From positions 1 to 62,793 of the IMG/VR virus record IMGVR_UViG_3300023096_000006: 62,793 nucleotides of DNA; one strand, written 5' to 3'. Made by a program: the position numbers and the translations under genes. Source of the DNA: a virus. Its lineage: Duplodnaviria; Caudoviricetes. Positions 1-62,793 of the stretch are shown here, one piece after another. Below the pieces are notes generated by a model that saw nothing but the letters and a program-made list of their open reading frames with translations, searched no databases and had not been told where the DNA came from. Positions within the stretch are counted from its first letter, which is position 1, and each line of letters starts with the position of its first letter.

Positions 1-109
1 TCCGATCTGGATTCCACTGTGGAGTTACTGGGGTCCAGTTGCCTGGGTCGTCCCGAAGTTCTTGTACTCAGGCCTTTCCGGTCCTCACCGCTGCTGGCCT
101 GGTACTTAC

Positions 110-138
110 ATCTTACGTCTCTCGAACCAGATATGCAA
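110..138 (-). promoter_or_regulatory. SigA-like promoter
   Basis: Minus strand TTGCAT-17 nt-TAAGAT, directly downstream of a hairpin. Confidence 0.6.
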
Positions 139-173
139 GAAGCCTCCGAACTTTTTCTGTTCAGAGGCTTCTT
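137..173 (-). terminator. Stem-loop, probable terminator
   Basis: AAGAAGCCTC(T/C)GAAC inverted repeat, 15-bp stem. Confidence 0.6.
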
Positions 174-282
174 AAGTCTAGTTCTAGAGCTTAGACATGC
201 CTCTTAAAGCCGGATACCCCATTCTGGGTTCCGCGCTTTGCGATGGCTGATGTCTTACTCATGCGTCTAGTGTACACCATTT

Positions 283-501
283 CTAAGTCAGTTGGTCCCT
301 GGTGTCGAGAACGATGAAAGCTCCCAGTTCGGTCAGCTTGGCTTCGTGCTGCTCTCCGTGGTGCTTGCAGTACGACAGCAACCCGTCTCTGAAGAAGTAG
401 TGCATGCTGGAGCGGTGCCCACACTGGGTACAGGCGACAAACTCATCAGGGGCTGGCACATGGACGGTTACCTCTTCCTCAGTTTCCAGCACATCATTCA
501 T
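283..501 (-). CDS. Small putative Zn-binding protein
   Basis: CTQC...CKHH motifs; preceded by the GCGATAGTA motif at 547-555. Confidence 0.65.
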   Translation of the reverse strand: MNDVLETEEEVTVHVPAPDEFVACTQCGHRSSMHYFFRDGLLSYCKHHGEQHEAKLTELGAFIVLDTRDQLT

Positions 502-561
502 CAGTCGGCTCCTCTACCACTGGGTCTTCCTCGTAGGGCTCACTTTTACTATCGCGTGAGC

Positions 562-723
562 CTAGAGAACTTCTACGCCAATGATGCGTCCATACGAATC
601 AATGTCCAAGATGACTTCCCTAGTGCCAAGGCTGATTTGCTTGACACTAGGGAAGTTTGTCTGCGCATGAAAGTAGTACGCGTCTACTTCCTGGTCCCAC
701 GTCGCTGTGAGTGCTTCAGGCAT
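562..723 (-). CDS. DUF2283-like small protein (53 aa, below the ORF-track cutoff)
   Basis: Translated by hand: MPEALTATWDQEVDAYYF...VILDIDSYGRIIGVEVL; start overlaps the upstream stop (TAATG). Confidence 0.7.
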   Translation of the reverse strand: MPEALTATWDQEVDAYYFHAQTNFPSVKQISLGTREVILDIDSYGRIIGVEVL

Positions 724-1937
724 TACCGGTTCGCCACCAATTCTTGTCCACCGTGGAAAGCTCGACCGGAGTCAATCTGCACTAGCTCCACGTAGAACTG
801 TCCATCGTCTCTGTATCGAATGACTGTCACGCCCTGCTGCCAGTTCTCCCAGTAGGTGGCCTTAGAGCCGTCTAGGTGGCGTGCCCCGTGAACAGAAGGC
901 ACCATACCGTCAACTCGGCAGAGACATCCGGGGTTGACGTTCATGGTACGAATCTTGCCAGCACGGTCGAAGATGGTCTTGGACTGTACTTCAAGTCGGT
1001 GGGAGTGCCCGAAGATGGTCGAAATGTGAGGCGTCTCGTTGGCGTACTGAGAGGCCGTAGAACCCTTAGCCACACTCTTGGTACCGTGGATGACTCTGAG
1101 GTCGTCACAAATCCAGTGAGCGCCTGCTGGATAGGCGTCTGTGTAGCCAGTGTCGAACTCGTCTAGTCCGATGAGGAACGGAAGACTCATGGCGGGCCAC
1201 TCGTCCGGGTACCCTGCTCGTCGTAGACCCATAGCGCTCTTGGCGTTAGCTTCCATGAAGCTCTGCATGCGCTTGTCGTGGTTTCCCTCAATCCACTGAA
1301 TGACGCCAGACGTTCGCGCACGTGTCTCAGCGGCGAATAGGCGTCCTCGTTCTAGTGAGGGCTGGGTAGTGCGAGCAAAGCGCTCTTCCTGAGCCCAGCG
1401 GCCTTGTTCTGTGAGGTCCAGGATGTCGCCAGCGATGATGGTCTGGTCAGGATTCTCCAGGCCTACAATCTGCTGGAAGAGGTCGATAGCTGCATCATCG
1501 TGGTAGGGAATCAAGTTCCCTGCGTTGTCCATGTCGAAGCCGATTTGAGTGTCGGCACCCACCACAGCCGTCTTGAACTTCGTCGCTCGTGGGGTTGGTG
1601 TAACGGGTCGGAGCTTGTAGACGGTAGCGGGCTTCTGGATGACGGGCCACTTGGGAAGCTCCTGGCCATCAACGAAATTCTTCTTCTTGACGTTGAGTAG
1701 CTTGTTCCAGTACCCACCGTTCGGACTCGACGTAACTCCGAAGGTGAAGGTAACTTCCTCAGGGTCGGTGCCCTTCTCAGCTAGCCATGCTCGCCAGTCG
1801 TCCTCACCCCAGGCCGTAGCCATCATGAGGCCTGCGGAAAGGACCATGCCGTCAGACGTGAAGACAATCTCCTCGTCAGCCTTGACAGCGGCTTCAGCTT
1901 TCGCCTGAGCGGCTGCTAGCTTGTCACTTAGACCCAT
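723..1937 (-). CDS. Calcineurin-like metallophosphoesterase
   Basis: DTQ, GDILD, GNHD, HG and GHSH motifs; start reassigned to MGLSDKL. Confidence 0.85.
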   Translation of the reverse strand: MGLSDKLAAAQAKAEAAVKADEEIVFTSDGMVLSAGLMMATAWGEDDWRAWLAEKGTDPEEVTFTFGVTSSPNGGYWNKLLNVKKKNFVDGQELPKWPVIQKPATVYKLRPVTPTPRATKFKTAVVGADTQIGFDMDNAGNLIPYHDDAAIDLFQQIVGLENPDQTIIAGDILDLTEQGRWAQEERFARTTQPSLERGRLFAAETRARTSGVIQWIEGNHDKRMQSFMEANAKSAMGLRRAGYPDEWPAMSLPFLIGLDEFDTGYTDAYPAGAHWICDDLRVIHGTKSVAKGSTASQYANETPHISTIFGHSHRLEVQSKTIFDRAGKIRTMNVNPGCLCRVDGMVPSVHGARHLDGSKATYWENWQQGVTVIRYRDDGQFYVELVQIDSGRAFHGGQELVANR

Positions 1938-2184
1938 GAACGTCTTCTTCCTTGATGGTGCCAGCCTTGACCGCTTCACGGAAAGGGATGAACGTGGCCT
2001 TATCGAACTTAGCCCCATTGCTACGAAGGAAATTCAGGAGAGTGTAGTTTCTCCAGTTCTCGCTCCGAAGCGCGGCCCAGACAGCTTTGCGGTCAGTCTC
2101 ATCGAGCGTCTTCAACCACTTCTCGATGTTGGACTCTTTCTTGGCGGTAGCCGCCTCTTGCAACTTCTCGGCAAGTGTAGACAC
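1924..2184 (-). CDS. Hypothetical protein
   Basis: 86-aa ORF with GGAG RBS, overlapping the phosphoesterase start. Confidence 0.7.
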   Translation of the reverse strand: MSTLAEKLQEAATAKKESNIEKWLKTLDETDRKAVWAALRSENWRNYTLLNFLRSNGAKFDKATFIPFREAVKAGTIKEEDVHGSK

Positions 2185-2228
2185 GTGCGTCTCCTAAGGT
2201 TTGGCTGGTGTCGTAGTCCAGCTTACCT

Positions 2229-2257
2229 CATGTACGCCTTTAAGGTTCCATTGTCAA
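2229..2257 (-). promoter_or_regulatory. Promoter, TTGACA-17-(GCG)TACATG class
   Basis: Perfect -35 box; shares the SCGTA -10 context with other copies. Confidence 0.5.
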
Positions 2258-2258
2258 G

Positions 2259-2310
2259 CAAAAAACCCCTGGCCTTCGGCCCGATTAGGGGCCTGACCAG
2301 GGGTTTCTTT
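2259..2310 (-). terminator. Intrinsic terminator ending the tRNA operon
   Basis: AAACCCCTGG...CCAGGGGTTT stem followed by a U-tract on the minus strand. Confidence 0.8.
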
Positions 2311-2311
2311 G

Positions 2312-2385
2312 TAGCGCAGACGGGATTCGAACCCGCAGCATCACTGGGTCTGAGCCAATGTGGTCGTCCTGTTGCCTACCGCGCC
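2312..2385 (-). tRNA. tRNA-Leu(CAG), short variable arm
   Basis: GGCGCGG/CTGCGCT acceptor, CT-CAG-AC loop, GCGGG TTCGAAT CCCGT T-arm. Confidence 0.8.
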
Positions 2386-2414
2386 ATATGAAGTTGTCAC
2401 AGAGAATCCATTTG

Positions 2415-2496
2415 TAGCCCTCACGGGACTCGAACCCGCACACCACGAAGGTACTAGTTCCTAAGACTAGCGCGTCTACCATTCCGCCAAAGAGCC
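2415..2496 (-). tRNA. tRNA-Leu(TAG)
   Basis: Canonical cloverleaf, long variable arm, CTAGT CT TAG GA ACTAG. Confidence 0.92.
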
Positions 2497-2497
2497 G

Positions 2498-2571
2498 TAG
2501 CGTAGACGGGATTCGAACCCGTATTCATCTTAGTATCTCGGACTAAGTGGTCTACCGTTGCCTACTACGCT
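2498..2571 (-). tRNA. tRNA-Leu(GAG), short variable arm
   Basis: AGCGTAG/CTACGCT acceptor, CTTAGT CC-GAG-AT ACTAAG, canonical T-arm. Confidence 0.75.
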
Positions 2572-2575
2572 ATGC

Positions 2576-2722
2576 AGAGAGTAACTATTGGTCAGTGTGG
2601 TTCCTACTACTGCCGTTCTTTACTTGTCTCGGGTCCTGCGGCCTCTCGAAAGAAACCACCCGTACCATTGAGACGTTCTTTACTTGGGGTCGTATTCTCC
2701 ACACCTCCGCAAGCTACTCTCT
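2576..2722 (-). ncRNA. Putative rod-shaped ncRNA with symmetric 11x11 bubble
   Basis: Nested stems AGAGAGTAGCT/AGTTACTCTCT, GGTGTGG/CCACACT, GTCTC/GAGAC and a TTCG-capped hairpin; CAAGTAAAGAACG occurs twice. Confidence 0.55.
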
Positions 2723-2825
2723 TCCGTGCCATTGCCCTCAGCCGGGGGGAGGAGTGTGCTCGGTTTCACGGTCTGCGCGCTTACCGCTCCTATGCACCTA
2801 CTTTCGGGCCGCTAAACCCTTTGCG

Positions 2826-2897
2826 TGGGAAAACGGGGAATCGAACCCCGGACTTCTGTGCTTCAAACAGACGCTTTACCGACTAAGCTATAATCCC
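2826..2897 (-). tRNA. tRNA-Phe(GAA)
   Basis: Cloverleaf with TCTGT TT-GAA-GC ACAGA; two U-U pairs in the acceptor stem. Confidence 0.85.
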
Positions 2898-2905
2898 AAA
2901 ATCCC

Positions 2906-2994
2906 GCACAGCCTGTCAGAGCCTCAGTGCAGGTTGTCTGGCGCGTACGGGCTATTCCAGACTCGCAATGTGTCCCTGACAGGACATCCCGTGC
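2906..2994 (-). ncRNA. Putative long hairpin ncRNA between tRNA-Tyr and tRNA-Phe
   Basis: GCAC/GTGC, CCTGTCAGGG/CTCTGACAGG and GTCTGG/CCAGAC nested stems. Confidence 0.45.
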
Positions 2995-3027
2995 CACCTG
3001 TTGAAGTACAGTGTAGCCAAACTTGAG

Positions 3028-3096
3028 TCCTGTAGGAGAGAATCGAACTCTCGTGCGGTCGATTTACAGTCGAGGCCAGCGCCACGCCACTACAGG
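3028..3096 (-). tRNA. Atypical tRNA-Tyr(GTA), 69 nt
   Basis: CCTGTAG/CTACAGG acceptor with A73, TCGA CT-GTA-AA TCGA, GAGAG TTCGATT CTCTC; reduced D-arm and no long V-arm. Confidence 0.65.
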
Positions 3097-3183
3097 GTAG
3101 TTTTGCCATCCGAATATCGCATGGATGGCACCGCGCCCGGACTGGACTTACCGGGTGGAAGGTTCATGACTTCTTCCAGCTTG

Positions 3184-3255
3184 TAGTGCGTACGGGATTC
3201 GAACCCGTGCTGTCCAGCTTGAAAGGCTAGAGTACTTCCTGTATACGAACGCACC
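3184..3255 (-). tRNA. tRNA-Glu(TTC)
   Basis: Cloverleaf with CTAGC CT-TTC-AA GCTGG. Confidence 0.88.
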
Positions 3256-3256
3256 G

Positions 3257-3327
3257 TAGCCCGTAGGGGAATCGAACCCCTGCTACAAGGCTGAGAACCT
3301 TGCGACCTACCATTAATCGAACGGGCC
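3257..3327 (-). tRNA. tRNA-Glu(CTC)
   Basis: Cloverleaf with CAAGG TT-CTC-AG CCTTG. Confidence 0.88.
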
Positions 3328-3348
3328 ATAATCTTCTATTCAGTTGTG

Positions 3349-3426
3349 TGGCGTCCAAGACGAGATTTGAACTCGCGTTCTCCACCTTGACAGGGTGGCG
3401 GGGACTCCTGACTCCCCCACAAGGAC
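3349..3426 (-). tRNA. tRNA-Asp(GTC), encoded CCA
   Basis: CCACC CT-GTC-AA GGTGG, G73-CCA; two U-U pairs in the acceptor stem. Confidence 0.88.
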
Positions 3427-3491
3427 ATAGGCTGGGTTATTCTTCCTCGTAGACGAACCTGCGTTCGCACCAGCATCACTACGATGTATCG

Positions 3492-3565
3492 GGTGATAGA
3501 CGGGACTCGAACCCGCACACATCTGCTCCACAGGCAGACCATCAGCCTTTGAAAGTACTATCACC
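3492..3565 (-). tRNA. tRNA-His(GTG)
   Basis: G-1:C73, TCTGC CT-GTG-GA GCAGA, canonical T-arm, irregular D-arm. Confidence 0.8.
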
Positions 3566-3609
3566 ATAGCGGGATTCGCCCTGTGGTGCACCACCTGACG
3601 TTTCCCTCG

Positions 3610-3681
3610 TCGGAATGGGGGGAATCGAACCCCCTCCTTCTCGGTCCCAAGCCGAGCGACCTCCCACTAGCCCACATTCCG
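3610..3681 (-). tRNA. tRNA-Pro(TGG)
   Basis: CGGAATG/CATTCCG with A73, CTCGG CT-TGG-GA CCGAG. Confidence 0.88.
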
Positions 3682-3685
3682 ATGT

Positions 3686-3755
3686 CCCCGATGCTGGGTC
3701 GCTACGCCCAGGTCTTCCCTCTCCCCGAGGGTGCACTGCTCTATGCTACATCGCG
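3686..3755 (-). pseudogene. Degenerate tRNA-like element (Pro GGG-like)
   Basis: CGCGATG/CATCGGG acceptor, D-like arm, CCCTC GGGGA GAGGG, CTGGG/CCCAG arm without TTCG. Confidence 0.45.
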
Positions 3756-3762
3756 GTTTAAT

Positions 3763-3829
3763 GACGACGACGCTATACACTTACGTCCAACGGCTTTCAC
3801 CGTACGGGAATCTAACCCGTGCTTCCGTC
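3763..3829 (-). ncRNA. Circularly permuted tRNA-like RNA (YrlA-type topology)
   Basis: GACGG-AAGC-[ACGGG TTAGATT CCCGT]-[ACGGT GAAA GCCGT]-TG-[GACG N11 CGTC]-G-TCGTC. Confidence 0.6.
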
Positions 3830-3832
3830 TCG

Positions 3833-3906
3833 TCGGGATAACAGGATTCGAACCTGCGACTTCACGCTCCCAAAGCGCGCGCTCTACCAAGCTGAGCTAT
3901 ATCCCG
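3833..3906 (-). tRNA. tRNA-Pro(TGG), second copy
   Basis: Canonical cloverleaf CGGGATA/TATCCCG with TT-TGG-GA loop. Confidence 0.92.
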
Positions 3907-3928
3907 ATATGGATTCTCTGTGGAGTTA

Positions 3929-4321
3929 TCAATCTGCGTGCCTAGCTAGGTAGGCGATTGCTAGAAGCAGTCTGTCCGGGTCATCCTTGAAAAGTCCAAG
4001 CCCCATGTTACATGAGGAGCAAAGCACTTCGCGTAGCTTTCCCGTCGTGTGATTGTGGTCCCAATGACTTTTCAAGAGAGTAACACTGTCGCCGCAAAGA
4101 GCACACTTACCGTTCTGCTTGTTTAGTTGTTCTAGCTTTTCCTCGGGTGAAGAATCGTATCTCGTTCGGTAGTGATACCGTGCGTTAGACGCCTGCACCT
4201 TGTCTCGGTTCTTAGCCCGCCACTCTCGCTTGTATTCGTTGTAACACGGTACGCAGTAAGAGTAACTGGACTTGAAATCCTCAACTGGCTTCTCTTGCAA
4301 ACACTTGGCACACGTTCTCAT
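3929..4321 (-). CDS. Endonuclease VII-family HNH endonuclease
   Basis: CxxC pairs, DHNH..GKLR.VLCSSCNMGLG.FKDD signature. Confidence 0.9.
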   Translation of the reverse strand: MRTCAKCLQEKPVEDFKSSYSYCVPCYNEYKREWRAKNRDKVQASNARYHYRTRYDSSPEEKLEQLNKQNGKCALCGDSVTLLKSHWDHNHTTGKLREVLCSSCNMGLGLFKDDPDRLLLAIAYLARHAD

Positions 4322-4526
4322 GTACTAAGTCTACTAGGGAAACTAGAGAAAAAGCTCTGTGGAGTTGTAGGTACAAATAAAGCCTCAGACTTTTCGAGTC
4401 CAAGGCTTAGAGTAGAGCGAATTTGCGCACTCTAAGCCAACCTGGGGTCTTCCAGGTGTAGCTCATAGTCAAACTTGCTCATGTCTTAAACCTTACATCA
4501 TGTAAACGCCTTGTGGCGCTTACTCG

Positions 4527-4600
4527 TTACGGGGGAGGGAATCGAACCCTCAGTCGCGCAGGATATGAGCCTGGCCAGTTACCGTTACTTGCACCCCGTG
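4527..4600 (-). tRNA. tRNA-Met(CAT), initiator-like
   Basis: C1xA72 mismatch, CAGG CT-CAT-AT CCTG, GAGGG TTCGATT CCCTC. Confidence 0.75.
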
Positions 4601-4662
4601 CCATTGTTTTCAGTTGTACTCATTTTTACGTCTCAGAATCTGATTTGTCAAACTGAGTTTCG

Positions 4663-4733
4663 CACCCCGTCGAGGAATCGAACCCCGGTCTGGCGGGTTG
4701 GAGCCGCACATGTTACCACTACACCAACGAGAT
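4663..4733 (-). tRNA. tRNA-Trp(CCA)
   Basis: Cloverleaf with GCGG CT-CCA-AC CCGC and G73. Confidence 0.88.
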
Positions 4734-4746
4734 ATGTGTTGAATTA

Positions 4747-4765
4747 TCTAGTGTACACCATTTCT
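4747..4765. repeat. 19-bp direct repeat shared with 266-284
   Basis: TCTAGTGTACACCATTTCT is identical at both sites; contains TACACT on the minus strand. Confidence 0.8.
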
Positions 4766-4773
4766 GATGTCCG

Positions 4774-4848
4774 TGCCCTAGGTGGGAATCGAACCCACAA
4801 ACCCCAAGGTTTGAGCTTGGTCCATATACCGAATTCTGGTACTAGGGC
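4774..4848 (-). tRNA. tRNA-Leu(CAA), short variable arm
   Basis: GCCCTAG/CTAGGGC with A73, CCAAG CT-CAA-AC CTTGG, 5-nt variable loop. Confidence 0.85.
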
Positions 4849-4977
4849 AAAAAGGCCAGCCTTCGTCCCTGCGAAAGCTACCAACCAAGAAAGGAGCTTG
4901 AAGGCTGGCCATGAGAGTGGTTGTAAAAGGAACACCAGATAGGTGGACCACTCTCAGTCTGTGAAGTTGTTAGTTAC

Positions 4978-5007
4978 ATCATACGCCCTAAGTGGCGAAA
5001 GTGTCAA
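4978..5007 (-). promoter_or_regulatory. SigA-like promoter of the tRNA operon
   Basis: TTGACA-18-TATGAT followed by boxA-like ACAACTTCACA. Confidence 0.75.
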
Positions 5008-5170
5008 GCAATTCTTGATTCTCACTCACCGTATGAGTGCAGGAAGGTCCGTTGAACCCGTGTCCACACACAATGCATTTCTTGTCTGAGACAGAGAAAT
5101 CATGTGAGCCGCGAAGGCGAACCCTCTTGGCGATTTGTGCTTGCTGTCCGCGCGAGTAATGGTTCTTCAC
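4988..5170 (-). CDS. Hypothetical protein
   Basis: 60-aa ORF with H..CxxC..C. Confidence 0.5.
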   Translation of the reverse strand: MKNHYSRGQQAQIAKRVRLRGSHDFSVSDKKCIVCGHGFNGPSCTHTVSENQELLDTFAT

Positions 5171-5186
5171 TCGTTCTTGCCAATCG

Positions 5187-5411
5187 TCATAGTCCTGTAT
5201 ACGGCTCTACTTCTGATTCGTCAAGAAACTCATCGAACGAATTGTGCGTTGTCTGCCAAACAAATGTACCCGCGTCGTGGTTAAAGATAGCCTCAACCGT
5301 GGGATTACATGGACATGTGAATTTGTGCTTGTGCTCGATAACGTCGTTCTCAGGCCACACCTCACACGTATTGTCGGAGGTCCAGTTTTGCAACCATTTG
5401 GCTTTCTGCAC
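5187..5411 (-). CDS. Hypothetical protein
   Basis: GGAGG RBS; H..CPC.P..H motif. Confidence 0.6.
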   Translation of the reverse strand: MQKAKWLQNWTSDNTCEVWPENDVIEHKHKFTCPCNPTVEAIFNHDAGTFVWQTTHNSFDEFLDESEVEPYTGL

Positions 5412-5441
5412 TACTGGACCTCCAACATGAAACGTAGGAGA

Positions 5442-6287
5442 CTAGCTTACACTGGCATCCCGACGCGTGGCGGTGTTGGCCCGCTTGTTCTTCTTACGGA
5501 AGCTGCGGAGAGTCTTCTTGCTGAAGTTCTCCTTGAGCATCGGCTGGAGAAGAACGAACTCCGCAGGCGACGTGTAGTCAGCCCAGTCCCGCATGGGGAT
5601 GTTGGCCGAATCCAACTCTTCGATGACATCCAGCATGCGGCGCTCGTTCTCGGGCATCCAATCCATGCTCTCGTTGTAGAGGTCACCCAAGTCCTGCTCC
5701 AGGTACCCGTCCGTGTAGCCTTCGTCACCACGGTCAGCGAAGAACACATTGCTGTCTTCTTCACGGAGCCCAAAGGTGTCACCGGTACGGCGCGTGGCCG
5801 TGTCGTGACGGTTGGTGTAGAAGTCAGTGTCGTCATCGTCCCACCAGTGCTTGCTGGTGTAGCCGTAGGGGTTCTTGTCCGACTTGGGACCATAGAACCC
5901 GCCAGGCGTGTTCAGACGGCACAACGTGGCCCAGATGGAGTTGAGAGCCGTGTGGTACTTGTGGTTCCAGGAGTACCGCTCCGACGTGACCTTGAACTTC
6001 TCGTAGTCGATGGCGAGAGCGGCCTGCTTGATGCCCTCAGCGTACGCCTCACGGGTCGTGTAGAACCGGTAGTTGTAGTCCATCTGAGGAGTGTCGTGGA
6101 TGGTGGGGTTGAACGAACCCGGAACCATGTACGTGTCCATGAAGTAGCGAAGGTGCTCTTCCACACGACCACGAACCTGAAGCTCGTACTCACCATTGTT
6201 CGTCCACGCAAGAACGTCGGCGTCACCGGCGACCTTGGCCGGGACAAGGGCGGGCATGAGGAGCCCGAAGTCAAAGAATGCCCACAT
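5442..6287 (-). CDS. Hypothetical phage protein
   Basis: GAAAGGA RBS before MWAFF, own promoter, strong codon bias. Confidence 0.75.
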   Translation of the reverse strand: MWAFFDFGLLMPALVPAKVAGDADVLAWTNNGEYELQVRGRVEEHLRYFMDTYMVPGSFNPTIHDTPQMDYNYRFYTTREAYAEGIKQAALAIDYEKFKVTSERYSWNHKYHTALNSIWATLCRLNTPGGFYGPKSDKNPYGYTSKHWWDDDDTDFYTNRHDTATRRTGDTFGLREEDSNVFFADRGDEGYTDGYLEQDLGDLYNESMDWMPENERRMLDVIEELDSANIPMRDWADYTSPAEFVLLQPMLKENFSKKTLRSFRKKNKRANTATRRDASVS

Positions 6288-6328
6288 GATGAATCCTTTC
6301 GTTGGTAGCTGCTGTAGCTGATACCTCA

Positions 6329-6357
6329 AAGATACAGGGTTAGTTGACGGATGTCAA
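6329..6357 (-). promoter_or_regulatory. SigA-like promoter
   Basis: TTGACA-17-TATCTT. Confidence 0.7.
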
Positions 6358-6669
6358 GCCCTCTCTAAGAACCCGGTCAAGCTCTTCGCGATTCAACGCC
6401 AAGTCGTGGTGCACACTGATGGTGAGGTCATCCGCCAACCCAAGTTCGAAAAGGCTCAACTCCAAACACTCAAACTTCCCGGCCTCGTCCCGCACGTAAA
6501 GATACAGGATTTCATCCTCCCAGTCGTCTTCGTACTCTACGACCTCAAAATCATCCACGTAGCCAACATAGGTGTGAAGGATGTCGTCAATATCGGTCCA
6601 GGAGACTTGCATGTACTGGCCAATCAAGGCAGTAGTCAGGTCGCGGTGAAGCAAGTCTGTCTTTGTCAT
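6340..6669 (-). CDS. Hypothetical acidic protein
   Basis: ORF from MTKTDLL, just downstream of a promoter. Confidence 0.6.
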   Translation of the reverse strand: MTKTDLLHRDLTTALIGQYMQVSWTDIDDILHTYVGYVDDFEVVEYEDDWEDEILYLYVRDEAGKFECLELSLFELGLADDLTISVHHDLALNREELDRVLREGLTSVN

Positions 6670-6675
6670 ACTCCA

Positions 6676-6723
6676 TGTATACGGCGAAGGCCCGCCCTGT
6701 GTCAAGCACTGTGGGCGGGCCTT
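6676..6723 (-). promoter_or_regulatory. Hairpin overlapping a TTGACA-18-TATACA promoter
   Basis: AAGGCCCGCCC/GGGCGGGCCTT stem with the -35 box in its loop. Confidence 0.55.
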
Positions 6724-6746
6724 CTGTTGCCTAGGGTGTCGGGACG

Positions 6747-6938
6747 CTAGGCAGTCTCTGGGGTTTCAGCTTCTGTCTGGTCAGCAAACAGCATGTAGCG
6801 GGCGAGCTTATCAGCTTCCCCCTCAGCGACAAACACGATGGTACCGCCGACGTTGAAGATGTAGCCCTTTACATCGTCCTGCGTGTGATGGTACACAAGG
6901 ACTGCGGACTTGGTTGTGGTTTGAACTTGGATGGTCAT
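6747..6938 (-). CDS. Hypothetical protein
   Basis: 63-aa ORF tightly packed after the upstream gene. Confidence 0.6.
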   Translation of the reverse strand: MTIQVQTTTKSAVLVYHHTQDDVKGYIFNVGGTIVFVAEGEADKLARYMLFADQTEAETPETA

Positions 6939-6941
6939 GAC

Positions 6942-8108
6942 TTACTCGACAATCTGTGACAACTTGTAAGGGTTCACTGCTGGCTGTCCAGCGGTGTTGC
7001 CTTCATCCCAGATGCGGGCCTTCAGGCTGTTGAACGTGGCGCTAGGGATAGCTCCACCGATGCGCAAGAGCTTGTCCACCCGGTCTTCGGAGATTTCCGG
7101 GTCGTTGGCTGTCTGCGTAATGGCGTTCATCACGACGTACATGTTCAGGTCGTTCTCTGGATTTTCCAGAACCTCGTTGACACCACGGCGCTGAGTGACA
7201 GGAACGTTGTACGTGTCGTAGATTTCACTCACGACTTCACCCGTGTTCGAACCGAGCTTCAGAGAGGTAAGTCCCTGGATGAGGTCAAACTGGCTCTCCA
7301 TGCCCCCCAGAACGCTGTCTACGGCGTTCTGTGCCCAGGCGTACACATCCTGCTCGTCGTGCTCTCCACGGCGGCTGAAGACGTTGCTTACAGCGTCCAG
7401 AGTGGTCGTGGCACCGTTCGTGCACCACCAGCGGAACAAGTAGGTTTCAATCTTCGTCTGGCTCTTACCGATGAGAGAGTTCGTCAGGTGAATACCACCG
7501 GCCCACTCGTCAGACTCACCCGATGGAACATCGCTCATGCCGCCGCCCGAAATGTTGCGAGCGGCCTCGGGAATGATGAAACGTACATCCGTGCGAGCCA
7601 GGGAGTGATTGAACTTGTAGTCCGCATAGATGTTCGCTGAGCCGTAACGCTCTACGATTCCCTGCACTACCTCTCCCACCAACAGAGAGTTGGAGAAAGG
7701 GTTGATGGTCGGGCGTGTGAATGCCGCTACTGCCTGGTTGTCTCCCGTGGCGAGCATGTTGTAGGCGTTGTCACCCATGCCACCGGAGTACCAGTAGTTC
7801 AAGTGCTGCTCCAGAAGATTGTTCGGGAGCTTGGCTGCGTACTTGCCAGGAAGGCCGAAGGCTGCGCCAGCCTGTAGAGCGGCGTCCTTTGTCAGTGGAC
7901 GTTCTACACCGTTGACACGAATCACGGCGTCTACAGGTACCGTACCGTCCTTGTCCTCCAGACCGATGGCCCATGAAGGCTCAAAGGCAAAGAGAATCTT
8001 GTCGTCGGAAGAAATGAATGTCTGTTCCAGAGGCTCTGTCGAAGAAAGTCGAGCCTGAACCTGCTCCAGCGTAAGGAGCTTGCTCTTCATGGTGTCAAAA
8101 GCTACCAC
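6942..8108 (-). CDS. DUF932/DUF945-like protein
   Basis: L.NS..G...R.WCTNG motif; GAGGAGG RBS. Confidence 0.6.
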   Translation of the reverse strand: MVAFDTMKSKLLTLEQVQARLSSTEPLEQTFISSDDKILFAFEPSWAIGLEDKDGTVPVDAVIRVNGVERPLTKDAALQAGAAFGLPGKYAAKLPNNLLEQHLNYWYSGGMGDNAYNMLATGDNQAVAAFTRPTINPFSNSLLVGEVVQGIVERYGSANIYADYKFNHSLARTDVRFIIPEAARNISGGGMSDVPSGESDEWAGGIHLTNSLIGKSQTKIETYLFRWWCTNGATTTLDAVSNVFSRRGEHDEQDVYAWAQNAVDSVLGGMESQFDLIQGLTSLKLGSNTGEVVSEIYDTYNVPVTQRRGVNEVLENPENDLNMYVVMNAITQTANDPEISEDRVDKLLRIGGAIPSATFNSLKARIWDEGNTAGQPAVNPYKLSQIVE

Positions 8109-8131
8109 TGTAGACCTCCTCAGGTCACATG

Positions 8132-8160
8132 CTTATACGGCACAAGAACAAGAAAGTCAA
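8132..8160 (-). promoter_or_regulatory. Promoter TTGACT-17-(CCG)TATAAG
   Basis: Intergenic, correct spacing. Confidence 0.55.
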
Positions 8161-8161
8161 C

Positions 8162-9415
8162 TTACAGGTCAACTCGGTTGCCTGCACCTGCTGTGGGAAG
8201 TAGTTCCTTGAACTCTTCTTCTTCAGCCTCAGAGATTTCCTGCTCCTCAGGAGTTGTGACTGCTTGGAGTGCAAGGTCATTGTCCTTGACGTACTGAGCG
8301 GCGTGCGCAATGACGGCATCCCGCCACTCAGGGTGAGCGTCAGCGGCTGCATTCAGAGCCTTGTCACTACGGATATTGGCACGCTGATGTCCGGTCTTCG
8401 TGCGCTCCATCCACTCAGGAGCAAGACCCTTGTCCTCCACCTTGTGGAAGTAGTAGTAGCCCTGGGAGTACATGACTTCCTTGGCGGCAAGAAGAATTTG
8501 CATGGCTGTCCAGAAGTTGTCGAAGCCCCTACCGAAGCGCACACGCACAACTGCCTTGCGGAACGGGCGTGCCACCTTGTTCTTGGTGACCTTGACTTCC
8601 ACGTTGGTAGCACCAGGAGTTTCTACTTCTTCCCCAGAGAGAGGGTCAATGCTCTTCTCCTTGATGTTTCCTACCTGCTTGTACTCCAGGCGCACGGACT
8701 CGTAGAACTTCAGAGCCACCCCACCGGGAGTACTCATCTTCGGCCCCAGGTGAGCGGGACGACGGCCAGACATGTCCAGAACCTCACGAAGGTGGTTCAC
8801 GAAGATGTTCAAGGTCTGGTGCCTGTAGAGAAGAGGAACCAGCTTCTGACCCAGGTCGGACATGAGCTTTGCCTGCACGGCAGGAAGGCTCTTACCAATC
8901 TCGGCAGAGGCCTTAGCAGAAGGCATCATGGAAGCTACGGAGTCCCAGATGACCATGCGGATGCGGCCAGTTTCGATTAGCTCTACGGCGATGTTCGCGC
9001 CGTCTTCCAGAGTGTCAGGCTGAACCAGCAAGAAGGAGTCGTCGTCAATGTCCAGACCCAGGCTCTTGCAATAGTCCTGGTCAATGGTGGCCTCGTAGTC
9101 CAAGTACAGAATCTTGTCTGTAGGGAGAATCTTGAAGACTGTTCCGTCAGTACCGGCAACTTCTCCACCCCCGGACAGGATGACCTTCTGCAAGGCTGCT
9201 GCGGTCTGGAGAGCGGTCGTGGTCTTACCGGAGGAGGGGGGTCCCGCAAGCTCCACGAGACGGCCTAGCGGTAGTCCTCCACCGATGATGTGGTCTAGAG
9301 CGATGTTTCCAGTCGTGATGAAGTAAGAGGGCTGCGCAATCTTAGAAACTGCGCCGATACCCGTCTTGAACTTCTTCTGGACCTGGAGCAACTTTGCGTC
9401 AAAGTCGTCGGCCAT
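8162..9415 (-). CDS. recA: RecA-like recombinase
   Basis: GGGLPLGR, GPPSSGKTT, WDSVA, TPGGVALKFY and KNKV motifs. Confidence 0.95.
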   Translation of the reverse strand: MADDFDAKLLQVQKKFKTGIGAVSKIAQPSYFITTGNIALDHIIGGGLPLGRLVELAGPPSSGKTTTALQTAAALQKVILSGGGEVAGTDGTVFKILPTDKILYLDYEATIDQDYCKSLGLDIDDDSFLLVQPDTLEDGANIAVELIETGRIRMVIWDSVASMMPSAKASAEIGKSLPAVQAKLMSDLGQKLVPLLYRHQTLNIFVNHLREVLDMSGRRPAHLGPKMSTPGGVALKFYESVRLEYKQVGNIKEKSIDPLSGEEVETPGATNVEVKVTKNKVARPFRKAVVRVRFGRGFDNFWTAMQILLAAKEVMYSQGYYYFHKVEDKGLAPEWMERTKTGHQRANIRSDKALNAAADAHPEWRDAVIAHAAQYVKDNDLALQAVTTPEEQEISEAEEEEFKELLPTAGAGNRVDL

Positions 9416-9425
9416 TAGAGTTCTC

Positions 9426-10019
9426 CTAGATGTACGCGGGCTGTACGCCCGTAAGCGTTGTGTACTCGTCCTGGTGACGGACAAGCCAATCGTTGATGAG
9501 GAAAGCCATAACGTAGTCGGTCATGGACTTTTCAAGAGGGTTCGTGTTCTTCTTCAGAACCTTGGTTCCCTCGGGGAGAGAGTCGATGTACTGCTGCACA
9601 AGGTCGGGAGGGTTGTATCCCAACTGTGCGGCGTGCTCTAGAGCTTTGGCGTCTCGGTACAGCAAGCTTTCCGCTTTGCTGAGGCCCTTAGGGGCTCGTG
9701 CTACACCCTCGTAGTCTTTCATCCACGTGCTGGGATTGACGAAGTAAAACGAGAAATCTTGCAAGGCGAGCATGAGCATGCCCTGTAGGCGGGTCACTGG
9801 CTTTGTCATAGCTTGTGAAGAAACCCCGTAAGGTACGTCCTCAACAAGAATGTGAAGCGTGTGACCCCGAAGTCGGTTGCATACCTCAAAGAGCGTGTTG
9901 ACCCACTCGACGGGTGACCTACCGGCAGAGTCGCCCTGCCAGCGGACCTGACCGTCCTCGTCCCGCAAGACTGCTGCTGAGAACTTAGAGGCCAGGTCCA
10001 CTGACAGGTAGAAAATCAC
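9426..10019 (-). CDS. RuvC-like Holliday junction resolvase
   Basis: N-terminal LSVDLA, ILVED and PSTW.K pattern; next to RecA. Confidence 0.65.
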   Translation of the reverse strand: MIFYLSVDLASKFSAAVLRDEDGQVRWQGDSAGRSPVEWVNTLFEVCNRLRGHTLHILVEDVPYGVSSQAMTKPVTRLQGMLMLALQDFSFYFVNPSTWMKDYEGVARAPKGLSKAESLLYRDAKALEHAAQLGYNPPDLVQQYIDSLPEGTKVLKKNTNPLEKSMTDYVMAFLINDWLVRHQDEYTTLTGVQPAYI

Positions 10020-10022
10020 GGC

Positions 10023-11003
10023 TTAGATGCCGTTCAGGAGAGCGTCAATGTCGTCATCCGAAGAAGCTCCACCGGAAGAGGCCTCAGGCTGACCGGCGTC
10101 GATACCTAGGTCTGCCAGGCTTGTGGCAGGCTCAGGAGTAGCGATGGCCCAGCCGTCTGCATCCTTGTCCTGAGTAGAGCCACTGTTCAGGAGGTCGTCA
10201 AGACCTTCCTGAAGAGAAGCACCAGAGCCGATGTTGCTCATAGCCGCGTCCGTGGCAGAGATTGTCTGCACACCCGTAGCGATGGCCCACGCCTCGTTGA
10301 TGGCCTTGATGTCGAACTCAATCTGCTTCTCGCTCTTCTTGGAGCCACAGAAGATAGACAGGTCAGGAGCCAGGTTTTCCTTGGCCATGAGAGCCTGCAC
10401 GTACTTCTTGCGCTCGTCGTTGGCGAGCCATGCACCATCCATGGAAATGGAAATGTCGTAGCCGTGGAACGCAGGGTTCTCGGCCTTGAAGATGACATCG
10501 TGCTTGCGGAGGTCGAAGCCCTGCTGCTTGAACTCGTAGAGCTTGGAGAACACCTTGTCAGTGAAGGAGTAGACAAGAGTCTGAGCACCAAACGGGTCCT
10601 TGACTTCCAAGCTGTTTGGCTTGGTGTCGTACTTCAGAAGGTGAAGCGCGAATCGGCGCTGAGGAGCGTAGAAGCGGTCGGAGCGCTTAGCTTCTGCACA
10701 CAGAGGGCAGTGCTCAGGGTCGGACCCATCTTCGGAAAGGACTCCGTAGTCGCCCAAGCAGATAGGGCGGGAAACGAACTCGTATACGTAGTCCTCGTAC
10801 TGCGTGCCGTCGCGGCGAGACTTGGTTTCCTTCTGAGGAAGACCGCCTACCAGCTTTGGCTTTCGCAGGTTGTGAACGAACTCAGCTACCGGTGCCTCTA
10901 GGACAGCTACACGGGCGATTTCGCCCTTCTTGTCTAGCTTGAACTTGGGGTAGTCGTAATCGTTCTTCTTGATGTTCTCTTCGGTAAATTCTACGCGAGG
11001 CAT
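10023..11003 (-). CDS. Single-stranded DNA-binding protein (gp32-like)
   Basis: Acidic tail (DDDIDALLNGI), CPLC site, replication context. Confidence 0.65.
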   Translation of the reverse strand: MPRVEFTEENIKKNDYDYPKFKLDKKGEIARVAVLEAPVAEFVHNLRKPKLVGGLPQKETKSRRDGTQYEDYVYEFVSRPICLGDYGVLSEDGSDPEHCPLCAEAKRSDRFYAPQRRFALHLLKYDTKPNSLEVKDPFGAQTLVYSFTDKVFSKLYEFKQQGFDLRKHDVIFKAENPAFHGYDISISMDGAWLANDERKKYVQALMAKENLAPDLSIFCGSKKSEKQIEFDIKAINEAWAIATGVQTISATDAAMSNIGSGASLQEGLDDLLNSGSTQDKDADGWAIATPEPATSLADLGIDAGQPEASSGGASSDDDIDALLNGI

Positions 11004-11088
11004 TTTCGTTCCTATCAGGTGTTTTTAATAGTGGGAGCCTAGTAGCGGCTCAAGTACAAGCCTACTAGGTTTCATAGGCGCGTGGCGC

Positions 11089-11604
11089 TTATGTTTGTAC
11101 CTCTTGCGAGGTCACAAATTGCTGAATTCGAAGCATCTGAAGTACGTCCTCACGTAGCTTCTCCAGTCCCCAATAGCACTGGCTGATGACATCAAGAGTT
11201 TCAGATGCTTGGGACTCTGCGTTCTTCATACGGTGAGCTTCCCGCTTCTCCTGCAAGGAAGCAAGAGACGCTGCGGAATTCTTCTCAGCGGCACTGACGA
11301 ATTCTTGTACACGGGTTGTACGGGCAGAGTCCATGGCCTCGTCATATCGCACGGTGGCATCGAACTCTGCCTGCTCACGCATTCTCATGATGCGTCCCTT
11401 AGCCTGGCGTGCCTTGGACTGTAGTTCTTCTACCCGGTCCAGACGAACACGAACTCTCTGAAGCATGTCCAAGGCGGCAGACTGTCCTAGCTCGTAAGCC
11501 GGTAGCTGTACCTTGCCCTTGGGGTCTTCAGCCTCGCCGTGACGTAGCTCTAGCGCCTCGCTGGCCCATTCCAGTAGGACTTTCTCTAGGCTTCCATCAC
11601 TCAT
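11089..11604 (-). CDS. Coiled-coil protein, possibly a recombination mediator
   Basis: All-helical ORF between the polymerase and SSB genes. Confidence 0.55.
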   Translation of the reverse strand: MSDGSLEKVLLEWASEALELRHGEAEDPKGKVQLPAYELGQSAALDMLQRVRVRLDRVEELQSKARQAKGRIMRMREQAEFDATVRYDEAMDSARTTRVQEFVSAAEKNSAASLASLQEKREAHRMKNAESQASETLDVISQCYWGLEKLREDVLQMLRIQQFVTSQEVQT

Positions 11605-11899
11605 TCTGACCCACAATCTTTTCCGTGAGAGCGTTGCGCTTGTTCACAACCTGAGAAAGCTGTTCGGCAACGGCAGAGCCGGGTCCGTAAATGTGAGGGA
11701 AGTGCTGCACCTTGTAAAGCAGAATGAAGGATTCAGCAATGAGTTGCAAGAGACGGTACTTATCCGTCAGCTTCATCTTGGTAATGACCTTATCTGAGTG
11801 CTCTGCGAAGTGAAGAGCCAAATCGGCCTCGTCAACTTCCACATCCTGCTTCACCCAAATGCCCTGGATTTCCTCAGAAGCCCCTAGTCGTACATGCAT
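11597..11899 (-). CDS. Hypothetical protein
   Basis: 100-aa ORF in operon. Confidence 0.6.
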   Translation of the reverse strand: MHVRLGASEEIQGIWVKQDVEVDEADLALHFAEHSDKVITKMKLTDKYRLLQLIAESFILLYKVQHFPHIYGPGSAVAEQLSQVVNKRNALTEKIVGQNE

Positions 11900-11907
11900 A
11901 GTCTCTT

Positions 11908-14373
11908 TTACGCCTCAATCTTTCGAAGTTCGAGAGTACCGGTAAGAAGTGCATCCTGAATCAGGTCCCATGGCGTGCTCGTGATGGAGTACAGCCCTGG
12001 CAGAGTCTTTGTCTGTCCCTCAAGGGAAATGGTGATGCGCAGACCTGTAGCTGACTCGCACTGGTTGATGATGTCCTTAGCACGGGACCACTGTTCGCCT
12101 GTCGGAGGTGTGAGGAATTCAAGGTAGTACTCAGCCTCGTTCTCCTTCACCTCTACTAGCGGAGCAACTTCCTCTACTGGAGTTGGCTCTTCAGTAGGAA
12201 TACCCTTCTTCGGGTCGAAGTTGGGGTACTTGTCCTGGAAGGCGTAAGCCTCCTCAACCGTGTGGAAGTCCTGCTTGCGCCACTCGTAGCCGACAATTTT
12301 CTTGTCCTTGTCTACGTTGACCTCAATCACGTCTCCCCAGCGGCGTCCCTCGTGCCACTCAGCAAGAATCTCTGGAAGTCCCTCCACCGGGAAGGAAACC
12401 ATGGGGTTGATGAGGTCAATGACCTCCTGAGTAGATACAGACTCGTGGACGTAGAACTCAAGAGCGTCATGGATAGTCATGACAAGGCGAATCTTGTCTT
12501 GAAGTCCTGCCGCCTTGATAGCCCGCTGAGCGCGCACCATACCCAACTTGATGTAGTCAGCGGCACCTCCCTGAACAGGAGCGTTGACGCACATACGGTC
12601 ACCCTTGGAGCGCATGTTGCGCGCCCACTTCTCCAGGTCCTTACGCTCTTCACCAGTGAGTCTGGAAGCCTTCTCCATGAGGCGTTCAACCTCGTTGTAC
12701 TCCCAGATGTGGAAGCGGCGTCCGAACATGGTAGAGACTTCCCAGGTGGTCTGTCCCTCAATGACTCGGGCGTCCATCCAAGACTTCAGTCCTGAGAACG
12801 TGTCGAAGTACTGAGCAAGAAGTACTTCTGCCTCTTCGGTAGAGATACCTAGGCCCTCACCGATAGCTTGCGCACCAGAACCATAGACGATAGCGAAGTT
12901 CAGCGTCTTACCCTTGGCACGGTCCTTCTCTGTCAGTTCATCCAGAGGGATGCCCAGCATGGTCGAAGCCGTAGCCTTGTGAATGTCCGTGCCGTCAGCG
13001 AAGGCCTGCAACAGTGCTGTCTCGTTAGCCATACCGGCAAGCACTCGAAGCTCAACCTGGCTGAAGTCGAATCCAATGATGCGGAACCCGTCAGGAGCGA
13101 TGAGGAAGTTCCTGTAGTTCAGGTCTAGGGCAGTACCGTCCTTCAACTCGAAGTGGTAAGGCTTTGGCCACTGCTGGTAGGAGACGCCATCAACAGAGAA
13201 TCGTCCCGTACCCGCACCTAGCTGGTTGTGGTTAGGACGGGCTCTACCTGTAGGGTCGTAGCTCAGTTCGTTCCGGTACTTGTCGATGTAGCTGGACAGG
13301 AGCTTAGAGACTCCTCGCCATTCCAGAATCTTGTTCAGGCCTGGGTCCTTGCGGGCAAGAACCTGCATGGCCTTCTCATCCGTAGTCGGCTTCTGCGTCT
13401 TACGGTTGTACTGGATAGGCAGTTCAAGCTTCTCGTACAGGAGTTCCTGTACCTGCTTCGGGGAGTTGAAGTTGACCGATACCAGTTCACCCAAGCGCTC
13501 GGAGAGTTCAGCCTGAATCTCCTCGTTGAGCGCGGCCTTGAAGCCCGTAATCTCAGTGGAGCGTCGGTCGTACTCGGCCCAGTCGAGAGCCAAGCCCTCC
13601 TGCTCCATTTCGCACAGCACCGGCAGAAGAAGAATCTCCGTCTTGAACATCAGACGGTCCTTGACTTCTGCGTAGTGGTGCTCGTGCAGAGCTAGCGTCC
13701 ATGCGGAGTCCTCGCAGGCGTACTCAACCACCTCGGGAGATAGCAAGCGAGTGTTGAATCGCACCATGGAGCGCTTTGTCTTTGGAGTTCCTGGTCCCAA
13801 CTCAGAATCTTCCTCGGGGAAGAGGCTCATGAACTCGGTCATCTGATGTCCGAAGATGTGCTTCGTTAGACCCTTCAAACCCACACCGACGCCTGCACCG
13901 GAAGCGAGAGGCTGGTAGCGCTGGACCATGTTGGCTTCAATCATGGTGTCGGAAAGGATGGGGTACAGACCATTGGTCGCCCGGACAGCGGATGCGAAGA
14001 AGGTGTCATCCCATAGCACTTCTCGGAACCATCGGGACAAGCCCTGAAGTTCGTACATGGCGTTGTGAGGTACACCACGGCCCGTCTGAAGGAGAGTCCA
14101 CACGAGACGGGCTGCTGCTACGGGATTGACGTTCTGACCCTTGTCGTGAGCGACAGGGACGTAGCGTGCCCAGGAGGTGTCATCGGTGAAAGAGATTCCA
14201 ACCATGAGCCAGTTCGGGTGGAACGGCATGACGGAAATGTCCTTGGCATCAGGTCCGGTGTAACCGGCCTCGATGTCGAAGGCGAAGTCCTTGCCACCGT
14301 CAATGACTTTCTTGATGTAAGTCTTCAGCCCGTCAACGGTGTCTAGTAGGCCGTAGTTCTTATTCGTCGTCAT
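11908..14373 (-). CDS. polA: DNA polymerase, family A, with 3'-5' exonuclease
   Basis: FDIE, HN, YACED exo motifs; DFSQVELR, R.KGKTLNFAIVYG, IHDAL. Confidence 0.95.
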   Translation of the reverse strand: MTTNKNYGLLDTVDGLKTYIKKVIDGGKDFAFDIEAGYTGPDAKDISVMPFHPNWLMVGISFTDDTSWARYVPVAHDKGQNVNPVAAARLVWTLLQTGRGVPHNAMYELQGLSRWFREVLWDDTFFASAVRATNGLYPILSDTMIEANMVQRYQPLASGAGVGVGLKGLTKHIFGHQMTEFMSLFPEEDSELGPGTPKTKRSMVRFNTRLLSPEVVEYACEDSAWTLALHEHHYAEVKDRLMFKTEILLLPVLCEMEQEGLALDWAEYDRRSTEITGFKAALNEEIQAELSERLGELVSVNFNSPKQVQELLYEKLELPIQYNRKTQKPTTDEKAMQVLARKDPGLNKILEWRGVSKLLSSYIDKYRNELSYDPTGRARPNHNQLGAGTGRFSVDGVSYQQWPKPYHFELKDGTALDLNYRNFLIAPDGFRIIGFDFSQVELRVLAGMANETALLQAFADGTDIHKATASTMLGIPLDELTEKDRAKGKTLNFAIVYGSGAQAIGEGLGISTEEAEVLLAQYFDTFSGLKSWMDARVIEGQTTWEVSTMFGRRFHIWEYNEVERLMEKASRLTGEERKDLEKWARNMRSKGDRMCVNAPVQGGAADYIKLGMVRAQRAIKAAGLQDKIRLVMTIHDALEFYVHESVSTQEVIDLINPMVSFPVEGLPEILAEWHEGRRWGDVIEVNVDKDKKIVGYEWRKQDFHTVEEAYAFQDKYPNFDPKKGIPTEEPTPVEEVAPLVEVKENEAEYYLEFLTPPTGEQWSRAKDIINQCESATGLRITISLEGQTKTLPGLYSITSTPWDLIQDALLTGTLELRKIEA

Positions 14374-14545
14374 TTGCCGAACCTCCGTAGAAGACTTGCT
14401 GGTATTCCTGACGACGTGGGAGTGCTCGCGCCACACCGTACGTCAGGTTGCTGAGGGCATACCTCAGGAAGAGCGAGAGAATCGAGAAAGCTACGACAGC
14501 GATACCGACCTGAGCCAGCACTGTCCAGAAAAATGACCATTCCAT
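14360..14545 (-). CDS. Small membrane protein
   Basis: Single hydrophobic helix; GGAG RBS. Confidence 0.6.
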   Translation of the reverse strand: MEWSFFWTVLAQVGIAVVAFSILSLFLRYALSNLTYGVARALPRRQEYQQVFYGGSANDDE

Positions 14546-14564
14546 TAGACTCTCCTATACGCCT

Positions 14565-15539
14565 CTACCACAGAACTACCAAAGCTTCAAGAGCCCCGTC
14601 TGGAACTCCGTACGTCGTGTACCCGTCCACTGTCGCCAGGTACTGACGGATTCTCAGCCTCCGCTTCTTGTCGTAGTGCTTAGCCACGGGGAGCATGTCA
14701 GGAACAAGAAACCCCTTGTTGCCCGCTGCTCGTGCAATCTCGCCGGAAGTCTTGTGCTGGATGAGCAAGTCATGCACCAGGCCAGCCAGTTCTAGGCGTG
14801 CATCAACCAGGCCCAGAGTTTTACTGTACTCCTCGCGAGGAAGCTCCTTGAGAGCGTCCATAGCGGTCTTGCGGTCCAGAGCAAAAAGTGCACCCAGGAA
14901 AGTATCATCAGGTTTAGCCTCGAACATTTCGTTTACAACTCGGAGAGTAACTTCACCTGGAAAGACAGAGAGCTTGCCTAGTGTATCTCTCACAAGTCGA
15001 AGGTCCCCCGTGGCTTGGTTCAAGACGTACTCAGCTACACGGCCTCGGATGTCTGCCTTCTCTTTGACCCAGGAGACAGCGTGCTTGGCGGTGGCTGCGG
15101 TGAAAGGCCTGCACTCGATAAGAGCCCCACGCGTCTTCAGATACTCCAGAGGTGCCCAAAGGTCACGGGTGGTGTCATCCTTCTTTCGAAGAGCCTCCTC
15201 ATGAGACACAAAGATGACGTAGTTGCGAGGTAGTACGCCTCGGTCCTTGATGTACTGGATGAAGTCCTCGTCACCAGAAATCTTCTCTGCGTTGGCCACC
15301 AGCGTCACTCTGGTTGCGTTCGTGCCGAAAGGAAGCTGGCGAAGCTCGTTCCAGATGAGGCGTTCTGACATTTCAGAAGCATCCAAGTAGACCATGTTGA
15401 TGGGGTCTGGGGAAAGAGTGCTTTTGATGAGGTCTACAACCTCGTCTACCAACACAGGCTCAGAGCCGCACACCCAGGTAATCTGACGGGGCGTCTGGTT
15501 TTTCTTGAAAGAGAGCCACCACCCACTGAAGGTACTCAC
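14565..15539 (-). CDS. DNA polymerase III delta (HolA)-like clamp-loader subunit
   Basis: W.CGSE..LVD start, QLPFG..RV.LV..AE, GDLR....LGKL pattern; 324 aa. Confidence 0.75.
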   Translation of the reverse strand: MSTFSGWWLSFKKNQTPRQITWVCGSEPVLVDEVVDLIKSTLSPDPINMVYLDASEMSERLIWNELRQLPFGTNATRVTLVANAEKISGDEDFIQYIKDRGVLPRNYVIFVSHEEALRKKDDTTRDLWAPLEYLKTRGALIECRPFTAATAKHAVSWVKEKADIRGRVAEYVLNQATGDLRLVRDTLGKLSVFPGEVTLRVVNEMFEAKPDDTFLGALFALDRKTAMDALKELPREEYSKTLGLVDARLELAGLVHDLLIQHKTSGEIARAAGNKGFLVPDMLPVAKHYDKKRRLRIRQYLATVDGYTTYGVPDGALEALVVLW

Positions 15540-15628
15540 CAGCCTACTTTCTTGATGACGATAACCATAACCACAGCGATGACAACGACCGCCGCTGCTG
15601 CGCCTACCAACAATGCCCAGCCGCCCAT
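15536..15628 (-). CDS. 30-aa membrane peptide
   Basis: MGGWALLVGAAAVVVIAVVMVIVIKKVGW with AGGAG RBS; fills the gap between neighbours. Confidence 0.5.
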   Translation of the reverse strand: MGGWALLVGAAAAVVVIAVVMVIVIKKVGW

Positions 15629-15629
15629 G

Positions 15630-15863
15630 TCAACTCCTAGCCCTGGGAAGGTCCATGGCGCATAGCGAGCACGCAACTCCAGGGATAGTCACCATAGGAT
15701 TGTCGGCACGACGAATCTTAGCTACCCGGTCACCCTTGCGGAACCTATGCATGTCGAAGGTGTTGCAGTACCCCGCGTACTGTGAAGGGAACAGCGCCAC
15801 AATCTCATACTCGTGGTCAGGAATGATGTCAGAATCGTCCATGTCTTCTCTATACGTTTCCAT
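15630..15863 (-). CDS. Small Zn-ribbon-like protein
   Basis: G.C...H...GD...CSLC; AGGAG RBS. Confidence 0.55.
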   Translation of the reverse strand: METYREDMDDSDIIPDHEYEIVALFPSQYAGYCNTFDMHRFRKGDRVAKIRRADNPMVTIPGVACSLCAMDLPRARS

Positions 15864-15865
15864 GT

Positions 15866-16657
15866 CTACTCCTGCAAAACGGTCGCGAGTGCTGCCCTCA
15901 CCACCAGGCGGGGCCGCAGTTCTTCTCTCACAGCCATGAGGATTCTCAGCGGAATCTTCGTGCCCGTGATGTTGGACTCTTCGGGAATGAAGTAGGTCCA
16001 CTTCTTGGTCAACGCTTCGTAGCACCAACGGATAAGAAGGTCCGTGTGGTCCTGCTGCCAGCGAGAGGCCAAGGACTCCAGGTCGGACAAGTCCTTCCTG
16101 TGGAGAGCGTCAAGCGCCTTCAGTACAACTACCTTACTCTCCTGAGCTTGACCGTAGGCCAGTGCGGGTCTGATTTGACCTCCCGACACTTTGGCAAGGT
16201 CTGCTGCGCGCTCGTCAGAAAAGTTCTTCCTGTTCGTCAGTACTTGCGCAACTTCTTGTTCTGAGAGAAGTCCGAACGTAAACACCTCAGCACGGGACCG
16301 AATAGTCGCCAAAGGCTCTTCCTCCGTGATGAGGATGAAGCGAGCCGTAGAAGAGTCCTCCAGCGTCTTCAGAAGGGTGTTCTGAGCGCCTTTCGTGGCC
16401 TTCTGGTCCAGCCGTACGATAACGAGCCTTGCGAAGCCCTGAGGGCGTTCTGACGCGAACTTGGTGACGAAGCGTGCGTTCTCCTGAGTCAGCCGCTTAA
16501 TCCTCAGTACGTCGCCTCCCTTGAACTTCCAGTGCGCGCGCAAGTACTCAGCAAGCTCCCACTTGCCGACTGAAGACGGGCCAATAAAGAGAGAAACGGC
16601 GGGCAGACTCTTAGTGAGCGCCCGCACGTTTCTCTCATGCCCGAAGTAGGGCGTCAC
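15866..16657 (-). CDS. DNA polymerase III delta-prime/gamma (HolB/DnaX)-like clamp-loader subunit
   Basis: LFIGPSSVGK, AQNTLLKTLED and LATIRSR motifs. Confidence 0.85.
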   Translation of the reverse strand: MTPYFGHERNVRALTKSLPAVSLFIGPSSVGKWELAEYLRAHWKFKGGDVLRIKRLTQENARFVTKFASERPQGFARLVIVRLDQKATKGAQNTLLKTLEDSSTARFILITEEEPLATIRSRAEVFTFGLLSEQEVAQVLTNRKNFSDERAADLAKVSGGQIRPALAYGQAQESKVVVLKALDALHRKDLSDLESLASRWQQDHTDLLIRWCYEALTKKWTYFIPEESNITGTKIPLRILMAVREELRPRLVVRAALATVLQE

Positions 16658-17232
16658 ATGCACTGCTCGAAAACCTCCCGGAGCTTCTTCCTCCAGTTGT
16701 AGATGGAAGACCGGGTGACCCCGAACAGAACGGTCAACTCTTCCACATCCACCTGACCGTGCTCTTCCATCTGGAGAAGCACCATTTCGTAGAAGAGGCA
16801 CATCTTCTTGTTGCCCTCAGCCTCCAGAGCTTTGCGCACCTTTGTGACAAGCTCACTGACCTCTACCTCCTCGGTCGAGTCCTCAATGACCTTGCCCAGG
16901 TAGTCCATGAGCGGCACGTCCTGGTGCTCTCCGACACGCATGTCAGTGGACATACGGGAGCGGTAGGCATTGATAGCGTCCCGCTCAGAGAAGTGACGCA
17001 GGTAAGCGTTCACGAAGTTGGAGAGGAAGGTCTTGAAGTTAGCACCCGACTCGTGGTTGGGGTCGTAGTCAGTCAGCACACCCTTTTCGATGAACTTTGC
17101 CATGAGGGTCATGGCATAGTCCTCTACGTTCTCAGAACGAATGTGTGCCCGCTGCACCAGGAACTTGACATGAGGGTAGTACGTGGCGAAGACTTCAGCG
17201 TTCGATACAGGAACAGCAACGGTAGTGCTCAA
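16654..17232 (-). CDS. Sigma-70 family (ECF-size) sigma factor
   Basis: Region 2-like ED...FIEK...YDP...FKTFL; C-terminal HTH; TTG start after GGAG (start uncertain). Confidence 0.65.
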   Translation of the reverse strand: MSTTVAVPVSNAEVFATYYPHVKFLVQRAHIRSENVEDYAMTLMAKFIEKGVLTDYDPNHESGANFKTFLSNFVNAYLRHFSERDAINAYRSRMSTDMRVGEHQDVPLMDYLGKVIEDSTEEVEVSELVTKVRKALEAEGNKKMCLFYEMVLLQMEEHGQVDVEELTVLFGVTRSSIYNWRKKLREVFEQCM

Positions 17233-17272
17233 TGTGACTCCAGTGTTGGTGGCGACGGTGGTGTTGTTGGTT

Positions 17273-17752
17273 TCAGGCCTTAGCGGACTTAACCATACCA
17301 GCGTTCTTGTTGGCCCAGGGCACAAGCGTGGCAGTTCCAGGCCAGATGCTGTTGATGTGTTCCACCACAGCCGGGTCGTCCTCAAACAGGTGCACCGACT
17401 CGAACTCTCCACCCTCCAGAGCGTTCTTGATGACACCCGCCTTGTACTTGGCCAGGATGTCCCGGTCAGCAAAGCCACGCATTGTGATGCGCTCAGGATT
17501 CGGGAATCCGTTCTTGCTCAGCCACTTCTTGGAAGCCTCGTAAAGGTCAACGCGGCGTCCGGTGAGGTACTGAATCTCGTGCTGGTCATCATTGAAAATG
17601 GCAACCGCGATACGACCATCAGCAATCACTGAATCATCACTCAAGCGCCAGAAATACCCTGCCCAGTTACCCTCCAGGGCGTACTTAACGCGCCAAGAGT
17701 CGTCGGCCAGAACGCCGTCCAGGTCGAAAAGAATGAGGGCCTTACCTGTCAT
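17273..17752 (-). CDS. HAD-family phosphatase (PNK phosphatase-like)
   Basis: FDLDGVLAD, LTGR, K and FEDD motifs. Confidence 0.85.
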   Translation of the reverse strand: MTGKALILFDLDGVLADDSWRVKYALEGNWAGYFWRLSDDSVIADGRIAVAIFNDDQHEIQYLTGRRVDLYEASKKWLSKNGFPNPERITMRGFADRDILAKYKAGVIKNALEGGEFESVHLFEDDPAVVEHINSIWPGTATLVPWANKNAGMVKSAKA

Positions 17753-17780
17753 GATGTCTCCTTTGTTGGTGGTGACTTCA

Positions 17781-17810
17781 AGTTTAGGTAAGGCCCTCAC
17801 GGGTTGTCAA
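17781..17810 (-). promoter_or_regulatory. SigA-like promoter
   Basis: TTGACA-18-TAAACT. Confidence 0.65.
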
Positions 17811-17813
17811 GCT

Positions 17814-18206
17814 CTAGAACACACGTCCTGTAAATCTCGCCTGCAAGTTGGGACGCACTACGCTGGCAATCCACATCTGTGCACGGTACGAACTGGCCAG
17901 GAACTCCAAGCTCACCGTGTTCTGCTGAAACTGCCCCTGGTCCACGTAGGAATTGGACCACCGCATGTCGATACCACGAGGTGCCAACTCTTGAAGAATC
18001 AGCCACAGGATGGCTGCGGCGTGAAGGTCGAAGATGGTCTGCCCATCGTTTCCGACATAGTGGTGGTCGGCTTCCAAGTCGTAAGAAGATTCTCCGACCC
18101 GCTTCATGGTGATGGGATACTGACCAAGCTGCGTATTGAGCCAGTTCGTCAGTCCATCCTGGTCAGGGTGCGGGCTCGCCAGAAGGATGTTGGTGGTAAT
18201 CAGCAT
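17814..18206 (-). CDS. Hypothetical protein
   Basis: TGATG coupling with the upstream gene; GGAGG RBS. Confidence 0.65.
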   Translation of the reverse strand: MLITTNILLASPHPDQDGLTNWLNTQLGQYPITMKRVGESSYDLEADHHYVGNDGQTIFDLHAAAILWLILQELAPRGIDMRWSNSYVDQGQFQQNTVSLEFLASSYRAQMWIASVVRPNLQARFTGRVF

Positions 18207-18475
18207 CAGTTGAACACCTCCACGTAGCCCACCAGCTTGCCCTCAATCGTGTAGTCGGGAATCGTCTCGGCTGTCGCCTTCAAAGGAATATCCAGACGAC
18301 CGTAGACGCCTGTGATACCAAAGACAATGATGTGGATGTGACCCTCACCGGGACGGGGGAGAGGTGACGTGTCATCTTCTGCGATGGTGTCACGGGTAGC
18401 AAGCACCTGAGCAGGCTGCGGGCGACCCTCGGTTGAAACGTACTGTGCGGCCATACCGACCTTGACATCAGTCAT
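18206..18475 (-). CDS. Hypothetical protein
   Basis: GAAAGGA RBS; own promoter. Confidence 0.7.
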   Translation of the reverse strand: MTDVKVGMAAQYVSTEGRPQPAQVLATRDTIAEDDTSPLPRPGEGHIHIIVFGITGVYGRLDIPLKATAETIPDYTIEGKLVGYVEVFN

Positions 18476-18507
18476 GTTCTTTTCCTTTCAGGCTGGTGTG
18501 CTACAAC

Positions 18508-18536
18508 ACTATACGCCTGGTTGGTCATCCTGTCCA
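18508..18536 (-). promoter_or_regulatory. SigA-like promoter
   Basis: TGGACA-17-(GCG)TATAGT. Confidence 0.65.
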
Positions 18537-18724
18537 GCCATGTCGCCAACTTCCCACACGTTGACCACGAACGTGGTACCGATACGGGACAAACTCTTGA
18601 ACTTACCCTGGACAGCAAGACGGTGAACATACTGACGAGAGACTTTCATGCGCTCAGCCGCCTGCGGCAAAGTGCACCAACCCCAGACCTCGGGAACAGC
18701 TTCCAGATTCAGGCCGTTAGGCAT
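18509..18724 (-). CDS. HTH DNA-binding protein (excisionase-like)
   Basis: TLPQAAERMKVSRQYVHRLAVQGKF...RIG. Confidence 0.8.
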   Translation of the reverse strand: MPNGLNLEAVPEVWGWCTLPQAAERMKVSRQYVHRLAVQGKFKSLSRIGTTFVVNVWEVGDMAGQDDQPGV

Positions 18725-19277
18725 TGAGCACCCTCTCCATAACTTGTTTCGTAGCCGTGCGCCACTTCTCTACATCTGCCACAGTAGCGATGCTCTGAAG
18801 AAGATTCAAGCAGGCTGAGAACTTGGCAGACACTTCAGGTTCAAACTGCCGCTCTTCCCAACGAGGTTCGATGCGCGCGCAGTACATCTTTAGCGCTTCG
18901 GCAAGCTCTGCGGTGTTGAGAACAAAAGTAGGTGAGGCTGTAAGAGCCTTCCAGCGGTCTTCTACGTTCTCCGTTGTGATGCCGAAGTGCTCCAAGAGAG
19001 CTAGAGCCGCGTCCTGGTATCCCACGTCCGCGTGGTCCATGTAAAGCGTCACAGGGTTCCATGTCTTGGAGCACGCGAAGCAGTGTGCTGTGTTGGATGC
19101 AGAGTATGCACGGAAGGCTTTACTAGCGCCACCGTCACTGTGAGTGAACTCTCCAAAGGGGCAGTACATCTTTGGACTGTCCATGTAATCCAGGTCTGGC
19201 ATAGACATACCCAAGAGGCGACAGACAGCGGCAATGCTGATTTCCTCATTGGCAATCTGTCCTGGAGAGCGTGTCAT
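18717..19277 (-). CDS. DNA primase zinc-binding-domain protein
   Basis: CPF...H.D...AF.....HCFAC (CHC2-like); no TOPRIM domain. Confidence 0.7.
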   Translation of the reverse strand: MTRSPGQIANEEISIAAVCRLLGMSMPDLDYMDSPKMYCPFGEFTHSDGGASKAFRAYSASNTAHCFACSKTWNPVTLYMDHADVGYQDAALALLEHFGITTENVEDRWKALTASPTFVLNTAELAEALKMYCARIEPRWEERQFEPEVSAKFSACLNLLQSIATVADVEKWRTATKQVMERVLNA

Positions 19278-19693
19278 TTTAGCTTCCTGAACCACCCGTA
19301 GGTTGGCTTGGTATTTTCTTCTTTTGTCTTCTGTACGCCTGGAATACGAACGAAGCTAGCGCCTCGGCGTAGGGTCCACACGAAGTGACCTAGCTCAATG
19401 ACACCAGCGAAGTACAGAGCCCACAGGAGTACGAAGAGTCGAAGCCGACTCATTTCCACGTCGATGTACAGGTGAGAGTGGCCCGATGTCGTGGACTGCT
19501 CGAAGTGGTGCGGAAAGTCTAGGTCGATGATGGGCATGTGAGTGCCCTCATCCGTCAGTGACGAAATCAGATTAGCCTCGTCACCCTTAGTCAGCACACG
19601 GTCATTTTCCTGTCTATACTCCCACAGGCTCTTGACTAGTGGCTCGTCCTTGATGGTTAGGCTTGAGGCGTACCAGCGCGTTCGCTCTGCCAT
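19274..19693 (-). CDS. Hypothetical protein
   Basis: H.P.IDLD...STTSGHSHLYID motif. Confidence 0.65.
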   Translation of the reverse strand: MAERTRWYASSLTIKDEPLVKSLWEYRQENDRVLTKGDEANLISSLTDEGTHMPIIDLDFPHHFEQSTTSGHSHLYIDVEMSRLRLFVLLWALYFAGVIELGHFVWTLRRGASFVRIPGVQKTKEENTKPTYGWFRKLK

Positions 19694-19890
19694 GCTTTAC
19701 TCATTTCCTTGAAGTCTAGGACAGAGAACTTGAAGCTCTTGTCACAGCGACTGCAATCAAACTCTACTGTGGAGTCTTGCAATATCATCCGGTATCGGTG
19801 CCCCACAGTGTGACAAACCAGCCACGTCACAGGAATCCATACGCCAAAGAAGAAGATAGTACCAAGCGTGTCGTGTACCCAGAACTTCAT
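19657..19890 (-). CDS. Hypothetical membrane/Zn protein
   Basis: TM helix, C...GH and CSRC. Confidence 0.5.
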   Translation of the reverse strand: MKFWVHDTLGTIFFFGVWIPVTWLVCHTVGHRYRMILQDSTVEFDCSRCDKSFKFSVLDFKEMSKAWQSERAGTPQA

Positions 19891-20030
19891 TTCTTCCTAA
19901 AGACGTAGAGGATGAGACGAACAACGCCCCGAAGGAGCAAAAAGCATCCCATCAAGAATGTACCGGGTTCGAAGGAGCCATAGTCCCTCTCGTGAACCCA
20001 GTAATCTCCTCTGTTGTCAGGATTGCTCAT
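19887..20030 (-). CDS. 47-aa putative membrane protein
   Basis: Hand translation MSNPDNRG...VVRLILYVFRKK; ATGA overlap with the next gene. Confidence 0.45.
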   Translation of the reverse strand: MSNPDNRGDYWVHERDYGSFEPGTFLMGCFLLLRGVVRLILYVFRKK

Positions 20031-20144
20031 CTTTTACCTTCACATGAGATACAACACACTTCCAGGAGTCTTCCCAAGAATCATAGGAATCACTAGCATA
20101 GTAGCCTCCGAGCTTCATGAAGCGTCCGCATACAGGGCAGTTCA

Positions 20145-20624
20145 TCAGAACCTCTTTGCACAGACCGGACCCAGGCCGGTTTCCATCGACACCGGGTCAG
20201 TGAGAGGGGAGCCGCAGACAGCGCACACGGTGTACTCGCGGGAGAAGCGAACGGCTGCACCCTTGGCATCCTGAGCGATGAGGTTCAGGACAGCCTTACG
20301 GTTAGCCCCACGAACAGGCGTGTGCAGGAAGTCTCCGGGGTGACCAATGAGACGGTCCACGAACTGGAAGTTTGCCCACTTACCCTTACCGGTCTTTACA
20401 CGGTAGAAGTGAAGTCCAGCGGGCGTTTCGAGGGCGTAGTGCGAGTCCGGGACGAACTCAGATGCTCCGAGAGCCATTGGGCGGAAGTCAAGGGACTCCA
20501 CGTAATCACGTGCAAACCCGGAGACGGCTTCCTGGACAAGCGTGCCTCCGCTTGCCGCTGCGTAGCATCCTCGGATGTGCTCAATTGTCTGTCCTTCGGT
20601 CTTGCACTTTCCACAAGTAGGCAT
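20145..20624 (-). CDS. DUF6011-like Zn-finger protein
   Basis: CAVCGSPLTDPVSMETGLGPVC. Confidence 0.75.
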   Translation of the reverse strand: MPTCGKCKTEGQTIEHIRGCYAAASGGTLVQEAVSGFARDYVESLDFRPMALGASEFVPDSHYALETPAGLHFYRVKTGKGKWANFQFVDRLIGHPGDFLHTPVRGANRKAVLNLIAQDAKGAAVRFSREYTVCAVCGSPLTDPVSMETGLGPVCAKRF

Positions 20625-20652
20625 TCTGTACTCCTGAGGGTTGGTACTTCTA

Positions 20653-20681
20653 TTTGTACGCCCTCAGGAGACAGATGTCAA
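20653..20681 (-). promoter_or_regulatory. Promoter TTGACA-17-(GCG)TACAAA
   Basis: Intergenic, perfect -35 box. Confidence 0.55.
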
Positions 20682-20685
20682 CTAC

Positions 20686-21297
20686 TTAGCGAGAAGAAGT
20701 CTCGAAAGCTCCCGCACCAGTAAGACGTGAGGTCGTGACGTACTCGCCAGCGGAGCGCAAAGCAGATGCAACACCGGCAGCGGACGCCGTGTAGTTCAGC
20801 GTTCCGCCTGCGTTGATGCCGTAACCGCCACCCACAGCGAAAGCGTCGATGTTGGCACCCAGGAAGACGAACTCCCAGTCCCACTCATCCTGCTGCTTAG
20901 TAACCAGTTCCTTTACCTGCTCGGCGCTGAACTCACGAGAAGAATTCTCGTAGCCGTCAGTGATGACCAGAACAAGAACCTTGCCAGGGCGAGAATCCTC
21001 ATCCAGTGCCGCGAAGCGCTCACCCAGCTTGACGATGGTTTCTCCCAGTGCGTCATTGAGGGCAGTACCGCCGCGTGGAACGATGACAGGGAAAGTCACA
21101 TCAGAAACAGTGCCGTCAATGACAGGAGTTTCTACGGTCGTGTCGAAGGTAACAATGTCCACCTTCAGCTTTCCCGCAAGAGCATCCTGCTCCGTCAAGA
21201 ACGTTTCCAAACCACCATTCATGTCCTTGGCGATGTTAGCCATGGAGCCAGAACGGTCAGCTACTACGGCCAGGTGTGTATATGTTGCGTCAGTCAT
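20686..21297 (-). CDS. von Willebrand factor A domain protein
   Basis: DRSGSM MIDAS, GGTAL.DA and ITDG.EN.S. Confidence 0.9.
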   Translation of the reverse strand: MTDATYTHLAVVADRSGSMANIAKDMNGGLETFLTEQDALAGKLKVDIVTFDTTVETPVIDGTVSDVTFPVIVPRGGTALNDALGETIVKLGERFAALDEDSRPGKVLVLVITDGYENSSREFSAEQVKELVTKQQDEWDWEFVFLGANIDAFAVGGGYGINAGGTLNYTASAAGVASALRSAGEYVTTSRLTGAGAFETSSR

Positions 21298-21315
21298 GTT
21301 GTCCTCCAGGGACTA

Positions 21316-22014
21316 TTAGGGAGCCACACGTCCGTTGGAGTGCCAGGACTCCCAGGTGTGCGGCATAAGGGTTTTGAAGTCCTCTTCCATCTTCTGAGCC
21401 ACAAGCTGAATCTCATGCTGTGGTCGTGAGCGCACTGCGGACTCCTCGTGGTCAATGCGCAATGACAGGAAGTTCATAAGAGCACGTGCGTTCATAGTCA
21501 CGTACATCTGCGAGAAGATACCTACGGGCAGCACAGCGCGCGCTACCTCGTTAGCAATGCCCGCTTCCAACATGATTTCGTACTTCTCCCAGGCAAGCTC
21601 ATAGGTTTCCAGGAAGGACTCCACCATGAGGTCGTACTGGGACTCTGTTCCTGGTGCGAACTCGGGGCGGGCAGAAGAGCCCACGTTAACCAAAGGACGC
21701 TCCGCGTTAGGAACGTAGAACTCTGGCAATAGCTGAGTGTACCGACCGCTCATTTCGTTGTACGAAGCGATGCGGTGACGCTGGAACTCTCGGAAGACGA
21801 AGATGGGAGCCTTCACGAACCACGTCATCGTCGCATGTTCGAAAGGAGAACCGTGGCGAGCCGACAGGAGATAGTTGATGAGACGTGGTGTGTCCGTCTC
21901 GGGCTTATTCTCGCCCTTCACAGAAACCTGAGCGCTTCGGGTAACGGATAGGTCAGATGCCATAGAGTCAATCAGCTTGACTTCAACGTCATCTAGGTAG
22001 CTTAGCTCAGCCAT
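21316..22014 (-). CDS. thyX: Flavin-dependent thymidylate synthase
   Basis: HGSPFEH and RHRIASYNEMSGRY signature. Confidence 0.95.
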   Translation of the reverse strand: MAELSYLDDVEVKLIDSMASDLSVTRSAQVSVKGENKPETDTPRLINYLLSARHGSPFEHATMTWFVKAPIFVFREFQRHRIASYNEMSGRYTQLLPEFYVPNAERPLVNVGSSARPEFAPGTESQYDLMVESFLETYELAWEKYEIMLEAGIANEVARAVLPVGIFSQMYVTMNARALMNFLSLRIDHEESAVRSRPQHEIQLVAQKMEEDFKTLMPHTWESWHSNGRVAP

Positions 22015-22247
22015 ACGGGTACTCCTATGATTTCCAAAACGTTATAAACGACTGCGCTTACCCAGAGCATAATCCAGAAGATACCCAGGAAAAGTGAGGC
22101 GTAGGACGCTAGACGTGCAATCCTTCTTCTGCTATACGCCGGTTCCCGCCGAAAACCAACAAAGGCCAGGAAAATGCCCCAGGTGATGAATAGGCCGATG
22201 ATTGCCCAGACAAGTAGCTGGACAATATCTCGTGCTGAGTCTTCCAT
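22002..22247 (-). CDS. Membrane protein
   Basis: Two hydrophobic helices. Confidence 0.55.
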   Translation of the reverse strand: MEDSARDIVQLLVWAIIGLFITWGIFLAFVGFRREPAYSRRRIARLASYASLFLGIFWIMLWVSAVVYNVLEIIGVPVWLS

Positions 22248-22260
22248 AGGTGGGCACCCC

Positions 22261-23745
22261 TTAGTTGAGTAGAGAATCTAGTCCACCGCCGAGGCCAAAG
22301 CCTCCACTAACGGCGGAAGAGAACGTATCCAGTGTACCTCTGCCGGTGAAATAGCACGTGGCGTAGTCCACTGTCAGTTGAATACCATCTGCTGTCTCCC
22401 CGTCCCTGTGCTTCAAAACCTGTGCCGCCAGTGAGGCTGTGCGGTCAGTGTTTCCTTCGGGAGCGAGAATGGAGACAATGAGGTCGGGTGTGTTCGTGGC
22501 CTCTGCGGTTTCGGCCAATCCGTTAGAAGAATAACGTCCCAGGGAACTTGCGGATTCCCATGCCGCTCGGCTTACCTGCCAGGGACTGACAAACGCAACA
22601 CCGTTTCCCTTGTTGAAGGTTACGGCTGTCTGCTTAGCCCCCTTGATGACTCCTGCAAGGGACTCACGGTCGGTATTGCGTGCTCGGGTTCCCTGGAGAA
22701 GCTGAAGGTAGTCACACACTACAAGGTCGATGTGGAACTTCTTCTGAACGTCATACATGATGCGCTCAATGTCTTCAATTCTCGAATTCCGAGGAACCTG
22801 ATAGATGTACAACTCTCCGTAGGCTTGACCTCTGTCGGAGAAGTCATCAACTACAGTGGTGAGGAATTCTTCCTCGTGAGGGTTGAGCGTACCGGCTTTC
22901 AAGTCCTTGGAGTTCAGTCCCTCAGGAAGGCCAAACTCCGCGAACTTAGGGTGACGGGAGTGACGTGCTGTGAGGCGACGACGCACAACAGTGTTGACCG
23001 TCTCCGTAGAAAGAAACAGAACGTTCTTTCCCTGCTCTACGGCAGCGCTCCAGGCAAGCTGAACACACAGGGTGGTCTTACCGTCGTTCGTGTACGCGGC
23101 AGAGAGCGCCAAGTCTCCTGGCTGGATGCCTCCGACCTTTGCGTCTAGCTCGGGGATGCCGAACTGGATGCCTGAGCGGATACCCTGCTCAAAGGCTTGC
23201 TTGGTGTAAGCGTACTCGTTGAGGATGATGGAGCGCTCATCACGCATGTTTCCATGTGGACTGTCTTGGTGCTCTACGACAGAGCCAATCTCTGCCAGCC
23301 GCTCATCTAGGAACTCACGAGCATCAGCCTGACCTTGAAGAAGTACCCCTCCGGGCTGCTCCAGGCCCTTCTGAAGAATCTCCATCGTGTCCGTCAGAAC
23401 GGTCTTGACTTGAGCTTCCGCGAAATCTTCTTTTAGCTCGTGGACAGACCAGATGAAGTCGGAATCATCTACGTGAAGAAGTTTGAAATCCTCGTACGTC
23501 TCCTCGTAGAGTGCTCGTCTACCGGGGTCAGCAGTACTGCGATTGAGGAGGTCGGAGAGCGCCCCCGAAGTAAGGACGCCCCCCGTCTTCTGGAAGTAGA
23601 AGTCTAGGAACTGAAAGAGCTTTCCCTGAATGGAGTCAACGAAATGGTCAGTCGTAAGCTCCTTCAGGGCCTCCTCTAGGAGGTCCAGGCGCGCGGGGAT
23701 AATCCCGCCCAGGACAAACCGTCCGTGCTCTTTAGTCGTTGTCAT
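22261..23745 (-). CDS. dnaB: DnaB-like replicative helicase
   Basis: GGIQPGDL, Walker A variant AYTNDGKT, DYLQLL, Q.SR, K.RDG. Confidence 0.9.
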   Translation of the reverse strand: MTTTKEHGRFVLGGIIPARLDLLEEALKELTTDHFVDSIQGKLFQFLDFYFQKTGGVLTSGALSDLLNRSTADPGRRALYEETYEDFKLLHVDDSDFIWSVHELKEDFAEAQVKTVLTDTMEILQKGLEQPGGVLLQGQADAREFLDERLAEIGSVVEHQDSPHGNMRDERSIILNEYAYTKQAFEQGIRSGIQFGIPELDAKVGGIQPGDLALSAAYTNDGKTTLCVQLAWSAAVEQGKNVLFLSTETVNTVVRRRLTARHSRHPKFAEFGLPEGLNSKDLKAGTLNPHEEEFLTTVVDDFSDRGQAYGELYIYQVPRNSRIEDIERIMYDVQKKFHIDLVVCDYLQLLQGTRARNTDRESLAGVIKGAKQTAVTFNKGNGVAFVSPWQVSRAAWESASSLGRYSSNGLAETAEATNTPDLIVSILAPEGNTDRTASLAAQVLKHRDGETADGIQLTVDYATCYFTGRGTLDTFSSAVSGGFGLGGGLDSLLN

Positions 23746-23959
23746 AGAGCGTCAATCTCCCTGTAGCCCGAACCTGCTCGGACAATTGGTGCGCGTATCT
23801 CGCTACGAGTTCCCATAAGCGAGCTTCCATTTCCAGCCTGTAGGCACTGCCTTCTGGATAGGAATTGATGTACTCCAGCAGAAGGGCGATTTGCTCGTTC
23901 TCTGTCGATGCACTTACTTTGATGTTTAGGTAGTCGGACTCAAAGCCTAACGAAGGCAT
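23732..23959 (-). CDS. Hypothetical protein
   Basis: ORF in operon; start uncertain. Confidence 0.5.
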   Translation of the reverse strand: MPSLGFESDYLNIKVSASTENEQIALLLEYINSYPEGSAYRLEMEARLWELVARYAHQLSEQVRATGRLTLYDND

Positions 23960-24170
23960 AAACGGTGTCACCCTCGGAATAGTGGACGCCATTCCCGCTC
24001 TTGAAGCTCACAAAGATGCCCTCGGGATGGTCAGTAACCAGCGTTACAAGTCCTCTTCCTGCAACTGTGTCGCCTGCCAGAAGAGAGTAGACGGAGATTT
24101 CTCTCCAGTCTCTCTTCTCAGAGGTACCCAAGGATACAGAAGGACGCTGGAAAGGTGCTGGACGGCCCAT
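23940..24170 (-). CDS. Hypothetical protein
   Basis: TGATG coupling with the upstream gene. Confidence 0.55.
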   Translation of the reverse strand: MGRPAPFQRPSVSLGTSEKRDWREISVYSLLAGDTVAGRGLVTLVTDHPEGIFVSFKSGNGVHYSEGDTVYAFVRL

Positions 24171-24589
24171 CAGCCGTTCCATCCCTGAGCACGAAGAACG
24201 GTAGCCAGGTCAGGCTTGAAGTAGTTCGGCCCCTTCAGTACCTTGCCTGCTGGCTCACCAGAGTCGTCGCCTTCAACTGCGTAGATGGGAAGACCATCCT
24301 CACCCAGCTTAGACATGTTGGATGCCTGTACAGCATCAAATCCTGGCTCGGCATCCATACCTGCATTGGACAGAAGCCCCAGGAGGAAATAGTTCACGTC
24401 TAGAACAGCATCGTAGATTTCAACTACGTCACCGGACTCCAGAGCCGGAACTAGCTCCTTTTCGAACTCATCACGAATGAGTCGAATGTGCAGTGCGGCC
24501 TCTTCGGGTGTGAGAGCACGTGGGGTGTTGGACACGGGTAGGTTGTAGGTCGTGCGAAATAGCTCGACGCCTTGTTGCATCTTTTCCAT
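24170..24589 (-). CDS. MazG-like nucleotide pyrophosphohydrolase
   Basis: E..E...DA..D..Y, V..SNMSK, GKVLKGP.YF.PDL. Confidence 0.85.
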   Translation of the reverse strand: MEKMQQGVELFRTTYNLPVSNTPRALTPEEAALHIRLIRDEFEKELVPALESGDVVEIYDAVLDVNYFLLGLLSNAGMDAEPGFDAVQASNMSKLGEDGLPIYAVEGDDSGEPAGKVLKGPNYFKPDLATVLRAQGWNG

Positions 24590-24598
24590 GCTCTACTT

Positions 24599-25366
24599 CT
24601 ACGCCCCAAGCACGCGATATACCAAAGCTCCGTGGATGTCAAGAAGTGCCTCAGTATGAAGTCGGCGCACGCTCGTCAGGGTGTCGTTGACTTCTTCGGC
24701 AATCTCTGGTAGCTCCAGGCCGATGTAGTACTTCAACGCGATGATGACCTGTTGTTTCTCTGAGAGTAGGTCTACAGCCCCGACAAGGGCTTCTCTCAAT
24801 GATGCTTCGAGAGCGGATGACTCAACGCTTCCCGATGTCTGAATCATGTCCCCGATAGTGGAGACGTTATCTGCATTGTAGTTGTGACCTACCACGGAGT
24901 CTTCCAGGTAAACCGGTCGAGAGTTGACTAGCTTGATGACCTTCTGTACCCGCGCGACGGGGAGATTGGCTACGTCTGCAAGTTCTTGTTCTGACTTTTC
25001 CGAAGAGCCATAGCCATGACTCTGAAGAATCTTGTAGTCCTTGCGGACTAGCTCATGAACGTGGTCCAGCTTTCTCAAGCTGCTGAGCATTTGACCGTTG
25101 ATGCTCTTTCTAGCGAAGACAGAGAAGAACTGACCTGAAGCAATGGATTCCTCAGAGTACCCATTCTCTTCCCCGTACTCCCGGTACCGCAGTGCCGCTC
25201 GAATGAGGCCGTGATATGCCTGCGATAGCAAATCATCTTGGTCAACGCCGAAGTCAGCCTTGCGCTTCAACCTACTCCACTGTCGGTGAAATAGGTACTG
25301 AGCGAGCGCATAGTTGTTCTTCACCAATGCGTACTGCTCAGGTGTCAGCTTCTCTGTCTTCTTCAC
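24599..25366 (-). CDS. Sigma-70 family, FliA/WhiG-like sigma factor
   Basis: DDLLSQAYHGLIRAA, F..FA...I.G....LRKLD, region 4 LSEKQQVIIALKYY..L.L.EIA. Confidence 0.85.
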   Translation of the reverse strand: MKKTEKLTPEQYALVKNNYALAQYLFHRQWSRLKRKADFGVDQDDLLSQAYHGLIRAALRYREYGEENGYSEESIASGQFFSVFARKSINGQMLSSLRKLDHVHELVRKDYKILQSHGYGSSEKSEQELADVANLPVARVQKVIKLVNSRPVYLEDSVVGHNYNADNVSTIGDMIQTSGSVESSALEASLREALVGAVDLLSEKQQVIIALKYYIGLELPEIAEEVNDTLTSVRRLHTEALLDIHGALVYRVLGA

Positions 25367-25368
25367 AC

Positions 25369-27039
25369 TTATCCCGTAATGAGCTTCATGAGGGACATCG
25401 GGTCCAATTGTGCAAACAGTTCGTTGTTCTCGTCCCAGATGTGGTCCGAAAGAGCCTGTTCACGTTCTAGCAATGGGAGATACCGCTGTTCCTGAGTATT
25501 GATTGTCAGAAGGTTGTGCACGAACACATGCTTATGTGCACTACCATCACGCCTAATTCTACCTGCTAGCTGCGCCATTCTGGACGGGTTCATAATCATG
25601 TCCATGTTGATGAGGTGTCGAGCGACCTGAAGGTTTAGAGACTGCTCAATAGCCTGTGTACCAATCAGAACTTTACAGTTTGGGTCGTCCCAGAATCTTT
25701 CCTGTGAACGCATGCGAGCGTCCTTGTTAGGGTTCTCTCCCCATACGGTTTCAAAGCCAATCCCAGCCTTGCGGAAGCGGTCCTGAAGGGTTCGCACAGA
25801 GTTCTTATAGTTGGCGAAGAGAACAACCTTCTCGTCTTCCAAGTCCCCCGTCAGTGTGTCTAGAATCCAGTCCATCTTGACGGAAGTGTTAGGACCGTCA
25901 GCTTCACCCAGAGTTGCAAGACCGCCACAGATTTGGGCACCGTAGTGAATCTTTGTCAGAGCGGTGATGTGCTTCAGTTCACTACCCTGCTCCTTCATGA
26001 TTTCTAGAACGCCACGACGTAGCTCGTTGTACTTGTTTCGCTGTGCGGGATAGAGGTCCAGGAAGACATCAGAAACGTTGACCTCGGGCAGGTTCACATC
26101 TACAAGGTCATCTACCTTGCGACGGAGTACCATCGGAGCCATCTTCTCTTTGACTTCCCGCATATTCATGTATGCCGGAACAGTCCTAGAGCCCGTCTTC
26201 AGTCCGGTTCTCTCGTCGTATTCGGAGATAGTGGTCGTCGTTACATGGCGCTTCAGGAATGCGTCTTCGGGTCCGAAAGCCTGACGGCCTCCGACCTCTT
26301 CCAGAGTGCTCCATAGCTCGGCTAGGCGCTTCTGTAGTGGGGTTCCTGTCATAACGAAGAAGCGGTCAGCTTCCCTGGCAAGCCTCTTGATGTTGACGGC
26401 GGTGTCCGTACTCCGGTTACGCATGGCATCAACGTCGTCTGTGAGCAACAAGGAGAAGTCAAAGTTGTGCCGAAGCACTTCATGGTCGTTGTTGAACGTC
26501 TGCGGCGAAATCAGCATGACATCCCACGGCTGAGCGTATAGCTCCATCCTCTTCTTACGGTCAGCTTGAGCCACAGCAAGATTCAAGTTGGGCATCATGC
26601 GAAGAAGCTCTGTGTTCCATTGCCCGATAGCAGGAGCGCGAGGGATGATGAGGGCTCGACCGACAGACCCTAGTTCTCCAGTCTGGTGAAGCATCGACAG
26701 CAATCCACCGGCATGAATGGTCTTACCCGTACCCATTGTATCTGCGAGGAGTCCTCGCTTCTTCATGTACATCCACATGATTCCGACACGCTGGTGCTGA
26801 CGGAAGAGAATGCCGCATTTTCTACATCCTGGTAGAGGTCGGTCATAGACCGTGCGGTGACGTTCCTCTTGCTTCTCCTCATCCCAGAACTTCTCTACCC
26901 AGCCGATGGCATGCTGACGGCAAGGGGAGTAGTTCCAGACATCTAGCTTAGGAAGAGCAAAGTCTGTGGATACACGTAGGCGAGCGGCCAGTTCTTCTCG
27001 CTTCTGGTCGCTGAAATTTCTAACGTCGTAGGACTGCAC
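25369..27039 (-). CDS. SNF2-family helicase
   Basis: LLADTMGTGKT, MTGTPLQ, LNLQ.A, Q..GR..R. Confidence 0.9.
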   Translation of the reverse strand: MQSYDVRNFSDQKREELAARLRVSTDFALPKLDVWNYSPCRQHAIGWVEKFWDEEKQEERHRTVYDRPLPGCRKCGILFRQHQRVGIMWMYMKKRGLLADTMGTGKTIHAGGLLSMLHQTGELGSVGRALIIPRAPAIGQWNTELLRMMPNLNLAVAQADRKKRMELYAQPWDVMLISPQTFNNDHEVLRHNFDFSLLLTDDVDAMRNRSTDTAVNIKRLAREADRFFVMTGTPLQKRLAELWSTLEEVGGRQAFGPEDAFLKRHVTTTTISEYDERTGLKTGSRTVPAYMNMREVKEKMAPMVLRRKVDDLVDVNLPEVNVSDVFLDLYPAQRNKYNELRRGVLEIMKEQGSELKHITALTKIHYGAQICGGLATLGEADGPNTSVKMDWILDTLTGDLEDEKVVLFANYKNSVRTLQDRFRKAGIGFETVWGENPNKDARMRSQERFWDDPNCKVLIGTQAIEQSLNLQVARHLINMDMIMNPSRMAQLAGRIRRDGSAHKHVFVHNLLTINTQEQRYLPLLEREQALSDHIWDENNELFAQLDPMSLMKLITG

Positions 27040-27045
27040 TGACTC

Positions 27046-27216
27046 TTATACGGCTGAGGTCGTCAACATGTCAGGAGACTCCTTGTCCTTCCTGCGCGCG
27101 GCTAGCGCCCCAGCGGGTCGCGCTACAGCAATCGCGTAGGCAGAATCAGCTAGGAACGCCTTCCGTGCTTCTACAAGAAGGTCGCGGAACGGGGATACAT
27201 CAAAGTCTTTCGCCAC
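27046..27216 (-). CDS. 56-aa hypothetical protein, probably leaderless
   Basis: Hand translation VAKDFDVSPFRDLL...; TACACT lies 7 nt upstream of the GTG. Confidence 0.4.
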   Translation of the reverse strand: MAKDFDVSPFRDLLVEARKAFLADSAYAIAVARPAGALAARRKDKESPDMLTTSAV

Positions 27217-27261
27217 AAGCTCTAGTGTAGCACCTGTGTACGAAATCTTTGTTCGAATATC

Positions 27262-27684
27262 CTATACAGTGCGTCGAGAATACGGGTTATCGGTGTCGTC
27301 TAGAGAAGCGCCTGTAGCCAGAGTCGTGTACCTCAGAAGCTCCTGCTCCAGGTAAGCGATGCGGTCTTCCTTGTCCTTGATACGACGTTCAAGGTCCGCG
27401 ATACGCTCTTCCAGCTTGACGCGCAGAGCGAAGCCTTCACGAGAATTCTTCTCTAGCTGAGAAATGTATTCGCGCAAGTCCTTGGTAGTTTCTTCCAAGG
27501 CAGAGCGGTCAGCGCGGCTGTCAGCAATACCTTCCTTGAAGAATGTCAGGACGGCAGTGACCTCAGCGGTACGGTCAGCAGGCGTGCGTAGCTTCTTGTT
27601 GAGAATGACCTGTGTTACAACGGAAGCCGCCGTAACAATAGCTACACCGACTCCACTACCCAGGAGAAGGCTAAGTAGGTCCAT
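27262..27684 (-). CDS. Membrane-anchored coiled-coil protein, possibly lysis-associated
   Basis: N-terminal TM helix plus heptad repeats. Confidence 0.65.
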   Translation of the reverse strand: MDLLSLLLGSGVGVAIVTAASVVTQVILNKKLRTPADRTAEVTAVLTFFKEGIADSRADRSALEETTKDLREYISQLEKNSREGFALRVKLEERIADLERRIKDKEDRIAYLEQELLRYTTLATGASLDDTDNPYSRRTV

Positions 27685-28145
27685 TAGATTTCTTCCTCTG
27701 CTGTCTCATCCTTAGCCGTGTCGTGTGCTTCGAAGAAGAATCGAGGAACAATAATGATGGCGCGGTACAAGTACATGGCTAGAATTGCGATAGCAAAGAT
27801 AACAGCTGAGTTGAATCTAGCCTCGCCGTCTGCAATCAAAGCAAGACTGGACGCAATATAAGCAAACGGTCCAACCGCCGCCAGAATGAGTCCCACGAGT
27901 TCGACAGAAACACCCAATACCCCTACTCTGCCTGGGAATTGTGAGGCCAAGTAACCCAAGATTTTTGTGGCGGAGCCCACCACAGCAACCGACATGCAGA
28001 TATTCAGAATGAGTGTGTCAACACGACCCTGCACAAAAGACTCTGGTGGAGACGCGATGATGAATAGCGGCCACCAGATACCTGCGATACCCAGCACTAC
28101 TGACCAGGCGTAGTGCCTGACTCGTAGCCTTTTGAGATTCTTCAT
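27684..28145 (-). CDS. 4-TM membrane protein
   Basis: Four hydrophobic segments; GAGGAGG RBS; late motif upstream. Confidence 0.7.
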   Translation of the reverse strand: MKNLKRLRVRHYAWSVVLGIAGIWWPLFIIASPPESFVQGRVDTLILNICMSVAVVGSATKILGYLASQFPGRVGVLGVSVELVGLILAAVGPFAYIASSLALIADGEARFNSAVIFAIAILAMYLYRAIIIVPRFFFEAHDTAKDETAEEEI

Positions 28146-28187
28146 GTCCCTCCTCAGAGAACGAGAGACGAATACGTTGCCCTCAAG

Positions 28188-28199
28188 TTCTACTATCGC
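28188..28199 (-). promoter_or_regulatory. Putative late promoter motif GCGATAGTAGAA
   Basis: One of 10 copies upstream of starts. Confidence 0.7.
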
Positions 28200-28234
28200 T
28201 TGAACTTACACGCAGCGAGGGTTCGTAAGAGGGT

Positions 28235-31198
28235 TTAGGCAGGGTGACAAGCCTTCATGAATGGAGCAAAAGCCTTGCCGTGAAGCATGGAGCCCTCCTG
28301 TGACAGGTGGAGCCCGTCACTGGAAACGTAGGGACTCATGTCGAATGGAGTTAGGGTCGAAACAAGTGTGCCTGATGGGTTGTAGATTTGACCGTTCGCG
28401 ACTGTGGCGCTGTAGTACGGACGAACAAACCATGCCCCGTATGTCTGAGAGCTTGTCTTCAAAGCAGCGTCAACGGCTGGACCCTGAGTCCACTGTGTGC
28501 TAGGTCCGATACTGCTCGTGATGAGCAATGCGTTAGGAAGAGCGGCGCGTAGTGTGCTCAAAACTGTGTCACTTGCAGACCCAACAGTGGAAGCCGCGAC
28601 ATTGTTGTTCAGGTCGTTACCGGCAGAGCCGATGATTACCGTCTCAGGGTTTCTAGCAATGACATCTGCCAGACGTGTGGAGTTCGCATAGGGAACTGTG
28701 TCACCGTTACGAGCGTATCCAGAACCAGAAGAACCGGCGTTAAACCAGTTGTCGTACCCGAGAGAGTGGGCGATGTAGTTGATGTAGCTGTGTACACCAG
28801 AGTACGTAGCGTACGCCTCGTCTCCCTGAGGGGACGTATGTCCCCACTCACCAGTCATGTGGTTAAGACCGGAAGAACCAGACTCACCGATGAATGCAAT
28901 GGTGTGCCCGATTGCAGGAGGAGCCTGGAAAGAAGCGCCCGAGTTTACACGGATGCCTGCAAGCTCACACAGCACCGTGATTTCGATGGTGCGGTACACA
29001 GCAGTAGGGAAGACTAGTTTCAAGAAACCTGCGGTTCCCTGGCCAAGGATGAACGGGTCATTCTCCATGCCCAGCGTTCCATCATTCTTGATGTAGCCAT
29101 AGTTCTGGGTCCACTTGCCATCTACCTTTACACGAACAGGTACATGCAGAGATGTGTTACCGGTGGCGACCATATCGGCTCGTCCACGCAGCGCAATCTC
29201 AATCTCCGTGGCATTGGTACGGAACCTTGGCCCCCATGGGGAAAGCTGGCGCGGGTTAGAGCTAGAAGGTGTTCCTGTGTCAGCGACGAATGGAGGGCGG
29301 TAGTAACCACTGGAGACAAGCTCCAAGGACGTTCCCTTGCCTGAGCCCGTCAGAACGATATTCGAGTCTGTGATGGGGACAAGAGTCGTGCCCAGTGTTG
29401 CGGTGGTGCTCTTAGAGGCCGTAGGAGCCGTAGCCATCGTCCAAGCTGTCTCCATCGTAGGCATCTGAGACTGACGAAGAGAGCCGCCAAATCCTGCACC
29501 GTCTCTAGAGAAGACTAGCTTGGTGCCTACGTACAGGCGGTCCAACCTGTGGTTCTGATAGTACAGCCGGTCCAGTGGACCAACGGTTCCTTGGTAAAGA
29601 GGAGAAGGTGTCTCAACAGGAGGTGTTACTCCTGAGCCTGGCAGGTAGAACAAGAACGTATTTGATGTCGTAGAGCCACCAAAGTTACCCTGGAAGACTG
29701 CGTTGGATGCAGCCGTGGCAACGATGGTGCTTGTGATAGCTCGGTAGTTTCCACCCAGAGCAGGCTCAAAAGAGCGTTGAGTACCCGTGTAGGTAGCCGT
29801 ACCAGAGACTAGTCCAAATGTTCCTACTGACGTTACCGTGCTGAAAGCCAGCGCAACGTTAGCGTACATACCGGCACCATTGATAGGTGGGGTTGCATAC
29901 AGCGAAGAGCTTGTGTTGTTGTCAAAGTACGCAACGGTGACACCAGCAGTGTTGACTCCTCGGAAGACAAAGCCCTTAGAGAATCCCGTACCGGTACCAG
30001 CGGAAGCAGGTACCGTAAAGGTGACGGTGGAAGCTGAAGCATTTGACGTAGTGAATGTACGACGGAAGGTGCGGTAGAAAATCAAGTTCTCTTGCTGTTG
30101 AGAACCAATTTCAGTCCAGCCAGCAGGAGGTGTTACAGCCCCTGAGGCGAAGAATCCAATAACGGCTACGGCAGTGTCGTCAGTGTTGTACGGAGGAAGG
30201 TTCAGCGTCACTGAGGTTGAACTGGTGTCGCTGTTCTCCCACCACGCGCCTACACCAATGTAGGTCGGTACTGTAGGCGCGGTGTTGCTCAGCGTGACAG
30301 TGACCGTAGAGCTTGTTCCTACGTTTCCCGCCGCGTCGTAAGCCTTGGCTACCAGCGAAGTGGAACCATTGGTGTAAAGCGTTGTGTCCAGGGAGTAGCT
30401 GAAGGTGCCAGAGCCTAGTGTCGCGTCTCCTACCTCCGCGCCATTAACAAGAATTGCTACACGTGAGACGCCTACAGCATCCGTTGCCGTACCAGAAACA
30501 GTGATAGTCCCGGACTGGCTAGATGAGTTTGATGGAGCCGTGATGGCTACTGCTGGAGCAGTTGTGTCTCCACCGCCACCGGACTCTACTAGAGCGATAG
30601 AGCGCACCGTGGAGGTCGTGTTCGACCCGGAGAAGTCGGTGAGCATACGTCCAGAAGAAGCGGACGTAATAGCAGCGTCAAAGATGAACTGACGCATAGA
30701 AGCCAGTGGGATGGTTTCGTATGCACGAAGCGTCTGACTAGCTGTAATGGTACCGGACGTTAGCTGAGAGGCGTAGGTTCGAGCAGCGTAGATGGTTCCC
30801 CACGTGGCCACAAACATGGGAGAAGCTGTTGTGAAGGCAGCGCTCTGTGCCCAGCTAGCGGAAGTACCGTTGTGAGAATCGTAGGGGGAGCCGCTGACAT
30901 CTACGTTAGAACCCGAGTAAGAAACTGCCAGACCCCAAGCCTGAGCGACAGGCAGGGTCCACGCAACAGAGGCAGCAGACATGGGCGTCGTGCGCTTGTA
31001 AGAACGTGTCCAAGCAGAACCAGAAACAAGAGCGGTACCTACCTCAGTCCATCCCGAAGGAGGAGTAAGAGGGGTTCCCGTCTGAAGAAGAATCCAGACA
31101 AGTCCGATACCGCCTGATGGGATGGCAGGAGTATCTACGTTGAGAGTGGTGGTGCTTGTGTCACTGTTTACACCTACGCCGCTGAATGCGATGGCCAT
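28235..31198 (-). CDS. Tail spike/fibre with Ig-like domain and C-terminal SGNH hydrolase
   Basis: DTTAP.V.IT.P Ig repeat; FIGES, GSGY, GND and DGLH SGNH blocks. Confidence 0.75.
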   Translation of the reverse strand: MAIAFSGVGVNSDTSTTTLNVDTPAIPSGGIGLVWILLQTGTPLTPPSGWTEVGTALVSGSAWTRSYKRTTPMSAASVAWTLPVAQAWGLAVSYSGSNVDVSGSPYDSHNGTSASWAQSAAFTTASPMFVATWGTIYAARTYASQLTSGTITASQTLRAYETIPLASMRQFIFDAAITSASSGRMLTDFSGSNTTSTVRSIALVESGGGGDTTAPAVAITAPSNSSSQSGTITVSGTATDAVGVSRVAILVNGAEVGDATLGSGTFSYSLDTTLYTNGSTSLVAKAYDAAGNVGTSSTVTVTLSNTAPTVPTYIGVGAWWENSDTSSTSVTLNLPPYNTDDTAVAVIGFFASGAVTPPAGWTEIGSQQQENLIFYRTFRRTFTTSNASASTVTFTVPASAGTGTGFSKGFVFRGVNTAGVTVAYFDNNTSSSLYATPPINGAGMYANVALAFSTVTSVGTFGLVSGTATYTGTQRSFEPALGGNYRAITSTIVATAASNAVFQGNFGGSTTSNTFLFYLPGSGVTPPVETPSPLYQGTVGPLDRLYYQNHRLDRLYVGTKLVFSRDGAGFGGSLRQSQMPTMETAWTMATAPTASKSTTATLGTTLVPITDSNIVLTGSGKGTSLELVSSGYYRPPFVADTGTPSSSNPRQLSPWGPRFRTNATEIEIALRGRADMVATGNTSLHVPVRVKVDGKWTQNYGYIKNDGTLGMENDPFILGQGTAGFLKLVFPTAVYRTIEITVLCELAGIRVNSGASFQAPPAIGHTIAFIGESGSSGLNHMTGEWGHTSPQGDEAYATYSGVHSYINYIAHSLGYDNWFNAGSSGSGYARNGDTVPYANSTRLADVIARNPETVIIGSAGNDLNNNVAASTVGSASDTVLSTLRAALPNALLITSSIGPSTQWTQGPAVDAALKTSSQTYGAWFVRPYYSATVANGQIYNPSGTLVSTLTPFDMSPYVSSDGLHLSQEGSMLHGKAFAPFMKACHPA

Positions 31199-31201
31199 AG
31201 G

Positions 31202-32548
31202 TTATCCCTCGATTGCGTAGAAAATGTATGCCGTGTAAGAGCCTAGAGCATCATACTGCGCCTGAGTACCCGTCCATACGCTGGCAGCAAGTGCAGCCTT
31301 GACAAAAGCTGTCGTAGCGATAGACGTGTCATTGTCGGAAGTTGCAGGAGTGGGGGCAGTCGGGTCACCTGTGAAAACTGGAGACGCCAAAGGAGCTAGC
31401 GTGGAGTGCGTGTGGTCACCAAGAGCAACCGTTGAGCTTGTTGTTCCGGTAGGAATCTGCGCAATAGGCAAGATTCCTGTGATATTGGCGTCAGTTAGCG
31501 CATGGCCATGAACCGTTGCAGCCTTACCCGCCAGGTCAGTGACAAGGTTTGTTACATCTGACTGCGCATGGGTATGAACCGTTGGGGCCTTACCGGCTAG
31601 GTCGGTAACAAGATTTGTTACATCTGACTGAGCAATAGCCGCGAAGGCGGCGAGCGCGGACGCTCCACCTGACCTAAGAAAGAAGCCTGCGGTTCCTGGA
31701 GCGATAGTTTGCTGAGCACTCGTGGCTGTCGTACCCGCAGCGATAAGTCCATAAGCCGTGGTTGCCGTTGTACGACCGCTTCCACCGTTAGCTACCGGAA
31801 TAGCTCCCGTGATAGAGATAGTCGGGTTACCTGCGGCACCTGAACCGTTAGAAACGGAAATGTACGTGGACCCGGTAATGGTACGGGTGGTGTATGTGTC
31901 GGTACCTGTACGGGTTACCATACCCGCAGTTGTAGCGGCCAGGAAGGCTGTCAAGGCAGCAGTCACTAGCTGACGGTTGTTGAGAGCCGTCTGAAGGTCT
32001 GTCTGAGACGACAGCGTTCCAGTAATGCCACCCCAGGCAGTCGAGCCACCTCCACCACTTCCACCAGCGGCAGAAATGGTCAACGTGTTAGACGTGTCGT
32101 TGTAGTCAACGGTGACGTTAGCACCGGCTACGACAAACGCGCCTACGATGTCCTGTACAGCCTCTGTGAGGTCCGTAACGCTCGCTGAGGTGTGAGTGTG
32201 GTCACCTAGAGCTACTGTCGAGCTTGTCGTTCCTGTAGGAATCTGTGCGAAAGGTAGGATTCCTGTGATGTTGGAGTCTGTCAGGGCGTGACCGTGAACG
32301 GTGTTTGCTTTCCCTGAGAGAAGAGAACTCACGCGAGTCTGAAAAGTGAGAGGTGTAAGAACCCTGGTCGCGTCAGTACCTGTGTTGACTTCAGTCTGTG
32401 TAGCAAGTTCAACGACACCTGGGGAGCTTGTAGAACCATTGTTCAGCAAGCCCCCCAGTTCGTTTAGGGCAGCACTTACAGCATTCGCCCACACCGTCTG
32501 CCCGGAATCACCAGGAGAGATTGTGGTTTCGAATGAGTAGGTTGGCAT
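31202..32548 (-). CDS. Tail fibre protein
   Basis: HxH repeats, GVVELAT, APLASPVFTG.PTAPT motifs. Confidence 0.8.
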   Translation of the reverse strand: MPTYSFETTISPGDSGQTVWANAVSAALNELGGLLNNGSTSSPGVVELATQTEVNTGTDATRVLTPLTFQTRVSSLLSGKANTVHGHALTDSNITGILPFAQIPTGTTSSTVALGDHTHTSASVTDLTEAVQDIVGAFVVAGANVTVDYNDTSNTLTISAAGGSGGGGSTAWGGITGTLSSQTDLQTALNNRQLVTAALTAFLAATTAGMVTRTGTDTYTTRTITGSTYISVSNGSGAAGNPTISITGAIPVANGGSGRTTATTAYGLIAAGTTATSAQQTIAPGTAGFFLRSGGASALAAFAAIAQSDVTNLVTDLAGKAPTVHTHAQSDVTNLVTDLAGKAATVHGHALTDANITGILPIAQIPTGTTSSTVALGDHTHSTLAPLASPVFTGDPTAPTPATSDNDTSIATTAFVKAALAASVWTGTQAQYDALGSYTAYIFYAIEG

Positions 32549-32577
32549 AGTTGTTCCTTAGCCCTATTGGTGTGGAA

Positions 32578-33114
32578 TTAGATGTCGCGACCGTCGCCGT
32601 TGTGTCCTTCTTCTACTGCAACATCTTCGGTTGTCTTGACCTCAACCGTGACGGGCTCAGCCGTCTCGATAACAGCGTCGTTGACAACTACGGCGTCTGC
32701 AACAACAGGTGTTGCAATCTCGCTGGCGTCGAACTGTACTTCCTTAGGAGTGATGACAGCCAGTACAGCAGCAAAGGCAGTCAAACCGAAGGATGTGTAC
32801 TGTAGCGCCATGTTGGCCCAGTCACCAGAGACGATACCCAGAGCAACAACGGAAGCAGCTACCGTAGTAGCCAGACCGTAGATAGTTGCACGACCGGCAG
32901 TACCAAACCAGCGGGCAGCCTCAGTTGGCTTCAGGTTGAACAGAGCCAGAGCACCACCGAAGACCTGTAGGGCAGCGGCGACGATAGCCATGATTGGCTC
33001 AACCTGTCCGGGCAGGACTAGTCCTGCGGTGACAAGGATAGGAGCCAGTGCCGCGATGGCTGTATACAGCTTCTCACGAGTCGCTGGCGTAAACCAGTTT
33101 CTAATAACGTTCAT
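32578..33114 (-). CDS. Holin with tandem duplicated domain
   Basis: Two WF...R..LY/IY..-TM-TM units and an acidic tail. Confidence 0.7.
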   Translation of the reverse strand: MNVIRNWFTPATREKLYTAIAALAPILVTAGLVLPGQVEPIMAIVAAALQVFGGALALFNLKPTEAARWFGTAGRATIYGLATTVAASVVALGIVSGDWANMALQYTSFGLTAFAAVLAVITPKEVQFDASEIATPVVADAVVVNDAVIETAEPVTVEVKTTEDVAVEEGHNGDGRDI

Positions 33115-33152
33115 TGGGGACTCCTCGTATGGGGGGTAGACATGCCCCTGCC

Positions 33153-33164
33153 TTCTACTATCGC
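33153..33164 (-). promoter_or_regulatory. Putative late promoter motif
   Basis: GCGATAGTAGAA upstream of the holin. Confidence 0.7.
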
Positions 33165-33166
33165 GC

Positions 33167-35215
33167 TTAGGCGAGGGCAGTCACGCTAATCCAGGCGGCA
33201 GACCCACTACCTACAGCGTTCATCGTAAGGTTAGACAAGCTAATGGTAAAGCCGTCATATGCCACGGTGTCGTTGTTTCCCAGCCACCCGGAACCAATGG
33301 TGTTTCCGGCGATACCAAAGTGTGTATCTCGCCACTCGAACCTCTTCTGGTTCTGGCTACCTTCCGTCGTCATAGGTTCAGACACTTCAATGTAACCGGA
33401 GTGACCTTGAGCACCCATAGAAGGGAATCCAATTTGCGGGATACCCATAGAAGTAGTTTGCGTCAGTGCGGTGGTGTTACTTCCGTAGATGCTGTGCTGG
33501 TTGTAGTTGTTACCTCCAGCAGTATCAGACCCTAGTCTCCGCAGCTTAATCCACGCACCGTTTTCGTCTCCGGTGTAGTAGCTGTAGTTGATTCGGTACC
33601 TTTTGAACTCTGGCGTGAAGATTCCATCGAAACTCCAAGACCGGGTACCCGGAGTTAGGTTGATGCGACCTGTTAGTGGGTCGAACGTCCAATCGGGACT
33701 CGTGTTCGTAGGCTTCATGAACTTGGTCGTCTTATCGTGGACCTTTAGCCCATTCTGGTAAATCTGCCCACCAACATCCAGGGCACCAAGTTCGTGGTAC
33801 TTATTCACGCCCAGACCAGCCGGTGCCCAGTGCATGAAGATAGCAGCAACGGTAATTGTAGAAATAGCGGCAGACGTGTTGTAACGGTCAATGACCTCCA
33901 TGCGAATGTCATAGGACTTATCAATGTCGAAAGGTCCGGGAATGACATCTACAGGGTCAGCACCGCCACCCATGCTGTTCCAGCTAATCTTTCCGGCAGC
34001 AGGAGTAATGGTCTTCTTCAGCGTCCACGCGGTCGTTCCACGAAGACGAGTGTAAATCTTCAACTGCATGATGTTGCGCTGTGTCGTGTTCATCAAAGAC
34101 TGCACAGCAGCGGCCATTTGAACCCTGAAGTAGGTGCCGTCATCTACGTCCACGGTTCCGTCAGAAAGGGCTCTTTGAACGAGGAAGTTAGACACAGAGG
34201 GAGAAGCATACGGCAGTACCGTGATGTTTCTTGTTTCTGTCTTTGTTCGGTTACGAGAGTCCTGAACAAGGAAGGTGACAGGAACTGTTCCAGAAGCCGC
34301 GATAGGTGCAGATGTTCCAGATGCGCCCTCAACGTTCTGCCCAGCGACAGACATGCGTTGAGTGTTGATAGTCGAGCCTAGAGCACCCGCAGCACCCGAA
34401 ATGGAATAGCTCAGAGTAGAGATACCCTGCACGTAAGCCCCAACGCTGGCAGCAACTCCCGCAGTACCTTCAGAAAGGGTGGGATTTCCTGACCATGTGG
34501 GAACAACCGAAGACGGAACGTAGACACGGTAAAGCTGGTCTACCCAGCCAATCAGGGTTCCGCCGTTGTAGGTGTGTGTACGCAGAGTTCCTACACCGGT
34601 ATCGGAGGTAGGGATTTGGTTCGCTAGAGAAAGCGGAGGAGTCCAGTTTGCATCATGACCAACACCTGTGAAGGCGCGGCCTGAAGCATTTCCAAAGTAG
34701 TAGTCAGCCGTGTGAGTGAAGCTCGCAGAGGCACGGTTCATCACCAGATAGGCATTAGAACCTAGCGTCAGATTGTCGTAGGCCGGATTAATCCACGAAG
34801 GAGAAGAAGTACGTGGAATTGTAGGGAAATCGTCAAACCAGGCAGTGTGCTGTTCGTTGATAGAACCGTACTGCAAATGCATACGGAGCGTTACGCCACC
34901 CCGACCACCATCGGCGTTGTGGCCGATGTTCATGTACCAGTCGCCGTCGTTCCATCGAACAGCGCCGTTACCATAGCCTGATGGAAGGAACGGGTTTCCG
35001 TAGTGCTCACCGAACTGGCCTGAGCCGTCTACAGAACCTCTCTGCCATCCCTGACCCGCGTAGTTAGAACCTGAGGTAGCACCTGGACCACTGACGTTAC
35101 GGAGACGGAACTTCAGCGTCGTGTAGTTACCGTTGATGTCCTGCCCTACCCGGTCGCACTCCAGGTAGAAAGATGTGGCTGGACCACTCTTAGATACGCC
35201 AATTCTGTCAGTCAT
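33167..35215 (-). CDS. Minor tail protein (DUF859-like)
   Basis: TIPR.S, RAS.SFTH, DSR.R motifs; position in tail operon. Confidence 0.75.
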   Translation of the reverse strand: MTDRIGVSKSGPATSFYLECDRVGQDINGNYTTLKFRLRNVSGPGATSGSNYAGQGWQRGSVDGSGQFGEHYGNPFLPSGYGNGAVRWNDGDWYMNIGHNADGGRGGVTLRMHLQYGSINEQHTAWFDDFPTIPRTSSPSWINPAYDNLTLGSNAYLVMNRASASFTHTADYYFGNASGRAFTGVGHDANWTPPLSLANQIPTSDTGVGTLRTHTYNGGTLIGWVDQLYRVYVPSSVVPTWSGNPTLSEGTAGVAASVGAYVQGISTLSYSISGAAGALGSTINTQRMSVAGQNVEGASGTSAPIAASGTVPVTFLVQDSRNRTKTETRNITVLPYASPSVSNFLVQRALSDGTVDVDDGTYFRVQMAAAVQSLMNTTQRNIMQLKIYTRLRGTTAWTLKKTITPAAGKISWNSMGGGADPVDVIPGPFDIDKSYDIRMEVIDRYNTSAAISTITVAAIFMHWAPAGLGVNKYHELGALDVGGQIYQNGLKVHDKTTKFMKPTNTSPDWTFDPLTGRINLTPGTRSWSFDGIFTPEFKRYRINYSYYTGDENGAWIKLRRLGSDTAGGNNYNQHSIYGSNTTALTQTTSMGIPQIGFPSMGAQGHSGYIEVSEPMTTEGSQNQKRFEWRDTHFGIAGNTIGSGWLGNNDTVAYDGFTISLSNLTMNAVGSGSAAWISVTALA

Positions 35216-38200
35216 TAAACAGCCTTTACTACAGTTCCGTTGCCATACTGCTCTAGCTTGTGCTTAGCCAAAACAACTTCCTGACCAACGAAGGAGGGAA
35301 CAACCATTCTCTGTGCTTCCCAGTAAGACACGATTACGCCGTCCTGGATAATCTCAATCCTATCGTTCTTCAAGAACAACTTGAAAGCACTATCGGTTTT
35401 ACCGATGATGGCACCTTCGGGACCGAAGGAATAGTACGTCTGAAGGTCGGTAACAGCCGTCTTGGTGTTGTTGAGGTCACCCTGAAGAGCATTGTCTCGC
35501 TGGATGAGAATGTTGACCGATTGGTTGCTGGAAATGTCCAAACTCTGGCCCACGTCAGCAGAAATCTCACGCGCAGTGATGGAGCCCGCAATGAAGTGGT
35601 CACCAGTGAAAGTCTCAGCCTTTACGTTGCGACCTTCAATAGTCTCACCCTGAATGTGGTTACCCGTAATGGAACCACCAGAAATGTTGACTCCGGTAAC
35701 CGCTTCCTCGCCCAGCATGGCCGTGGTGATAATCTCACGTGCCACAACGTCATCCACGCTGATAGTGGCACTAGCTGACGTTGCTGAAACAGCAATTCGC
35801 ATGAACTTAGCGTCAGAAGGTGGCACTGCCTTACCCACGAAAAGAGCGGGGGTCGTGGTTAGGTTAGACGCGGGCGCAACAATGTCATACGCCTCGGAAG
35901 CCGGTGTGGTCTTGTCACCCAGGAAGTAGTAAGCCACCAGGGAGAATCCACTAACCACCGACGCCGTGGCGTTGGCGCGAGCAGACACGTAGTACCCAGC
36001 GTTGATGCCCTGGGGTCCGATGGGGATGTACCGGTCAGAAGTCTGTCCGACTACGAGGTCGATTTCCAGACCGTCTGGCTCGAAGCCTCGGACAAGCTGA
36101 AGCGCCTTAGCTCCCGCAAGGGGGGAAGTGATGATGGACGCAGAGGCACCAGCAGAGTAGCGCTGGATAACCTGCCAACCGTTCAGGTCGTCCTCAAAGC
36201 TACCGTTGAAAACAAGATTGTTGCTAGGTAGCGCTCCAGTGATGTCTCCCGAAGCAACGCCGCTGACAACGATAGAAGAACTTGCCGAAGGAGTCGATGG
36301 TACGTCGTAAGGGTCCATACCGACTAGGCGGTAATCGTACGCCCCTCCTACTACGACAGACGTGTCAATCATCGAACCAGCGATGATAGAGCCTACTTCT
36401 ACCCAGGAGTCCGTAGATTCCACGACGGACGCAGAAGCCTGAGCCGTTCCCAGCCAGCGGTAGCGCGTCTTGGGGTCAGTAGATGTCGTAGCTCCAGAGA
36501 AGTAGTCGCCCTCGGCAACATTGACCTTCTCCACCAGTACTTCAGTGACGTCAATGGTGTAGCCAGTAGGTGCACCGCTCTTGACGACTGCCAGACCTGC
36601 CGACGTGGAAGGAGTAGTTGCACTTGTCGTGGCTACGAAGTCCACAACTGTCTCACCGGCAGGAAGGTCTACAGAAGCTCCCAGGACAGAACCTGTTGCA
36701 CTGGCAACCGCAGGACGTAGGTTTAGCGTTACTCCACCCAGAGCGTGGGAAGAGCGCACGCGGAACCGCCAACGGAAGGTTGTGCTAGCGGTCAGGGCTG
36801 TACCCAGACGAAGCTCAATGACACGAGAGTTCGAGTTGTCAACACGGGTAGCACGAACCGCTGTGTTGATGCTTCCAGGCATGTCGGTGACAGTGGAGAG
36901 CGTGAACGCAGCCGATGTACTGAAGTTGGTCGTTGTGCGAGCTTCAGGGTTGATGAAGAGGTTACGACGGGTTTCCTGCCATACACCGGATGTAACACCC
37001 GTGCGGATGCGGTCTACTCGTACTCTACGCAAGTAGCCTGGTGCGGGAGCGCCACCCATCAAGCCATCCCAGCGGATGTTTACAGTGCCCAGCTTGGAAG
37101 TCAGGATAGGAGCCGAAGGAGCTAGAAGAGGCGTAGCAGGCGCGGCAGCGACCAGTCCGACCTCCGTCGAGAAGGGACCTGGACCGCCTGTACGGGTGGT
37201 AGCACGAACCTTGAAGGCCCACTCGTCACCTGGACGGAAGCCTGACAGGTAGGCCATCGAGTCGAAGACGACAGCTAGAAGAGTGGATTCCGTGTTAGGT
37301 AGGAGACGGCCCCATACTTCATATTCTTGAATCTCGATAGTGCCATAGCCGGTACCCGTGATAACGGGGTTCCACACCAGGCCGTAGTCTGCGGACTCAG
37401 TACCCGCGTCGGTCCACTTACCCACGGACGATGCTACAAGGCCCGTAGGAGCGTCTGCAACGCTTCCTAGAGGGCTTCCTGGCGGCTGGTTGATGACAGT
37501 CGGGGGAAGGTTAGAACTGTTGGCAAATCCTCCACCGATGGCTGATGTACCAGATACGCGGGAAATCCACTTCTCTAGCTCAGCTTGACGGTCCTTGAAG
37601 ATTGTGTCGAACTCGATAGCAAAGATTGGACGACCAGTGTTCGAGTCCTCTGTGAAAGAAATCGACATGACCCGGCGAGATTCGAGAACCCCAGGCACTT
37701 CACCTGGAGCAGAAATGATGTCACCGACATTGAAGTCTAGGAAAGGAATCATTCCCTCTACAGGGATGATTTCGAACGTGGCGCTCTTCTCAGGAAGGGC
37801 TTTCTGACGGAACAGTTCATCAACCAGAGGCTTTGCACCTGAAGTCGATAGACCTGTGGCCATCTGTGACTCAATACGACCGTACTTTGCCACGGAAGCA
37901 GACTCAGCAGGGTTGACAATCTGCTCGCTCCAGCCCTCATTAGAGTTCAGAATGAGGGTGTTGACAATCTCAGCTTGCCCGGTTTCATCAGCAGAAAGAA
38001 GATTGTGACCAGCAGAGAGAATGATGGCAGGGCCACCGTTCGCAGCGGCAACACTACGGTCAACCCCGCGCTTTCTCCACGCATACATGTTGAGAGTGCC
38101 TGGGTCAACGTAAACGTCTGCGCCTAGCTCTTCTACGGCGTCAATAACATCTTCATAGGTCGAGCCCGTGCCAAAGGACCAGGGCACAGGGTCACCCCAC

Positions 38201-39300
38201 GGCTGACCAGAGGAGTCGACGGTGGCGCTGAACGTCAGAGTGAAGTTGTTCGCGAAGCGGACACCTCGGGCCTTGGCCTCATTCATCAGCGTAACGAGAA
38301 CGTCACCAGCAGTCCAGCCCGGTTCTACAGTCGGGTAAGCATTGATTTTCCAACCTGGCTGACCTGTGGTGTGAAGAAGCTGTGCCGATGTTGGCTGAGA
38401 CGGGTCGCCTACCTTGAACAACGCACCGATGAAAGCACCAGGGGCGTCACCTCGGTAGTTGTATGCCTTGACACCGATAACGTGATTACCAGGCTGTAGG
38501 TCAAAGTCTAGGCGGTTAGTACCCTCCCAGGAATGGTCGGCGGTGGTCATAAGAAGCTCACCGTCTACGTAAGCTTCACCCTTGTCATCTACCGTGAAGA
38601 AGAAAGAGTAAGATGCCGCTTCGGTCGTCGTGAACTCGTAGCGGAAGTAGCAGTAGCCCTGAGGCATAGGCGTACTGGCCTGGTTCCAAATCCAGTACGC
38701 ATTGGGAGCATCCGGCCAGTTAGCTGGAGCGGTTCCCCACCAGTGGAATCCACTGTTGTAGCGAGCGATGTTTGTAGCGTCCTGCCAGGCAGAGGGAACA
38801 TACCAGATGCCCTGCTCAGTCGCGAAGTTGAAGTAGCGAGTGTCCGCAGAAGTAGCTCGAAGACCATTGGCCGGATAGACAATAGCGTCCCTCGACCAAG
38901 AGCGTGGGCCTTCACCAGAAATCTCCCACATTTCTTCGGCCTCTTCACCCGCGCCGACAATGACACTCTTACGGGTGTAAATAACGAAGCCACCGATGAC
39001 TTGGCCGTTCAGTCGAATACGCACATAGTTGCGGTATTCGAGCAGGGAAGGGTTCTGAAGAATCTTGCTTTCGTACTTCCAGACCTTGAAGCTACCGGCA
39101 CCGTGCGCACGAATCTCAGATAGCGCCGTAGGGTCCACACGAGCGTGAATGATGTCCACAAGCGTGTTAGGAGCATTGTCCTTGTAAATCTCAACCTGAA
39201 CGTTGTAGTAGGTAGAGTCTTCTGCGAAAGTATCGGGAGCCTGGATACCCCAGTAGATGTCCCAGATACCCGACCAAATATCAAGCCATGTATCAGCCAT
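35215..39300 (-). CDS. Large minor tail / tail-tip protein
   Basis: S.AKYGR.E, FN3-like and carbohydrate-binding-like segments; follows Dit. Confidence 0.8.
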   Translation of the reverse strand: MADTWLDIWSGIWDIYWGIQAPDTFAEDSTYYNVQVEIYKDNAPNTLVDIIHARVDPTALSEIRAHGAGSFKVWKYESKILQNPSLLEYRNYVRIRLNGQVIGGFVIYTRKSVIVGAGEEAEEMWEISGEGPRSWSRDAIVYPANGLRATSADTRYFNFATEQGIWYVPSAWQDATNIARYNSGFHWWGTAPANWPDAPNAYWIWNQASTPMPQGYCYFRYEFTTTEAASYSFFFTVDDKGEAYVDGELLMTTADHSWEGTNRLDFDLQPGNHVIGVKAYNYRGDAPGAFIGALFKVGDPSQPTSAQLLHTTGQPGWKINAYPTVEPGWTAGDVLVTLMNEAKARGVRFANNFTLTFSATVDSSGQPWGDPVPWSFGTGSTYEDVIDAVEELGADVYVDPGTLNMYAWRKRGVDRSVAAANGGPAIILSAGHNLLSADETGQAEIVNTLILNSNEGWSEQIVNPAESASVAKYGRIESQMATGLSTSGAKPLVDELFRQKALPEKSATFEIIPVEGMIPFLDFNVGDIISAPGEVPGVLESRRVMSISFTEDSNTGRPIFAIEFDTIFKDRQAELEKWISRVSGTSAIGGGFANSSNLPPTVINQPPGSPLGSVADAPTGLVASSVGKWTDAGTESADYGLVWNPVITGTGYGTIEIQEYEVWGRLLPNTESTLLAVVFDSMAYLSGFRPGDEWAFKVRATTRTGGPGPFSTEVGLVAAAPATPLLAPSAPILTSKLGTVNIRWDGLMGGAPAPGYLRRVRVDRIRTGVTSGVWQETRRNLFINPEARTTTNFSTSAAFTLSTVTDMPGSINTAVRATRVDNSNSRVIELRLGTALTASTTFRWRFRVRSSHALGGVTLNLRPAVASATGSVLGASVDLPAGETVVDFVATTSATTPSTSAGLAVVKSGAPTGYTIDVTEVLVEKVNVAEGDYFSGATTSTDPKTRYRWLGTAQASASVVESTDSWVEVGSIIAGSMIDTSVVVGGAYDYRLVGMDPYDVPSTPSASSSIVVSGVASGDITGALPSNNLVFNGSFEDDLNGWQVIQRYSAGASASIITSPLAGAKALQLVRGFEPDGLEIDLVVGQTSDRYIPIGPQGINAGYYVSARANATASVVSGFSLVAYYFLGDKTTPASEAYDIVAPASNLTTTPALFVGKAVPPSDAKFMRIAVSATSASATISVDDVVAREIITTAMLGEEAVTGVNISGGSITGNHIQGETIEGRNVKAETFTGDHFIAGSITAREISADVGQSLDISSNQSVNILIQRDNALQGDLNNTKTAVTDLQTYYSFGPEGAIIGKTDSAFKLFLKNDRIEIIQDGVIVSYWEAQRMVVPSFVGQEVVLAKHKLEQYGNGTVVKAV

Positions 39301-40142
39301 TACAACCACCTAGGACGGTACTTCAACGTGGCCCCGGCTGAGCCAGAAGAGGACGTTAGGGTGAGGCTCTGCGGGCCTGGACGTAGGACGAACCAGAACG
39401 GGTGTCCTAGGTTGGTCACAGAGGAAATGACACTGGTGTTATCCGTAGCAGGGTTCTTACGGGCAGTCCAGTTGTCGATGTCAAGACGAATAATCTGACC
39501 AGAAGCCAAGCTCTGGTTCACGTTAACGTAAACGCCCTCACTGCTGTTTGTAAGCCGGAAGTTGTTTCGCGTTCCCTGAACATCAACAAGAATCTGCGTT
39601 GTCTCGTAGTCACCCTTGACAGTAGGGACCGCAGCAGAAGATGCACTGGATGGGAAGGTTACCGTGACCTCAGGTCCGTAGAAGAATGGGTCAGCCAGGT
39701 ATAGCTCTACGGAGAAGCTGGCGCGTAGACTGCCGTGCATCGTAGGCGAGATTCCACTGGAGAAGATGGCGCGTGCAGAGGCCGTCTGAAGAAGGCCTGT
39801 GTCATAATCCTGCCAGCGCTTTGTCACCGTGACGGGCTTGCCCTGGTTCCAGAAAAGGTTGCGGAGCATGCTGAAGTTCTTCTCGAACTCTGCCCGCATG
39901 GTGGCGTTTCCTGGAACGTTGCCGTCTAGGGTTGCACCGACAACCCACATGTTGAAACTGATGGAGCGACCATCAGGACGACGGGACTGCAAGACCTGAC
40001 CTGGACGATATGGAATCGTGAGGTCATCACCTCGAAGAGGAGGAGGAGCCTGAAGGTCGCCACCCCAGGTCGTGATGTTATAGGCATACGTCTGAAGAGG
40101 GACACCATTAATGTCCCAGTACGTTGCTGTAGATAGCGCCAC
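39300..40142 (-). CDS. Distal tail (Dit-like) protein
   Basis: Immediately after tape measure; ADPFFYG and LRPG motifs. Confidence 0.75.
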   Translation of the reverse strand: MALSTATYWDINGVPLQTYAYNITTWGGDLQAPPPLRGDDLTIPYRPGQVLQSRRPDGRSISFNMWVVGATLDGNVPGNATMRAEFEKNFSMLRNLFWNQGKPVTVTKRWQDYDTGLLQTASARAIFSSGISPTMHGSLRASFSVELYLADPFFYGPEVTVTFPSSASSAAVPTVKGDYETTQILVDVQGTRNNFRLTNSSEGVYVNVNQSLASGQIIRLDIDNWTARKNPATDNTSVISSVTNLGHPFWFVLRPGPQSLTLTSSSGSAGATLKYRPRWL

Positions 40143-40173
40143 GGCTTCAAGCCTCCTCTTCTAGTGTACTTGC

Positions 40174-43100
40174 TTAGTTGCCAGAACGTGCCTGGTTCAT
40201 GTATGCCATTTGACGGATGCTCTTAGGCAGGGAAAGCGAAACCTTCTCAGGTACAGGGTTGTTGATTGTCAAGTTCTCAATCTTGACTGAGTAGTCCTGA
40301 AGAGCCGGGGCAGACTGGAACGCAGATGCTGCACTGGAGCCCAGAACGTTGGTTCCGGTGCTCAGGCCAGAGCCTGCAAGCAGAGCCTTCAGACCACGAG
40401 ATTCCTCGTTCGTCAGAACAGCTTCTGGCTTACCAGACTGGTTGTAGGCATAGCCACCGTGCGGTAGTACTCCACCGTTGTCATAGAGCTTCGGGAAGAT
40501 ACCACCCTGCTTCATGGCCCAGTGAACGTGGTCGAAGTGCTGACTACGAACTGGCTCGCCCCAGAACTTTGGAGCACCATTCTGAAGCTGGCGTCCGTTA
40601 GCTGGGGAGTAGATAAGCTCACGGGAGTTCGGGAAGTTAGAACGAATCCACTCGAAGATAGCCATGGAAGGCGTAACGTCGATGGCTCGACCCTGACCGT
40701 GGTAAGACTTGCTTCCCGTAGAGGTGATAGCACCTGGACGGAACGCAGAGTTTAGGCTGGCACCAGGGAACTGGCTCTTGACAATGGCCCACTGCTTCTG
40801 CCATCCGAGAGCGTTAGCGGCACCTCCGATTGCTCCACCGACAGAACCTAGCGAGTTCTTGACATAGCCACCGATGTTCTCAATGAACTTGCCAGGAACA
40901 GCGGCCATCATTCGACCGAACTCGTTGTTCTGAATACCACCTAGAAGTGGGTTGACAAGCTTACCAATCTGCTCCTTGGCCCATCCAACAGGGTCGGAGA
41001 ACATCTTGGCGACACCGCCGACAACATCCCAAACGTCTCCACCGACATCAGCCTTCTTGTTGGTGCCTGTGGACTTCTGGTTGGAGTTACGTAGGTTACC
41101 TGGCTTCAGGTAGTCAGTCGTACCACCCTTGGCGAATGCTCGCATGGAGCCGCGAATGGCGTCAGCGTTGAGGGCATCGACACCCTTCTTTCCACCCACA
41201 GCGCGCGTGAACTCTGGACGCATGATGGCCTCGCCACCAGAGAGGTCCAGAATACCGCCTGTGTTGGAGTAGAAACGGTGAACGTCTCGACCTGGAGTGT
41301 ACCCAGGAGTCACACCACTGTCTCCGTACACACCACCGCCAGCGAACGCCTGGCGTCCACTGCGAGGCGAAGCTACACGCTGAGGTGTGGCAGGCTGAGC
41401 CCCAATGAGTCCTGCGTATCCAAGCTGAGCGAAGCCGAGCTTAGAAGCAACACCGTTCCAGAACGGTACAACAGCACCATTCCAGACGTTCTGGATGACC
41501 CAGTTGACAGGCGTAGCGAAGATTTGCTGGATTCCGGCCCACGCGGTACCAATACCGTTGACGACCTGAGCGAATCCGTCACCCAATCCGTTCCAGAAGT
41601 TGTCCCATCCGGTGCGGAAAGTGTTTCCGAAGTTGGTCAGTTCGTTCTGAACGTTGGCCCACAGTTGACCTGTGGAAAGAAGATTCCAGAAGTTATCCCA
41701 GCCCATCTTCAGGCCGCCCCAGAATCCATTCCACTCGTTACTCAGCCACGTAGTGAAATTCGACCATCCGGTTGGGATTGTCTCTCCCCAGAACTGGTTC
41801 CAGGCCTCAGGAAGGGTAGTTCCCCAGAACAGGTTCCACCCGTCTTCGATACCGCCCCAGAAGTTGTTCCAGTTGGTGCCGATATCAAGGATGAACTGCC
41901 CTAGGCCCTCTCCGAGGCCGTTCCAGAATTCTGGGTCGCCCATGTTCTCCCAGAACGTAGCCCAGCCTTCGGAAATACCATTCCAGAAGTTGTCCCAGTT
42001 AGTGCCGACTTCTTCAACGAAGTTGGACAACTCAACCAGAGACTCATCAATGAACGTCTGAAGTTCTTCCTTCAGGTTCGTACCAAAGATGGAGTCAATG
42101 CCTCCAGCGATGTCTCGAATAACAGGAAGCGGGTTAGAGCCCGGAGAACCTGGCAGAGGAGAAAGAGGGTTCGCTGTGAAAGCAAGACCTGTGTCTACGT
42201 TCGTGATGTTCTTCTTGGCACCGCTTACGTCGCCTCGGTTGACGGCCTCGAAGGCGTCGAAGGACTTGCCTCCGACATCAATAAGCCCGCCGACGACAGT
42301 AGCGATAGCTCCAGCTACACCAGCGACCTTCAGAAGGGTGCCCAGGAATCCAAGGACACCAGAGAACGAAAGCCCGCTAATGCCTGGAATCTTTCCGAAG
42401 AGTCCCTTTAGGGCAGCAACGGCGGAAGCGTTCGTTCCCAGTCCCAGCAGAGCGCCAAGAAGATTTGTGAGTCCGGTGAACTTACCGATGAAGGAGATAG
42501 CGGCGAAGCCACCAACGGCCTTCAGGATGGCGCTAAGAACGTCAGGTGGAATCTTGCTGACGACATCAGCCAAGAACTGGAAGAAGCCTTCAACGACATC
42601 GAAGAACGTCTCTAGGGCTTCCCCTCCACCGTTCTCCATAATGGTGGTCAGAGACTCGATGATGCTTGCCAGAGTCTCAACGAACTTCTCATCAATGTTG
42701 GTCTCAGCAAGGGCATCCAGAAGACCGCCCAGAGCAGGGCCTAGGTCTTCACGAAGGATGCGTACCAGTTCGGTAGCGTCCTTGATGTTTGCTGGGTCCA
42801 TAGATTCTTCACGGAACCAAGAGAAGAAGGTACCAAAGAGGTCGTTGATTTCACCCAGCAGGGGCTTGATGTCCTCTAGCCACTTCTGGAATGGAGAACC
42901 ATCCTCACGAGCCTTCTGAGCGGACTCGGCCCAACCTGCCGTCATTTCGACAAGGTTGTCTAGAATCCAGTCACCGAAGCCCGAAGCGGCAGCGCTGTAG
43001 TTGAACAGCGTGGAGCCGATATTCTTGATTACCTGCCACCAGCGGTCCAGGCGTCCTGCAACCTTTTCCAGCCATCCAGCTAGCTCACCAGTCTCACGAC

Positions 43101-45321
43101 CTGTGTCAACAAGGTCACGAAGGTTCTCCACACCGTCAGCCAGCGAGCCGACAAGCCACTCAGTGAATGGACCGGCAGCAACTACCAAGTCCTTCAGGGC
43201 GTCAGCTAGTGCTAGACCACCACGACCCATTTCGTCAAGAACGCGACCGTTCTGCTCACCGATGGTTCCGAAGTCGGATGCCCACTCAGGGGAGTCAAGA
43301 AGAATCAAGAAGTTACGAGCGAAGCGGCCCATGGACTCAGCGGCAGGCTTCAGGAACTTCTCAATGCTCTGAAGGATGCGCGGCATGCGGTCAAGTTCAC
43401 TGACGAACTGACCGAAGAATGCTTCCTGAATGGTGCGCTGGAAAGCCTCCCACTGGTCCTTCATGCCGATGATGGCAAGAGCGAAGGCACGCGCAGATGG
43501 GGACAGCTTAGCTAGGGCGTCAGCGTACTCGTTGGTAGCTGTAGCGACAGCATCGGCAGCGGCAGCACCACCAGTCTGCTCCTGACGGAGAGACTTCTGA
43601 GCATCCCGCTCTGCCCACATGGCGTCAGTGAGGTCATCCTTGGCGTCTGTTACGCGCTCAGAGTTCTCAATTCCCTTGGCTTCAAGGTCGTTGAGTTCCT
43701 TCTGATTCTCGACATTGGTCTTGCGTACATCAGCAAGGTCAGCTTCAGCTTCCTTGATGGCTACAGCGGCGTCGAGCTTGTCTCCTGCCTGAGAAGCAGG
43801 GTCAGCCATGACGTTGTTGTAAGCGTCACGTGCCATTGCCAGGTTGGCAAGAGCGCGCTCCTCGTTGAGCGAAGCACGGGAAACTTCTTCACGAAGGTCA
43901 ATGAGGTCTTCAAGAGCCTGCTGGCGAGCCTTGTTTAGGTTCTCCTGAGCCTTCTGAACGTTCTTCTGAGCCTTGGCCAGGTTCCACTCAGCACGAGCTA
44001 GGTCGTACGCACGGTCGGCCTGAGAAGCCCCACCAGAACCACCGCCACGGGCGCTACTCTTACCCATTGCCTTCTGCATGGCACCGTAGGCCTTGAACAC
44101 GGCACCCACACCACCGAAGGATGCGATAACAGAAGCGATACCACCTACGACCGCAGACAGGATTCCCGGCAGCGCCAAGAAGGCACCAGACAGAGAACCG
44201 ATACTGCTAGCAACACCCAGGCTCAGAGGACCCAGAGTACCCAGGATGGATACCAGAGGGTTGATAGCCGCGATGACGGCACCAATGATGGGGATAAGGG
44301 CGATGAAGGGAGGTACAAGACGTGGACGCCAGTTTCCGAAACGCTGAAGCGAGCGGAACAGACGGTTACCACCGCCTTCAATATCCCGGAAGACTGGAGG
44401 AAGACGGTTGCCCTCGTTCTGAAGGCGACGAACAGCGTCAGTCACAGAGTCTGCGGATGCGGCAGCGGTACGGCGGGCCTTATCCAAACGAAGCTGTGCG
44501 GCAGCTACCTGAGAAGATTCTGCACCAGAACGCTTGAGAGCTTCAGCCAGACGCATTTCTGAGATACGAACTGTCTCAACTGCATCAGACTGACGAAGGC
44601 GAGCACGGTCTAGTGCACCCTGCGCTTCCGTTGTCTTCTGCATGTCGCGCTGGTAGCGCTGTAGGAACCCACTGGCGCGCGTGAGCATGTCGCCCCAACG
44701 GCTGGTGGACTCCGAAACCTTCTCAGTGGATTCGATGACCTCGCCAGTGGCCTCGTCTACCTGACCCACGTCCTCCACAAAGCGAACACTCGCCTTGCGG
44801 GTACGCTCGAACTGTGCCGCCTCTTCCTTGAGGGCTTCAGTCTTGTCGCGTGTGGAAGAAGCTACTTCCTTCTGCGCCTTAGTAACTTCTCGTTGTGTAC
44901 GAATGGCGTCAGAAGAGACACCTGTTGCACGACTAATGCGGCGCTGTGCCGTAGCGTACTCTCGGGCAGCTTCCCCGGCAGCACGTAGACGGCGGTCGTT
45001 AGTGAGCAGCGCTGTGTTCTGCGCCTTGATGGCCTTTGTGGCTGCAACAACAGCGGTAGCCGTGGAAGCCTGACGGTCACGGTACTTGGTCTGAAGAGCT
45101 AGTACACCCTTCAGTGCCGCTGTCTCGGCTGCAAGAGACTTGGAGCGGCCAGTAGAGGCGCGAGTAGAAGCGGCACGCTCCTTGGCAGAAGCCGCGTTGA
45201 ATGCCTTTTCAGCAGCCTGAGTCTTGGCAATTTCTTGACGAATATTGCGAAGGCTCTTGCTTACGTTTGCGAAATCGGAGAGTGCCTTGTAAAAGACCCG
45301 TGTCTCTCTAGCCTCTGCCAT
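40174..45321 (-). CDS. Tape measure protein
   Basis: 1715 aa, Ala-rich helical, periodic W/F repeats, C-terminal H...RAID..HFDHVH. Confidence 0.92.
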   Translation of the reverse strand: MAEARETRVFYKALSDFANVSKSLRNIRQEIAKTQAAEKAFNAASAKERAASTRASTGRSKSLAAETAALKGVLALQTKYRDRQASTATAVVAATKAIKAQNTALLTNDRRLRAAGEAAREYATAQRRISRATGVSSDAIRTQREVTKAQKEVASSTRDKTEALKEEAAQFERTRKASVRFVEDVGQVDEATGEVIESTEKVSESTSRWGDMLTRASGFLQRYQRDMQKTTEAQGALDRARLRQSDAVETVRISEMRLAEALKRSGAESSQVAAAQLRLDKARRTAAASADSVTDAVRRLQNEGNRLPPVFRDIEGGGNRLFRSLQRFGNWRPRLVPPFIALIPIIGAVIAAINPLVSILGTLGPLSLGVASSIGSLSGAFLALPGILSAVVGGIASVIASFGGVGAVFKAYGAMQKAMGKSSARGGGSGGASQADRAYDLARAEWNLAKAQKNVQKAQENLNKARQQALEDLIDLREEVSRASLNEERALANLAMARDAYNNVMADPASQAGDKLDAAVAIKEAEADLADVRKTNVENQKELNDLEAKGIENSERVTDAKDDLTDAMWAERDAQKSLRQEQTGGAAAADAVATATNEYADALAKLSPSARAFALAIIGMKDQWEAFQRTIQEAFFGQFVSELDRMPRILQSIEKFLKPAAESMGRFARNFLILLDSPEWASDFGTIGEQNGRVLDEMGRGGLALADALKDLVVAAGPFTEWLVGSLADGVENLRDLVDTGRETGELAGWLEKVAGRLDRWWQVIKNIGSTLFNYSAAASGFGDWILDNLVEMTAGWAESAQKAREDGSPFQKWLEDIKPLLGEINDLFGTFFSWFREESMDPANIKDATELVRILREDLGPALGGLLDALAETNIDEKFVETLASIIESLTTIMENGGGEALETFFDVVEGFFQFLADVVSKIPPDVLSAILKAVGGFAAISFIGKFTGLTNLLGALLGLGTNASAVAALKGLFGKIPGISGLSFSGVLGFLGTLLKVAGVAGAIATVVGGLIDVGGKSFDAFEAVNRGDVSGAKKNITNVDTGLAFTANPLSPLPGSPGSNPLPVIRDIAGGIDSIFGTNLKEELQTFIDESLVELSNFVEEVGTNWDNFWNGISEGWATFWENMGDPEFWNGLGEGLGQFILDIGTNWNNFWGGIEDGWNLFWGTTLPEAWNQFWGETIPTGWSNFTTWLSNEWNGFWGGLKMGWDNFWNLLSTGQLWANVQNELTNFGNTFRTGWDNFWNGLGDGFAQVVNGIGTAWAGIQQIFATPVNWVIQNVWNGAVVPFWNGVASKLGFAQLGYAGLIGAQPATPQRVASPRSGRQAFAGGGVYGDSGVTPGYTPGRDVHRFYSNTGGILDLSGGEAIMRPEFTRAVGGKKGVDALNADAIRGSMRAFAKGGTTDYLKPGNLRNSNQKSTGTNKKADVGGDVWDVVGGVAKMFSDPVGWAKEQIGKLVNPLLGGIQNNEFGRMMAAVPGKFIENIGGYVKNSLGSVGGAIGGAANALGWQKQWAIVKSQFPGASLNSAFRPGAITSTGSKSYHGQGRAIDVTPSMAIFEWIRSNFPNSRELIYSPANGRQLQNGAPKFWGEPVRSQHFDHVHWAMKQGGIFPKLYDNGGVLPHGGYAYNQSGKPEAVLTNEESRGLKALLAGSGLSTGTNVLGSSAASAFQSAPALQDYSVKIENLTINNPVPEKVSLSLPKSIRQMAYMNQARSGN

Positions 45322-45343
45322 TTCGCCTCCTCGGCTGTCTTAC

Positions 45344-45355
45344 TTCTACTATCGC
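45344..45355 (-). promoter_or_regulatory. Putative late promoter motif
   Basis: GCGATAGTAGAA upstream of tape measure. Confidence 0.7.
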
Positions 45356-46355
45356 GCTCTCCACTTGCCGGGGTCACCGAATGCGCCCATAACATCTAGT
45401 TCGGAGCGAACAGACGTGAGGTCAGGAACGATTTCAAGAACAACATCTTCGTTCTTTTCGTTCTTGCCCCATACGAGATTTCCACCCTTACCCGTGCGGG
45501 CTTCGGATTCTTCAATCTGTGCTTTTTCGATTTCATCGTAAGCAAGTCGCTGAGCGGCATCAAGGGCAGGATTACCCTTCTTGCCATCAACCCAGTAACC
45601 GCCTGCGGTGAAGGAAGCAAGCTGGCGCGTCTGCCAAGTGATAAGTGAAATCTGCTGGCGACGTTCCATGAACTGACGCCTCTGAATAGCGGCAGTAATT
45701 TGACGAAAGCGGCGAACGGTGAGGTCCATAATCTGGTCGTCCGTCCAGCCGTACTCTCTTGACACAAGGTCAAAGGCGATGCTGTATCCGCCTAGTAGGC
45801 TGTCAGGGTCCAGCTTACGGACCTCATCCAGAATCAGTTCTTGGCTGCGAGTGAACCCAACTGAGTCTTCAGAACCGCCGCTAGGCGTTTTCCCAGTGCC
45901 TGGATGTCGCCAGCTTCGTTCTCGACAATCTTCTCAATGATGGAGAAGGTGTCTGCGATGTCTGGGTCATCTAGCTCACGGGCCAGTCGCTCGAACAATT
46001 CAACGTTCTTCTGCTGACCGGCCTTGTCGTCCTTGCGGACATCAGGGTTGTACTCAGCGGGAGTGACCATTGCCTGGATGAATTCGAGGGCTTCCTGCTC
46101 AGCCTCAGGGATAGCCATGACGACAACTCCCAGTAGCTGACCAGAGAATGTTTCCTGATTGTCGAAATCAAGATTCATCTGCATGATGATTGGACCCGCA
46201 CCGCGAGTAACAATCTTCAGGAGCTTGAACATGCCACGGGTCTTTAGCTTGTCCACGCGCACGTCAAAGCCTGACGCAAGTGTAATCACGTCAGGCTCTG
46301 GCGATAGAGCTTCGACATCCTGAGGTACGTCAACGGATGTTTTCTTGGCCGTCAT
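45349..46355 (-). CDS. Tail assembly chaperone, -1 frameshifted long form
   Basis: G GGA AAA slippery site at 45888-45894; the -1 frame is open into the 45349..45765 ORF. Confidence 0.8.
45834..46355 (-). CDS. Tail assembly chaperone, short form
   Basis: Between major tail and tape measure. Confidence 0.85.
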   Translation of the reverse strand: MTAKKTSVDVPQDVEALSPEPDVITLASGFDVRVDKLKTRGMFKLLKIVTRGAGPIIMQMNLDFDNQETFSGQLLGVVVMAIPEAEQEALEFIQAMVTPAEYNPDVRKDDKAGQQKNVELFERLARELDDPDIADTFSIIEKIVENEAGDIQALGKRLAAVLKTQLGSLAAKN

Positions 46356-46401
46356 GCGACTCTTCTCCTTGTTGTTTGATTATGTCTAGTCTAAACCAGA
46401 C

Positions 46402-46983
46402 TTAGACCTGAGGGCGGCTAACCAGTCGTCCGATGGCCTTGGAAGGAAGACCGGACTGGGAGTCTAGAACCTGAGCACCCTTTTCGTCCTTGTCCGACAT
46501 AAGAGCCGTTCCTGTGTAGTTCAGGAGAAGGCCGTCCTTGTAAGTAGGACCGTCGAAGGAAATTGGCTGGAACTGGACCTTGAAGAGAACGAAGTCCAGA
46601 GTACGGAGAATACCGTCCTTGTCCTTGGAAGGAACACGAATCAGAACTGGGCGTGGAGTCGTGTTCTGCTGGCGGTCTTCCCATAGAGGGAGGGTGTAGA
46701 AGTCGTTGTTTCCGGTACCGGAAGACGTGACCTTAGAACCCGAAAGGAGGGCGATGGTGTTGAAAGGAACGTAACCGGACTGAACCGTCAGGGTAGCCTT
46801 GTTGAACCAGTACCACGTGGAAAGAACAGCGTCATCACCAGTGTTGTCATAGGAATCCGTGTCTAGCTCGATAGAACCAGAGCGAATACCGTAAATGTCA
46901 CCGTTTACTGCCTCGGCACCCGTGGTACCGTCCAGAATCGCGGCGTGAGAAAGGCTAAAACCTTCTACGATTGGGGTAGCCAC
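46402..46983 (-). CDS. Major tail protein
   Basis: Position before the chaperones; beta-rich; AAGGAGG RBS. Confidence 0.75.
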   Translation of the reverse strand: MATPIVEGFSLSHAAILDGTTGAEAVNGDIYGIRSGSIELDTDSYDNTGDDAVLSTWYWFNKATLTVQSGYVPFNTIALLSGSKVTSSGTGNNDFYTLPLWEDRQQNTTPRPVLIRVPSKDKDGILRTLDFVLFKVQFQPISFDGPTYKDGLLLNYTGTALMSDKDEKGAQVLDSQSGLPSKAIGRLVSRPQV

Positions 46984-47030
46984 AGGGGCCTCCTTGGGAA
47001 AGTCAAAGATGTAGCAGGATTGCTACTGAC

Positions 47031-47042
47031 TTCTACTATCGC
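47031..47042 (-). promoter_or_regulatory. Putative late promoter motif
   Basis: GCGATAGTAGAA upstream of major tail. Confidence 0.7.
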
Positions 47043-47267
47043 TCAGTACTCAAGATAGGTGTCTACAAAGCGACCAAGGAAGTCGTACTGGTGAAGTACA
47101 CGGATGACATTGATGCCGTCATTGCGCAAAGCCCTCTTACAATCCGAGCACGCGAATTCCATTACGTTGTCATCAGTGATGGTTGGGGTTGAGCCCTCCA
47201 TCTTCAATTTCATAAAAAGACGTTGTGGCCCATTAGGGCAACGTACTTCAATTGAGCGACTAGTCAT
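47043..47267 (-). CDS. Small Cys/His protein
   Basis: RCP...CSDC...H. Confidence 0.6.
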   Translation of the reverse strand: MTSRSIEVRCPNGPQRLFMKLKMEGSTPTITDDNVMEFACSDCKRALRNDGINVIRVLHQYDFLGRFVDTYLEY

Positions 47268-48381
47268 CTTCTCGTCCTACTCTGCACGACTGAGCCGCCG
47301 CCCATAGCTTCTCTCCATTTGGCACAGAATCCTTCAGCCTAAGAAATAGCCTCTCCACAACAGCATCCCAAGAACACATTCTCGGAATGACCTGGGAAGC
47401 TACCATTCCCTTTAGCTGTGCTTCTGCACGATGCTGATACGTGTGCAACATGAGTTCCTTCATGTGCTCCACAGAAGCTCTAGCGTTGTACGTGTCTGGA
47501 CTGTTTTCATCTACCGGGTGGAGCGTGTAGTCCAGAGGGTAGTTGTAGTCCGAGTTCAGCCACTCCCGGTGACCGCCCCAGTTGGTAGCGATGACGGTTC
47601 CACCGGTGGACTGCATTTCCAGTGCTGGCATGTTCTTGCCCTCACCACGAGAAGGCGCAAGAAGAACGTGCTGAGTCTCGTAGAACTTGTAAAGCACCTC
47701 GTGAGGCCACATGGCGTAGTGGATGCGAAGCTTAGGGATGGCCTCCTCCATAGCACTGTGAAGTCCTGGAGTGGTCGTATGAAGGTGAAGCTCCGCGCCC
47801 TCGAACTCTACGTCAGGGTCATTCTTCAATTCAGAGAACGCCTGGATGGCTACAAAGGGGTCCTTGCGCATGTGTAGCTGTCCGTTCATGCAGAACCCAA
47901 ACCGCTCAGAATGCCAGTCGCGCTCCGATGACTCAGGCCAATCTTCTGGGTTGTACCCGCCCTGAAGAGTAAGCACAGACTGGTGTCTCCAGGCATAGTC
48001 CCGAAGGCAGTCCGAAGACACCTCGTCATAGCCAATGAGAGCGTCGTAGTACTTCAAGTCCTGCTTCAATTTAGAACGGCCTGGGAGGTTCCCGAAGTTA
48101 GAGTACTCCCACATTGTCCAAGCCACGGTGGTGTCTGCTGCAAGCTTGTACTCTTCCTCCAGGTGCAGAGCCGCAGGGTCATGGTGGTTGATTACAAGGT
48201 CAAAGGGTGGGAGGAGAGGCTTAGTCAGAAGCATGGCGATGTCCTCAGGAAGAGGAGCCTGCACTGAGGAAGGCGAGAGGTACACGTCAGCGCCCCAACG
48301 CACCAGAGCGCGGGTAAGACCTAGGCCGTCGTTTCCATAGCCTGAGAAAGGCGACAGTGGAATCTTGACAAGAACTTTCAT
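47260..48381 (-). CDS. Glycosyltransferase (GT-B, GT4-like)
   Basis: SGYG, RK, PSRGEG.NMPALE..STG..VIAT.WGG..E. Confidence 0.9.
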   Translation of the reverse strand: MKVLVKIPLSPFSGYGNDGLGLTRALVRWGADVYLSPSSVQAPLPEDIAMLLTKPLLPPFDLVINHHDPAALHLEEEYKLAADTTVAWTMWEYSNFGNLPGRSKLKQDLKYYDALIGYDEVSSDCLRDYAWRHQSVLTLQGGYNPEDWPESSERDWHSERFGFCMNGQLHMRKDPFVAIQAFSELKNDPDVEFEGAELHLHTTTPGLHSAMEEAIPKLRIHYAMWPHEVLYKFYETQHVLLAPSRGEGKNMPALEMQSTGGTVIATNWGGHREWLNSDYNYPLDYTLHPVDENSPDTYNARASVEHMKELMLHTYQHRAEAQLKGMVASQVIPRMCSWDAVVERLFLRLKDSVPNGEKLWAAAQSCRVGREDD

Positions 48382-48410
48382 GGTTGCCCTCCAGGGGTCA
48401 TTTTCATGTT

Positions 48411-48911
48411 TCAGATAGAAACGTCGTACCGAACCGTAGCGATGACAGCACCTTCATCATTGATGGCTGGGGATACGGACGGTTCGTTTGTGCGTTCGGA
48501 TGAGATAATCCGAACTCCTGTCTTAGTTGCAATCTCCCCAGCAGTTCCCCACACCACTGAGCCTCCACCGGGAACGTCAGCGTTGACAAGGTGCAAGAAC
48601 TTGTCAAGAGCCACGTAGACAGCTTCGGCCTTCAGGGCAGCGTCTGGACGCCGAACAGACATGTCGCTATTACGAGTAGGGTCGGTCCAGATGTCTACAA
48701 CTAGCTGAGGGAATCGCGCAGTGTTGTGACCATTAGAGCCCCAGCCGGATACAGAATTGATGACCACCATGGAAGTTCCGGTGTTCTCAATAGTGGCTTG
48801 TGGAGCCTGCCAGAAAATCCAGGGTCCAGCTTCATCCTCACCCACAAGGTCTGTGACAGACGATTGCTGGAGAAGATAGTTGGTGGCCGCTAGGGCTAGC
48901 TTTGCACTCAC
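48411..48911 (-). CDS. Tail terminator-like protein
   Basis: Synteny and size. Confidence 0.55.
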   Translation of the reverse strand: MSAKLALAATNYLLQQSSVTDLVGEDEAGPWIFWQAPQATIENTGTSMVVINSVSGWGSNGHNTARFPQLVVDIWTDPTRNSDMSVRRPDAALKAEAVYVALDKFLHLVNADVPGGGSVVWGTAGEIATKTGVRIISSERTNEPSVSPAINDEGAVIATVRYDVSI

Positions 48912-49264
48912 GATAGAGCCTTCAGGATTGCTTTTACGTACAACGAGTCTAGCGCCTGTAGAGGGGCAAAGAAGTCGTGGTCTGCGTCTCTTGCCTTTTC
49001 GTAGATAGCGTAGGTAACAGGGTTATTCACCCCTAGGCTAATGCCACCATAAGAGATTTCACCTTCCCAGGTGTCGCCTCTCATTTCTGAAGAATGCTTA
49101 CCAGAAGCCTTCAAGGAACCAGTGATGACGTGAACTGCCGCTTGTGTTGACTTGAAGCCCGTGTCTAGCACTGCATCAAGATATAGCTTGGCCCGCATAG
49201 GAGCTTTCTCTAGACGGTCTAGCTCCTTGGTTACCTGAGTCCAGTTGCTTGTCAGTCGAATCAT
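48908..49264 (-). CDS. Neck protein (HK97 gp10-like)
   Basis: V.TGSLKASG...YA.YE pattern. Confidence 0.6.
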   Translation of the reverse strand: MIRLTSNWTQVTKELDRLEKAPMRAKLYLDAVLDTGFKSTQAAVHVITGSLKASGKHSSEMRGDTWEGEISYGGISLGVNNPVTYAIYEKARDADHDFFAPLQALDSLYVKAILKALS

Positions 49265-49650
49265 TTCGGGAACTTCTCCTGAAGATTGCGCTGAACAGTT
49301 TCTACAATTTGAACTTCAATGTGATGACCGCTGGCGTAGTCGATAGCCACGTCAGGAATGGTCTTTAGGTCAAACACTCCCTCTACAGGGCCAGAGACGG
49401 TGACAATTCGGTCGCCCGCCTTAAGAGGAAGACCGGCTCGACAGAACATAACCCCAATTCGGTCAGGAGCTACCCCGGCGTTATCAGCCATAGGGATGTC
49501 CTTACCGGGACGCAGGAAGTTCAAGTCGAGTCGGCACTTGATGTAGCTAAGAGGAGCTTCAGCGTCCTGCCATGTAACCTCGGGCACGCCGTCGATGCGC
49601 GTCTTCAATTGACGCTGCACCTTGACAACACTCGAAAATAGATGGTCCAT
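49261..49650 (-). CDS. Head-to-tail stopper
   Basis: LKAGDRI...HHIEV pattern; synteny. Confidence 0.65.
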   Translation of the reverse strand: MDHLFSSVVKVQRQLKTRIDGVPEVTWQDAEAPLSYIKCRLDLNFLRPGKDIPMADNAGVAPDRIGVMFCRAGLPLKAGDRIVTVSGPVEGVFDLKTIPDVAIDYASGHHIEVQIVETVQRNLQEKFPK

Positions 49651-49663
49651 GTTAGCTCCTACC

Positions 49664-49675
49664 TTCTACTATCGC
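49664..49675 (-). promoter_or_regulatory. Putative late promoter motif
   Basis: GCGATAGTAGAA. Confidence 0.7.
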
Positions 49676-49676
49676 G

Positions 49677-49949
49677 TCAGGCGGCGACAGCCTCTGAATG
49701 GTAAGAGCTAATGATGTTGTCTACCTTGGCAGGGTCATAGCCTGTGAAGTGCTCTCCTTTGAAGTAAACAACGGGCGCAGCCTTGTAGCCCCACGTTCCC
49801 TGAATGAGAGTTAGTGCGTCTGGAACCTCTGACGCATCAATCTCCTGGTACTCGACGCCCTTCTCCTTCAGCTTGCGCTTGACAGCATTACACTGTACGC
49901 AACCCGGTAGGGAGAAGATGGTGGGCTTGTCAATTTCGATATCTGGCAT
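49677..49949 (-). CDS. nrdH: NrdH-like glutaredoxin
   Basis: CVQC, GYKAAPVV and F.GY.P motifs. Confidence 0.9.
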   Translation of the reverse strand: MPDIEIDKPTIFSLPGCVQCNAVKRKLKEKGVEYQEIDASEVPDALTLIQGTWGYKAAPVVYFKGEHFTGYDPAKVDNIISSYHSEAVAA

Positions 49950-50048
49950 GCGCCATTCTCCTTATTTTGGGTGTGTAAAGCTCCAAGGCTTCCGTCTGGG
50001 GGAACTTCCAAGTCTACTCTCTAGACCTGGGAAAACAGTCAAACGACG

Positions 50049-50246
50049 TTAGTCTACGACAGGACGAGCTTCTTCCAACACACCCATGATGACACTCTTG
50101 TCACCACCATCTTCCACATATTGCTTAGTCATTGCCGCAATTTGTGAAGGTACACGGGCCATACGCTGTCGCCTCTCTTGCTCACTCAGCACAGCGTTCA
50201 AAAGATTAGAAAGTTCGTCATCCGAAAGGTTGGCGAGTTCGGACAT
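50049..50246 (-). CDS. Hypothetical protein
   Basis: 65-aa helical ORF after the fibre gene; GGAG RBS. Confidence 0.6.
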   Translation of the reverse strand: MSELANLSDDELSNLLNAVLSEQERRQRMARVPSQIAAMTKQYVEDGGDKSVIMGVLEEARPVVD

Positions 50247-50257
50247 GATGTTGCTCC

Positions 50258-52732
50258 TTAGAGGTTAGGGATTGTGCCGGAAGCTACGCCCGGAAGAGCG
50301 GTAGGCCAAGCCTGAGCCGTCTGCCAGGAGATGGACCAGTAAGCGACCGACCCAACGACAAATCCAGTGGGAGTTGAGACGTTGCCGGTGGTCTGATTGG
50401 AGACACCGATTACTGCCACGTTGGTCCCATTGTCTCGGCTGACAAGGAACCTGTGTCCCCCACTCACAGGAAGGAATCCTGGCAGGTCGGCGGTCAGCAG
50501 GAAGCCCCCGGATGTAGCGGCAGTTCCGTCGAGGTTATATCCGATGAGGGTGACCAAATCATCCGTGCGGCGAATGAAGAGGCCTCCAGCGCTTCCGAGA
50601 ACCCAGCCGTTCTGCAACAGGCTGGAGATTCCCCTGAAACCGGTGTCTCCATAGATGCGCTGTTCACGACCGTTGATGTCATCGTAGGTGTAGATGGCGC
50701 GGCCAGCGGTCGTGTCTACGCGCTGTGTAGGAACGAATCGCCAGGGAGACCAAGGTGCCTGGGAAGCCAGGTCGTTACAACGACGCACCCACTCGCCAGT
50801 CACGCCAAGAGTTGTTCCACTCTGAGGCGTGAACCTCTGAACGAGGTACAGGGGGCTGGCGTTCACCGTGGTCACGTCGAGAACGCCACGAACAAGCGCA
50901 GGATAGTTCCTCTCGGGAAGTGCGCTTCCACCGACCGGCTGAATGTACTTGCCAGTGAGGGTAATGTCGTTCAGGTTGGCGGAACCCAAGACAATCGGGC
51001 CAGGCATGACCGACTGCTCGCGGTTGTTCACATCATCCCAGGTGAAGATTTCCAGGCCCGGTTGCTCGACAGGAGAATTGATTCTCTGAGGAGCGATGAA
51101 GCGCCAAGGCGTCCACTGATTATTGCTTCGGCTGGTTCGCTGGTAGATTCCTGGCGTACCACTCACGGTGTCGGCGTGGTAGGTCAATTCCTGAATGATG
51201 CGCCCGGTGCCTGGCTGAGCCAGAGAAACGTCAAGCGAACATGCGCCCGTGCGCGGGTAGTTGCGTCCGGTGGTAGCACTAGATGCAGTGTTCTGGTAGT
51301 ACCTGCCAGCTTGGGTAATAGAGTTTAGGTCATTGAGTCCAAGGGCGGTACCAATAGGCATAACGCCCTGGTATCTGTTATTTTGCTCATCCCACGTCTC
51401 TACCGTGATGCCAGGCTCGCCTACGGGGGAGGTCACGCGCTGATGAGGCATGAACTGCCACGCACCCCATGCCGTATTGCTGGTGTTTCGGTTACGCTGG
51501 AACATGCGTGAACCGTTAGTGTTGTTGAATCCAGTAGCTACCTGACGGCTGATGCTTCCACCCGTACCAACAACTTCTACGACACCATAGAAGCCTTCAT
51601 ATGGGTAACCTCGTGCAATCGTTCCGTTGGTCGAACTCGACTGGTAGTAATGACCAGGAAGGAACACGGCGTCAAGGCTAAAGATACCCAGGGCAGAACC
51701 AGTTGGCAGAACCTGACGCTCAACACTTGAAGTTGGGTCAGTCAGGGAAATCGAGACGCCTGGCTGGTCAGTCGGGTTGTTGAAAACGGTGCTTGGAATG
51801 AAGCGCCACCCGTGAGGGCTTCCAAAGGTGTTTGGCGCTCTCCTCATGAAAATGCCCGAAGCGGGCGCATTGTTGCCATAAGGATAGAAAATCTGCATAG
51901 CCGCGCCACCGGGCACAGTATTGAGGACATCTAGAATGCCAGCAGTGTGTCCAGGGGGCATGGCACTAGACGCAGTACCAGCGGCAGAGGAGAATCGGTA
52001 CCTACCGGGGGTCAGCAGTGTGTTGATATCAACACCAGCGCTGGAAATGGTAGTACCAACAAATTGACCGGCCAGAGAGAGTTCAGCAGCGGCTTCCGCA
52101 GCCGTACGTGACGCCTGAGCACCCGTCTGAGCAGCCTCTGAACCACTTCTAGCTGTCTCAGCACCAGTCCTTGCATCCTGAGCGGCTGTAGCGCTTCCTG
52201 ACGCCTCTGTGGCACTACTTGACGCAGAGGTTGCGCTGTCTGCGGCAGCAGTCTGAGCGGTTTGTGCTCCGGTTCTAGCTGTTTCAGCCAGCCCTTGGGC
52301 GGTTTGTGCTCCAGCCCTGGCTGTTTCAGCGAGCGAACGAGCCTGGGAAGCCCCTGCCCTTGCCGCCTCAGCCCATTCTTGTGAAGCGTCAGCGCTTTCC
52401 GCGTAACTCTGGGAACTTGCGCGTGCGGCCTCGGCATCCACCCGTGAAACATCAGCGGCGGATGCGGAAGCTGCGGCAGCATTCTTTGAAGAATCTGTCT
52501 GAGCTACTGCTTCTTCTGCTTCGGCTCTAACCGTCTGAACCGCAAGCAAAATGTCCGCTAGCTCATCAGGCTTGATGTTGATATCCGGGAGTTCACTCCA
52601 GGTAGAAGAGCCGTTACCAATCTTGAAAATGAAATTGGTCGTATCGAGTCCTGCTTCTCCAATAGCAAGAACAGGGTTGACCTCAGCCCAACGCTCGGCA
52701 GTTCCACGCTTGAACTGAATTGTGTCTGCCAT
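50258..52732 (-). CDS. Fibre protein with Mtd-like N-terminus, coiled stalk and four pyocin-knob-like repeats
   Basis: IQFKRGT...W...NPVLA.GE.G, Ala-rich repeats, 4x (D.N....G.Y...W..WRF). Confidence 0.75.
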   Translation of the reverse strand: MADTIQFKRGTAERWAEVNPVLAIGEAGLDTTNFIFKIGNGSSTWSELPDINIKPDELADILLAVQTVRAEAEEAVAQTDSSKNAAAASASAADVSRVDAEAARASSQSYAESADASQEWAEAARAGASQARSLAETARAGAQTAQGLAETARTGAQTAQTAAADSATSASSSATEASGSATAAQDARTGAETARSGSEAAQTGAQASRTAAEAAAELSLAGQFVGTTISSAGVDINTLLTPGRYRFSSAAGTASSAMPPGHTAGILDVLNTVPGGAAMQIFYPYGNNAPASGIFMRRAPNTFGSPHGWRFIPSTVFNNPTDQPGVSISLTDPTSSVERQVLPTGSALGIFSLDAVFLPGHYYQSSSTNGTIARGYPYEGFYGVVEVVGTGGSISRQVATGFNNTNGSRMFQRNRNTSNTAWGAWQFMPHQRVTSPVGEPGITVETWDEQNNRYQGVMPIGTALGLNDLNSITQAGRYYQNTASSATTGRNYPRTGACSLDVSLAQPGTGRIIQELTYHADTVSGTPGIYQRTSRSNNQWTPWRFIAPQRINSPVEQPGLEIFTWDDVNNREQSVMPGPIVLGSANLNDITLTGKYIQPVGGSALPERNYPALVRGVLDVTTVNASPLYLVQRFTPQSGTTLGVTGEWVRRCNDLASQAPWSPWRFVPTQRVDTTAGRAIYTYDDINGREQRIYGDTGFRGISSLLQNGWVLGSAGGLFIRRTDDLVTLIGYNLDGTAATSGGFLLTADLPGFLPVSGGHRFLVSRDNGTNVAVIGVSNQTTGNVSTPTGFVVGSVAYWSISWQTAQAWPTALPGVASGTIPNL

Positions 52733-53340
52733 TAAATCCATCCTCCATCTAGGCTTCCATCAGAGCCTAGGTCACCTACATTTCCGCCGTCATACTCAGA
52801 TTGATAACGACTTGGCGGGAATCCCTCGGAGGGGTCTTGCATAAAGTTGCTGTGAAGTCGCTGGTCAATAGGAGAAATAAGGCGAGTGTTACCCGGAATA
52901 CGACCGTCACCCATAGGCATATCCCACTCGAAGGCTTCAATGCCTCCACCCATGGGAATGTTGTCCAGGTCGCAGACACTGAGCTTATTGAGCGCTACGT
53001 CGAACCAGCCAATACCCGTTGGCAGTCCTCCCATGACAGCGCCAGAAACCTTGCTGTAGGAATAGCTACCGATGGTTTCAGAAGAGAACGGGTTGGAAAG
53101 AATCGTCTGGAAAGGTTGCACCAGATAGATAGCATCAGCCATCGACAGAATGGCCATGCGAGCTAGCTCAGCCATCGTAGGGTCATCTGGCCAGCGGTCA
53201 CCTAGACAAGTACCTAGCTTGAAAAGAAGAGTTGCCTGTGCAATAGCACTGGGAGCGTAGGCCGCGTTCACGTACTCCGAAGCAGACCTACCAGAAAAAT
53301 TTGACAGGTCTGTAATCGAGAAAGTAGGGAACGCGGCCAC
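52732..53340 (-). CDS. Head-to-tail adaptor
   Basis: SETIGSYSYS motif. Confidence 0.75.
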   Translation of the reverse strand: MAAFPTFSITDLSNFSGRSASEYVNAAYAPSAIAQATLLFKLGTCLGDRWPDDPTMAELARMAILSMADAIYLVQPFQTILSNPFSSETIGSYSYSKVSGAVMGGLPTGIGWFDVALNKLSVCDLDNIPMGGGIEAFEWDMPMGDGRIPGNTRLISPIDQRLHSNFMQDPSEGFPPSRYQSEYDGGNVGDLGSDGSLDGGWI

Positions 53341-53348
53341 GGCTAACC

Positions 53349-53963
53349 TCAGATTCGAACGGCTGGTGCCTGGAAGGAAACAGTCTTACCCGCAAGCTCG
53401 GGCTCAACATAAGCACGCTTACCCGGCCATGCTCCCTTGCGGAACTTGACGACTCCCCAACGCTCGAACTGCTCTTCGTCCGACAGGTGGAGCCAGGACT
53501 GTCCTGTGCGGTCCCGCGTGTTGGCATACGCTTCAGGTCCGAAGATGACCTCCTGGCCGCGATAGAACACCTGCTGGTTGGACGTGAATCCATCCTCCAG
53601 GAAGTGGACTAGGATTCCACCTTCTACGTTCTCCTCGAACTCCAGTTCACCCTCCTTGCGACCATTGGCCTTAGCAAGCTGGTCCTGGAGGTCGCGAATC
53701 TGCTTCTGCTCGGCAGTTTCCGCAGGAGCGGGACGGTGGTCAATGGTTCTAACAATCTGAGACTGAGCTTCTGCAAGCTGACGGCGTAGTTCCTTCAGTT
53801 CCTCAGATTCTTCTACGACAACAGAGCCATTGTCATGCTCTTCAGTCGTCTGCTCTTCACCCGGCTTGGGCTCATCGACAGCAGGAGCATTAGGAGTGCC
53901 CCCAATGTCAAGAAGCTCATCTAGCGTAGTGGCGGCTGTGTCGCTCTTTCGTGTTGCGGCCAT
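53349..53963 (-). CDS. Hypothetical virion-associated protein
   Basis: After MCP; GAGGAG RBS; late motif upstream. Confidence 0.7.
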   Translation of the reverse strand: MAATRKSDTAATTLDELLDIGGTPNAPAVDEPKPGEEQTTEEHDNGSVVVEESEELKELRRQLAEAQSQIVRTIDHRPAPAETAEQKQIRDLQDQLAKANGRKEGELEFEENVEGGILVHFLEDGFTSNQQVFYRGQEVIFGPEAYANTRDRTGQSWLHLSDEEQFERWGVVKFRKGAWPGKRAYVEPELAGKTVSFQAPAVRI

Positions 53964-54007
53964 GTTATAACTCCTCGTTTTCTAATGGCGTAGCGCGATG
54001 GCGTTAC

Positions 54008-54019
54008 TTCTACTATCGC
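54008..54019 (-). promoter_or_regulatory. Putative late promoter motif
   Basis: GCGATAGTAGAA. Confidence 0.7.
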
Positions 54020-54056
54020 GCTTTGTACACCAGTCTACCGGCTCGATAAACAGGGA

Positions 54057-54083
54057 AAGCCCCCACCCGAAGGTGAGGGCTTC
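54057..54083 (-). terminator. Terminator after the major capsid gene
   Basis: AAGCCCTCACC TTCG GGTGGGGGCTTT hairpin. Confidence 0.75.
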
Positions 54084-54095
54084 CGCTGGTAGAGC

Positions 54096-55133
54096 TTACG
54101 CGACGTTGGCGTAGACAATCTGCTCAGGCTTGTTCAGGACTGGCAGGAAGTGCCACTCTAGAAGGTACTGGCGAGCCGATGGGTCTGGCTCGAAGAAGGT
54201 CTTGGCGAACTTACCCGTGTAACCCTGAGGTGCAGCAAGGTCAGCGGTTGGTCCGACAACCATTTCGAACGGACGGCCATCGGTGAAGTTACCGAAGACA
54301 ATGCGGTTGTCCGCAAGGAACTTCTGCTCAGCGCCTGGGTCCGTTGGGTTTGGCCCGTAGGATGCGCCAGTAGCGTCGAAGACGGAATCCTGGATGTGCC
54401 AGTCAATTCCGAGGAAGTTAGGAAGCGTACCGTTACCGTAGTACTGGTCCTTCATGCGGTCAGACAGAAGGAACGCTGGGGTGCTTCCTGCCAGGGCGAA
54501 GGAGTCGAAGATGCGAGTAATGGTCTGCTCAGAAGCATAAGCCTCACGTGCAGGAACCTGTCCATCGCGGTCAACAAGGCGCTTCCAAGCGCGAACGTCA
54601 GCAATAATCTGCTGAGGCGTAGCGGTGGCCCAAGGGGTACCGGCGCTTGGCTTGTGGGAAGCTGGCAGCTTGTAGTCAACGTAAACGTCGGGGGAGTCAC
54701 CCTCGCCGTCCTTGGCCTTGACGTCGATGACACCGGTGAGCATCTGCCAGATGGCGTACTCAGCGAAGTTGTCGAAACGACGGTTGAGGTCTTCAAGCTC
54801 ACGCTTGACGGCCTTCTCAGCGTTGACCTTAGCAATCTCACCTGGAGTACGTACCCAGTAGAGAGTCGTTGGGCTGAAGACCTTCTTCTCACGCAGGTAG
54901 AGGAAGGCAGCAGTCAGCGTCTCGCGACCAAGCTGAGGCACGATGTGGGCCTCAGAGTTTGGAACGTTTGGTCGCGCGATAGCTCGGCTACCACGGGTTA
55001 CGTCCCACTGTGCTGTTGGGAACGGGTGCGGAGTCTTGTCGATGCGGTTAAGCATCGTTAGAGTCTCCGGTGCCGTGAACTTCTCAACGACACCCAGCAG
55101 CACCGTAGGCTGGAAGAGTGAAATGTCAGGCAC
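54096..55133 (-). CDS. Major capsid protein (lambda gpE-like)
   Basis: 345 aa; E....Q.L.G, VDY.LP..H, W......I.D, LPV...P pattern; follows decoration gene. Confidence 0.85.
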   Translation of the reverse strand: MPDISLFQPTVLLGVVEKFTAPETLTMLNRIDKTPHPFPTAQWDVTRGSRAIARPNVPNSEAHIVPQLGRETLTAAFLYLREKKVFSPTTLYWVRTPGEIAKVNAEKAVKRELEDLNRRFDNFAEYAIWQMLTGVIDVKAKDGEGDSPDVYVDYKLPASHKPSAGTPWATATPQQIIADVRAWKRLVDRDGQVPAREAYASEQTITRIFDSFALAGSTPAFLLSDRMKDQYYGNGTLPNFLGIDWHIQDSVFDATGASYGPNPTDPGAEQKFLADNRIVFGNFTDGRPFEMVVGPTADLAAPQGYTGKFAKTFFEPDPSARQYLLEWHFLPVLNKPEQIVYANVA

Positions 55134-55250
55134 TGGATTCTCCTATGGTAGGTATGCCTCTTACAAGGATTCAGCGACCTAACGGCCCGGTCTGCACCAC
55201 ATCCGAAGATGTCACTTGGTTGACCTGTTTTTGAGTTTTTACCTCTGTGG

Positions 55251-55261
55251 TCTACTATCGC
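55251..55261 (-). promoter_or_regulatory. Putative late promoter motif
   Basis: GCGATAGTAGA upstream of MCP. Confidence 0.7.
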
Positions 55262-55337
55262 TCATAGACCCTCGGGCTACTCAGGGATGGACTCAGAATT
55301 TCTCCTGAGTCGCACCCTCAGCGTCCCGAACTACTGC

Positions 55338-55748
55338 TTAGAACTTGAAAGTTCCGAATACGTCGTTGGCTACAGCGCCCATAGGCGTCAGTAGGTTGGT
55401 AACTCCACCGTTGGCGGAAGAAACCTTAGACAGCTTCAGGATACCGGCGATAACGACGTTGCCCATGTAGGCCTGTCCGTTAACGTCATTTCCTGTTTCG
55501 ACGGACTTACGAAGTACGCCGATTGGAGTACCGGTTCCATCGCCACCACCGTTAGTCCACTTCTCGTACATACGAGTAGAGGTGCGGCGTGCGAGGACGG
55601 TTCCTCCTAGTAGGAGACCCTTACCCGGTGCTAGCTTGACGCCCTTCTGGGTGAAGCCAACGGTCGAGTACAGAATCTCGTCGTTCTGAATGTAGGCACC
55701 ACGACTAAATCCAGCGGCTGGAATGTCGTTACCAATCTGGTCTACCAT
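55338..55748 (-). CDS. Head decoration protein
   Basis: L..G...GTVLA.....Y...DG...P.GVL pattern. Confidence 0.75.
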   Translation of the reverse strand: MVDQIGNDIPAAGFSRGAYIQNDEILYSTVGFTQKGVKLAPGKGLLLGGTVLARRTSTRMYEKWTNGGGDGTGTPIGVLRKSVETGNDVNGQAYMGNVVIAGILKLSKVSSANGGVTNLLTPMGAVANDVFGTFKF

Positions 55749-55793
55749 TGTCTTCTCCTTTTAGGGCTGGTAGTAAAGGGACGTGAATTACGC

Positions 55794-56870
55794 TTATAGA
55801 GCGGAGAGGCGAGCGATTTCCTGGGAAACAGTCTCGTCGTGCGCCTCGTCCTTGATGTCTTCACCAAACTCAGCGGAGAGAGAAACAAATGGCTTCTCAG
55901 GCAGAAGCTCCTCGAACAGTTCAGAGTTCGAAAGCAGAAGCTTTAGCTGGGACTCACGCTTGGCTGGGGAAATGAATCCACCCTTAACCAGGCTGTCGAT
56001 ACGAGCCTCGGCCTTGGCAGTTGCGCTCTCCTGGACAAGTGTGTCTACCTTGGCAGATAGGTCAACTCGGTCCTGTGCTAGCTGAGAAACAGCAGATACG
56101 AGGTCTTCAGCCGTTGGGTTCTCACCCTCGGCAGCAGAAAGTCGCAGGACGCCGGTCTCGTTAAGAGCAGTCTGAAGGTCTGCGGAAAGCTTGGCAAGAG
56201 AACCTGCGCCAGCCGCCGCCTTCTGAAGCTCAGGAATGTTGATACCGTGCTCGTCACGTGCGACGGCAATCAGTTCATCGAGTTCCATTTTGGAACCCTC
56301 CTTTGTGTTATTGGTTGCGGCAGTAAGCAATACGGCCTTAGTTGTACTATCGCTCATACCAGACGCGCTTGCTGCAAGTACTTCTTCAAAGTCATCAAGC
56401 TCAGTCAGGTGAGGTCTATTTGTGATAGCGACGTGAAGAAGCGCAGGACCGGCCTTCTTTCCCGTGCGAGTATCTGTGTAATCCAGGGACAACATGGCAG
56501 AAGCACCAATGAGGGTCTTACCCAGCTTCTCAGCCGCAGCCGCATCGCGTGCATCAATAACGGAGTACAGCTTTCCGTTATCAACTTCCAGTCCGACAAC
56601 CTCACCGATGTTACGGAAAGGGTCTTCGCTGTGAGCGTTGTTGTCTCCCACTACAGGAGTCTGAACGATAGGACAAACCTTGTTGTCGAAGTTCTCGGAA
56701 AGCTTGGCTAGGAATTCATCAGTGATTTCTACCTTGCCGCCCTTGACGCCAGGATAGTGAAGAGTTCCCTTAGACAGAATGTGCTTTCGGAATAGACGAC
56801 CAGACTTGGTGCGGGATAGCGGAATAAAGCTATCGTCCTCACCAGGCACGTAAACAAGTTCGTCGTTCAT
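55794..56870 (-). CDS. Capsid maturation protease / scaffold (Mu gpI-like)
   Basis: H...G.V, S, GP.L.HVA.TNRP motifs; helical C-terminus. Confidence 0.8.
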   Translation of the reverse strand: MNDELVYVPGEDDSFIPLSRTKSGRLFRKHILSKGTLHYPGVKGGKVEITDEFLAKLSENFDNKVCPIVQTPVVGDNNAHSEDPFRNIGEVVGLEVDNGKLYSVIDARDAAAAEKLGKTLIGASAMLSLDYTDTRTGKKAGPALLHVAITNRPHLTELDDFEEVLAASASGMSDSTTKAVLLTAATNNTKEGSKMELDELIAVARDEHGINIPELQKAAAGAGSLAKLSADLQTALNETGVLRLSAAEGENPTAEDLVSAVSQLAQDRVDLSAKVDTLVQESATAKAEARIDSLVKGGFISPAKRESQLKLLLSNSELFEELLPEKPFVSLSAEFGEDIKDEAHDETVSQEIARLSAL

Positions 56871-56873
56871 GTG

Positions 56874-56885
56874 TTCTACTATCGC
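56874..56885 (-). promoter_or_regulatory. Putative late promoter, leaderless geometry
   Basis: GCGATAGTAGAA-CAC-ATG with no RBS. Confidence 0.7.
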
Positions 56886-57170
56886 TCAGTTTTCTTCATA
56901 CTCATCTAGCACGGACTCCAGAACTGCTTCCAGTGACTCTTCGTCACTTTCGAAGTCTGACCAACGTGCCGAGACGCCTGGCGTTCGTCCACTCCAAGTG
57001 TCAAGAACATCCTCCCAGCGAGAGAAGTCCACGTCCTTCAGAACTTTTTCGCCATACGAGCTTGCAATCTTGGCCTGTGGGGCGTAATAATGAGTACCGT
57101 CAGATGCCCAGACACCTACAGGAGCCCCATTCAGCGTGTGATGCACTAGGAACTTAGACACTGAAGCCAT
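56886..57170 (-). CDS. Hypothetical protein
   Basis: 94-aa ORF coupled to the upstream gene. Confidence 0.6.
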   Translation of the reverse strand: MASVSKFLVHHTLNGAPVGVWASDGTHYYAPQAKIASSYGEKVLKDVDFSRWEDVLDTWSGRTPGVSARWSDFESDEESLEAVLESVLDEYEEN

Positions 57171-57468
57171 CCCCTCTCATCTGCGCCTTGTAGGCAGATA
57201 GGTCAGCGGGGGCTAGCTTGCGAAATACCCAGCGTCCTCGGTTTACTGTGTTGACTAGCCAATAGTTGTCCTTTTCCTCAACATCAGTGATGTATAGCTC
57301 ATAGCTCATCGCTGGGTTCGGAAATAGCGTAGTGAAGACAGAGCCGTCTTCACGGTTGTCTGCTACACGTAGGACTGAGCGCGCGTCAATATCAGAGCGC
57401 TCACTGATGGCCTGGAATGCGCCACCAAAGAAGCTCTGGATTCTCTTCTTTAGGTCGTCTGCTTCCAT
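57154..57468 (-). CDS. Hypothetical protein
   Basis: 104-aa ORF overlapping the end of the giant gene. Confidence 0.6.
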   Translation of the reverse strand: MEADDLKKRIQSFFGGAFQAISERSDIDARSVLRVADNREDGSVFTTLFPNPAMSYELYITDVEEKDNYWLVNTVNRGRWVFRKLAPADLSAYKAQMRGDGFSV

Positions 57469-60400
57469 GTCTCTTTCACCTTCTGAATGCTGGCCTGGAG
57501 ATTCATTCTCATGACCAAGCGCTCCTCAATAGGAAGTCCTCGAATTGTTTCCAGTCCAAGGGCCTTCAACTTCTGAATCTGTGCCTCACGCTTAGACTGG
57601 TCGCCTTCCTCGAAGACGATGAACTCAACGCCGTCCAGAACTGTAGCCATGTGAGGTGTCATCAACTCACCGCCTGCACCCATGTGATTGTCAATAAGGT
57701 CCATGAGGTCAGACTGTGTATCACTCTTACGAGAGTCAAGCTTACCGTACTGGTCACCTGTCAGAACGTATGTTCTAGTTCTGAGCATAAGACGTGGGCT
57801 GAGCACGTAGTTGTAGTGCTGCAATCCCGATGCGTCTACCAGACGGGTGTAAATCTGGTGGGACGCACCGTTGTTCTGGTCAGAGATTGGAGAGCTACTT
57901 CCGTATCCTCCACCAGTGAAAATCTTTCCAAGCTGGCGAATACGCTCTTCTCCACCAAGAAGTCCACCGTGCTCAATCTCATCCAGGTTTCCAGCCGTGT
58001 TACCGGAGGAGTGGCCCAGCCAGGCGTTACGCTCCATGAGTTCATCGAACGTCACATCAAAGCGCTCCCAGTAAGGCTTACCGGTCGAGAGGTCAGGGTC
58101 CTGAATGTTCTGGTGGTCAAACTTAGGCAAGTAGCCTTCGGTGTCCACAAGCTTGGTGACCTTCTCAGCGAACTGCGTAGACCACAGGTCACGCCAGTAT
58201 TGAACTTCCTCGTCGGGAGTCATGGAAGCTGACAGGTTCTCCAGGAACTGGTTCTCCTTGCCTCCTACTTCCTTGACCTTCTTCTTCATCTCGGAATAGA
58301 CCTTGAAGAACTTTTCGCTCTTCGCACCTTCGTGGTTACGGTTCTCCAGGATGGAGTACATTTCACGCCAGTAGGTAAGCTCAGCGTCCGTGTGGTCGGC
58401 TGCATGGTTGTCAATGCCCATGACTGACATGAACTCCTGAATGCGCGCCATAGAGGCGGCTACAGCCGTTGGCTCACCCGTGTTAGGGATGTGGAACGAC
58501 AGCTTTCCGTGCTGACCCCTAGACGTGTTTGTGTGGTCAGCGTTGCGCCAGTAAATCTTCTCTCCTGTAGGAAGAGTCGCCTGGAACTCCTGACCTTCCG
58601 CACCGGAGGAAACAGAGGCGTAGTTCACTACCTTGACGTTTGTCTTGGGGTCGTGGGTTCCGTGCTTCTCGTGCGTGTAGCTGTTCTTGGTAAAGACAGC
58701 GCCCAGCGGTGTACCATCCTCTTCAGGCGTGTCGATACCCAGACTGCTCGTGTATCCCTCAGACTTCAGCGCAGAAATCTCGTCGCCCGAAAGCTCCTGA
58801 AGTGAGACTCCGCTTTCGTTAGAGACAAGCCACTTACCTTGCGCCATTGATACCAGCTTGGTAGTACCGTCGCTACTCGTCAGAATCTCTGTCTGCGCCG
58901 CTGGAGCGATAGTCGTGTAAGCGTTGACGACAGGAGCCTTCTCCTGCTTGTCATACGCGTTCTTGACAAGCGTGTACTTCTCGCTGTAGTACTCCAGCAT
59001 GAGCTTGTACTGGGGCAAGTGCTCCATAGGTACGGTACGTCCGGTCTTGAACTTGTAGGCGTCCAGACCATTAGCAGACGAATTGGACTGAAGGGTTGAG
59101 GACCACTCCGCAAGCTCATTAGTAATGAACTCCATATTGGCATCGAATTCGCCAATGGTGCTCGCGTTGTAAGCCTTGTCGTCAAAGTGCTGGTTGACGG
59201 TCTTGGCAGCGGAGATAAGAGAGTTCTGGTATGTATCGTAGTTGGCGAAAGAAGTAGAAACCACCTGAGGCGCAGACTCTCCCGCGTACTTTGTGAAGAA
59301 CGCCAGAGCTTCTTCCTGAGCCTTAGGCGCAAGATAAGCCTCTCCCATTACCTGCTGAGAACCGGTTTCGTCCTGCTCATTCCAAACCAGAACCGTTCCA
59401 CCGATAACCTGTGAACCACCAATCATGGCGGTCTTACCAGATGCCTTGGACTGGAATACCTGCTCGTGAAGCTCAGGGCTGTCCATACCGGAGATAATGC
59501 CCTCAGCCAAGGCAGGAACAACTACCTCAGGTGGCTCTCCGTAGCCTGCCTTCTTGTAAAGCACGGCCCACTCGGACTCAACCTTTTCAACCAGCTTGCT
59601 CTTCTGGTCGGCAAAAGCGGCCTTCAATCCCTCGACATCCTGGGAAACGGTCTTCCCGTCAATCTGGTAGCCGATGGTCCAAGAAGGACGGTTAGCCGAA
59701 CCTTCCTCAATGAGCTTGAAGAACTTCTCGTTATCGGCCTTCTGCATCCGGCGAGCCGTCTTCAGGAGCTTGTTGTAGGCGGCATCCATCGTCTCCTTAG
59801 AAACGTCGCCATGGCTAATTGCGTCATACAGACGCGTGTAGATAGAGAGGTTTCCATCGGGAGCGTCGTGGTTCCAGTCCACAACACCGTAGTCCTTGAA
59901 AGAGCGGGCCTTGTCGATACCTACAACGTTTCCAAAAGAGGTCACAATGGCGTTATCAGCCTTCGTGTCATCATTCTGGAGAAGCCAATCCAGCATGTGC
60001 TCACCCTCGATGTCAGCAAGCATCGTTGGAGAGATTGTGGAGTAGTCGAACCCCGTAAGGTCGCCAATGCCGTCCACCTTGGACTGCAACTGCATGTAGT
60101 GACCGTCCTGGTTGACAAGCTTGCTGTTGGCCGTCTTAAAGCCAAAGGCACGACCAATCAGGTTACCGGCGTGCTCAATCTCCAGACGGTAGTTAGAAAG
60201 CTGGTCTTCGTAGTCCCACCACTTGGCGTAGAACTTGTTTCCGAACTGGTCGGTGTAGTACGCGCCAGGATGTGAACCCTTAGTCTGTCCAGCTTCCTTG
60301 GTGTAAACCGGAATCAGCTTCTCAGCCTCATAGGCTTCGTGCTTTACCTGGAAGTACTGCTTCACAACAGCCAGAGCAGTAGCCTTCTTGTAAGACTCTC

Positions 60401-62793
60401 CCCAGGATTCCCAGTCTTCCGTCATCCCCCAGGTGTCCTTACCGTACGTCTCGGCATTGGCCTGAAGTTCAGGGATGCTGTCCTTGTTGTCGTTGAACCA
60501 GTCGAAGGCAGCAACCTTTCCGCCATAGCCGTCCCACTGTGTGGGGAAGTCCGTGTCCTGGAAGTACTTGTCGTAAGACTTGACAGGCTTAACGTCATCT
60601 GTCCAGCTAAGTGGCGGGCTCTTTGGCTCTGCCCCCTGCGCGGCAAGCTGCTTCGCGTGTGAGGAGTAGGAGTCAACAGTCTCCTTGTCACCAGTAAGGT
60701 GAGCGATTGCCCAAGCGTGCTTCTGTGAACCGGTGAGATAAGTAGGATTTTGCATTTGCGCCTTGATGAGGTAGTTGTTTGTCTCGTCCATGGACCAATC
60801 AAGTCCAGGGTCCGACCATGTACCCTCTACCTTTACACCAGCGGGCAGTTCTCCCGCAACTGCTGCGCCCCACTTGACGTTGTGAGTTTCCGAATTGTCT
60901 GGGTAACCTGGGTGCGCGTAGCCCTGAGGAAGAGACTTTCCAGAAGACACAGCGGCGTTGAACTCGACGTTGTAGGCCTGCTTGAAGTTTCCGGCCTTCA
61001 CATAAGAAGCCCAGTTCAACTTCTGCTGCTTGTCCATCGTTCCAGGAAGCTGACCGATGACCTTACCGTCGCCAAACATCGCTGAAATTGTCTTTACGAC
61101 CTGTGTCGCTTCAGACGCTGACGCGTAGTAATAGTTGGGCACGGCAAAAGACACCAAGCCCTCAGGAGGAAGCGCGTACCCAAGCTCGTCATAGTTGAAG
61201 AGCTTCGTCGTATCTACATCAGGAACAGTCGTGTCCAGAGAATCCAACGTAGCGTCAATGTGCTCAGAGAAGTACTTCTTGACATTGGCAGGCGTGTACT
61301 CGTCATATACCTCTAGAAGCTTAGCCTTTCCAAGAACAGCATCCATGCCTCCCAGGCCAGCATTCTTCAACACAGTTCCAACAGACGTGTCACCAGTCTC
61401 CGAAAGGAACTTCTTTGCCTTCAAAAGCGTGATGGCATCTGTCCCGGCTCCGAACCAGTACAGGTTTCCTGAGTAGTTCTTAGGCAGCACAGAAGTACCC
61501 GTAGAGTCCAACAGCTTTCCCGTAAGGAATTTCGTCTTCAGAGAAGCCTTCGTGACCTTAACGGAATCTTCCTGGCCCAGACTTTCAATCCTGTACTTGT
61601 TCAAGTACCAGCCTTTTAGGTAACCTTCTGTTCCACTATCCGACTTCCAGGTACCATCTTCCTGCTTCGTAATAACGTCAGCAAAGTACTTAGACGAAAC
61701 TTGCGAGCCCACCGGTGCGGTATCTACAAAGGTGGAATCAGGCTTCTGGCCTAGCTTGTATTCTCCCCAAGAGGACTTAGGCTTCGTGTGAGAAACCTCA
61801 GCGCCAGCAACCTCGAATACCTGAGCCTTAGGACTTGTAGGAACGCCTAGGAAGTACTTACCATCAGGAAGCTGACTGATGTCTCCGACACTCTTCTTGG
61901 TAGAAGGAGATGTAGATAGGGATTCCTCAGTGCTGACCTTCGGTGGACCTACCTTGTCAATGGCATAGATGTTGAAGCCTTCGTCCCACTTCTTCTTGAC
62001 GCCAGCAACATCCAGTGCAGTCGTCTTACCGGCAAGGCCAGCGTAGACGCCCGTACCGTCTTCGTTGATGAAGAGAGCGGTCTTTCCACCCTTCAGGTAC
62101 TTTCCGGGCTGTAGCTTGTGTGGGTTCTGAGGTTCAGGGAAACTCTCATAGAGGTCTGGTACATCCTTGAGAGCATCAGCCATGTCTCCATCAGAAAGAA
62201 CCCAAGAAGAGTTGTCATTCAGAGCATATGCAGTGTAGGAGCCATTCGCCATTTTCTGGTAAACAATGACACCCGACTTGTGCTTGAAGACTGTCAAACC
62301 AGACATGCTGTTCAGGTCTTCAGCGGTCAGTGTCTTGCTCTGCTCAACACCTACCTGCTCAGCGGCAGACTCAGGAGCTTGCGTGTACTCCTGCTCGCTG
62401 TACTCAATGTCTGGAGATTCAGCCTCAACACCAGGAGCATCTTCCTTGTGCACTTCTCCTGGTGCAGCGTCGTACTTGACCGTTCCCATCTTGAAGAACG
62501 TCTTGAACTCGGGAGGTTCCCACGTGGAGTTCATATTAGGTTCGCCGTCAGGGTTGATGAAGTTCCAGTTCTCAGACTTCTTGATGAACTTAGTGCCATT
62601 TACACTGATGGTCGTGTCCAGGGGAAGGCTGTCTAGAGAATCTTCGTCTGGAAGATTATCTCCCTGCACGTAAGAAACCTCTGGAAGGTCTACTTCTGGA
62701 GTATCTTCAGGCCCACTCTTGTACGTAACGAACTTGCTCTTAATAGCGCCACCGAAAGAATTCGAACTGATTCCCTTGGCTCCATCCACAGCA
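57450..62793 (-). CDS. Giant multidomain protein (5'-partial) with PI3/4-kinase/HipA-like and ART-like regions
   Basis: Frame open to the window edge; FYAK, E, DWLL.NDD.K.DN, GID..RSF; C-terminal H...I..GGLL...E. Confidence 0.7.
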   Translation of the reverse strand, partial: AVDGAKGISSNSFGGAIKSKFVTYKSGPEDTPEVDLPEVSYVQGDNLPDEDSLDSLPLDTTISVNGTKFIKKSENWNFINPDGEPNMNSTWEPPEFKTFFKMGTVKYDAAPGEVHKEDAPGVEAESPDIEYSEQEYTQAPESAAEQVGVEQSKTLTAEDLNSMSGLTVFKHKSGVIVYQKMANGSYTAYALNDNSSWVLSDGDMADALKDVPDLYESFPEPQNPHKLQPGKYLKGGKTALFINEDGTGVYAGLAGKTTALDVAGVKKKWDEGFNIYAIDKVGPPKVSTEESLSTSPSTKKSVGDISQLPDGKYFLGVPTSPKAQVFEVAGAEVSHTKPKSSWGEYKLGQKPDSTFVDTAPVGSQVSSKYFADVITKQEDGTWKSDSGTEGYLKGWYLNKYRIESLGQEDSVKVTKASLKTKFLTGKLLDSTGTSVLPKNYSGNLYWFGAGTDAITLLKAKKFLSETGDTSVGTVLKNAGLGGMDAVLGKAKLLEVYDEYTPANVKKYFSEHIDATLDSLDTTVPDVDTTKLFNYDELGYALPPEGLVSFAVPNYYYASASEATQVVKTISAMFGDGKVIGQLPGTMDKQQKLNWASYVKAGNFKQAYNVEFNAAVSSGKSLPQGYAHPGYPDNSETHNVKWGAAVAGELPAGVKVEGTWSDPGLDWSMDETNNYLIKAQMQNPTYLTGSQKHAWAIAHLTGDKETVDSYSSHAKQLAAQGAEPKSPPLSWTDDVKPVKSYDKYFQDTDFPTQWDGYGGKVAAFDWFNDNKDSIPELQANAETYGKDTWGMTEDWESWGESYKKATALAVVKQYFQVKHEAYEAEKLIPVYTKEAGQTKGSHPGAYYTDQFGNKFYAKWWDYEDQLSNYRLEIEHAGNLIGRAFGFKTANSKLVNQDGHYMQLQSKVDGIGDLTGFDYSTISPTMLADIEGEHMLDWLLQNDDTKADNAIVTSFGNVVGIDKARSFKDYGVVDWNHDAPDGNLSIYTRLYDAISHGDVSKETMDAAYNKLLKTARRMQKADNEKFFKLIEEGSANRPSWTIGYQIDGKTVSQDVEGLKAAFADQKSKLVEKVESEWAVLYKKAGYGEPPEVVVPALAEGIISGMDSPELHEQVFQSKASGKTAMIGGSQVIGGTVLVWNEQDETGSQQVMGEAYLAPKAQEEALAFFTKYAGESAPQVVSTSFANYDTYQNSLISAAKTVNQHFDDKAYNASTIGEFDANMEFITNELAEWSSTLQSNSSANGLDAYKFKTGRTVPMEHLPQYKLMLEYYSEKYTLVKNAYDKQEKAPVVNAYTTIAPAAQTEILTSSDGTTKLVSMAQGKWLVSNESGVSLQELSGDEISALKSEGYTSSLGIDTPEEDGTPLGAVFTKNSYTHEKHGTHDPKTNVKVVNYASVSSGAEGQEFQATLPTGEKIYWRNADHTNTSRGQHGKLSFHIPNTGEPTAVAASMARIQEFMSVMGIDNHAADHTDAELTYWREMYSILENRNHEGAKSEKFFKVYSEMKKKVKEVGGKENQFLENLSASMTPDEEVQYWRDLWSTQFAEKVTKLVDTEGYLPKFDHQNIQDPDLSTGKPYWERFDVTFDELMERNAWLGHSSGNTAGNLDEIEHGGLLGGEERIRQLGKIFTGGGYGSSSPISDQNNGASHQIYTRLVDASGLQHYNYVLSPRLMLRTRTYVLTGDQYGKLDSRKSDTQSDLMDLIDNHMGAGGELMTPHMATVLDGVEFIVFEEGDQSKREAQIQKLKALGLETIRGLPIEERLVMRMNLQASIQKVKETWKQTT

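Follow-up and report, generated by a model that had tools for sequence, protein, structure and literature searches.

A probably ordinary, inherited phage tRNA gene cluster with an inserted HNH gene and long lineage-specific spacers

Introduction

Do the long spacers between the tRNA genes of a phage array encode small RNAs of their own, or are they the remains of a cluster that has been rearranged? The question is raised by positions 2312-4975 of a viral genome (Caudoviricetes; IMG/VR record IMGVR_UViG_3300023096_000006), whose 62,793 nucleotides are called the window. The initial annotation read this region as the best candidate for an undescribed system, in which flanking tRNAs would release about 5-6 distinct compact non-coding RNAs from one transcript. 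RNase P and the 3' processing enzymes release the spacers from any polycistronic tRNA transcript, and the RNAs RNAC and RNAD of phage T4 are co-transcribed and processed with tRNAs. We find it most probable, at roughly two chances in three, that the region is an inherited cluster of phage tRNA genes, of a fairly ordinary kind, in which an HNH gene was inserted and in which the long spacers are mostly unconstrained lineage-specific DNA.

Results and Discussion

Composition of the array

Fourteen tRNA genes (Leu, Trp, Met, two Pro, His, Asp, two Glu, Tyr, Phe, and three Leu) were located by ARAGORN on the minus strand at 2311-4848, and Rfam agrees on 13 of them (Table 1). No Rfam match was obtained for the short tRNA-Tyr(gta), which is nevertheless conserved with its copies in the Microbacterium phages Cece, A3Wally, and Big4, with compensatory changes in 11 of 22 pairs (covarying stems). 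The five long spacers named in the initial annotation have the correct coordinates, and the tRNA pairs Leu(tag)/Leu(gag) and Glu(ctc)/Glu(ttc), described there as abutting, are separated by 0-1 nt according to ARAGORN and Rfam.

Table 1: Features of the array region, all on the minus strand. Fold z-scores are against dinucleotide shuffles (200 per spacer); in brackets, shuffles that fold at least equally well.
Feature	Position	Basis or remark	Fold z
Sigma-70-like promoter-like site (TTGACA, 18 nt, TATGAT), upstream of array	4978..5007	11/12 consensus positions	
Leader hairpin then UUUUU, 1-5 nt before first tRNA	4849..4910	11-nt perfect arms	
tRNA-Leu(caa)	4773..4848	ARAGORN + Rfam	
19-nt exact repeat AGAAATGGTGTACACTAGA, Leu-Trp spacer	4747..4765	other copy 266-284	
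tRNA-Trp(cca)	4662..4733	ARAGORN + Rfam	
tRNA-Met(cat)	4526..4600	ARAGORN + Rfam	
Met trailer, conserved non-tRNA segment	4383..4497	similarity to G006 and Cece group	
12-nt direct repeat flanking HNH cassette, upstream copy	4355..4366	100% identical copies	
HNH/endonuclease VII-type free-standing endonuclease gene (130 aa)	3929..4321	PF02945 (Endonuclease_7)	
12-nt direct repeat flanking HNH cassette, downstream copy	3916..3927	overlaps 14-nt arm 3909-3922	
tRNA-Pro(tgg), copy a	3832..3906	ARAGORN + Rfam	
150-nt spacer, Pro-Pro	3682..3831	recurrence limited to first ~30 nt	-2.01 (6/200)
tRNA-Pro(tgg), copy b	3609..3681	ARAGORN + Rfam	
44-nt hairpin spacer, Pro-His, not named in the initial annotation	3565..3608	fold	
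tRNA-His(gtg)	3491..3564	ARAGORN + Rfam	
64-nt spacer, His-Asp	3427..3490	conserved feature not found	-0.38 (64/200)
tRNA-Asp(gtc)	3349..3426	ARAGORN + Rfam	
tRNA-Glu(ctc)	3256..3327	ARAGORN + Rfam	
tRNA-Glu(ttc)	3183..3255	ARAGORN + Rfam	
86-nt spacer, Glu(ttc)-Tyr	3097..3182	first 50 nt shared with Cece	-1.81 (9/200)
tRNA-Tyr(gta), short, 70 nt, class I-shaped	3027..3096	ARAGORN alone	
129-nt spacer, Tyr-Phe	2898..3026	conserved feature not found	-0.96 (29/200)
tRNA-Phe(gaa)	2825..2897	ARAGORN + Rfam	
253-nt spacer, Phe-Leu(gag)	2572..2824	homologue not found	-1.31 (23/200)
tRNA-Leu(gag)	2497..2571	ARAGORN + Rfam	
tRNA-Leu(tag)	2414..2496	ARAGORN + Rfam	
tRNA-Leu(cag)	2311..2385	ARAGORN + Rfam	
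Intrinsic terminator, 15-bp outer stem then UUUUUU	2260..2309	inverted-repeat search + fold	

A probably inherited cluster

The tRNA order is common to nine other arrays, those of six Microbacterium phages (Magritte (OR553905), Cece (OP068343), A3Wally, Pumpernickel, Zooman, and Big4) and of three IMG/VR genomes (G006-G008). As in the window, these clusters read Leu(caa)-Trp-(Met)-Pro-(His)-Asp-Glu(ctc)-Glu(ttc)-Tyr-Phe-Leu on the same strand, downstream of the DNA polymerase gene. The closest cultured relative is Magritte, with 47% identity in the DNA polymerase versus at most 29% for the other cultured phages; the closest relative found is G006, with 63% in the polymerase and 76% in the phosphoesterase that adjoins the array at the identical location. 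Identity between the window tRNAs and their Cece counterparts is 67-87%, tRNA-Leu(caa) with 18 nt of its upstream flank reaching 87%, and the nearest sequence to Pro(tgg) copy a is the Cece Pro(cgg). Short class I-shaped Tyr and Leu tRNAs and array-embedded HNH genes are also found on both sides of the comparison. The window differs from the related clusters in a rearranged Leu gene order, in its two Pro(tgg) copies, in the HNH gene at the Met-Pro junction, and in the lengths and sequences of its spacers; it also lacks three features of the Cece group, namely the 246-nt RNA, small 57-aa ORFs, and promoter repeats. The region would represent the first block of a tRNA gene cluster inherited within an actinobacteriophage family.

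Comparable arrays have been described in mycobacteria, in their plasmids, and in mycobacteriophages (Morgado and Vicente 2018, PMC5966550). According to that paper, they consist, like the array of the window, of dense same-strand tRNA genes in actinobacterial mobile elements with embedded HNH genes, these being the most widespread CDS of tRNA arrays; they are also reported to hold hypothetical CDS and further ncRNAs, namely a tmRNA and an approximately 430-nt structured RNA. The 14 tRNAs of the window fall below the array threshold of 20 given in the paper, and ARAGORN found no tmRNA in the window.

Probable insertion of an HNH gene

The ORF at 3929-4321, which lies inside the array and had been overlooked, matches Pfam PF02945 over the full length of the domain (E 6e-20) and phrog_2633 (E 4e-28). 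Like the phage free-standing HNH/endonuclease VII homing endonucleases of these families, this predicted nuclease gene is small, sits between conserved blocks, and has a 12-nt direct repeat on either side. The Met-Pro junction measures 619 nt in the window versus 265 nt in G006, where no homologue of the gene was found, and the array-embedded HNH of Magritte shows just 32% identity to it over 66 aa. The gene was probably inserted between tRNA-Met and tRNA-Pro in the lineage of the window.

The long spacers among related arrays

The absence of any credible ORF in the five named spacers, claimed earlier, was confirmed: none of the 11 spacer-derived reading frames matched PHROGs at E<=0.01. No gene remnants were found in the spacers, and an Rfam search of them returned no family. 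In local BLAST against 57 loci (414 kb), real matches were limited to the Met trailer and, in Cece, the 86-nt spacer. The 253-, 129-, and 64-nt spacers had no homologue (E<0.01) in the nine syntenic arrays: the best hit of the 253-nt spacer was at E 0.026, and with G006 included the 129-nt spacer gave nothing at E<=1 and the 64-nt spacer nothing at E<0.3. Model R1 did not match the 253-nt spacer either (best E 0.15, 14 nt). None of the five matched G006 at E<0.05, with the leader and the Met trailer of that genome, 78-81% identical to those of the window, serving as an internal positive control. Since the closest relative is distant (63-76% amino-acid identity), a fast-evolving functional RNA would escape BLAST.

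Junction lengths range among the relatives from 0-19 nt up to 557 nt. The Glu(ttc)-to-Tyr junction has 86 nt in the window versus 73, 51, 19, and 130-141 nt in relatives, Tyr-to-Phe 129 nt versus 387, 74, 4, 163, and 241 nt, and Phe-to-Leu 253 nt versus 89, 171, 116, 11, and 66-175 nt; the corresponding junctions of Magritte are 0-19 nt. The five long spacers may be what was left behind as tRNA and mobile genes were gained, lost, and rearranged, in which case spacer RNA would be a by-product of tRNA processing. Within the 253-nt spacer we observed a 13-nt direct repeat (2614-2626 and 2674-2686; 2 copies versus 0.05 expected) and a GGGUU-UAGC-GGCCC hairpin at 2819-2806.

Apparently constrained pieces next to tRNAs

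Apparent constraint is confined to short pieces adjacent to tRNAs. The first of them, an orphan T-arm-like hairpin (ACGGG TTAGATT CCCGT, 3820-3804), lies 11 nt after tRNA-Pro in the 150-nt spacer and is the only T-arm-like hairpin outside tRNAs in the window. Five of the 9 other arrays (G006, Cece, A3Wally, Zooman, and Big4) have an orphan T-arm 11-19 nt downstream of a Pro tRNA; because the hairpin is kept in six arrays with stems that all differ, selection rather than decay is suggested. Over 23 aligned nt, the start of the same spacer matches the T-arm and 3' acceptor strand of tRNA-Glu(ttc) from the window at 91% identity, and the G006 spacer has tRNA-like D-arm fragments, read by eye, at this position. 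The second piece is the 50-nt Glu(ttc) trailer (3182-3133, two small hairpins), which matches the spacer that follows Glu(ctc) in Cece at 80% over 51 nt (E 6e-6); the 117-nt alignment across the Glu tRNA and the trailer gives 73%. These two sequences give 11 pairs, 1 of them compensatory, and the trailer was not found in the other four Cece-group phages. The third is the 44-nt Pro-His hairpin (z -3.01; 4 of 200 shuffles as good), whose length is kept in Cece (44) and Pumpernickel (45) with the ends AAGG...TATG in common and no significant sequence match to either. These pieces could be trailer or leader elements with a role as aids or marks in processing; alternatively, they could be what remains of tRNA 3' ends.

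The Met trailer consists of a CCUGG..CCAGG hairpin followed by a 12-bp terminator-like hairpin (4408-4380, z -4.35) and UAUUUGU. It is 77.6% identical to G006 over 116 nt (E 8e-20) and 67% identical over 109 nt to the leader of the Cece array, and the element recurs in 4 further Cece-group leaders. In total it is kept in 7 of 10 arrays, from two phage groups, and each of the 7 copies combines the 5' hairpin with a strong 3' hairpin followed by a U-rich tail.

In the tRNA region of T4, the small RNAs RNAC and RNAD, of unknown roles, lie among the tRNA genes, according to PMC3014915 and PMC9697503. They are a precedent for ncRNAs among tRNAs, and no sequence or Rfam relation between them and the window was found. 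We regard it as possible, if rather unlikely, that one or two non-tRNA segments of the window yield a stable small RNA of this kind, the remainder being filler. The candidates are the Met trailer (about 115 nt), the two-hairpin Glu(ttc) trailer, and the minihelix that the orphan T-arm forms downstream of tRNA-Pro, and the conservation described above speaks for each. However, a plain terminator and promoter boundary explains the Met trailer equally well, the Cece-group element carrying TTGACA within the hairpin loop, and RNAalifold sees little common structure in it; the Glu trailer is common to one phage only, and the orphan T-arms could be independent tRNA 3'-end remnants.

Transcription of the array

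The array had been described as bracketed by one strong promoter and one terminator. A strong promoter-like site and a strong terminator are present, the terminator fold (2255-2312) having -35.5 kcal/mol and z -5.84, with none of 200 shuffles as good, but the description is too simple. Additional hairpins occur at 4910-4850 (z -2.97; this leader is kept in G006 with 81% identity over 59 nt) and at 4408-4380, and a second promoter-like site at 4651-4622. The 19-nt repeat AGAAATGGTGTACACTAGA (2 copies versus 0.02 expected) may be a -10-like element. A single transcript is doubtful because of the terminator-like hairpins inside the array. Transcription probably starts at the sigma-70-like site 5007-4978 and stops at the terminator 2309-2260, the conserved hairpin after tRNA-Met likely dividing the block, at least partly, into two units from which host RNase P and 3' processing enzymes would excise the tRNAs.

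That the spacers are mainly transcription-control modules, with internal promoters and terminators forming a unit per tRNA group, seems improbable for the window. This does appear to be the case in Cece, whose array is enriched in promoter-like sites (8 versus 1.6 +/- 1.1 in shuffles, 6 of the 8 on the array strand) that fall by coordinate in the leader and spacers, and the internal hairpins, the site at 4651-4622, and the repeat at 4765-4747 would suit such modules. In the window, however, promoter-like sites are not enriched (3 versus 2.2 +/- 1.3 in shuffles), and every control-like element falls within 4380-5007, in the array's 5' part. The sole site in a named spacer, 2919-2890 in the 129-nt spacer, is the weakest (9/12 positions) and was judged implausible as a promoter because its -10 hexamer runs into tRNA-Phe.

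The spacers as distinct RNAs or as tRNAs

We consider it very unlikely that each long spacer is a distinct compact functional small RNA in a tRNA-punctuated cassette of 5-6 genes on one transcript. Such a cassette would agree with the lack of ORFs, with the established release of spacers by tRNA processing, and with the covariation-supported 246-nt structured RNA between tRNAs in the Cece-group arrays; as this RNA is real, the spacers of related arrays are not always filler. The RNAs of T4 offer a precedent (PMC3014915), and together with those reported for the mycobacterial arrays (PMC5966550) they mean that non-tRNA RNAs in tRNA clusters were already described, contrary to the idea of an undescribed system. 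Against the cassette, each spacer had been said to fold compactly, but the z-scores (-0.4 to -2.0, Table 1) are no better than chance, in a test of low power. Six true tRNAs of the window gave z +0.20 to -2.40 and the covariation-supported RNA of the relatives z -1.93, so that, true tRNAs and a proven structured RNA scoring alike, fold scores count neither for nor against spacer structure. No homologue of three of the five was found among the nine syntenic arrays, the junctions vary in length and nearly close in Magritte, the spacers are unlike G006 although other non-tRNA segments are 78-81% identical, and the internal terminator-like hairpins speak against a single transcript.

That the spacers are unconventional tRNAs or tRNA-like genes overlooked by standard finders is hardly credible: the odd 70-nt Tyr absent from the Rfam results, spacers of 86, 150, and 253 nt (about one to three tRNA lengths), and the orphan T-arm at 3820-3804 would fit, but ARAGORN in relaxed (-ps, -ps80), intron (-i), and tmRNA (-m) modes detected neither a tmRNA nor, on the array strand, any spacer tRNA, Rfam at E<=10 gave no tRNA-clan match within the spacers, and that T-arm is the single one outside tRNAs. 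For the 253-, 129-, and 64-nt spacers there was no tRNA-like match even at E<=10 and hence no direct sign of decayed tRNAs. Finally, the 14-nt arm at 3909-3922 is perfectly complementary to 2398-2411, an inverted repeat of at least 14 nt being present in 1 of 200 shuffles.

A tRNA Cluster from a Relative of Phage Magritte

The region is a phage tRNA cluster carrying an inserted, predicted homing endonuclease gene; its phage is uncultured and related to Microbacterium phage Magritte. The record of 62.8 kb has an estimated completeness of about 50%, and its minus strand carries nearly all genes, among them those for the DNA polymerase, helicases, the tail, a 1715-aa tape measure and the major head protein. 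ARAGORN detected 14 tRNA genes within 2.54 kb (2311-4848), all on the minus strand, and Rfam supported 13 of them. Read 5' to 3' on that strand, with the spacer lengths in nucleotides between the genes, the order is Leu(caa)-39-Trp-61-Met-619-Pro(tgg)-150-Pro(tgg)-44-His-64-Asp-21-Glu(ctc)-0-Glu(ttc)-86-Tyr-129-Phe-253-Leu(gag)-0-Leu(tag)-28-Leu(cag), followed by a terminator; the 619-nt spacer holds an HNH gene, and the two pairs that had been reported to abut, Glu-Glu and Leu-Leu, do so with 0 nt between them.

The fourteenth gene, a 70-nt Tyr(gta), fails the Rfam test and aligns with the short Tyr genes of phages Cece, A3Wally and Big4. Since the anticodon loop is invariant in this alignment and 11 of 22 pairs are retained through two-sided changes, it was accepted as a real, if odd, tRNA. 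Three of the four tRNA-Leu genes are just 75-76 nt long, which by length is too short for the extended variable arm that bacterial tRNA-Leu usually has. Short Leu(cag), Leu(caa) and Leu(gag) genes (73-78 nt) are also found in most arrays of the Cece group (Cece, A3Wally, Pumpernickel, Zooman and Big4).

Searches of cultured phages, near and distant, matched the tRNAs alone and none of the spacers, and thereby revealed synteny. With the IMG/VR relatives given below, the same tRNA order is present in nine other arrays; the tRNAs of the window are 67-87% identical to those of Cece. Magritte has Leu(caa)-Trp-[2 CDS]-Pro-Asp-Glu-Glu-Tyr-Phe-Leu-Leu, and the Cece group has Pro x3-His-Met-Asp-(Asp)-Glu-Glu-(Tyr)-(Tyr)-Phe-(Phe)-Leu x4. 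The DNA polymerase of the window shares 47% identity with that of Magritte, and its identity with the polymerases of other cultured phages does not exceed 29%. Closer relatives came from scanning IMG/VR with the polymerase, the closest being G006 (136.5 kb; polymerase 63% identical, array-adjoining phosphoesterase 76%), followed by G007 and G008, and all three share the tRNA order. In G006 the cluster restarts with Ser and many more tRNAs beyond the homologues of the 86-aa ORF and phosphoesterase of the window. Since the tRNAs resume there and the window contig ends just past these two genes, the window array is probably the opening part of a more extensive tRNA region with more tRNA genes beyond position 1, and the true count may exceed 14.

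Other routes to relatives were unproductive. The phosphoesterase led to 20 IMG/VR loci at 39-53% identity without arrays (no tRNA in 18, one in one and two in one; 0-3 in five whole records), and this search did not recover G006 in spite of its 76% identity. No relatives were found through the neighbouring 295-aa protein, scans of genome contigs gave 0 matches, and exact-pattern scans of IMG/VR, with tRNA-anchored or spacer patterns, yielded no further copies. One pattern match was due to chance (a coding-like stretch without tRNA), three arrays from the pattern scan were unrelated and differed in gene order, and the 18 loci from a metagenome scan shared nothing but 26 nt of tRNA-His, its T-arm and acceptor end, so that none was a relative.

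Coordinates of features in the window and in related arrays (window positions unless a locus is named: L052, Cece; L053, A3Wally; L054, Pumpernickel; L055, Zooman; L056, Big4; L076 and L077, G006)
Feature	Position	Strand	Remarks
Metallophosphoesterase, 431 aa	723-2018		phrog_20266, E 2.5e-113
86-aa ORF	1924-2184		
Homologues of these two in G006	L077:2865-4321		76% and 34% identity; between two tRNA blocks
Terminator	2309-2260	minus	-35.5 kcal/mol, z -5.84
Short tRNA-Leu genes	2311-2385; 2497-2571; 4773-4848	minus	75-76 nt
14-nt inverted repeat	2398-2411 / 3909-3922		1.5 kb apart
253-nt spacer	2572-2824	minus	
13-nt direct repeat	2614-2626; 2674-2686	minus	CAAGTAAAGAACG
129-nt spacer	2898-3026	minus	
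tRNA-Tyr(gta)	3027-3096	minus	70 nt
86-nt spacer	3097-3182	minus	
64-nt spacer	3427-3490	minus	
150-nt spacer	3682-3831	minus	
Orphan T-arm	3820-3804	minus	ACGGG-TTAGATT-CCCGT
HNH/Endonuclease_7 gene, 130 aa	3929-4321	minus	Pfam E 6e-20; phrog_2633 E 4e-28
Terminator-like hairpin, 12 bp	4408-4380	minus	z -4.35
Segment after tRNA-Met (Met trailer)	4497-4383	minus	
Second promoter-like site	4651-4622	minus	
19-nt exact repeat	266-284; 4747-4765	minus	AGAAATGGTGTACACTAGA
Hairpin followed by five U		minus	ends just upstream of first tRNA; z -2.97
Promoter-like site	5007-4978	minus	
Orphan T-arms elsewhere	L076:1178-1194; L052:1651-1667; L053:1981-1997; L055:1897-1913; L056:1900-1916		
246-nt RNA	L052:2211-2456; L053:2653-2898; L056:2552-2798; L055:2667-2911; L054:2709-2948		
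Small ORF	L053:3654-3827; L055:3469-3642; L056:3429-3632		Tyr-Phe, or Glu(ttc)-Phe where ARAGORN calls no Tyr
Cece promoter-like sites	L052:1321-1349; 1452-1480; others		

Content and Folding of the Spacers

The initial annotation proposed that five long spacers of the array are compact RNAs released from one transcript. Their coordinates were accurate, and it holds that they carry no credible ORF, as 0 of 11 spacer-derived frames matched PHROGs at E <= 0.01. Gene remnants were not recognized either, since neither the small ORFs of the Cece group nor Magritte genes 88 and 89 had a tblastn match in the window. The compact folding was not borne out: z-scores were -1.31, -0.96, -1.81, -0.38 and -2.01 for the 253-, 129-, 86-, 64- and 150-nt spacers, with 23, 29, 9, 64 and 6 of 200 shuffles, respectively, folding at least equally well, which is not beyond chance. 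The same test gave z-scores of +0.20 to -2.40 for six true tRNAs of the window, overlapping the spacer range, and -1.93 for a covariation-supported RNA of the relatives, so that it tells little either way. This calls for caution, as spacers of such arrays fold well to the eye yet equal shuffled sequence, and true tRNAs score alike.

Searches with Rfam 15 (E <= 1 over 1500-6000; E <= 10 for the spacers) found neither a credible non-tRNA family nor a further tRNA, and no non-tRNA match over 1500-6000 reached gathering. The top one was a tmRNA model on the short Tyr tRNA, with 13.8 bits (gathering score 47), and spacer matches to snoTBR5, c4-a1b1, Scr1601 and sX4 were noise, far under gathering. 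Hidden tRNAs were absent from the spacers on the array strand in ARAGORN runs with -ps, -ps80, -i (introns) and -m (tmRNA). In the 253-nt spacer, a 13-nt exact direct repeat, CAAGTAAAGAACG, surrounds a 47-nt hairpin (2 copies versus 0.05 expected), with no further copy in the window or IMG/VR.

The spacers are non-coding, non-tRNA sequences among tRNA genes, as are RNAC and RNAD of T4, a weak likeness because any spacer would share it. The region had been put forward as the best candidate for an undescribed system. In the tRNA arrays of mycobacteria and mycobacteriophages, Morgado and Vicente (PMC5966550) describe tmRNA, a structured RNA of about 430 nt and HNH genes, so the arrangement is of a described kind. 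By the definition given in PMC5966550, a tRNA array unit (Tran 2016; Morgado 2018) comprises 20 tRNAs or more at a minimum of 2 per kb. The array of the window fits in density, 14 tRNAs in 2.54 kb being 5.5 per kb, but its 14 tRNAs are below 20.

Comparison of the Spacers across Arrays

Each spacer was compared with the nine other arrays by sensitive BLAST. None of the five is conserved whole; three have no match and two share their first 30-50 nt. The 129-nt spacer had no match at E <= 1 and the 64-nt spacer none under E 0.3 in these arrays, and the sole match of the 253-nt spacer covered 34 nt (E 0.026) over a GGGUU-UAGC-GGCCC hairpin. The first 50 nt of the 86-nt spacer matched Cece alone (80%, E 6e-6), and Cece was also its sole match when this spacer was searched against known phages (database-wide E 0.2). 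For the 150-nt spacer the match was confined to the first 26 nt or so (E 0.065 with G006). Lengths at equivalent positions also vary.

Spacer lengths (nt) at three positions of the array
Position	Window	G006	G007	G008	Magritte	Cece group
Glu(ttc) to Tyr	86	73	51	no Tyr; entire Glu(ttc)-to-Phe gap 557	19	130-141
Tyr to Phe	129	387	74	no Tyr	4	163 and 241
Phe to Leu	253	89	171	116	11	66-175

The comparison with G006 includes its own positive control: 59 nt of the leader ahead of Leu(caa) align at 81% identity, and 116 nt of the segment following tRNA-Met (the Met trailer) at 77.6% (E 8e-20). Constrained non-tRNA sequence is thus detectable at such a distance, and the five spacers behave otherwise. 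We infer, with a probability of about 0.65, that they are unconstrained, lineage-specific DNA between tRNAs, whose transcripts would be processing by-products; the sequence comparisons are demonstrated, and the steps of transcription, processing and origin in this reading are inferred.

Short Conserved Segments

The best-conserved non-tRNA segment is the Met trailer, which is present in G006 and serves as array leader in all five phages of the Cece group. In every copy a CCUGG..CCAGG hairpin is accompanied by another, strong one that has a U-rich tail, and in the Cece group the hairpin loop contains TTGACA. A common fold predicted by RNAalifold was weak, with little column-by-column structure, the hairpins of the single sequences lying in differing register. 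The trailer is read as a terminator-plus-promoter boundary; the alternative is a small RNA or an attenuator.

An orphan T-arm hairpin opens the 150-nt spacer, 11 nt past tRNA-Pro. Orphan hairpins with a canonical T-loop stand 11-19 nt past a Pro tRNA in G006, Cece, A3Wally, Zooman and Big4, and G007 and G008 have an orphan T-arm 12 nt after tRNA-Arg(acg). Those of six arrays, including the window, have a 5-bp stem and a TTCGAWT-type loop; the stems all differ. Over 23 aligned nt, the window copy shares 91% identity with the T-arm and 3' acceptor strand of tRNA-Glu(ttc) from the same array, and it is either a tRNA 3'-end remnant or a selected minihelix. Two small hairpins make up the 50 nt that follow Glu(ttc); Cece retains them, with 1 of 11 pairs compensatory between the two sequences, and they are missing from the other four phages of the group. 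The 44-nt Pro-His spacer is a hairpin (z -3.01) that equals its counterparts in Cece and Pumpernickel in length and is alike at its ends, with no significant sequence match. That one or two of these short pieces, or the Met trailer, give a stable small RNA is unlikely.

Control-like Elements and the HNH Gene

A single strong promoter and a single terminator had been said to bracket the array. Both sites are indeed strong, with 11 of 12 consensus positions matched in the promoter-like site and 0 of 200 shuffles equalling the terminator, but internal hairpins and a second promoter-like site had been overlooked. The HNH gene had been missed as well, although it lies inside the range 2312..4975 assigned to the array. 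Its protein matches PF02945 over residues 51-126 (71.4 bits; gathering cut-off 23.6). The gene is situated between the Met trailer and 33 conserved nt that precede tRNA-Pro, with identical copies of a 12-nt direct repeat on either side, and it is absent from G006. Since it is missing there, the gene is an insertion, with a predicted role as a homing endonuclease.

A 19-nt exact repeat, AGAAATGGTGTACACTAGA, occurs twice (0.02 copies expected), once 13 nt upstream of tRNA-Trp and once 4 nt upstream of an ATG. The latter copy looks like a -10 element ahead of a leaderless start, and the repeat is a possible promoter motif of the phage. Another repeat, inverted and with perfectly matching arms of 14 nt, encloses the stretch from Pro to Leu(tag) and overlaps the direct repeat flanking the HNH gene; 1 of 200 shuffles gave an inverted repeat of at least 14 nt. 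It may form a helix over long range or be the scar of a recombination event. The idea of a conserved processing helix was rejected, since the repeat has no counterpart at matching positions in six cultured-phage arrays, three of which lack any perfect inverted repeat of at least 11 nt.

Spacer Contents in the Cece Group

A 246-nt spacer, located between two tRNA-Asp genes (Cece, A3Wally, Big4, Zooman) or between Asp and Glu (Pumpernickel), is kept by every one of the five phages. Of the 72 pairs in its fold, 21 changed on both sides, versus 8.8 +/- 2.0 in shuffles (0 of 500 reach 21) and 0-6 in slid controls. There was no Rfam family match at E <= 0.1. The Big4 record annotates the segment as a 57-aa hypothetical protein (gene 113), and in Cece and Pumpernickel the reading frame is interrupted by indels; the segment is probably a structured RNA not described before. 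Its covariance model (R1) had no match across the whole window with default filters, and with filters off over 2200-5100 the best was a 14-nt hairpin (4.7 bits, E 0.15).

This RNA could be part of a fast-evolving reservoir of processed, structured non-tRNA RNAs in the inter-tRNA DNA of this actinophage array family, together with the orphan T-arm minihelix, the two-hairpin Glu trailer and a Met-trailer RNA of about 115 nt. The spacers of the window would then be lineage-specific members, which might tune tRNA processing or act as decoys for tRNA-binding host enzymes or defences. We consider such a reservoir quite unlikely. Most improbable is the complete cassette of five to six ncRNA genes first proposed. 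Candidates for follow-up in cultured phages are the 246-nt RNA and the orphan T-arm after tRNA-Pro; if they prove to be stable RNAs, the old, unexplained observation of T4 RNAC and RNAD would extend to actinophages, in testable systems.

A small ORF (57-67 aa, MT(N/D)NKETK...) is conserved as protein in A3Wally, Zooman and Big4, with no homologue in the window. In the inter-tRNA spacers of Cece, promoter-like sites of the form TTGACA-N17-TAGAGT recur, their two hexamers separated by a palindrome (8 sites versus 1.6 +/- 1.1 expected), which suggests an array with many internal promoters. From these contents, the spacers of the array family are a mix of RNA genes, small ORFs, promoters and filler.

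Follow-up and report, generated by a model that had tools for sequence, protein, structure and literature searches.

We found that the tRNA array of an actinophage-like siphovirus, whose closest isolate is Microbacterium phage Magritte, harbours a predicted 147-nt rod-like hairpin RNA (2576..2722, minus strand) with an 11 × 11 internal loop formed by two copies of the same sequence, AAGUAAAGAAC. Our preferred explanation, held tentatively and with somewhat less than even confidence, is that the rod belongs to an RNA freed by tRNA processing and bears a symmetric protein- or RNA-docking site. Positions throughout are those of the window, the whole 62.8-kb stretch of DNA that was analysed.

A spacer with a predicted rod fold in a phage tRNA array

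The array (2311..4848, minus strand; tRNA and domain annotation) comprises 14 tRNAs, all on the minus strand, with an Endonuclease VII gene inside it at 3929-4321. Upstream of the first tRNA is a sigma-70-like promoter match (TTGACA-18-TATGAT, 11/12; 4978..5007, minus strand), identified as a consensus match only. Between tRNA-Phe(gaa), which lies immediately upstream (2825..2897, minus strand; no encoded CCA), and tRNA-Leu(gag), which lies immediately downstream (2497..2571, minus strand), the array is interrupted by a 253-nt non-tRNA spacer (2572..2824, minus strand), presumably the primary excised RNA, whose 3′ end would be set by the RNase P site of tRNA-Leu(gag). The rod is the 3′ part of this spacer. 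That all tRNAs lie on the rod strand and that a promoter-like site lies upstream counts for a transcribed spacer RNA. No cloverleaf was detected in the spacer by ARAGORN or Rfam, and a tRNA-derived origin of the rod was rejected after comparison of the spacer with the 14 tRNAs returned no significant similarity (all E > 3).

Folded with RNAfold, the minus strand of 2576-2722 reached a minimum free energy (MFE) of −54.2 kcal/mol, compared with a shuffle mean of −36.3 (s.d. 3.9; z = −4.62), and 0 of 200 shuffles were as stable. A sequence-only reading of this DNA had drawn the fold by hand and proposed RNAfold as a check; the program reproduced each element that it had named (stems, 11 × 11 loop and UUCG tip). 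An 11-bp terminal stem joins 2712..2722 (5′ strand, minus) to 2576-2586, which ends 4 nt upstream of tRNA-Leu(gag), and the outer stem strands of the rod are AGAGAGUAGCU/AGUUACUCUCU. GGUGUGG (2699..2705, minus strand) pairs with CCACACU (2594-2600) and is adjoined by a 4 × 4 purine loop, AGAA/GGAA. Only 2 Watson–Crick pairs close the 11 × 11 loop on the outside; further in, within 2626..2674 (minus strand), GUCUC (2670-2674) and GAGAC (2626-2630) form an inner stem that leads to an irregular apical hairpin with a UUCG loop at 2647-2650, under which the stem has 9 bp, 3 of them G–U.

The plus strand of the same interval folds less well (−42.7 kcal/mol, z = −1.91, 7/200 shuffles), the minus strand being favoured because of the five G–U pairs in its rod fold; the weaker plus-strand fold thus fits both these pairs and the minus orientation of the tRNAs. 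By itself, the 99-nt core (2601-2699) was of ordinary stability (z = −0.87, 43/200 shuffles), and the rod as a whole was 21st by GC-corrected MFE among 1278 minus-strand windows, and so was not the top-ranked one. The 5′ 102 nt of the spacer were less structured than their shuffles (z = +2.07).

A two-fold symmetric internal loop

The loop strands lie within a 13-nt direct repeat (minus strand CAAGTAAAGAACG; 2614-2626 and 2674-2686), which we found as the sequence-only reading had claimed, and coincide with exact copies of the 11-mer AAGTAAAGAAC at 2615-2625 and 2675-2685. On the minus strand, one copy is the 5′ strand of the loop (2675..2685; unpaired in both the MFE and centroid folds) and the other, identical and antiparallel to it, is the 3′ strand (2615..2625), and the two-fold symmetry noted in that reading was borne out. 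In each strand AGUA occupies positions 2-5 and GAA positions 8-10, and since the two copies face each other antiparallel, each AGUA lies opposite a GAA.

Among 200 Markov-simulated windows, 3.5% contained a direct repeat of 13 nt or longer within 100 nt. In a second simulation, 5 of 771 windows had a direct repeat that formed a symmetric loop of 11 nt or more, flanked by inner and outer stems of at least 4 and 2 bp, respectively. The sequences following the two repeat copies are unrelated to each other, which rules out a recent tandem duplication. No further exact copy of the 11-mer occurs in the window (3 matches at ≤1 mismatch, compared with 0.9 expected), and a search of the rest of the window for a loop-complementary target gave one 10/11 site at 49762, no more than chance.

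Direct repeats can also be read at other levels. As DNA, copies 60 bp apart might be iteron- or operator-like protein sites to which the hairpin is incidental, and the one look-alike repeat pair, in another contig (L152; described below), with 58-bp spacing, does lie in a 1.4-kb repeat-rich intergenic region adjoining an integrase gene. We consider such DNA-level action improbable, as the window site falls within a presumably transcribed tRNA array, the motif is found nowhere else in the 62.8 kb, the G–U pairs make the fold strand-specific, and helices lie on both sides of the repeats in both instances (the window and the look-alike). As coding sequence, a 41-codon open reading frame (2607-2732, minus strand) reads the repeat in frame, with SKER occurring twice, the 60-nt period being divisible by 3 and GAGGG standing 2 nt ahead of the AUG. 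That this is a small protein gene is scarcely credible: its spacing to the ribosome-binding site is poor, it lies inside a −54 kcal/mol hairpin, it had no homologue among proteins of 22-72 residues, and a short open reading frame is expected by chance in 253 nt.

Nearest-neighbour folding leaves the 11 × 11 loop unpaired (RNAfold). Judged from sequence, its strands, in each of which 10 of the 11 letters are purines, thread as two back-to-back sarcin–ricin modules, with AGUA opposite GAA twice. The sarcin–ricin (or G-bulge) motif is defined, in a passage of PMC3273805, by a bulged G in a cSH pair with the next U, a tWH U–A pair and a tHS A–G pair, and AGUA is given as its typical word in part of PMC13085918. 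The threading (2-10′, 4-9′ and 5-8′, plus the mirror image) uses all 11 + 11 nucleotides consistently, and the register needed for AGUA and GAA is found in 4 of 3960 orderings of the loop letters, a count made after the sequence was seen.

The rod loop thus resembles the known motif in having AGUA at positions 2-5 of both strands and, opposite, GAA in register for the tWH U–A and tHS A–G pairs, with the G bulged. It differs in two respects. The classical signature (...tHH-cSH-tWH-tHS-cWW, as set out in a section of PMC3854523) has a Watson–Crick pair after the sheared pair, whereas A6-A7′ and A7-A6′ follow it here, with no cWW pair; and the rod loop is a back-to-back pair of modules whose sequences show an exact two-fold symmetry. 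Symmetric loop E motifs rich in purines have been described (as noted in PMC3273805), and among the literature matches listed, no description of a tandem two-fold symmetric sarcin–ricin arrangement was found. Because the strands thread exactly as two back-to-back G-bulge modules, we read the loop as a closed, stacked and structured symmetric platform, probably not an open-promoter mimic. The neighbouring 4 × 4 loop, AGAA/GGAA, is likewise all purine.

An open-promoter mimic was what the sequence-only reading had proposed, likening the rod to 6S or Ms1 RNA, a decoy whose loop traps the host RNA polymerase holoenzyme; of that interpretation, the hand fold and the symmetry stood and the 6S/Ms1 part did not. 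The rod does resemble these RNAs in its overall shape with a central internal loop, and the phage has a gene for a sigma-like protein (24599-25366; Sigma70_r4 domains). The bubble of 6S RNA must be open, whereas the identical strands of the rod loop, at 10/11 purines, are predicted to pair non-canonically, AGUA/GAA in the G-bulge register predicting a closed, stacked loop. At 147 nt, the rod is also shorter than 6S RNA (~180-200 nt). A cmscan of 2480-2920 at E ≤ 10 returned 9 matches, none of them in the spacer and none to 6S or Ms1, and an Rfam scan of positions 1-12000 at gathering thresholds returned tRNAs only. Relatives that have the sigma-like gene region, such as Magritte, are without the rod. 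The decoy is therefore unsupported, and we give it a very slight probability.

The sequence-only reading had also offered a symmetric site for a dimeric partner, which is compatible with our findings and, in our inference, the better reading. Under this preferred explanation, the rod would be the folded 3′ domain of the spacer RNA (253 nt), co-transcribed with the tRNA array. Release would occur through RNase Z or exonucleases behind tRNA-Phe and through RNase P ahead of tRNA-Leu(gag), after which trimming of the 100 nt at the 5′ end, which are unstructured, would leave a rod of ~150 nt with its 11-bp terminal helix. Within the loop, pairing would run 1-11′, 2-10′, G3 bulged, 4-9′, 5-8′, 6-7′, 7-6′, 8-5′, 9-4′, G3′ bulged, 10-2′ and 11-1′, giving two sarcin–ricin/G-bulge modules about a two-fold axis, joined by two A–A pairs. 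Such modules would present rigid recognition surfaces, and the loop might serve as a docking platform for a dimeric protein or a second RNA.

Distribution of the rod and a look-alike in an unrelated phage

Matches of 2300-3100 to 50,697 phage records (blastn) were to tRNAs only, and a 22-mer probe for near relatives, taken from the tRNA-Phe 3′ end, had 0 matches. The rod was absent from the ~30 related phage records examined (Magritte, four Microbacterium jumbo phages, five RecA-relatives and 20 reached via the phosphoesterase gene at 723-2018). In the 20 phosphoesterase relatives (~50% amino-acid identity), there was no array upstream and no motif; apparent paired near-matches in L020, L026 and L028 are gene junctions and were rejected as rod homologues. 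As the rod had no homologue in the examined relatives, it had no covariation to score, and the comparison across relatives that had been proposed alongside the RNAfold check came back empty. The sequence-only reading had also tied its case in part to conservation of the repeat in homologues, and on this point it was weakened, the repeat being absent from all related phages examined.

We also searched for the loop itself as a pair of 11-mers. In viral contigs, the exact pair at 35-65-nt spacing occurred at 14 loci, 13 of which are coding or tandem repeats, and the 1 match in prokaryote genomes is a coding repeat. A metagenome scan returned at least 116 stretches, from which 284 instances were ranked by flanking complementarity; among the best 40 of these 284, only one (L004) has both differing flanks and an inner stem of 4 bp or more. 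With a relaxed pair, AAGTANNGAAC, viral contigs yielded 104 stretches and 143 instances, and only L167, the same place as L004, qualifies. This look-alike has the rod-like stem-loop-stem-hairpin layout with other helix sequences and a spacing of 47 nt (49 nt in the rod), and its fold is weak (−13.6 kcal/mol over 85 nt). It is carried by a T7-like contig (G001) that is unrelated to the window phage and has an integrase and no tRNAs. Searches for relatives of this contig found none, and neither GOLLD nor ROOL was detected in it, the ROOL search having been run without a positive control. A CRISPR-like array, type III antitoxin repeats and a transposon with target-site duplication were each rejected for the repeat on anatomy (a 13-nt repeat with a 60-nt period, in two copies only, with the same 11-mer in L004).

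The look-alike lies in the leader region of its T7-like phage, and T7-type phages use RNase III sites in leader regions. The rod might be a cis-acting processing or insulating hairpin, serving as an RNase III target, an exonuclease block or a tRNA-folding insulator and then degraded, with no role in trans. RNase III is dimeric and two-fold symmetric, and the rod contains over 20 stacked base pairs broken only by purine loops, at 4 nt from the next tRNA. Another array spacer, in phage A3Wally (L155:3667-3766), also forms a strong hairpin (z = −5.96), and Magritte has a 114-nt hairpin upstream of tRNA-Leu(gag), although the latter is not significant (z = −1.28, 17/200). Processing does not, however, require two identical 11-nt loop strands; most tRNA junctions in the window array are without a comparable hairpin; and, to our knowledge, RNase P, Z and E mature tRNA arrays with no part played by RNase III. 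We regard a purely cis-acting hairpin as unlikely, yet well worth keeping in view.

Relationship to other tRNA-island RNAs

The phage RNAs GOLLD and ROOL occur close to tRNA islands (described in parts of PMC12286853 and PMC6582537). Such islands in phages often harbour RNAs of this kind. The window spacer RNA resembles them in being phage-encoded, non-coding and set among tRNA genes; it differs in length (253 nt, compared with >400-800 nt), and, relative to GOLLD, in having no embedded tRNA and in that nothing in the GOLLD alignment corresponds to the rod. The spacer carries at its 5′ end a GOLLD-like word, AAGGGUUUAGCGGCCCG (2805..2821, minus strand), that is 16/17 identical to L266:15565-15581, which falls within a 229.7-bit match to the GOLLD model (RF02032) in the syntenic array of the related phage G023. 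Looser similarity continues to ~2777, so that the likeness to the conserved 3′ region of the G023 GOLLD spans ~45 nt in all. Local-alignment shuffles reached the real score in 10/200 cases for the window and G023, and in 0/200 for the window and A3Wally. The GOLLD model, for which G023 served as positive control, had no match at E ≤ 10 in the spacer or in the whole window.

A further array RNA, of 246 nt and with no Rfam family, is present in four Microbacterium phages (A3Wally, Big4, Zooman and Cece); compensatory changes affect 12 of its 74 predicted pairs. It shares with the window spacer a syntenic array, a similar size and a 14-mer, AAGGGUUUAGCGGC, but it is multi-branched where the window RNA is a rod, it has no AGUA..GAA pair, and it follows tRNA-Asp, whereas the window spacer follows tRNA-Phe. 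A profile of this RNA did not find the window, and a covariance model of its core region failed to find either the window spacer or the GOLLD of G023. The spacers of syntenic arrays differ greatly from one another. That related arrays contain structured non-tRNA RNAs speaks for our preferred explanation, as does the second instance of the layout in L004; the lack of a rod homologue in the relatives examined, the weak fold of L004 and the ordinary stability of the 99-nt core count against it. In these comparisons, syntenic tRNA arrays of Microbacterium-type phages exchange a full GOLLD, the 246-nt RNA and the rod spacer at similar places, which suggests a family of array RNAs that differ widely in size. 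The window spacer as a whole appears to be a lineage-specific, reduced form descended from the GOLLD-type RNAs of related arrays.

Such reduction could have gone further, to evolutionary debris: a decayed GOLLD-type RNA or other insert, of which hairpin and repeat are leftovers with no present function. Only a 17-45-nt GOLLD-like piece remains, at the 5′ end, the GOLLD model does not match the spacer, and the 5′ 102 nt fold worse than shuffles; the divergence between syntenic spacers and the absence of the rod from the related records examined point the same way. We nevertheless doubt this explanation, because decay does not yield a hairpin of z = −4.6 with a perfectly symmetric loop (found in the 5/771 simulated windows given above), the loop sequence threads as two known three-dimensional modules, and a recent tandem duplication is ruled out by the unrelated sequences behind the two repeat copies.

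The rod could alternatively be a Y-RNA-like partner of a phage Ro/Rsr protein encoded off the contig. In Y RNAs, the 5′ and 3′ ends of the molecule close the stem, and three of five related records have a TROVE (Ro) gene 3-11 kb downstream of the array; the window represents ~50% of the genome and stops 2.3 kb beyond the array, and no Ro/TROVE gene occurs in these 62.8 kb. Neither Y_RNA nor YrlA was matched at E ≤ 10 in 2480-2920 or at E ≤ 5 in 1-5400, and the YrlA-like RNAs of Magritte (36.6 bits) stand directly upstream of, and beside, its Ro gene and carry a tRNA-like module that the rod is without. We therefore think a Y-RNA-like role quite improbable.

For our preferred explanation, that of an RNA with a docking site, the value of the rod would lie in its tractability: it is a small tRNA-island RNA, 147 nt long, whose sole unusual feature is a symmetric loop of a well-understood three-dimensional module. 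The structures of GOLLD and ROOL have been solved only recently, and were the loop to act as a docking site, its partner could be identified by pull-down with a 60-nt mini-rod, which is much easier than work with an 800-nt nanocage RNA. More speculatively, and in a form that we think unlikely to hold in full, the loop may be a new compact RNA device, a perfectly two-fold symmetric tandem of G-bulge modules (AAGUAAAGAAC on both strands) whose geometry recurs in two unrelated phages (the window and G001) and which binds a homodimeric host or phage protein or pairs two RNA copies; in the window, its carrier would be a scaled-down RNA descended from the GOLLD nanocages. Were this true, it would provide a handle on the role of tRNA-island RNAs during infection; were the rod debris or a mere processing hairpin, the finding would be ordinary. 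Non-tRNA RNAs are also present in the tRNA cluster of T4, a member of another phage group, which yields small stable RNAs (species 1 and 2) that are co-transcribed and co-processed with the phage tRNAs.

Structure and placement of the rod

The rod is a strand-specific, unusually stable hairpin with exact two-fold symmetry in its internal loop, and it lies inside a tRNA operon; in the family to which this array belongs, spacers of the kind are structured RNAs. It forms the 3′ 147 nt (2576-2722, minus strand) of a 253-nt spacer (2572-2824, minus) between tRNA-Phe(gaa) (2825-2897, minus) and tRNA-Leu(gag) (2497-2571, minus), ending 4 nt before the latter, in an array of 14 tRNAs (2311-4848, all minus) that also holds an Endonuclease VII gene (3929-4321) and has a strong sigma-70-like promoter match upstream (5007-4978). 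Nearly all long ORFs of the window are on the minus strand, and its gene set is that of a siphovirus (capsid, tail, DnaB, primase, ThyX, a sigma-like protein, PolA and RecA), the record being an estimated ~50% complete (IMG/VR, 62,793 bases).

Every element of the hand fold in the sequence-only reading was recovered by RNAfold of 2576-2722 (minus): an 11-bp terminal stem, a GGUGUGG/CCACACU stem, a 4x4 loop (AGAA/GGAA), short irregular pairs between this and the 11x11 loop, the 11x11 loop itself, a GUCUC/GAGAC inner stem and a 9-bp, UUCG-closed apical stem. Minimum free energy (MFE) and centroid structures coincide at -54.2 kcal/mol (z -4.62; shuffle mean -36.3, sd 3.9), with none of 200 dinucleotide shuffles as stable. 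Because of five G-U pairs, the minus strand folds better than its complement (-42.7, z -1.91, 7/200 shuffles as good), and this difference indicates the minus strand, the same as for all 14 tRNA genes. By GC-corrected MFE the rod ranks 21st among 1278 windows. Its 99-nt core is not remarkable by itself (43/200 shuffles as stable, z -0.87), and only two Watson-Crick pairs close the 11x11 loop on its outer side. The whole spacer has z -1.31 (23/200 as stable), and its 5′ 102 nt have less structure than shuffles (z +2.07).

The loop strands belong to a 13-nt direct repeat, found where the sequence-only reading had placed it (2614-2626 and 2674-2686). Its 11-mer, AAGTAAAGAAC, occurs without mismatch only twice in the window, once in each repeat copy, and three times if one mismatch is allowed (0.9 expected). 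When the window was simulated 200 times with a first-order Markov model, 3.5% of the runs had a direct repeat of at least 13 nt within 100 nt; the real sequence has three, this one and two inside long ORFs. A symmetric loop built from a direct repeat, 11 nt or longer and with at least four inner and two outer pairs, arose in 5 of 771 simulations. Repeat sites acting at the DNA level would involve the same two copies, and next to the strand-specific fold we consider them improbable. The rod is also crossed by a 41-codon ORF, for which proteins of 22-72 residues offered no homologue; a small coding gene is hardly credible.

No Rfam match was found in the 253-nt gap at E<=10, nor did ARAGORN report a tRNA or tmRNA there. 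Tried as a 6S/Ms1 RNA, Y RNA, GOLLD, tRNA or tmRNA, the rod was recognized by none of these models, and the earlier proposal of a 6S/Ms1-like RNA polymerase decoy, made from its shape, has become very improbable.

The internal loop as a putative tandem G-bulge platform

Numbering both strands of the loop A1 A2 G3 U4 A5 A6 A7 G8 A9 A10 C11, the antiparallel arrangement sets AGUA (2-5) of each opposite GAA (8-10) of the other. AGUA is the characteristic word of the sarcin-ricin (G-bulge) motif (PMC13085918), which is defined by a bulged G paired with the following U, a trans Watson-Crick/Hoogsteen U-A pair and a trans Hoogsteen/sugar-edge A-G pair (PMC3273805). Threaded in this way, the first half would comprise 2-10′, bulged G3, 4-9′ and 5-8′; the centre two A-A pairs, 6-7′ and 7-6′; and the mirror half 8-5′, 9-4′, bulged G3′ and 10-2′, with A-C pairs (1-11′ and 11-1′) closing the ends, so that all nucleotides are used in exact register. 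Such threading is permitted by 4 of the 3960 orderings of the eleven letters, a count made post hoc with the sequence already seen. In the usual sarcin-ricin signature the sheared pair is followed by a final Watson-Crick pair (PMC3854523); at that place in the rod loop, the two modules would share the two A-A pairs instead. Because this closing feature is missing, we say that the loop works like a known three-dimensional module, probably behaving as a tandem, two-fold symmetric G-bulge platform, and not that it is a proven sarcin-ricin motif. Although the module and tRNA-island phage RNAs are known kinds, we did not find the exact tandem symmetric arrangement described in open-access text, where the papers listed for the 11-mer concerned primers or were unrelated and a motif search gave general motif papers.

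A lineage-specific rod in a conserved array

In viral contigs, exact copies of the 11-mer lie 35-65 nt apart at 14 loci, of which 13 are AT-rich coding or tandem repeats. The remaining locus, on a T7-like phage contig (G001; 14,993 b, with an integrase and no tRNAs), is similar to the rod in layout but differs in helix sequences: its 11-mers are 47 rather than 49 nt apart, its inner stem has 7 bp with one bulge, and its outer stem, paired by hand, has five positions with one mismatch, four of which pair in a weak 85-nt fold (-13.6 kcal/mol). No relatives of this contig were found, nor any GOLLD or ROOL match in it. With the central dinucleotide left free, 143 viral-contig instances again yielded only this place; with the exact pair, prokaryote genomes gave one match, a coding repeat, and metagenomes at least 116 stretches, the best 40 of 284 ranked instances including no further rod-like case. 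As a structure the rod is striking and lends itself well to testing, but its case depends on one sequence and one uncertain look-alike. The look-alike's 17-nt repeat pair (L152:2972-2988 and 3030-3046, in locus numbering of G001) sits in a 1.4-kb non-coding, repeat-rich region beside the integrase gene (L152:2832-4259), with 11-nt-spaced GGTAAC-type repeats and several 12-27-nt families.

Among isolates, Magritte, a Microbacterium phage, comes closest (PolA 47% identical over 84% of its length) and is syntenic with the window across replication genes and tRNA array; syntenic arrays also occur in the RecA-based relatives G023 and G024 and in the Microbacterium jumbo phages A3Wally and Cece. The AGUA..GAA pair had no match in Magritte, in any of four jumbo phage records (A3Wally, Cece, Big4 and Zooman) or in five RecA loci, and the rod is thus lineage-specific. 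A decayed remnant without function would be compatible with this restriction; beside the stability of the fold, we hold it to be unlikely.

The window (2311-4848), Magritte (L263), G023 (L266), G024 (L267) and, in part, Cece (L260) have their tRNAs in the same order (Leu-caa, Trp, ..., Pro, His, Asp, Glu-ctc, Glu-ttc, Tyr, Phe, Leu...); the non-tRNA inserts vary in place, size and sequence. Gene 131 of A3Wally (L155:5966-6142, a 'hypothetical protein' CDS) overlaps an 80-nt segment with 95% identity to the tRNA-Leu(cag) of the window and is probably an unannotated tRNA. The window's phosphoesterase gene (723-2018) is shared at ~50% identity by twenty contigs with neither tRNA array nor loop motif; downstream of it, the most stable minus-strand region by GC-corrected MFE (28-272, minus; z -4.8) includes an extended, perfectly paired hairpin, GAAGCCUCUGAAC...GUUCGGAGGCUUC, resembling a terminator.

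A GOLLD-like word in the spacer

The first bases of the spacer carry a GOLLD-like word, AAGGGUUUAGCGGCCCG (2821-2805, minus). Its 16/17 match in G023 (L266:15565-15581) lies within a genuine GOLLD RNA (L266:15301-15733; RF02032 at 229.7 bits, gathering score 150), at about 240-262 on the model by the G023 alignment; this RNA lies in the syntenic array and, as usual for GOLLD, embeds a tRNA-like gene (anticodon tca). In A3Wally the match is an exact 15-mer, located in a 246-nt spacer that separates two tRNA-Asp genes; the local alignment grows from it to 34 columns, and its score (38) is above all 200 shuffles. Viral-contig scans with the word and short flanks returned only the G023 contig as true (one of two and one of six hits, the rest chance). 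Several results weigh against a deep homology: the window-G023 alignment score was reached by 10 of 200 shuffles; the GOLLD model had no match in the window at E<=10, nor in A3Wally, Cece, Magritte or G024; and an nhmmer profile and covariance model of the Microbacterium array RNA found neither the window nor G023. Since the same 14-mer occurs in non-tRNA spacers of three syntenic arrays, we nonetheless take the word as homologous and conclude that the spacer bears a putative short GOLLD-type piece at its 5′ end, and nothing beyond that. GOLLD and ROOL, two phage RNAs without a known function that frequently lie close to tRNA islands, assemble as RNA-only cages (PMC12286853); from mycobacteria, a GOLLD is described within a 32-tRNA cluster with an HNH endonuclease (PMC6582537). 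The rod has no counterpart in the GOLLD alignment. It is likewise a tRNA-island RNA of a phage, as are the T4 stable RNAs.

The 246-nt RNA between tRNA-Asp genes is structured and conserved in Microbacterium jumbo phages (L155:4533-4778, A3Wally; L261:301-547, Big4; L262:301-545, Zooman; L260:3001-3246, Cece), with 79-96% identity among five records and 74 RNAalifold pairs across four, 12 with compensatory changes. It has the GOLLD-like 14-mer and occupies the place of GOLLD in G023, matches neither an Rfam family at E<=10 nor the GOLLD model, and is annotated 'hypothetical protein' in two records. In the window, a 150-nt gap between two tRNA-Pro genes (3682-3831, minus; fold z -2.01) holds a T-arm-like CGGGUUAGAUUCCCG, uncalled by tRNA finders, and ACGUAAGUGUAUAGCG, a weak match to the GOLLD-like word (14/16, E 1.7); the gap may represent a pseudo-tRNA or another remnant of GOLLD type. 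The 24 nt directly after tRNA-Trp (4644-4667, minus), overlapping a TTGACA promoter-like hexamer, have a counterpart with 87.5% identity (E 0.003) within the GOLLD region of G023, in its 5′ half.

A possible route to a docking RNA

We tentatively favour a tRNA-released spacer RNA, while rating this whole reading as possible rather than probable. The spacer would be co-transcribed with the tRNAs, released by RNase P at tRNA-Leu and 3′-end processing of tRNA-Phe, and trimmed of its 5′ tail to a rod of about 150 nt, whose closed symmetric loop may offer a docking surface to a dimeric protein or another RNA. Placed 4 nt from tRNA-Leu, the hairpin could instead act in cis in processing or insulation, possibly as an RNase III site; set against the exact symmetry of the loop, this seems a lesser prospect.

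For a Y-RNA-like partner of Ro, TROVE (Ro) genes occur in three of five relatives, and one could lie outside this half-genome, but no Y RNA model matches, and such a partner would be a long shot. In Magritte (L263:38400-40702), two YrlA-like RNAs come before a gene for a Ro-like protein; they score 36.6 and 24.6 bits, under the gathering score, and one overlaps the annotated tRNA-Arg(tct). Several repeated units with GGCUGA...GUUAUC lie upstream of the Ro gene.
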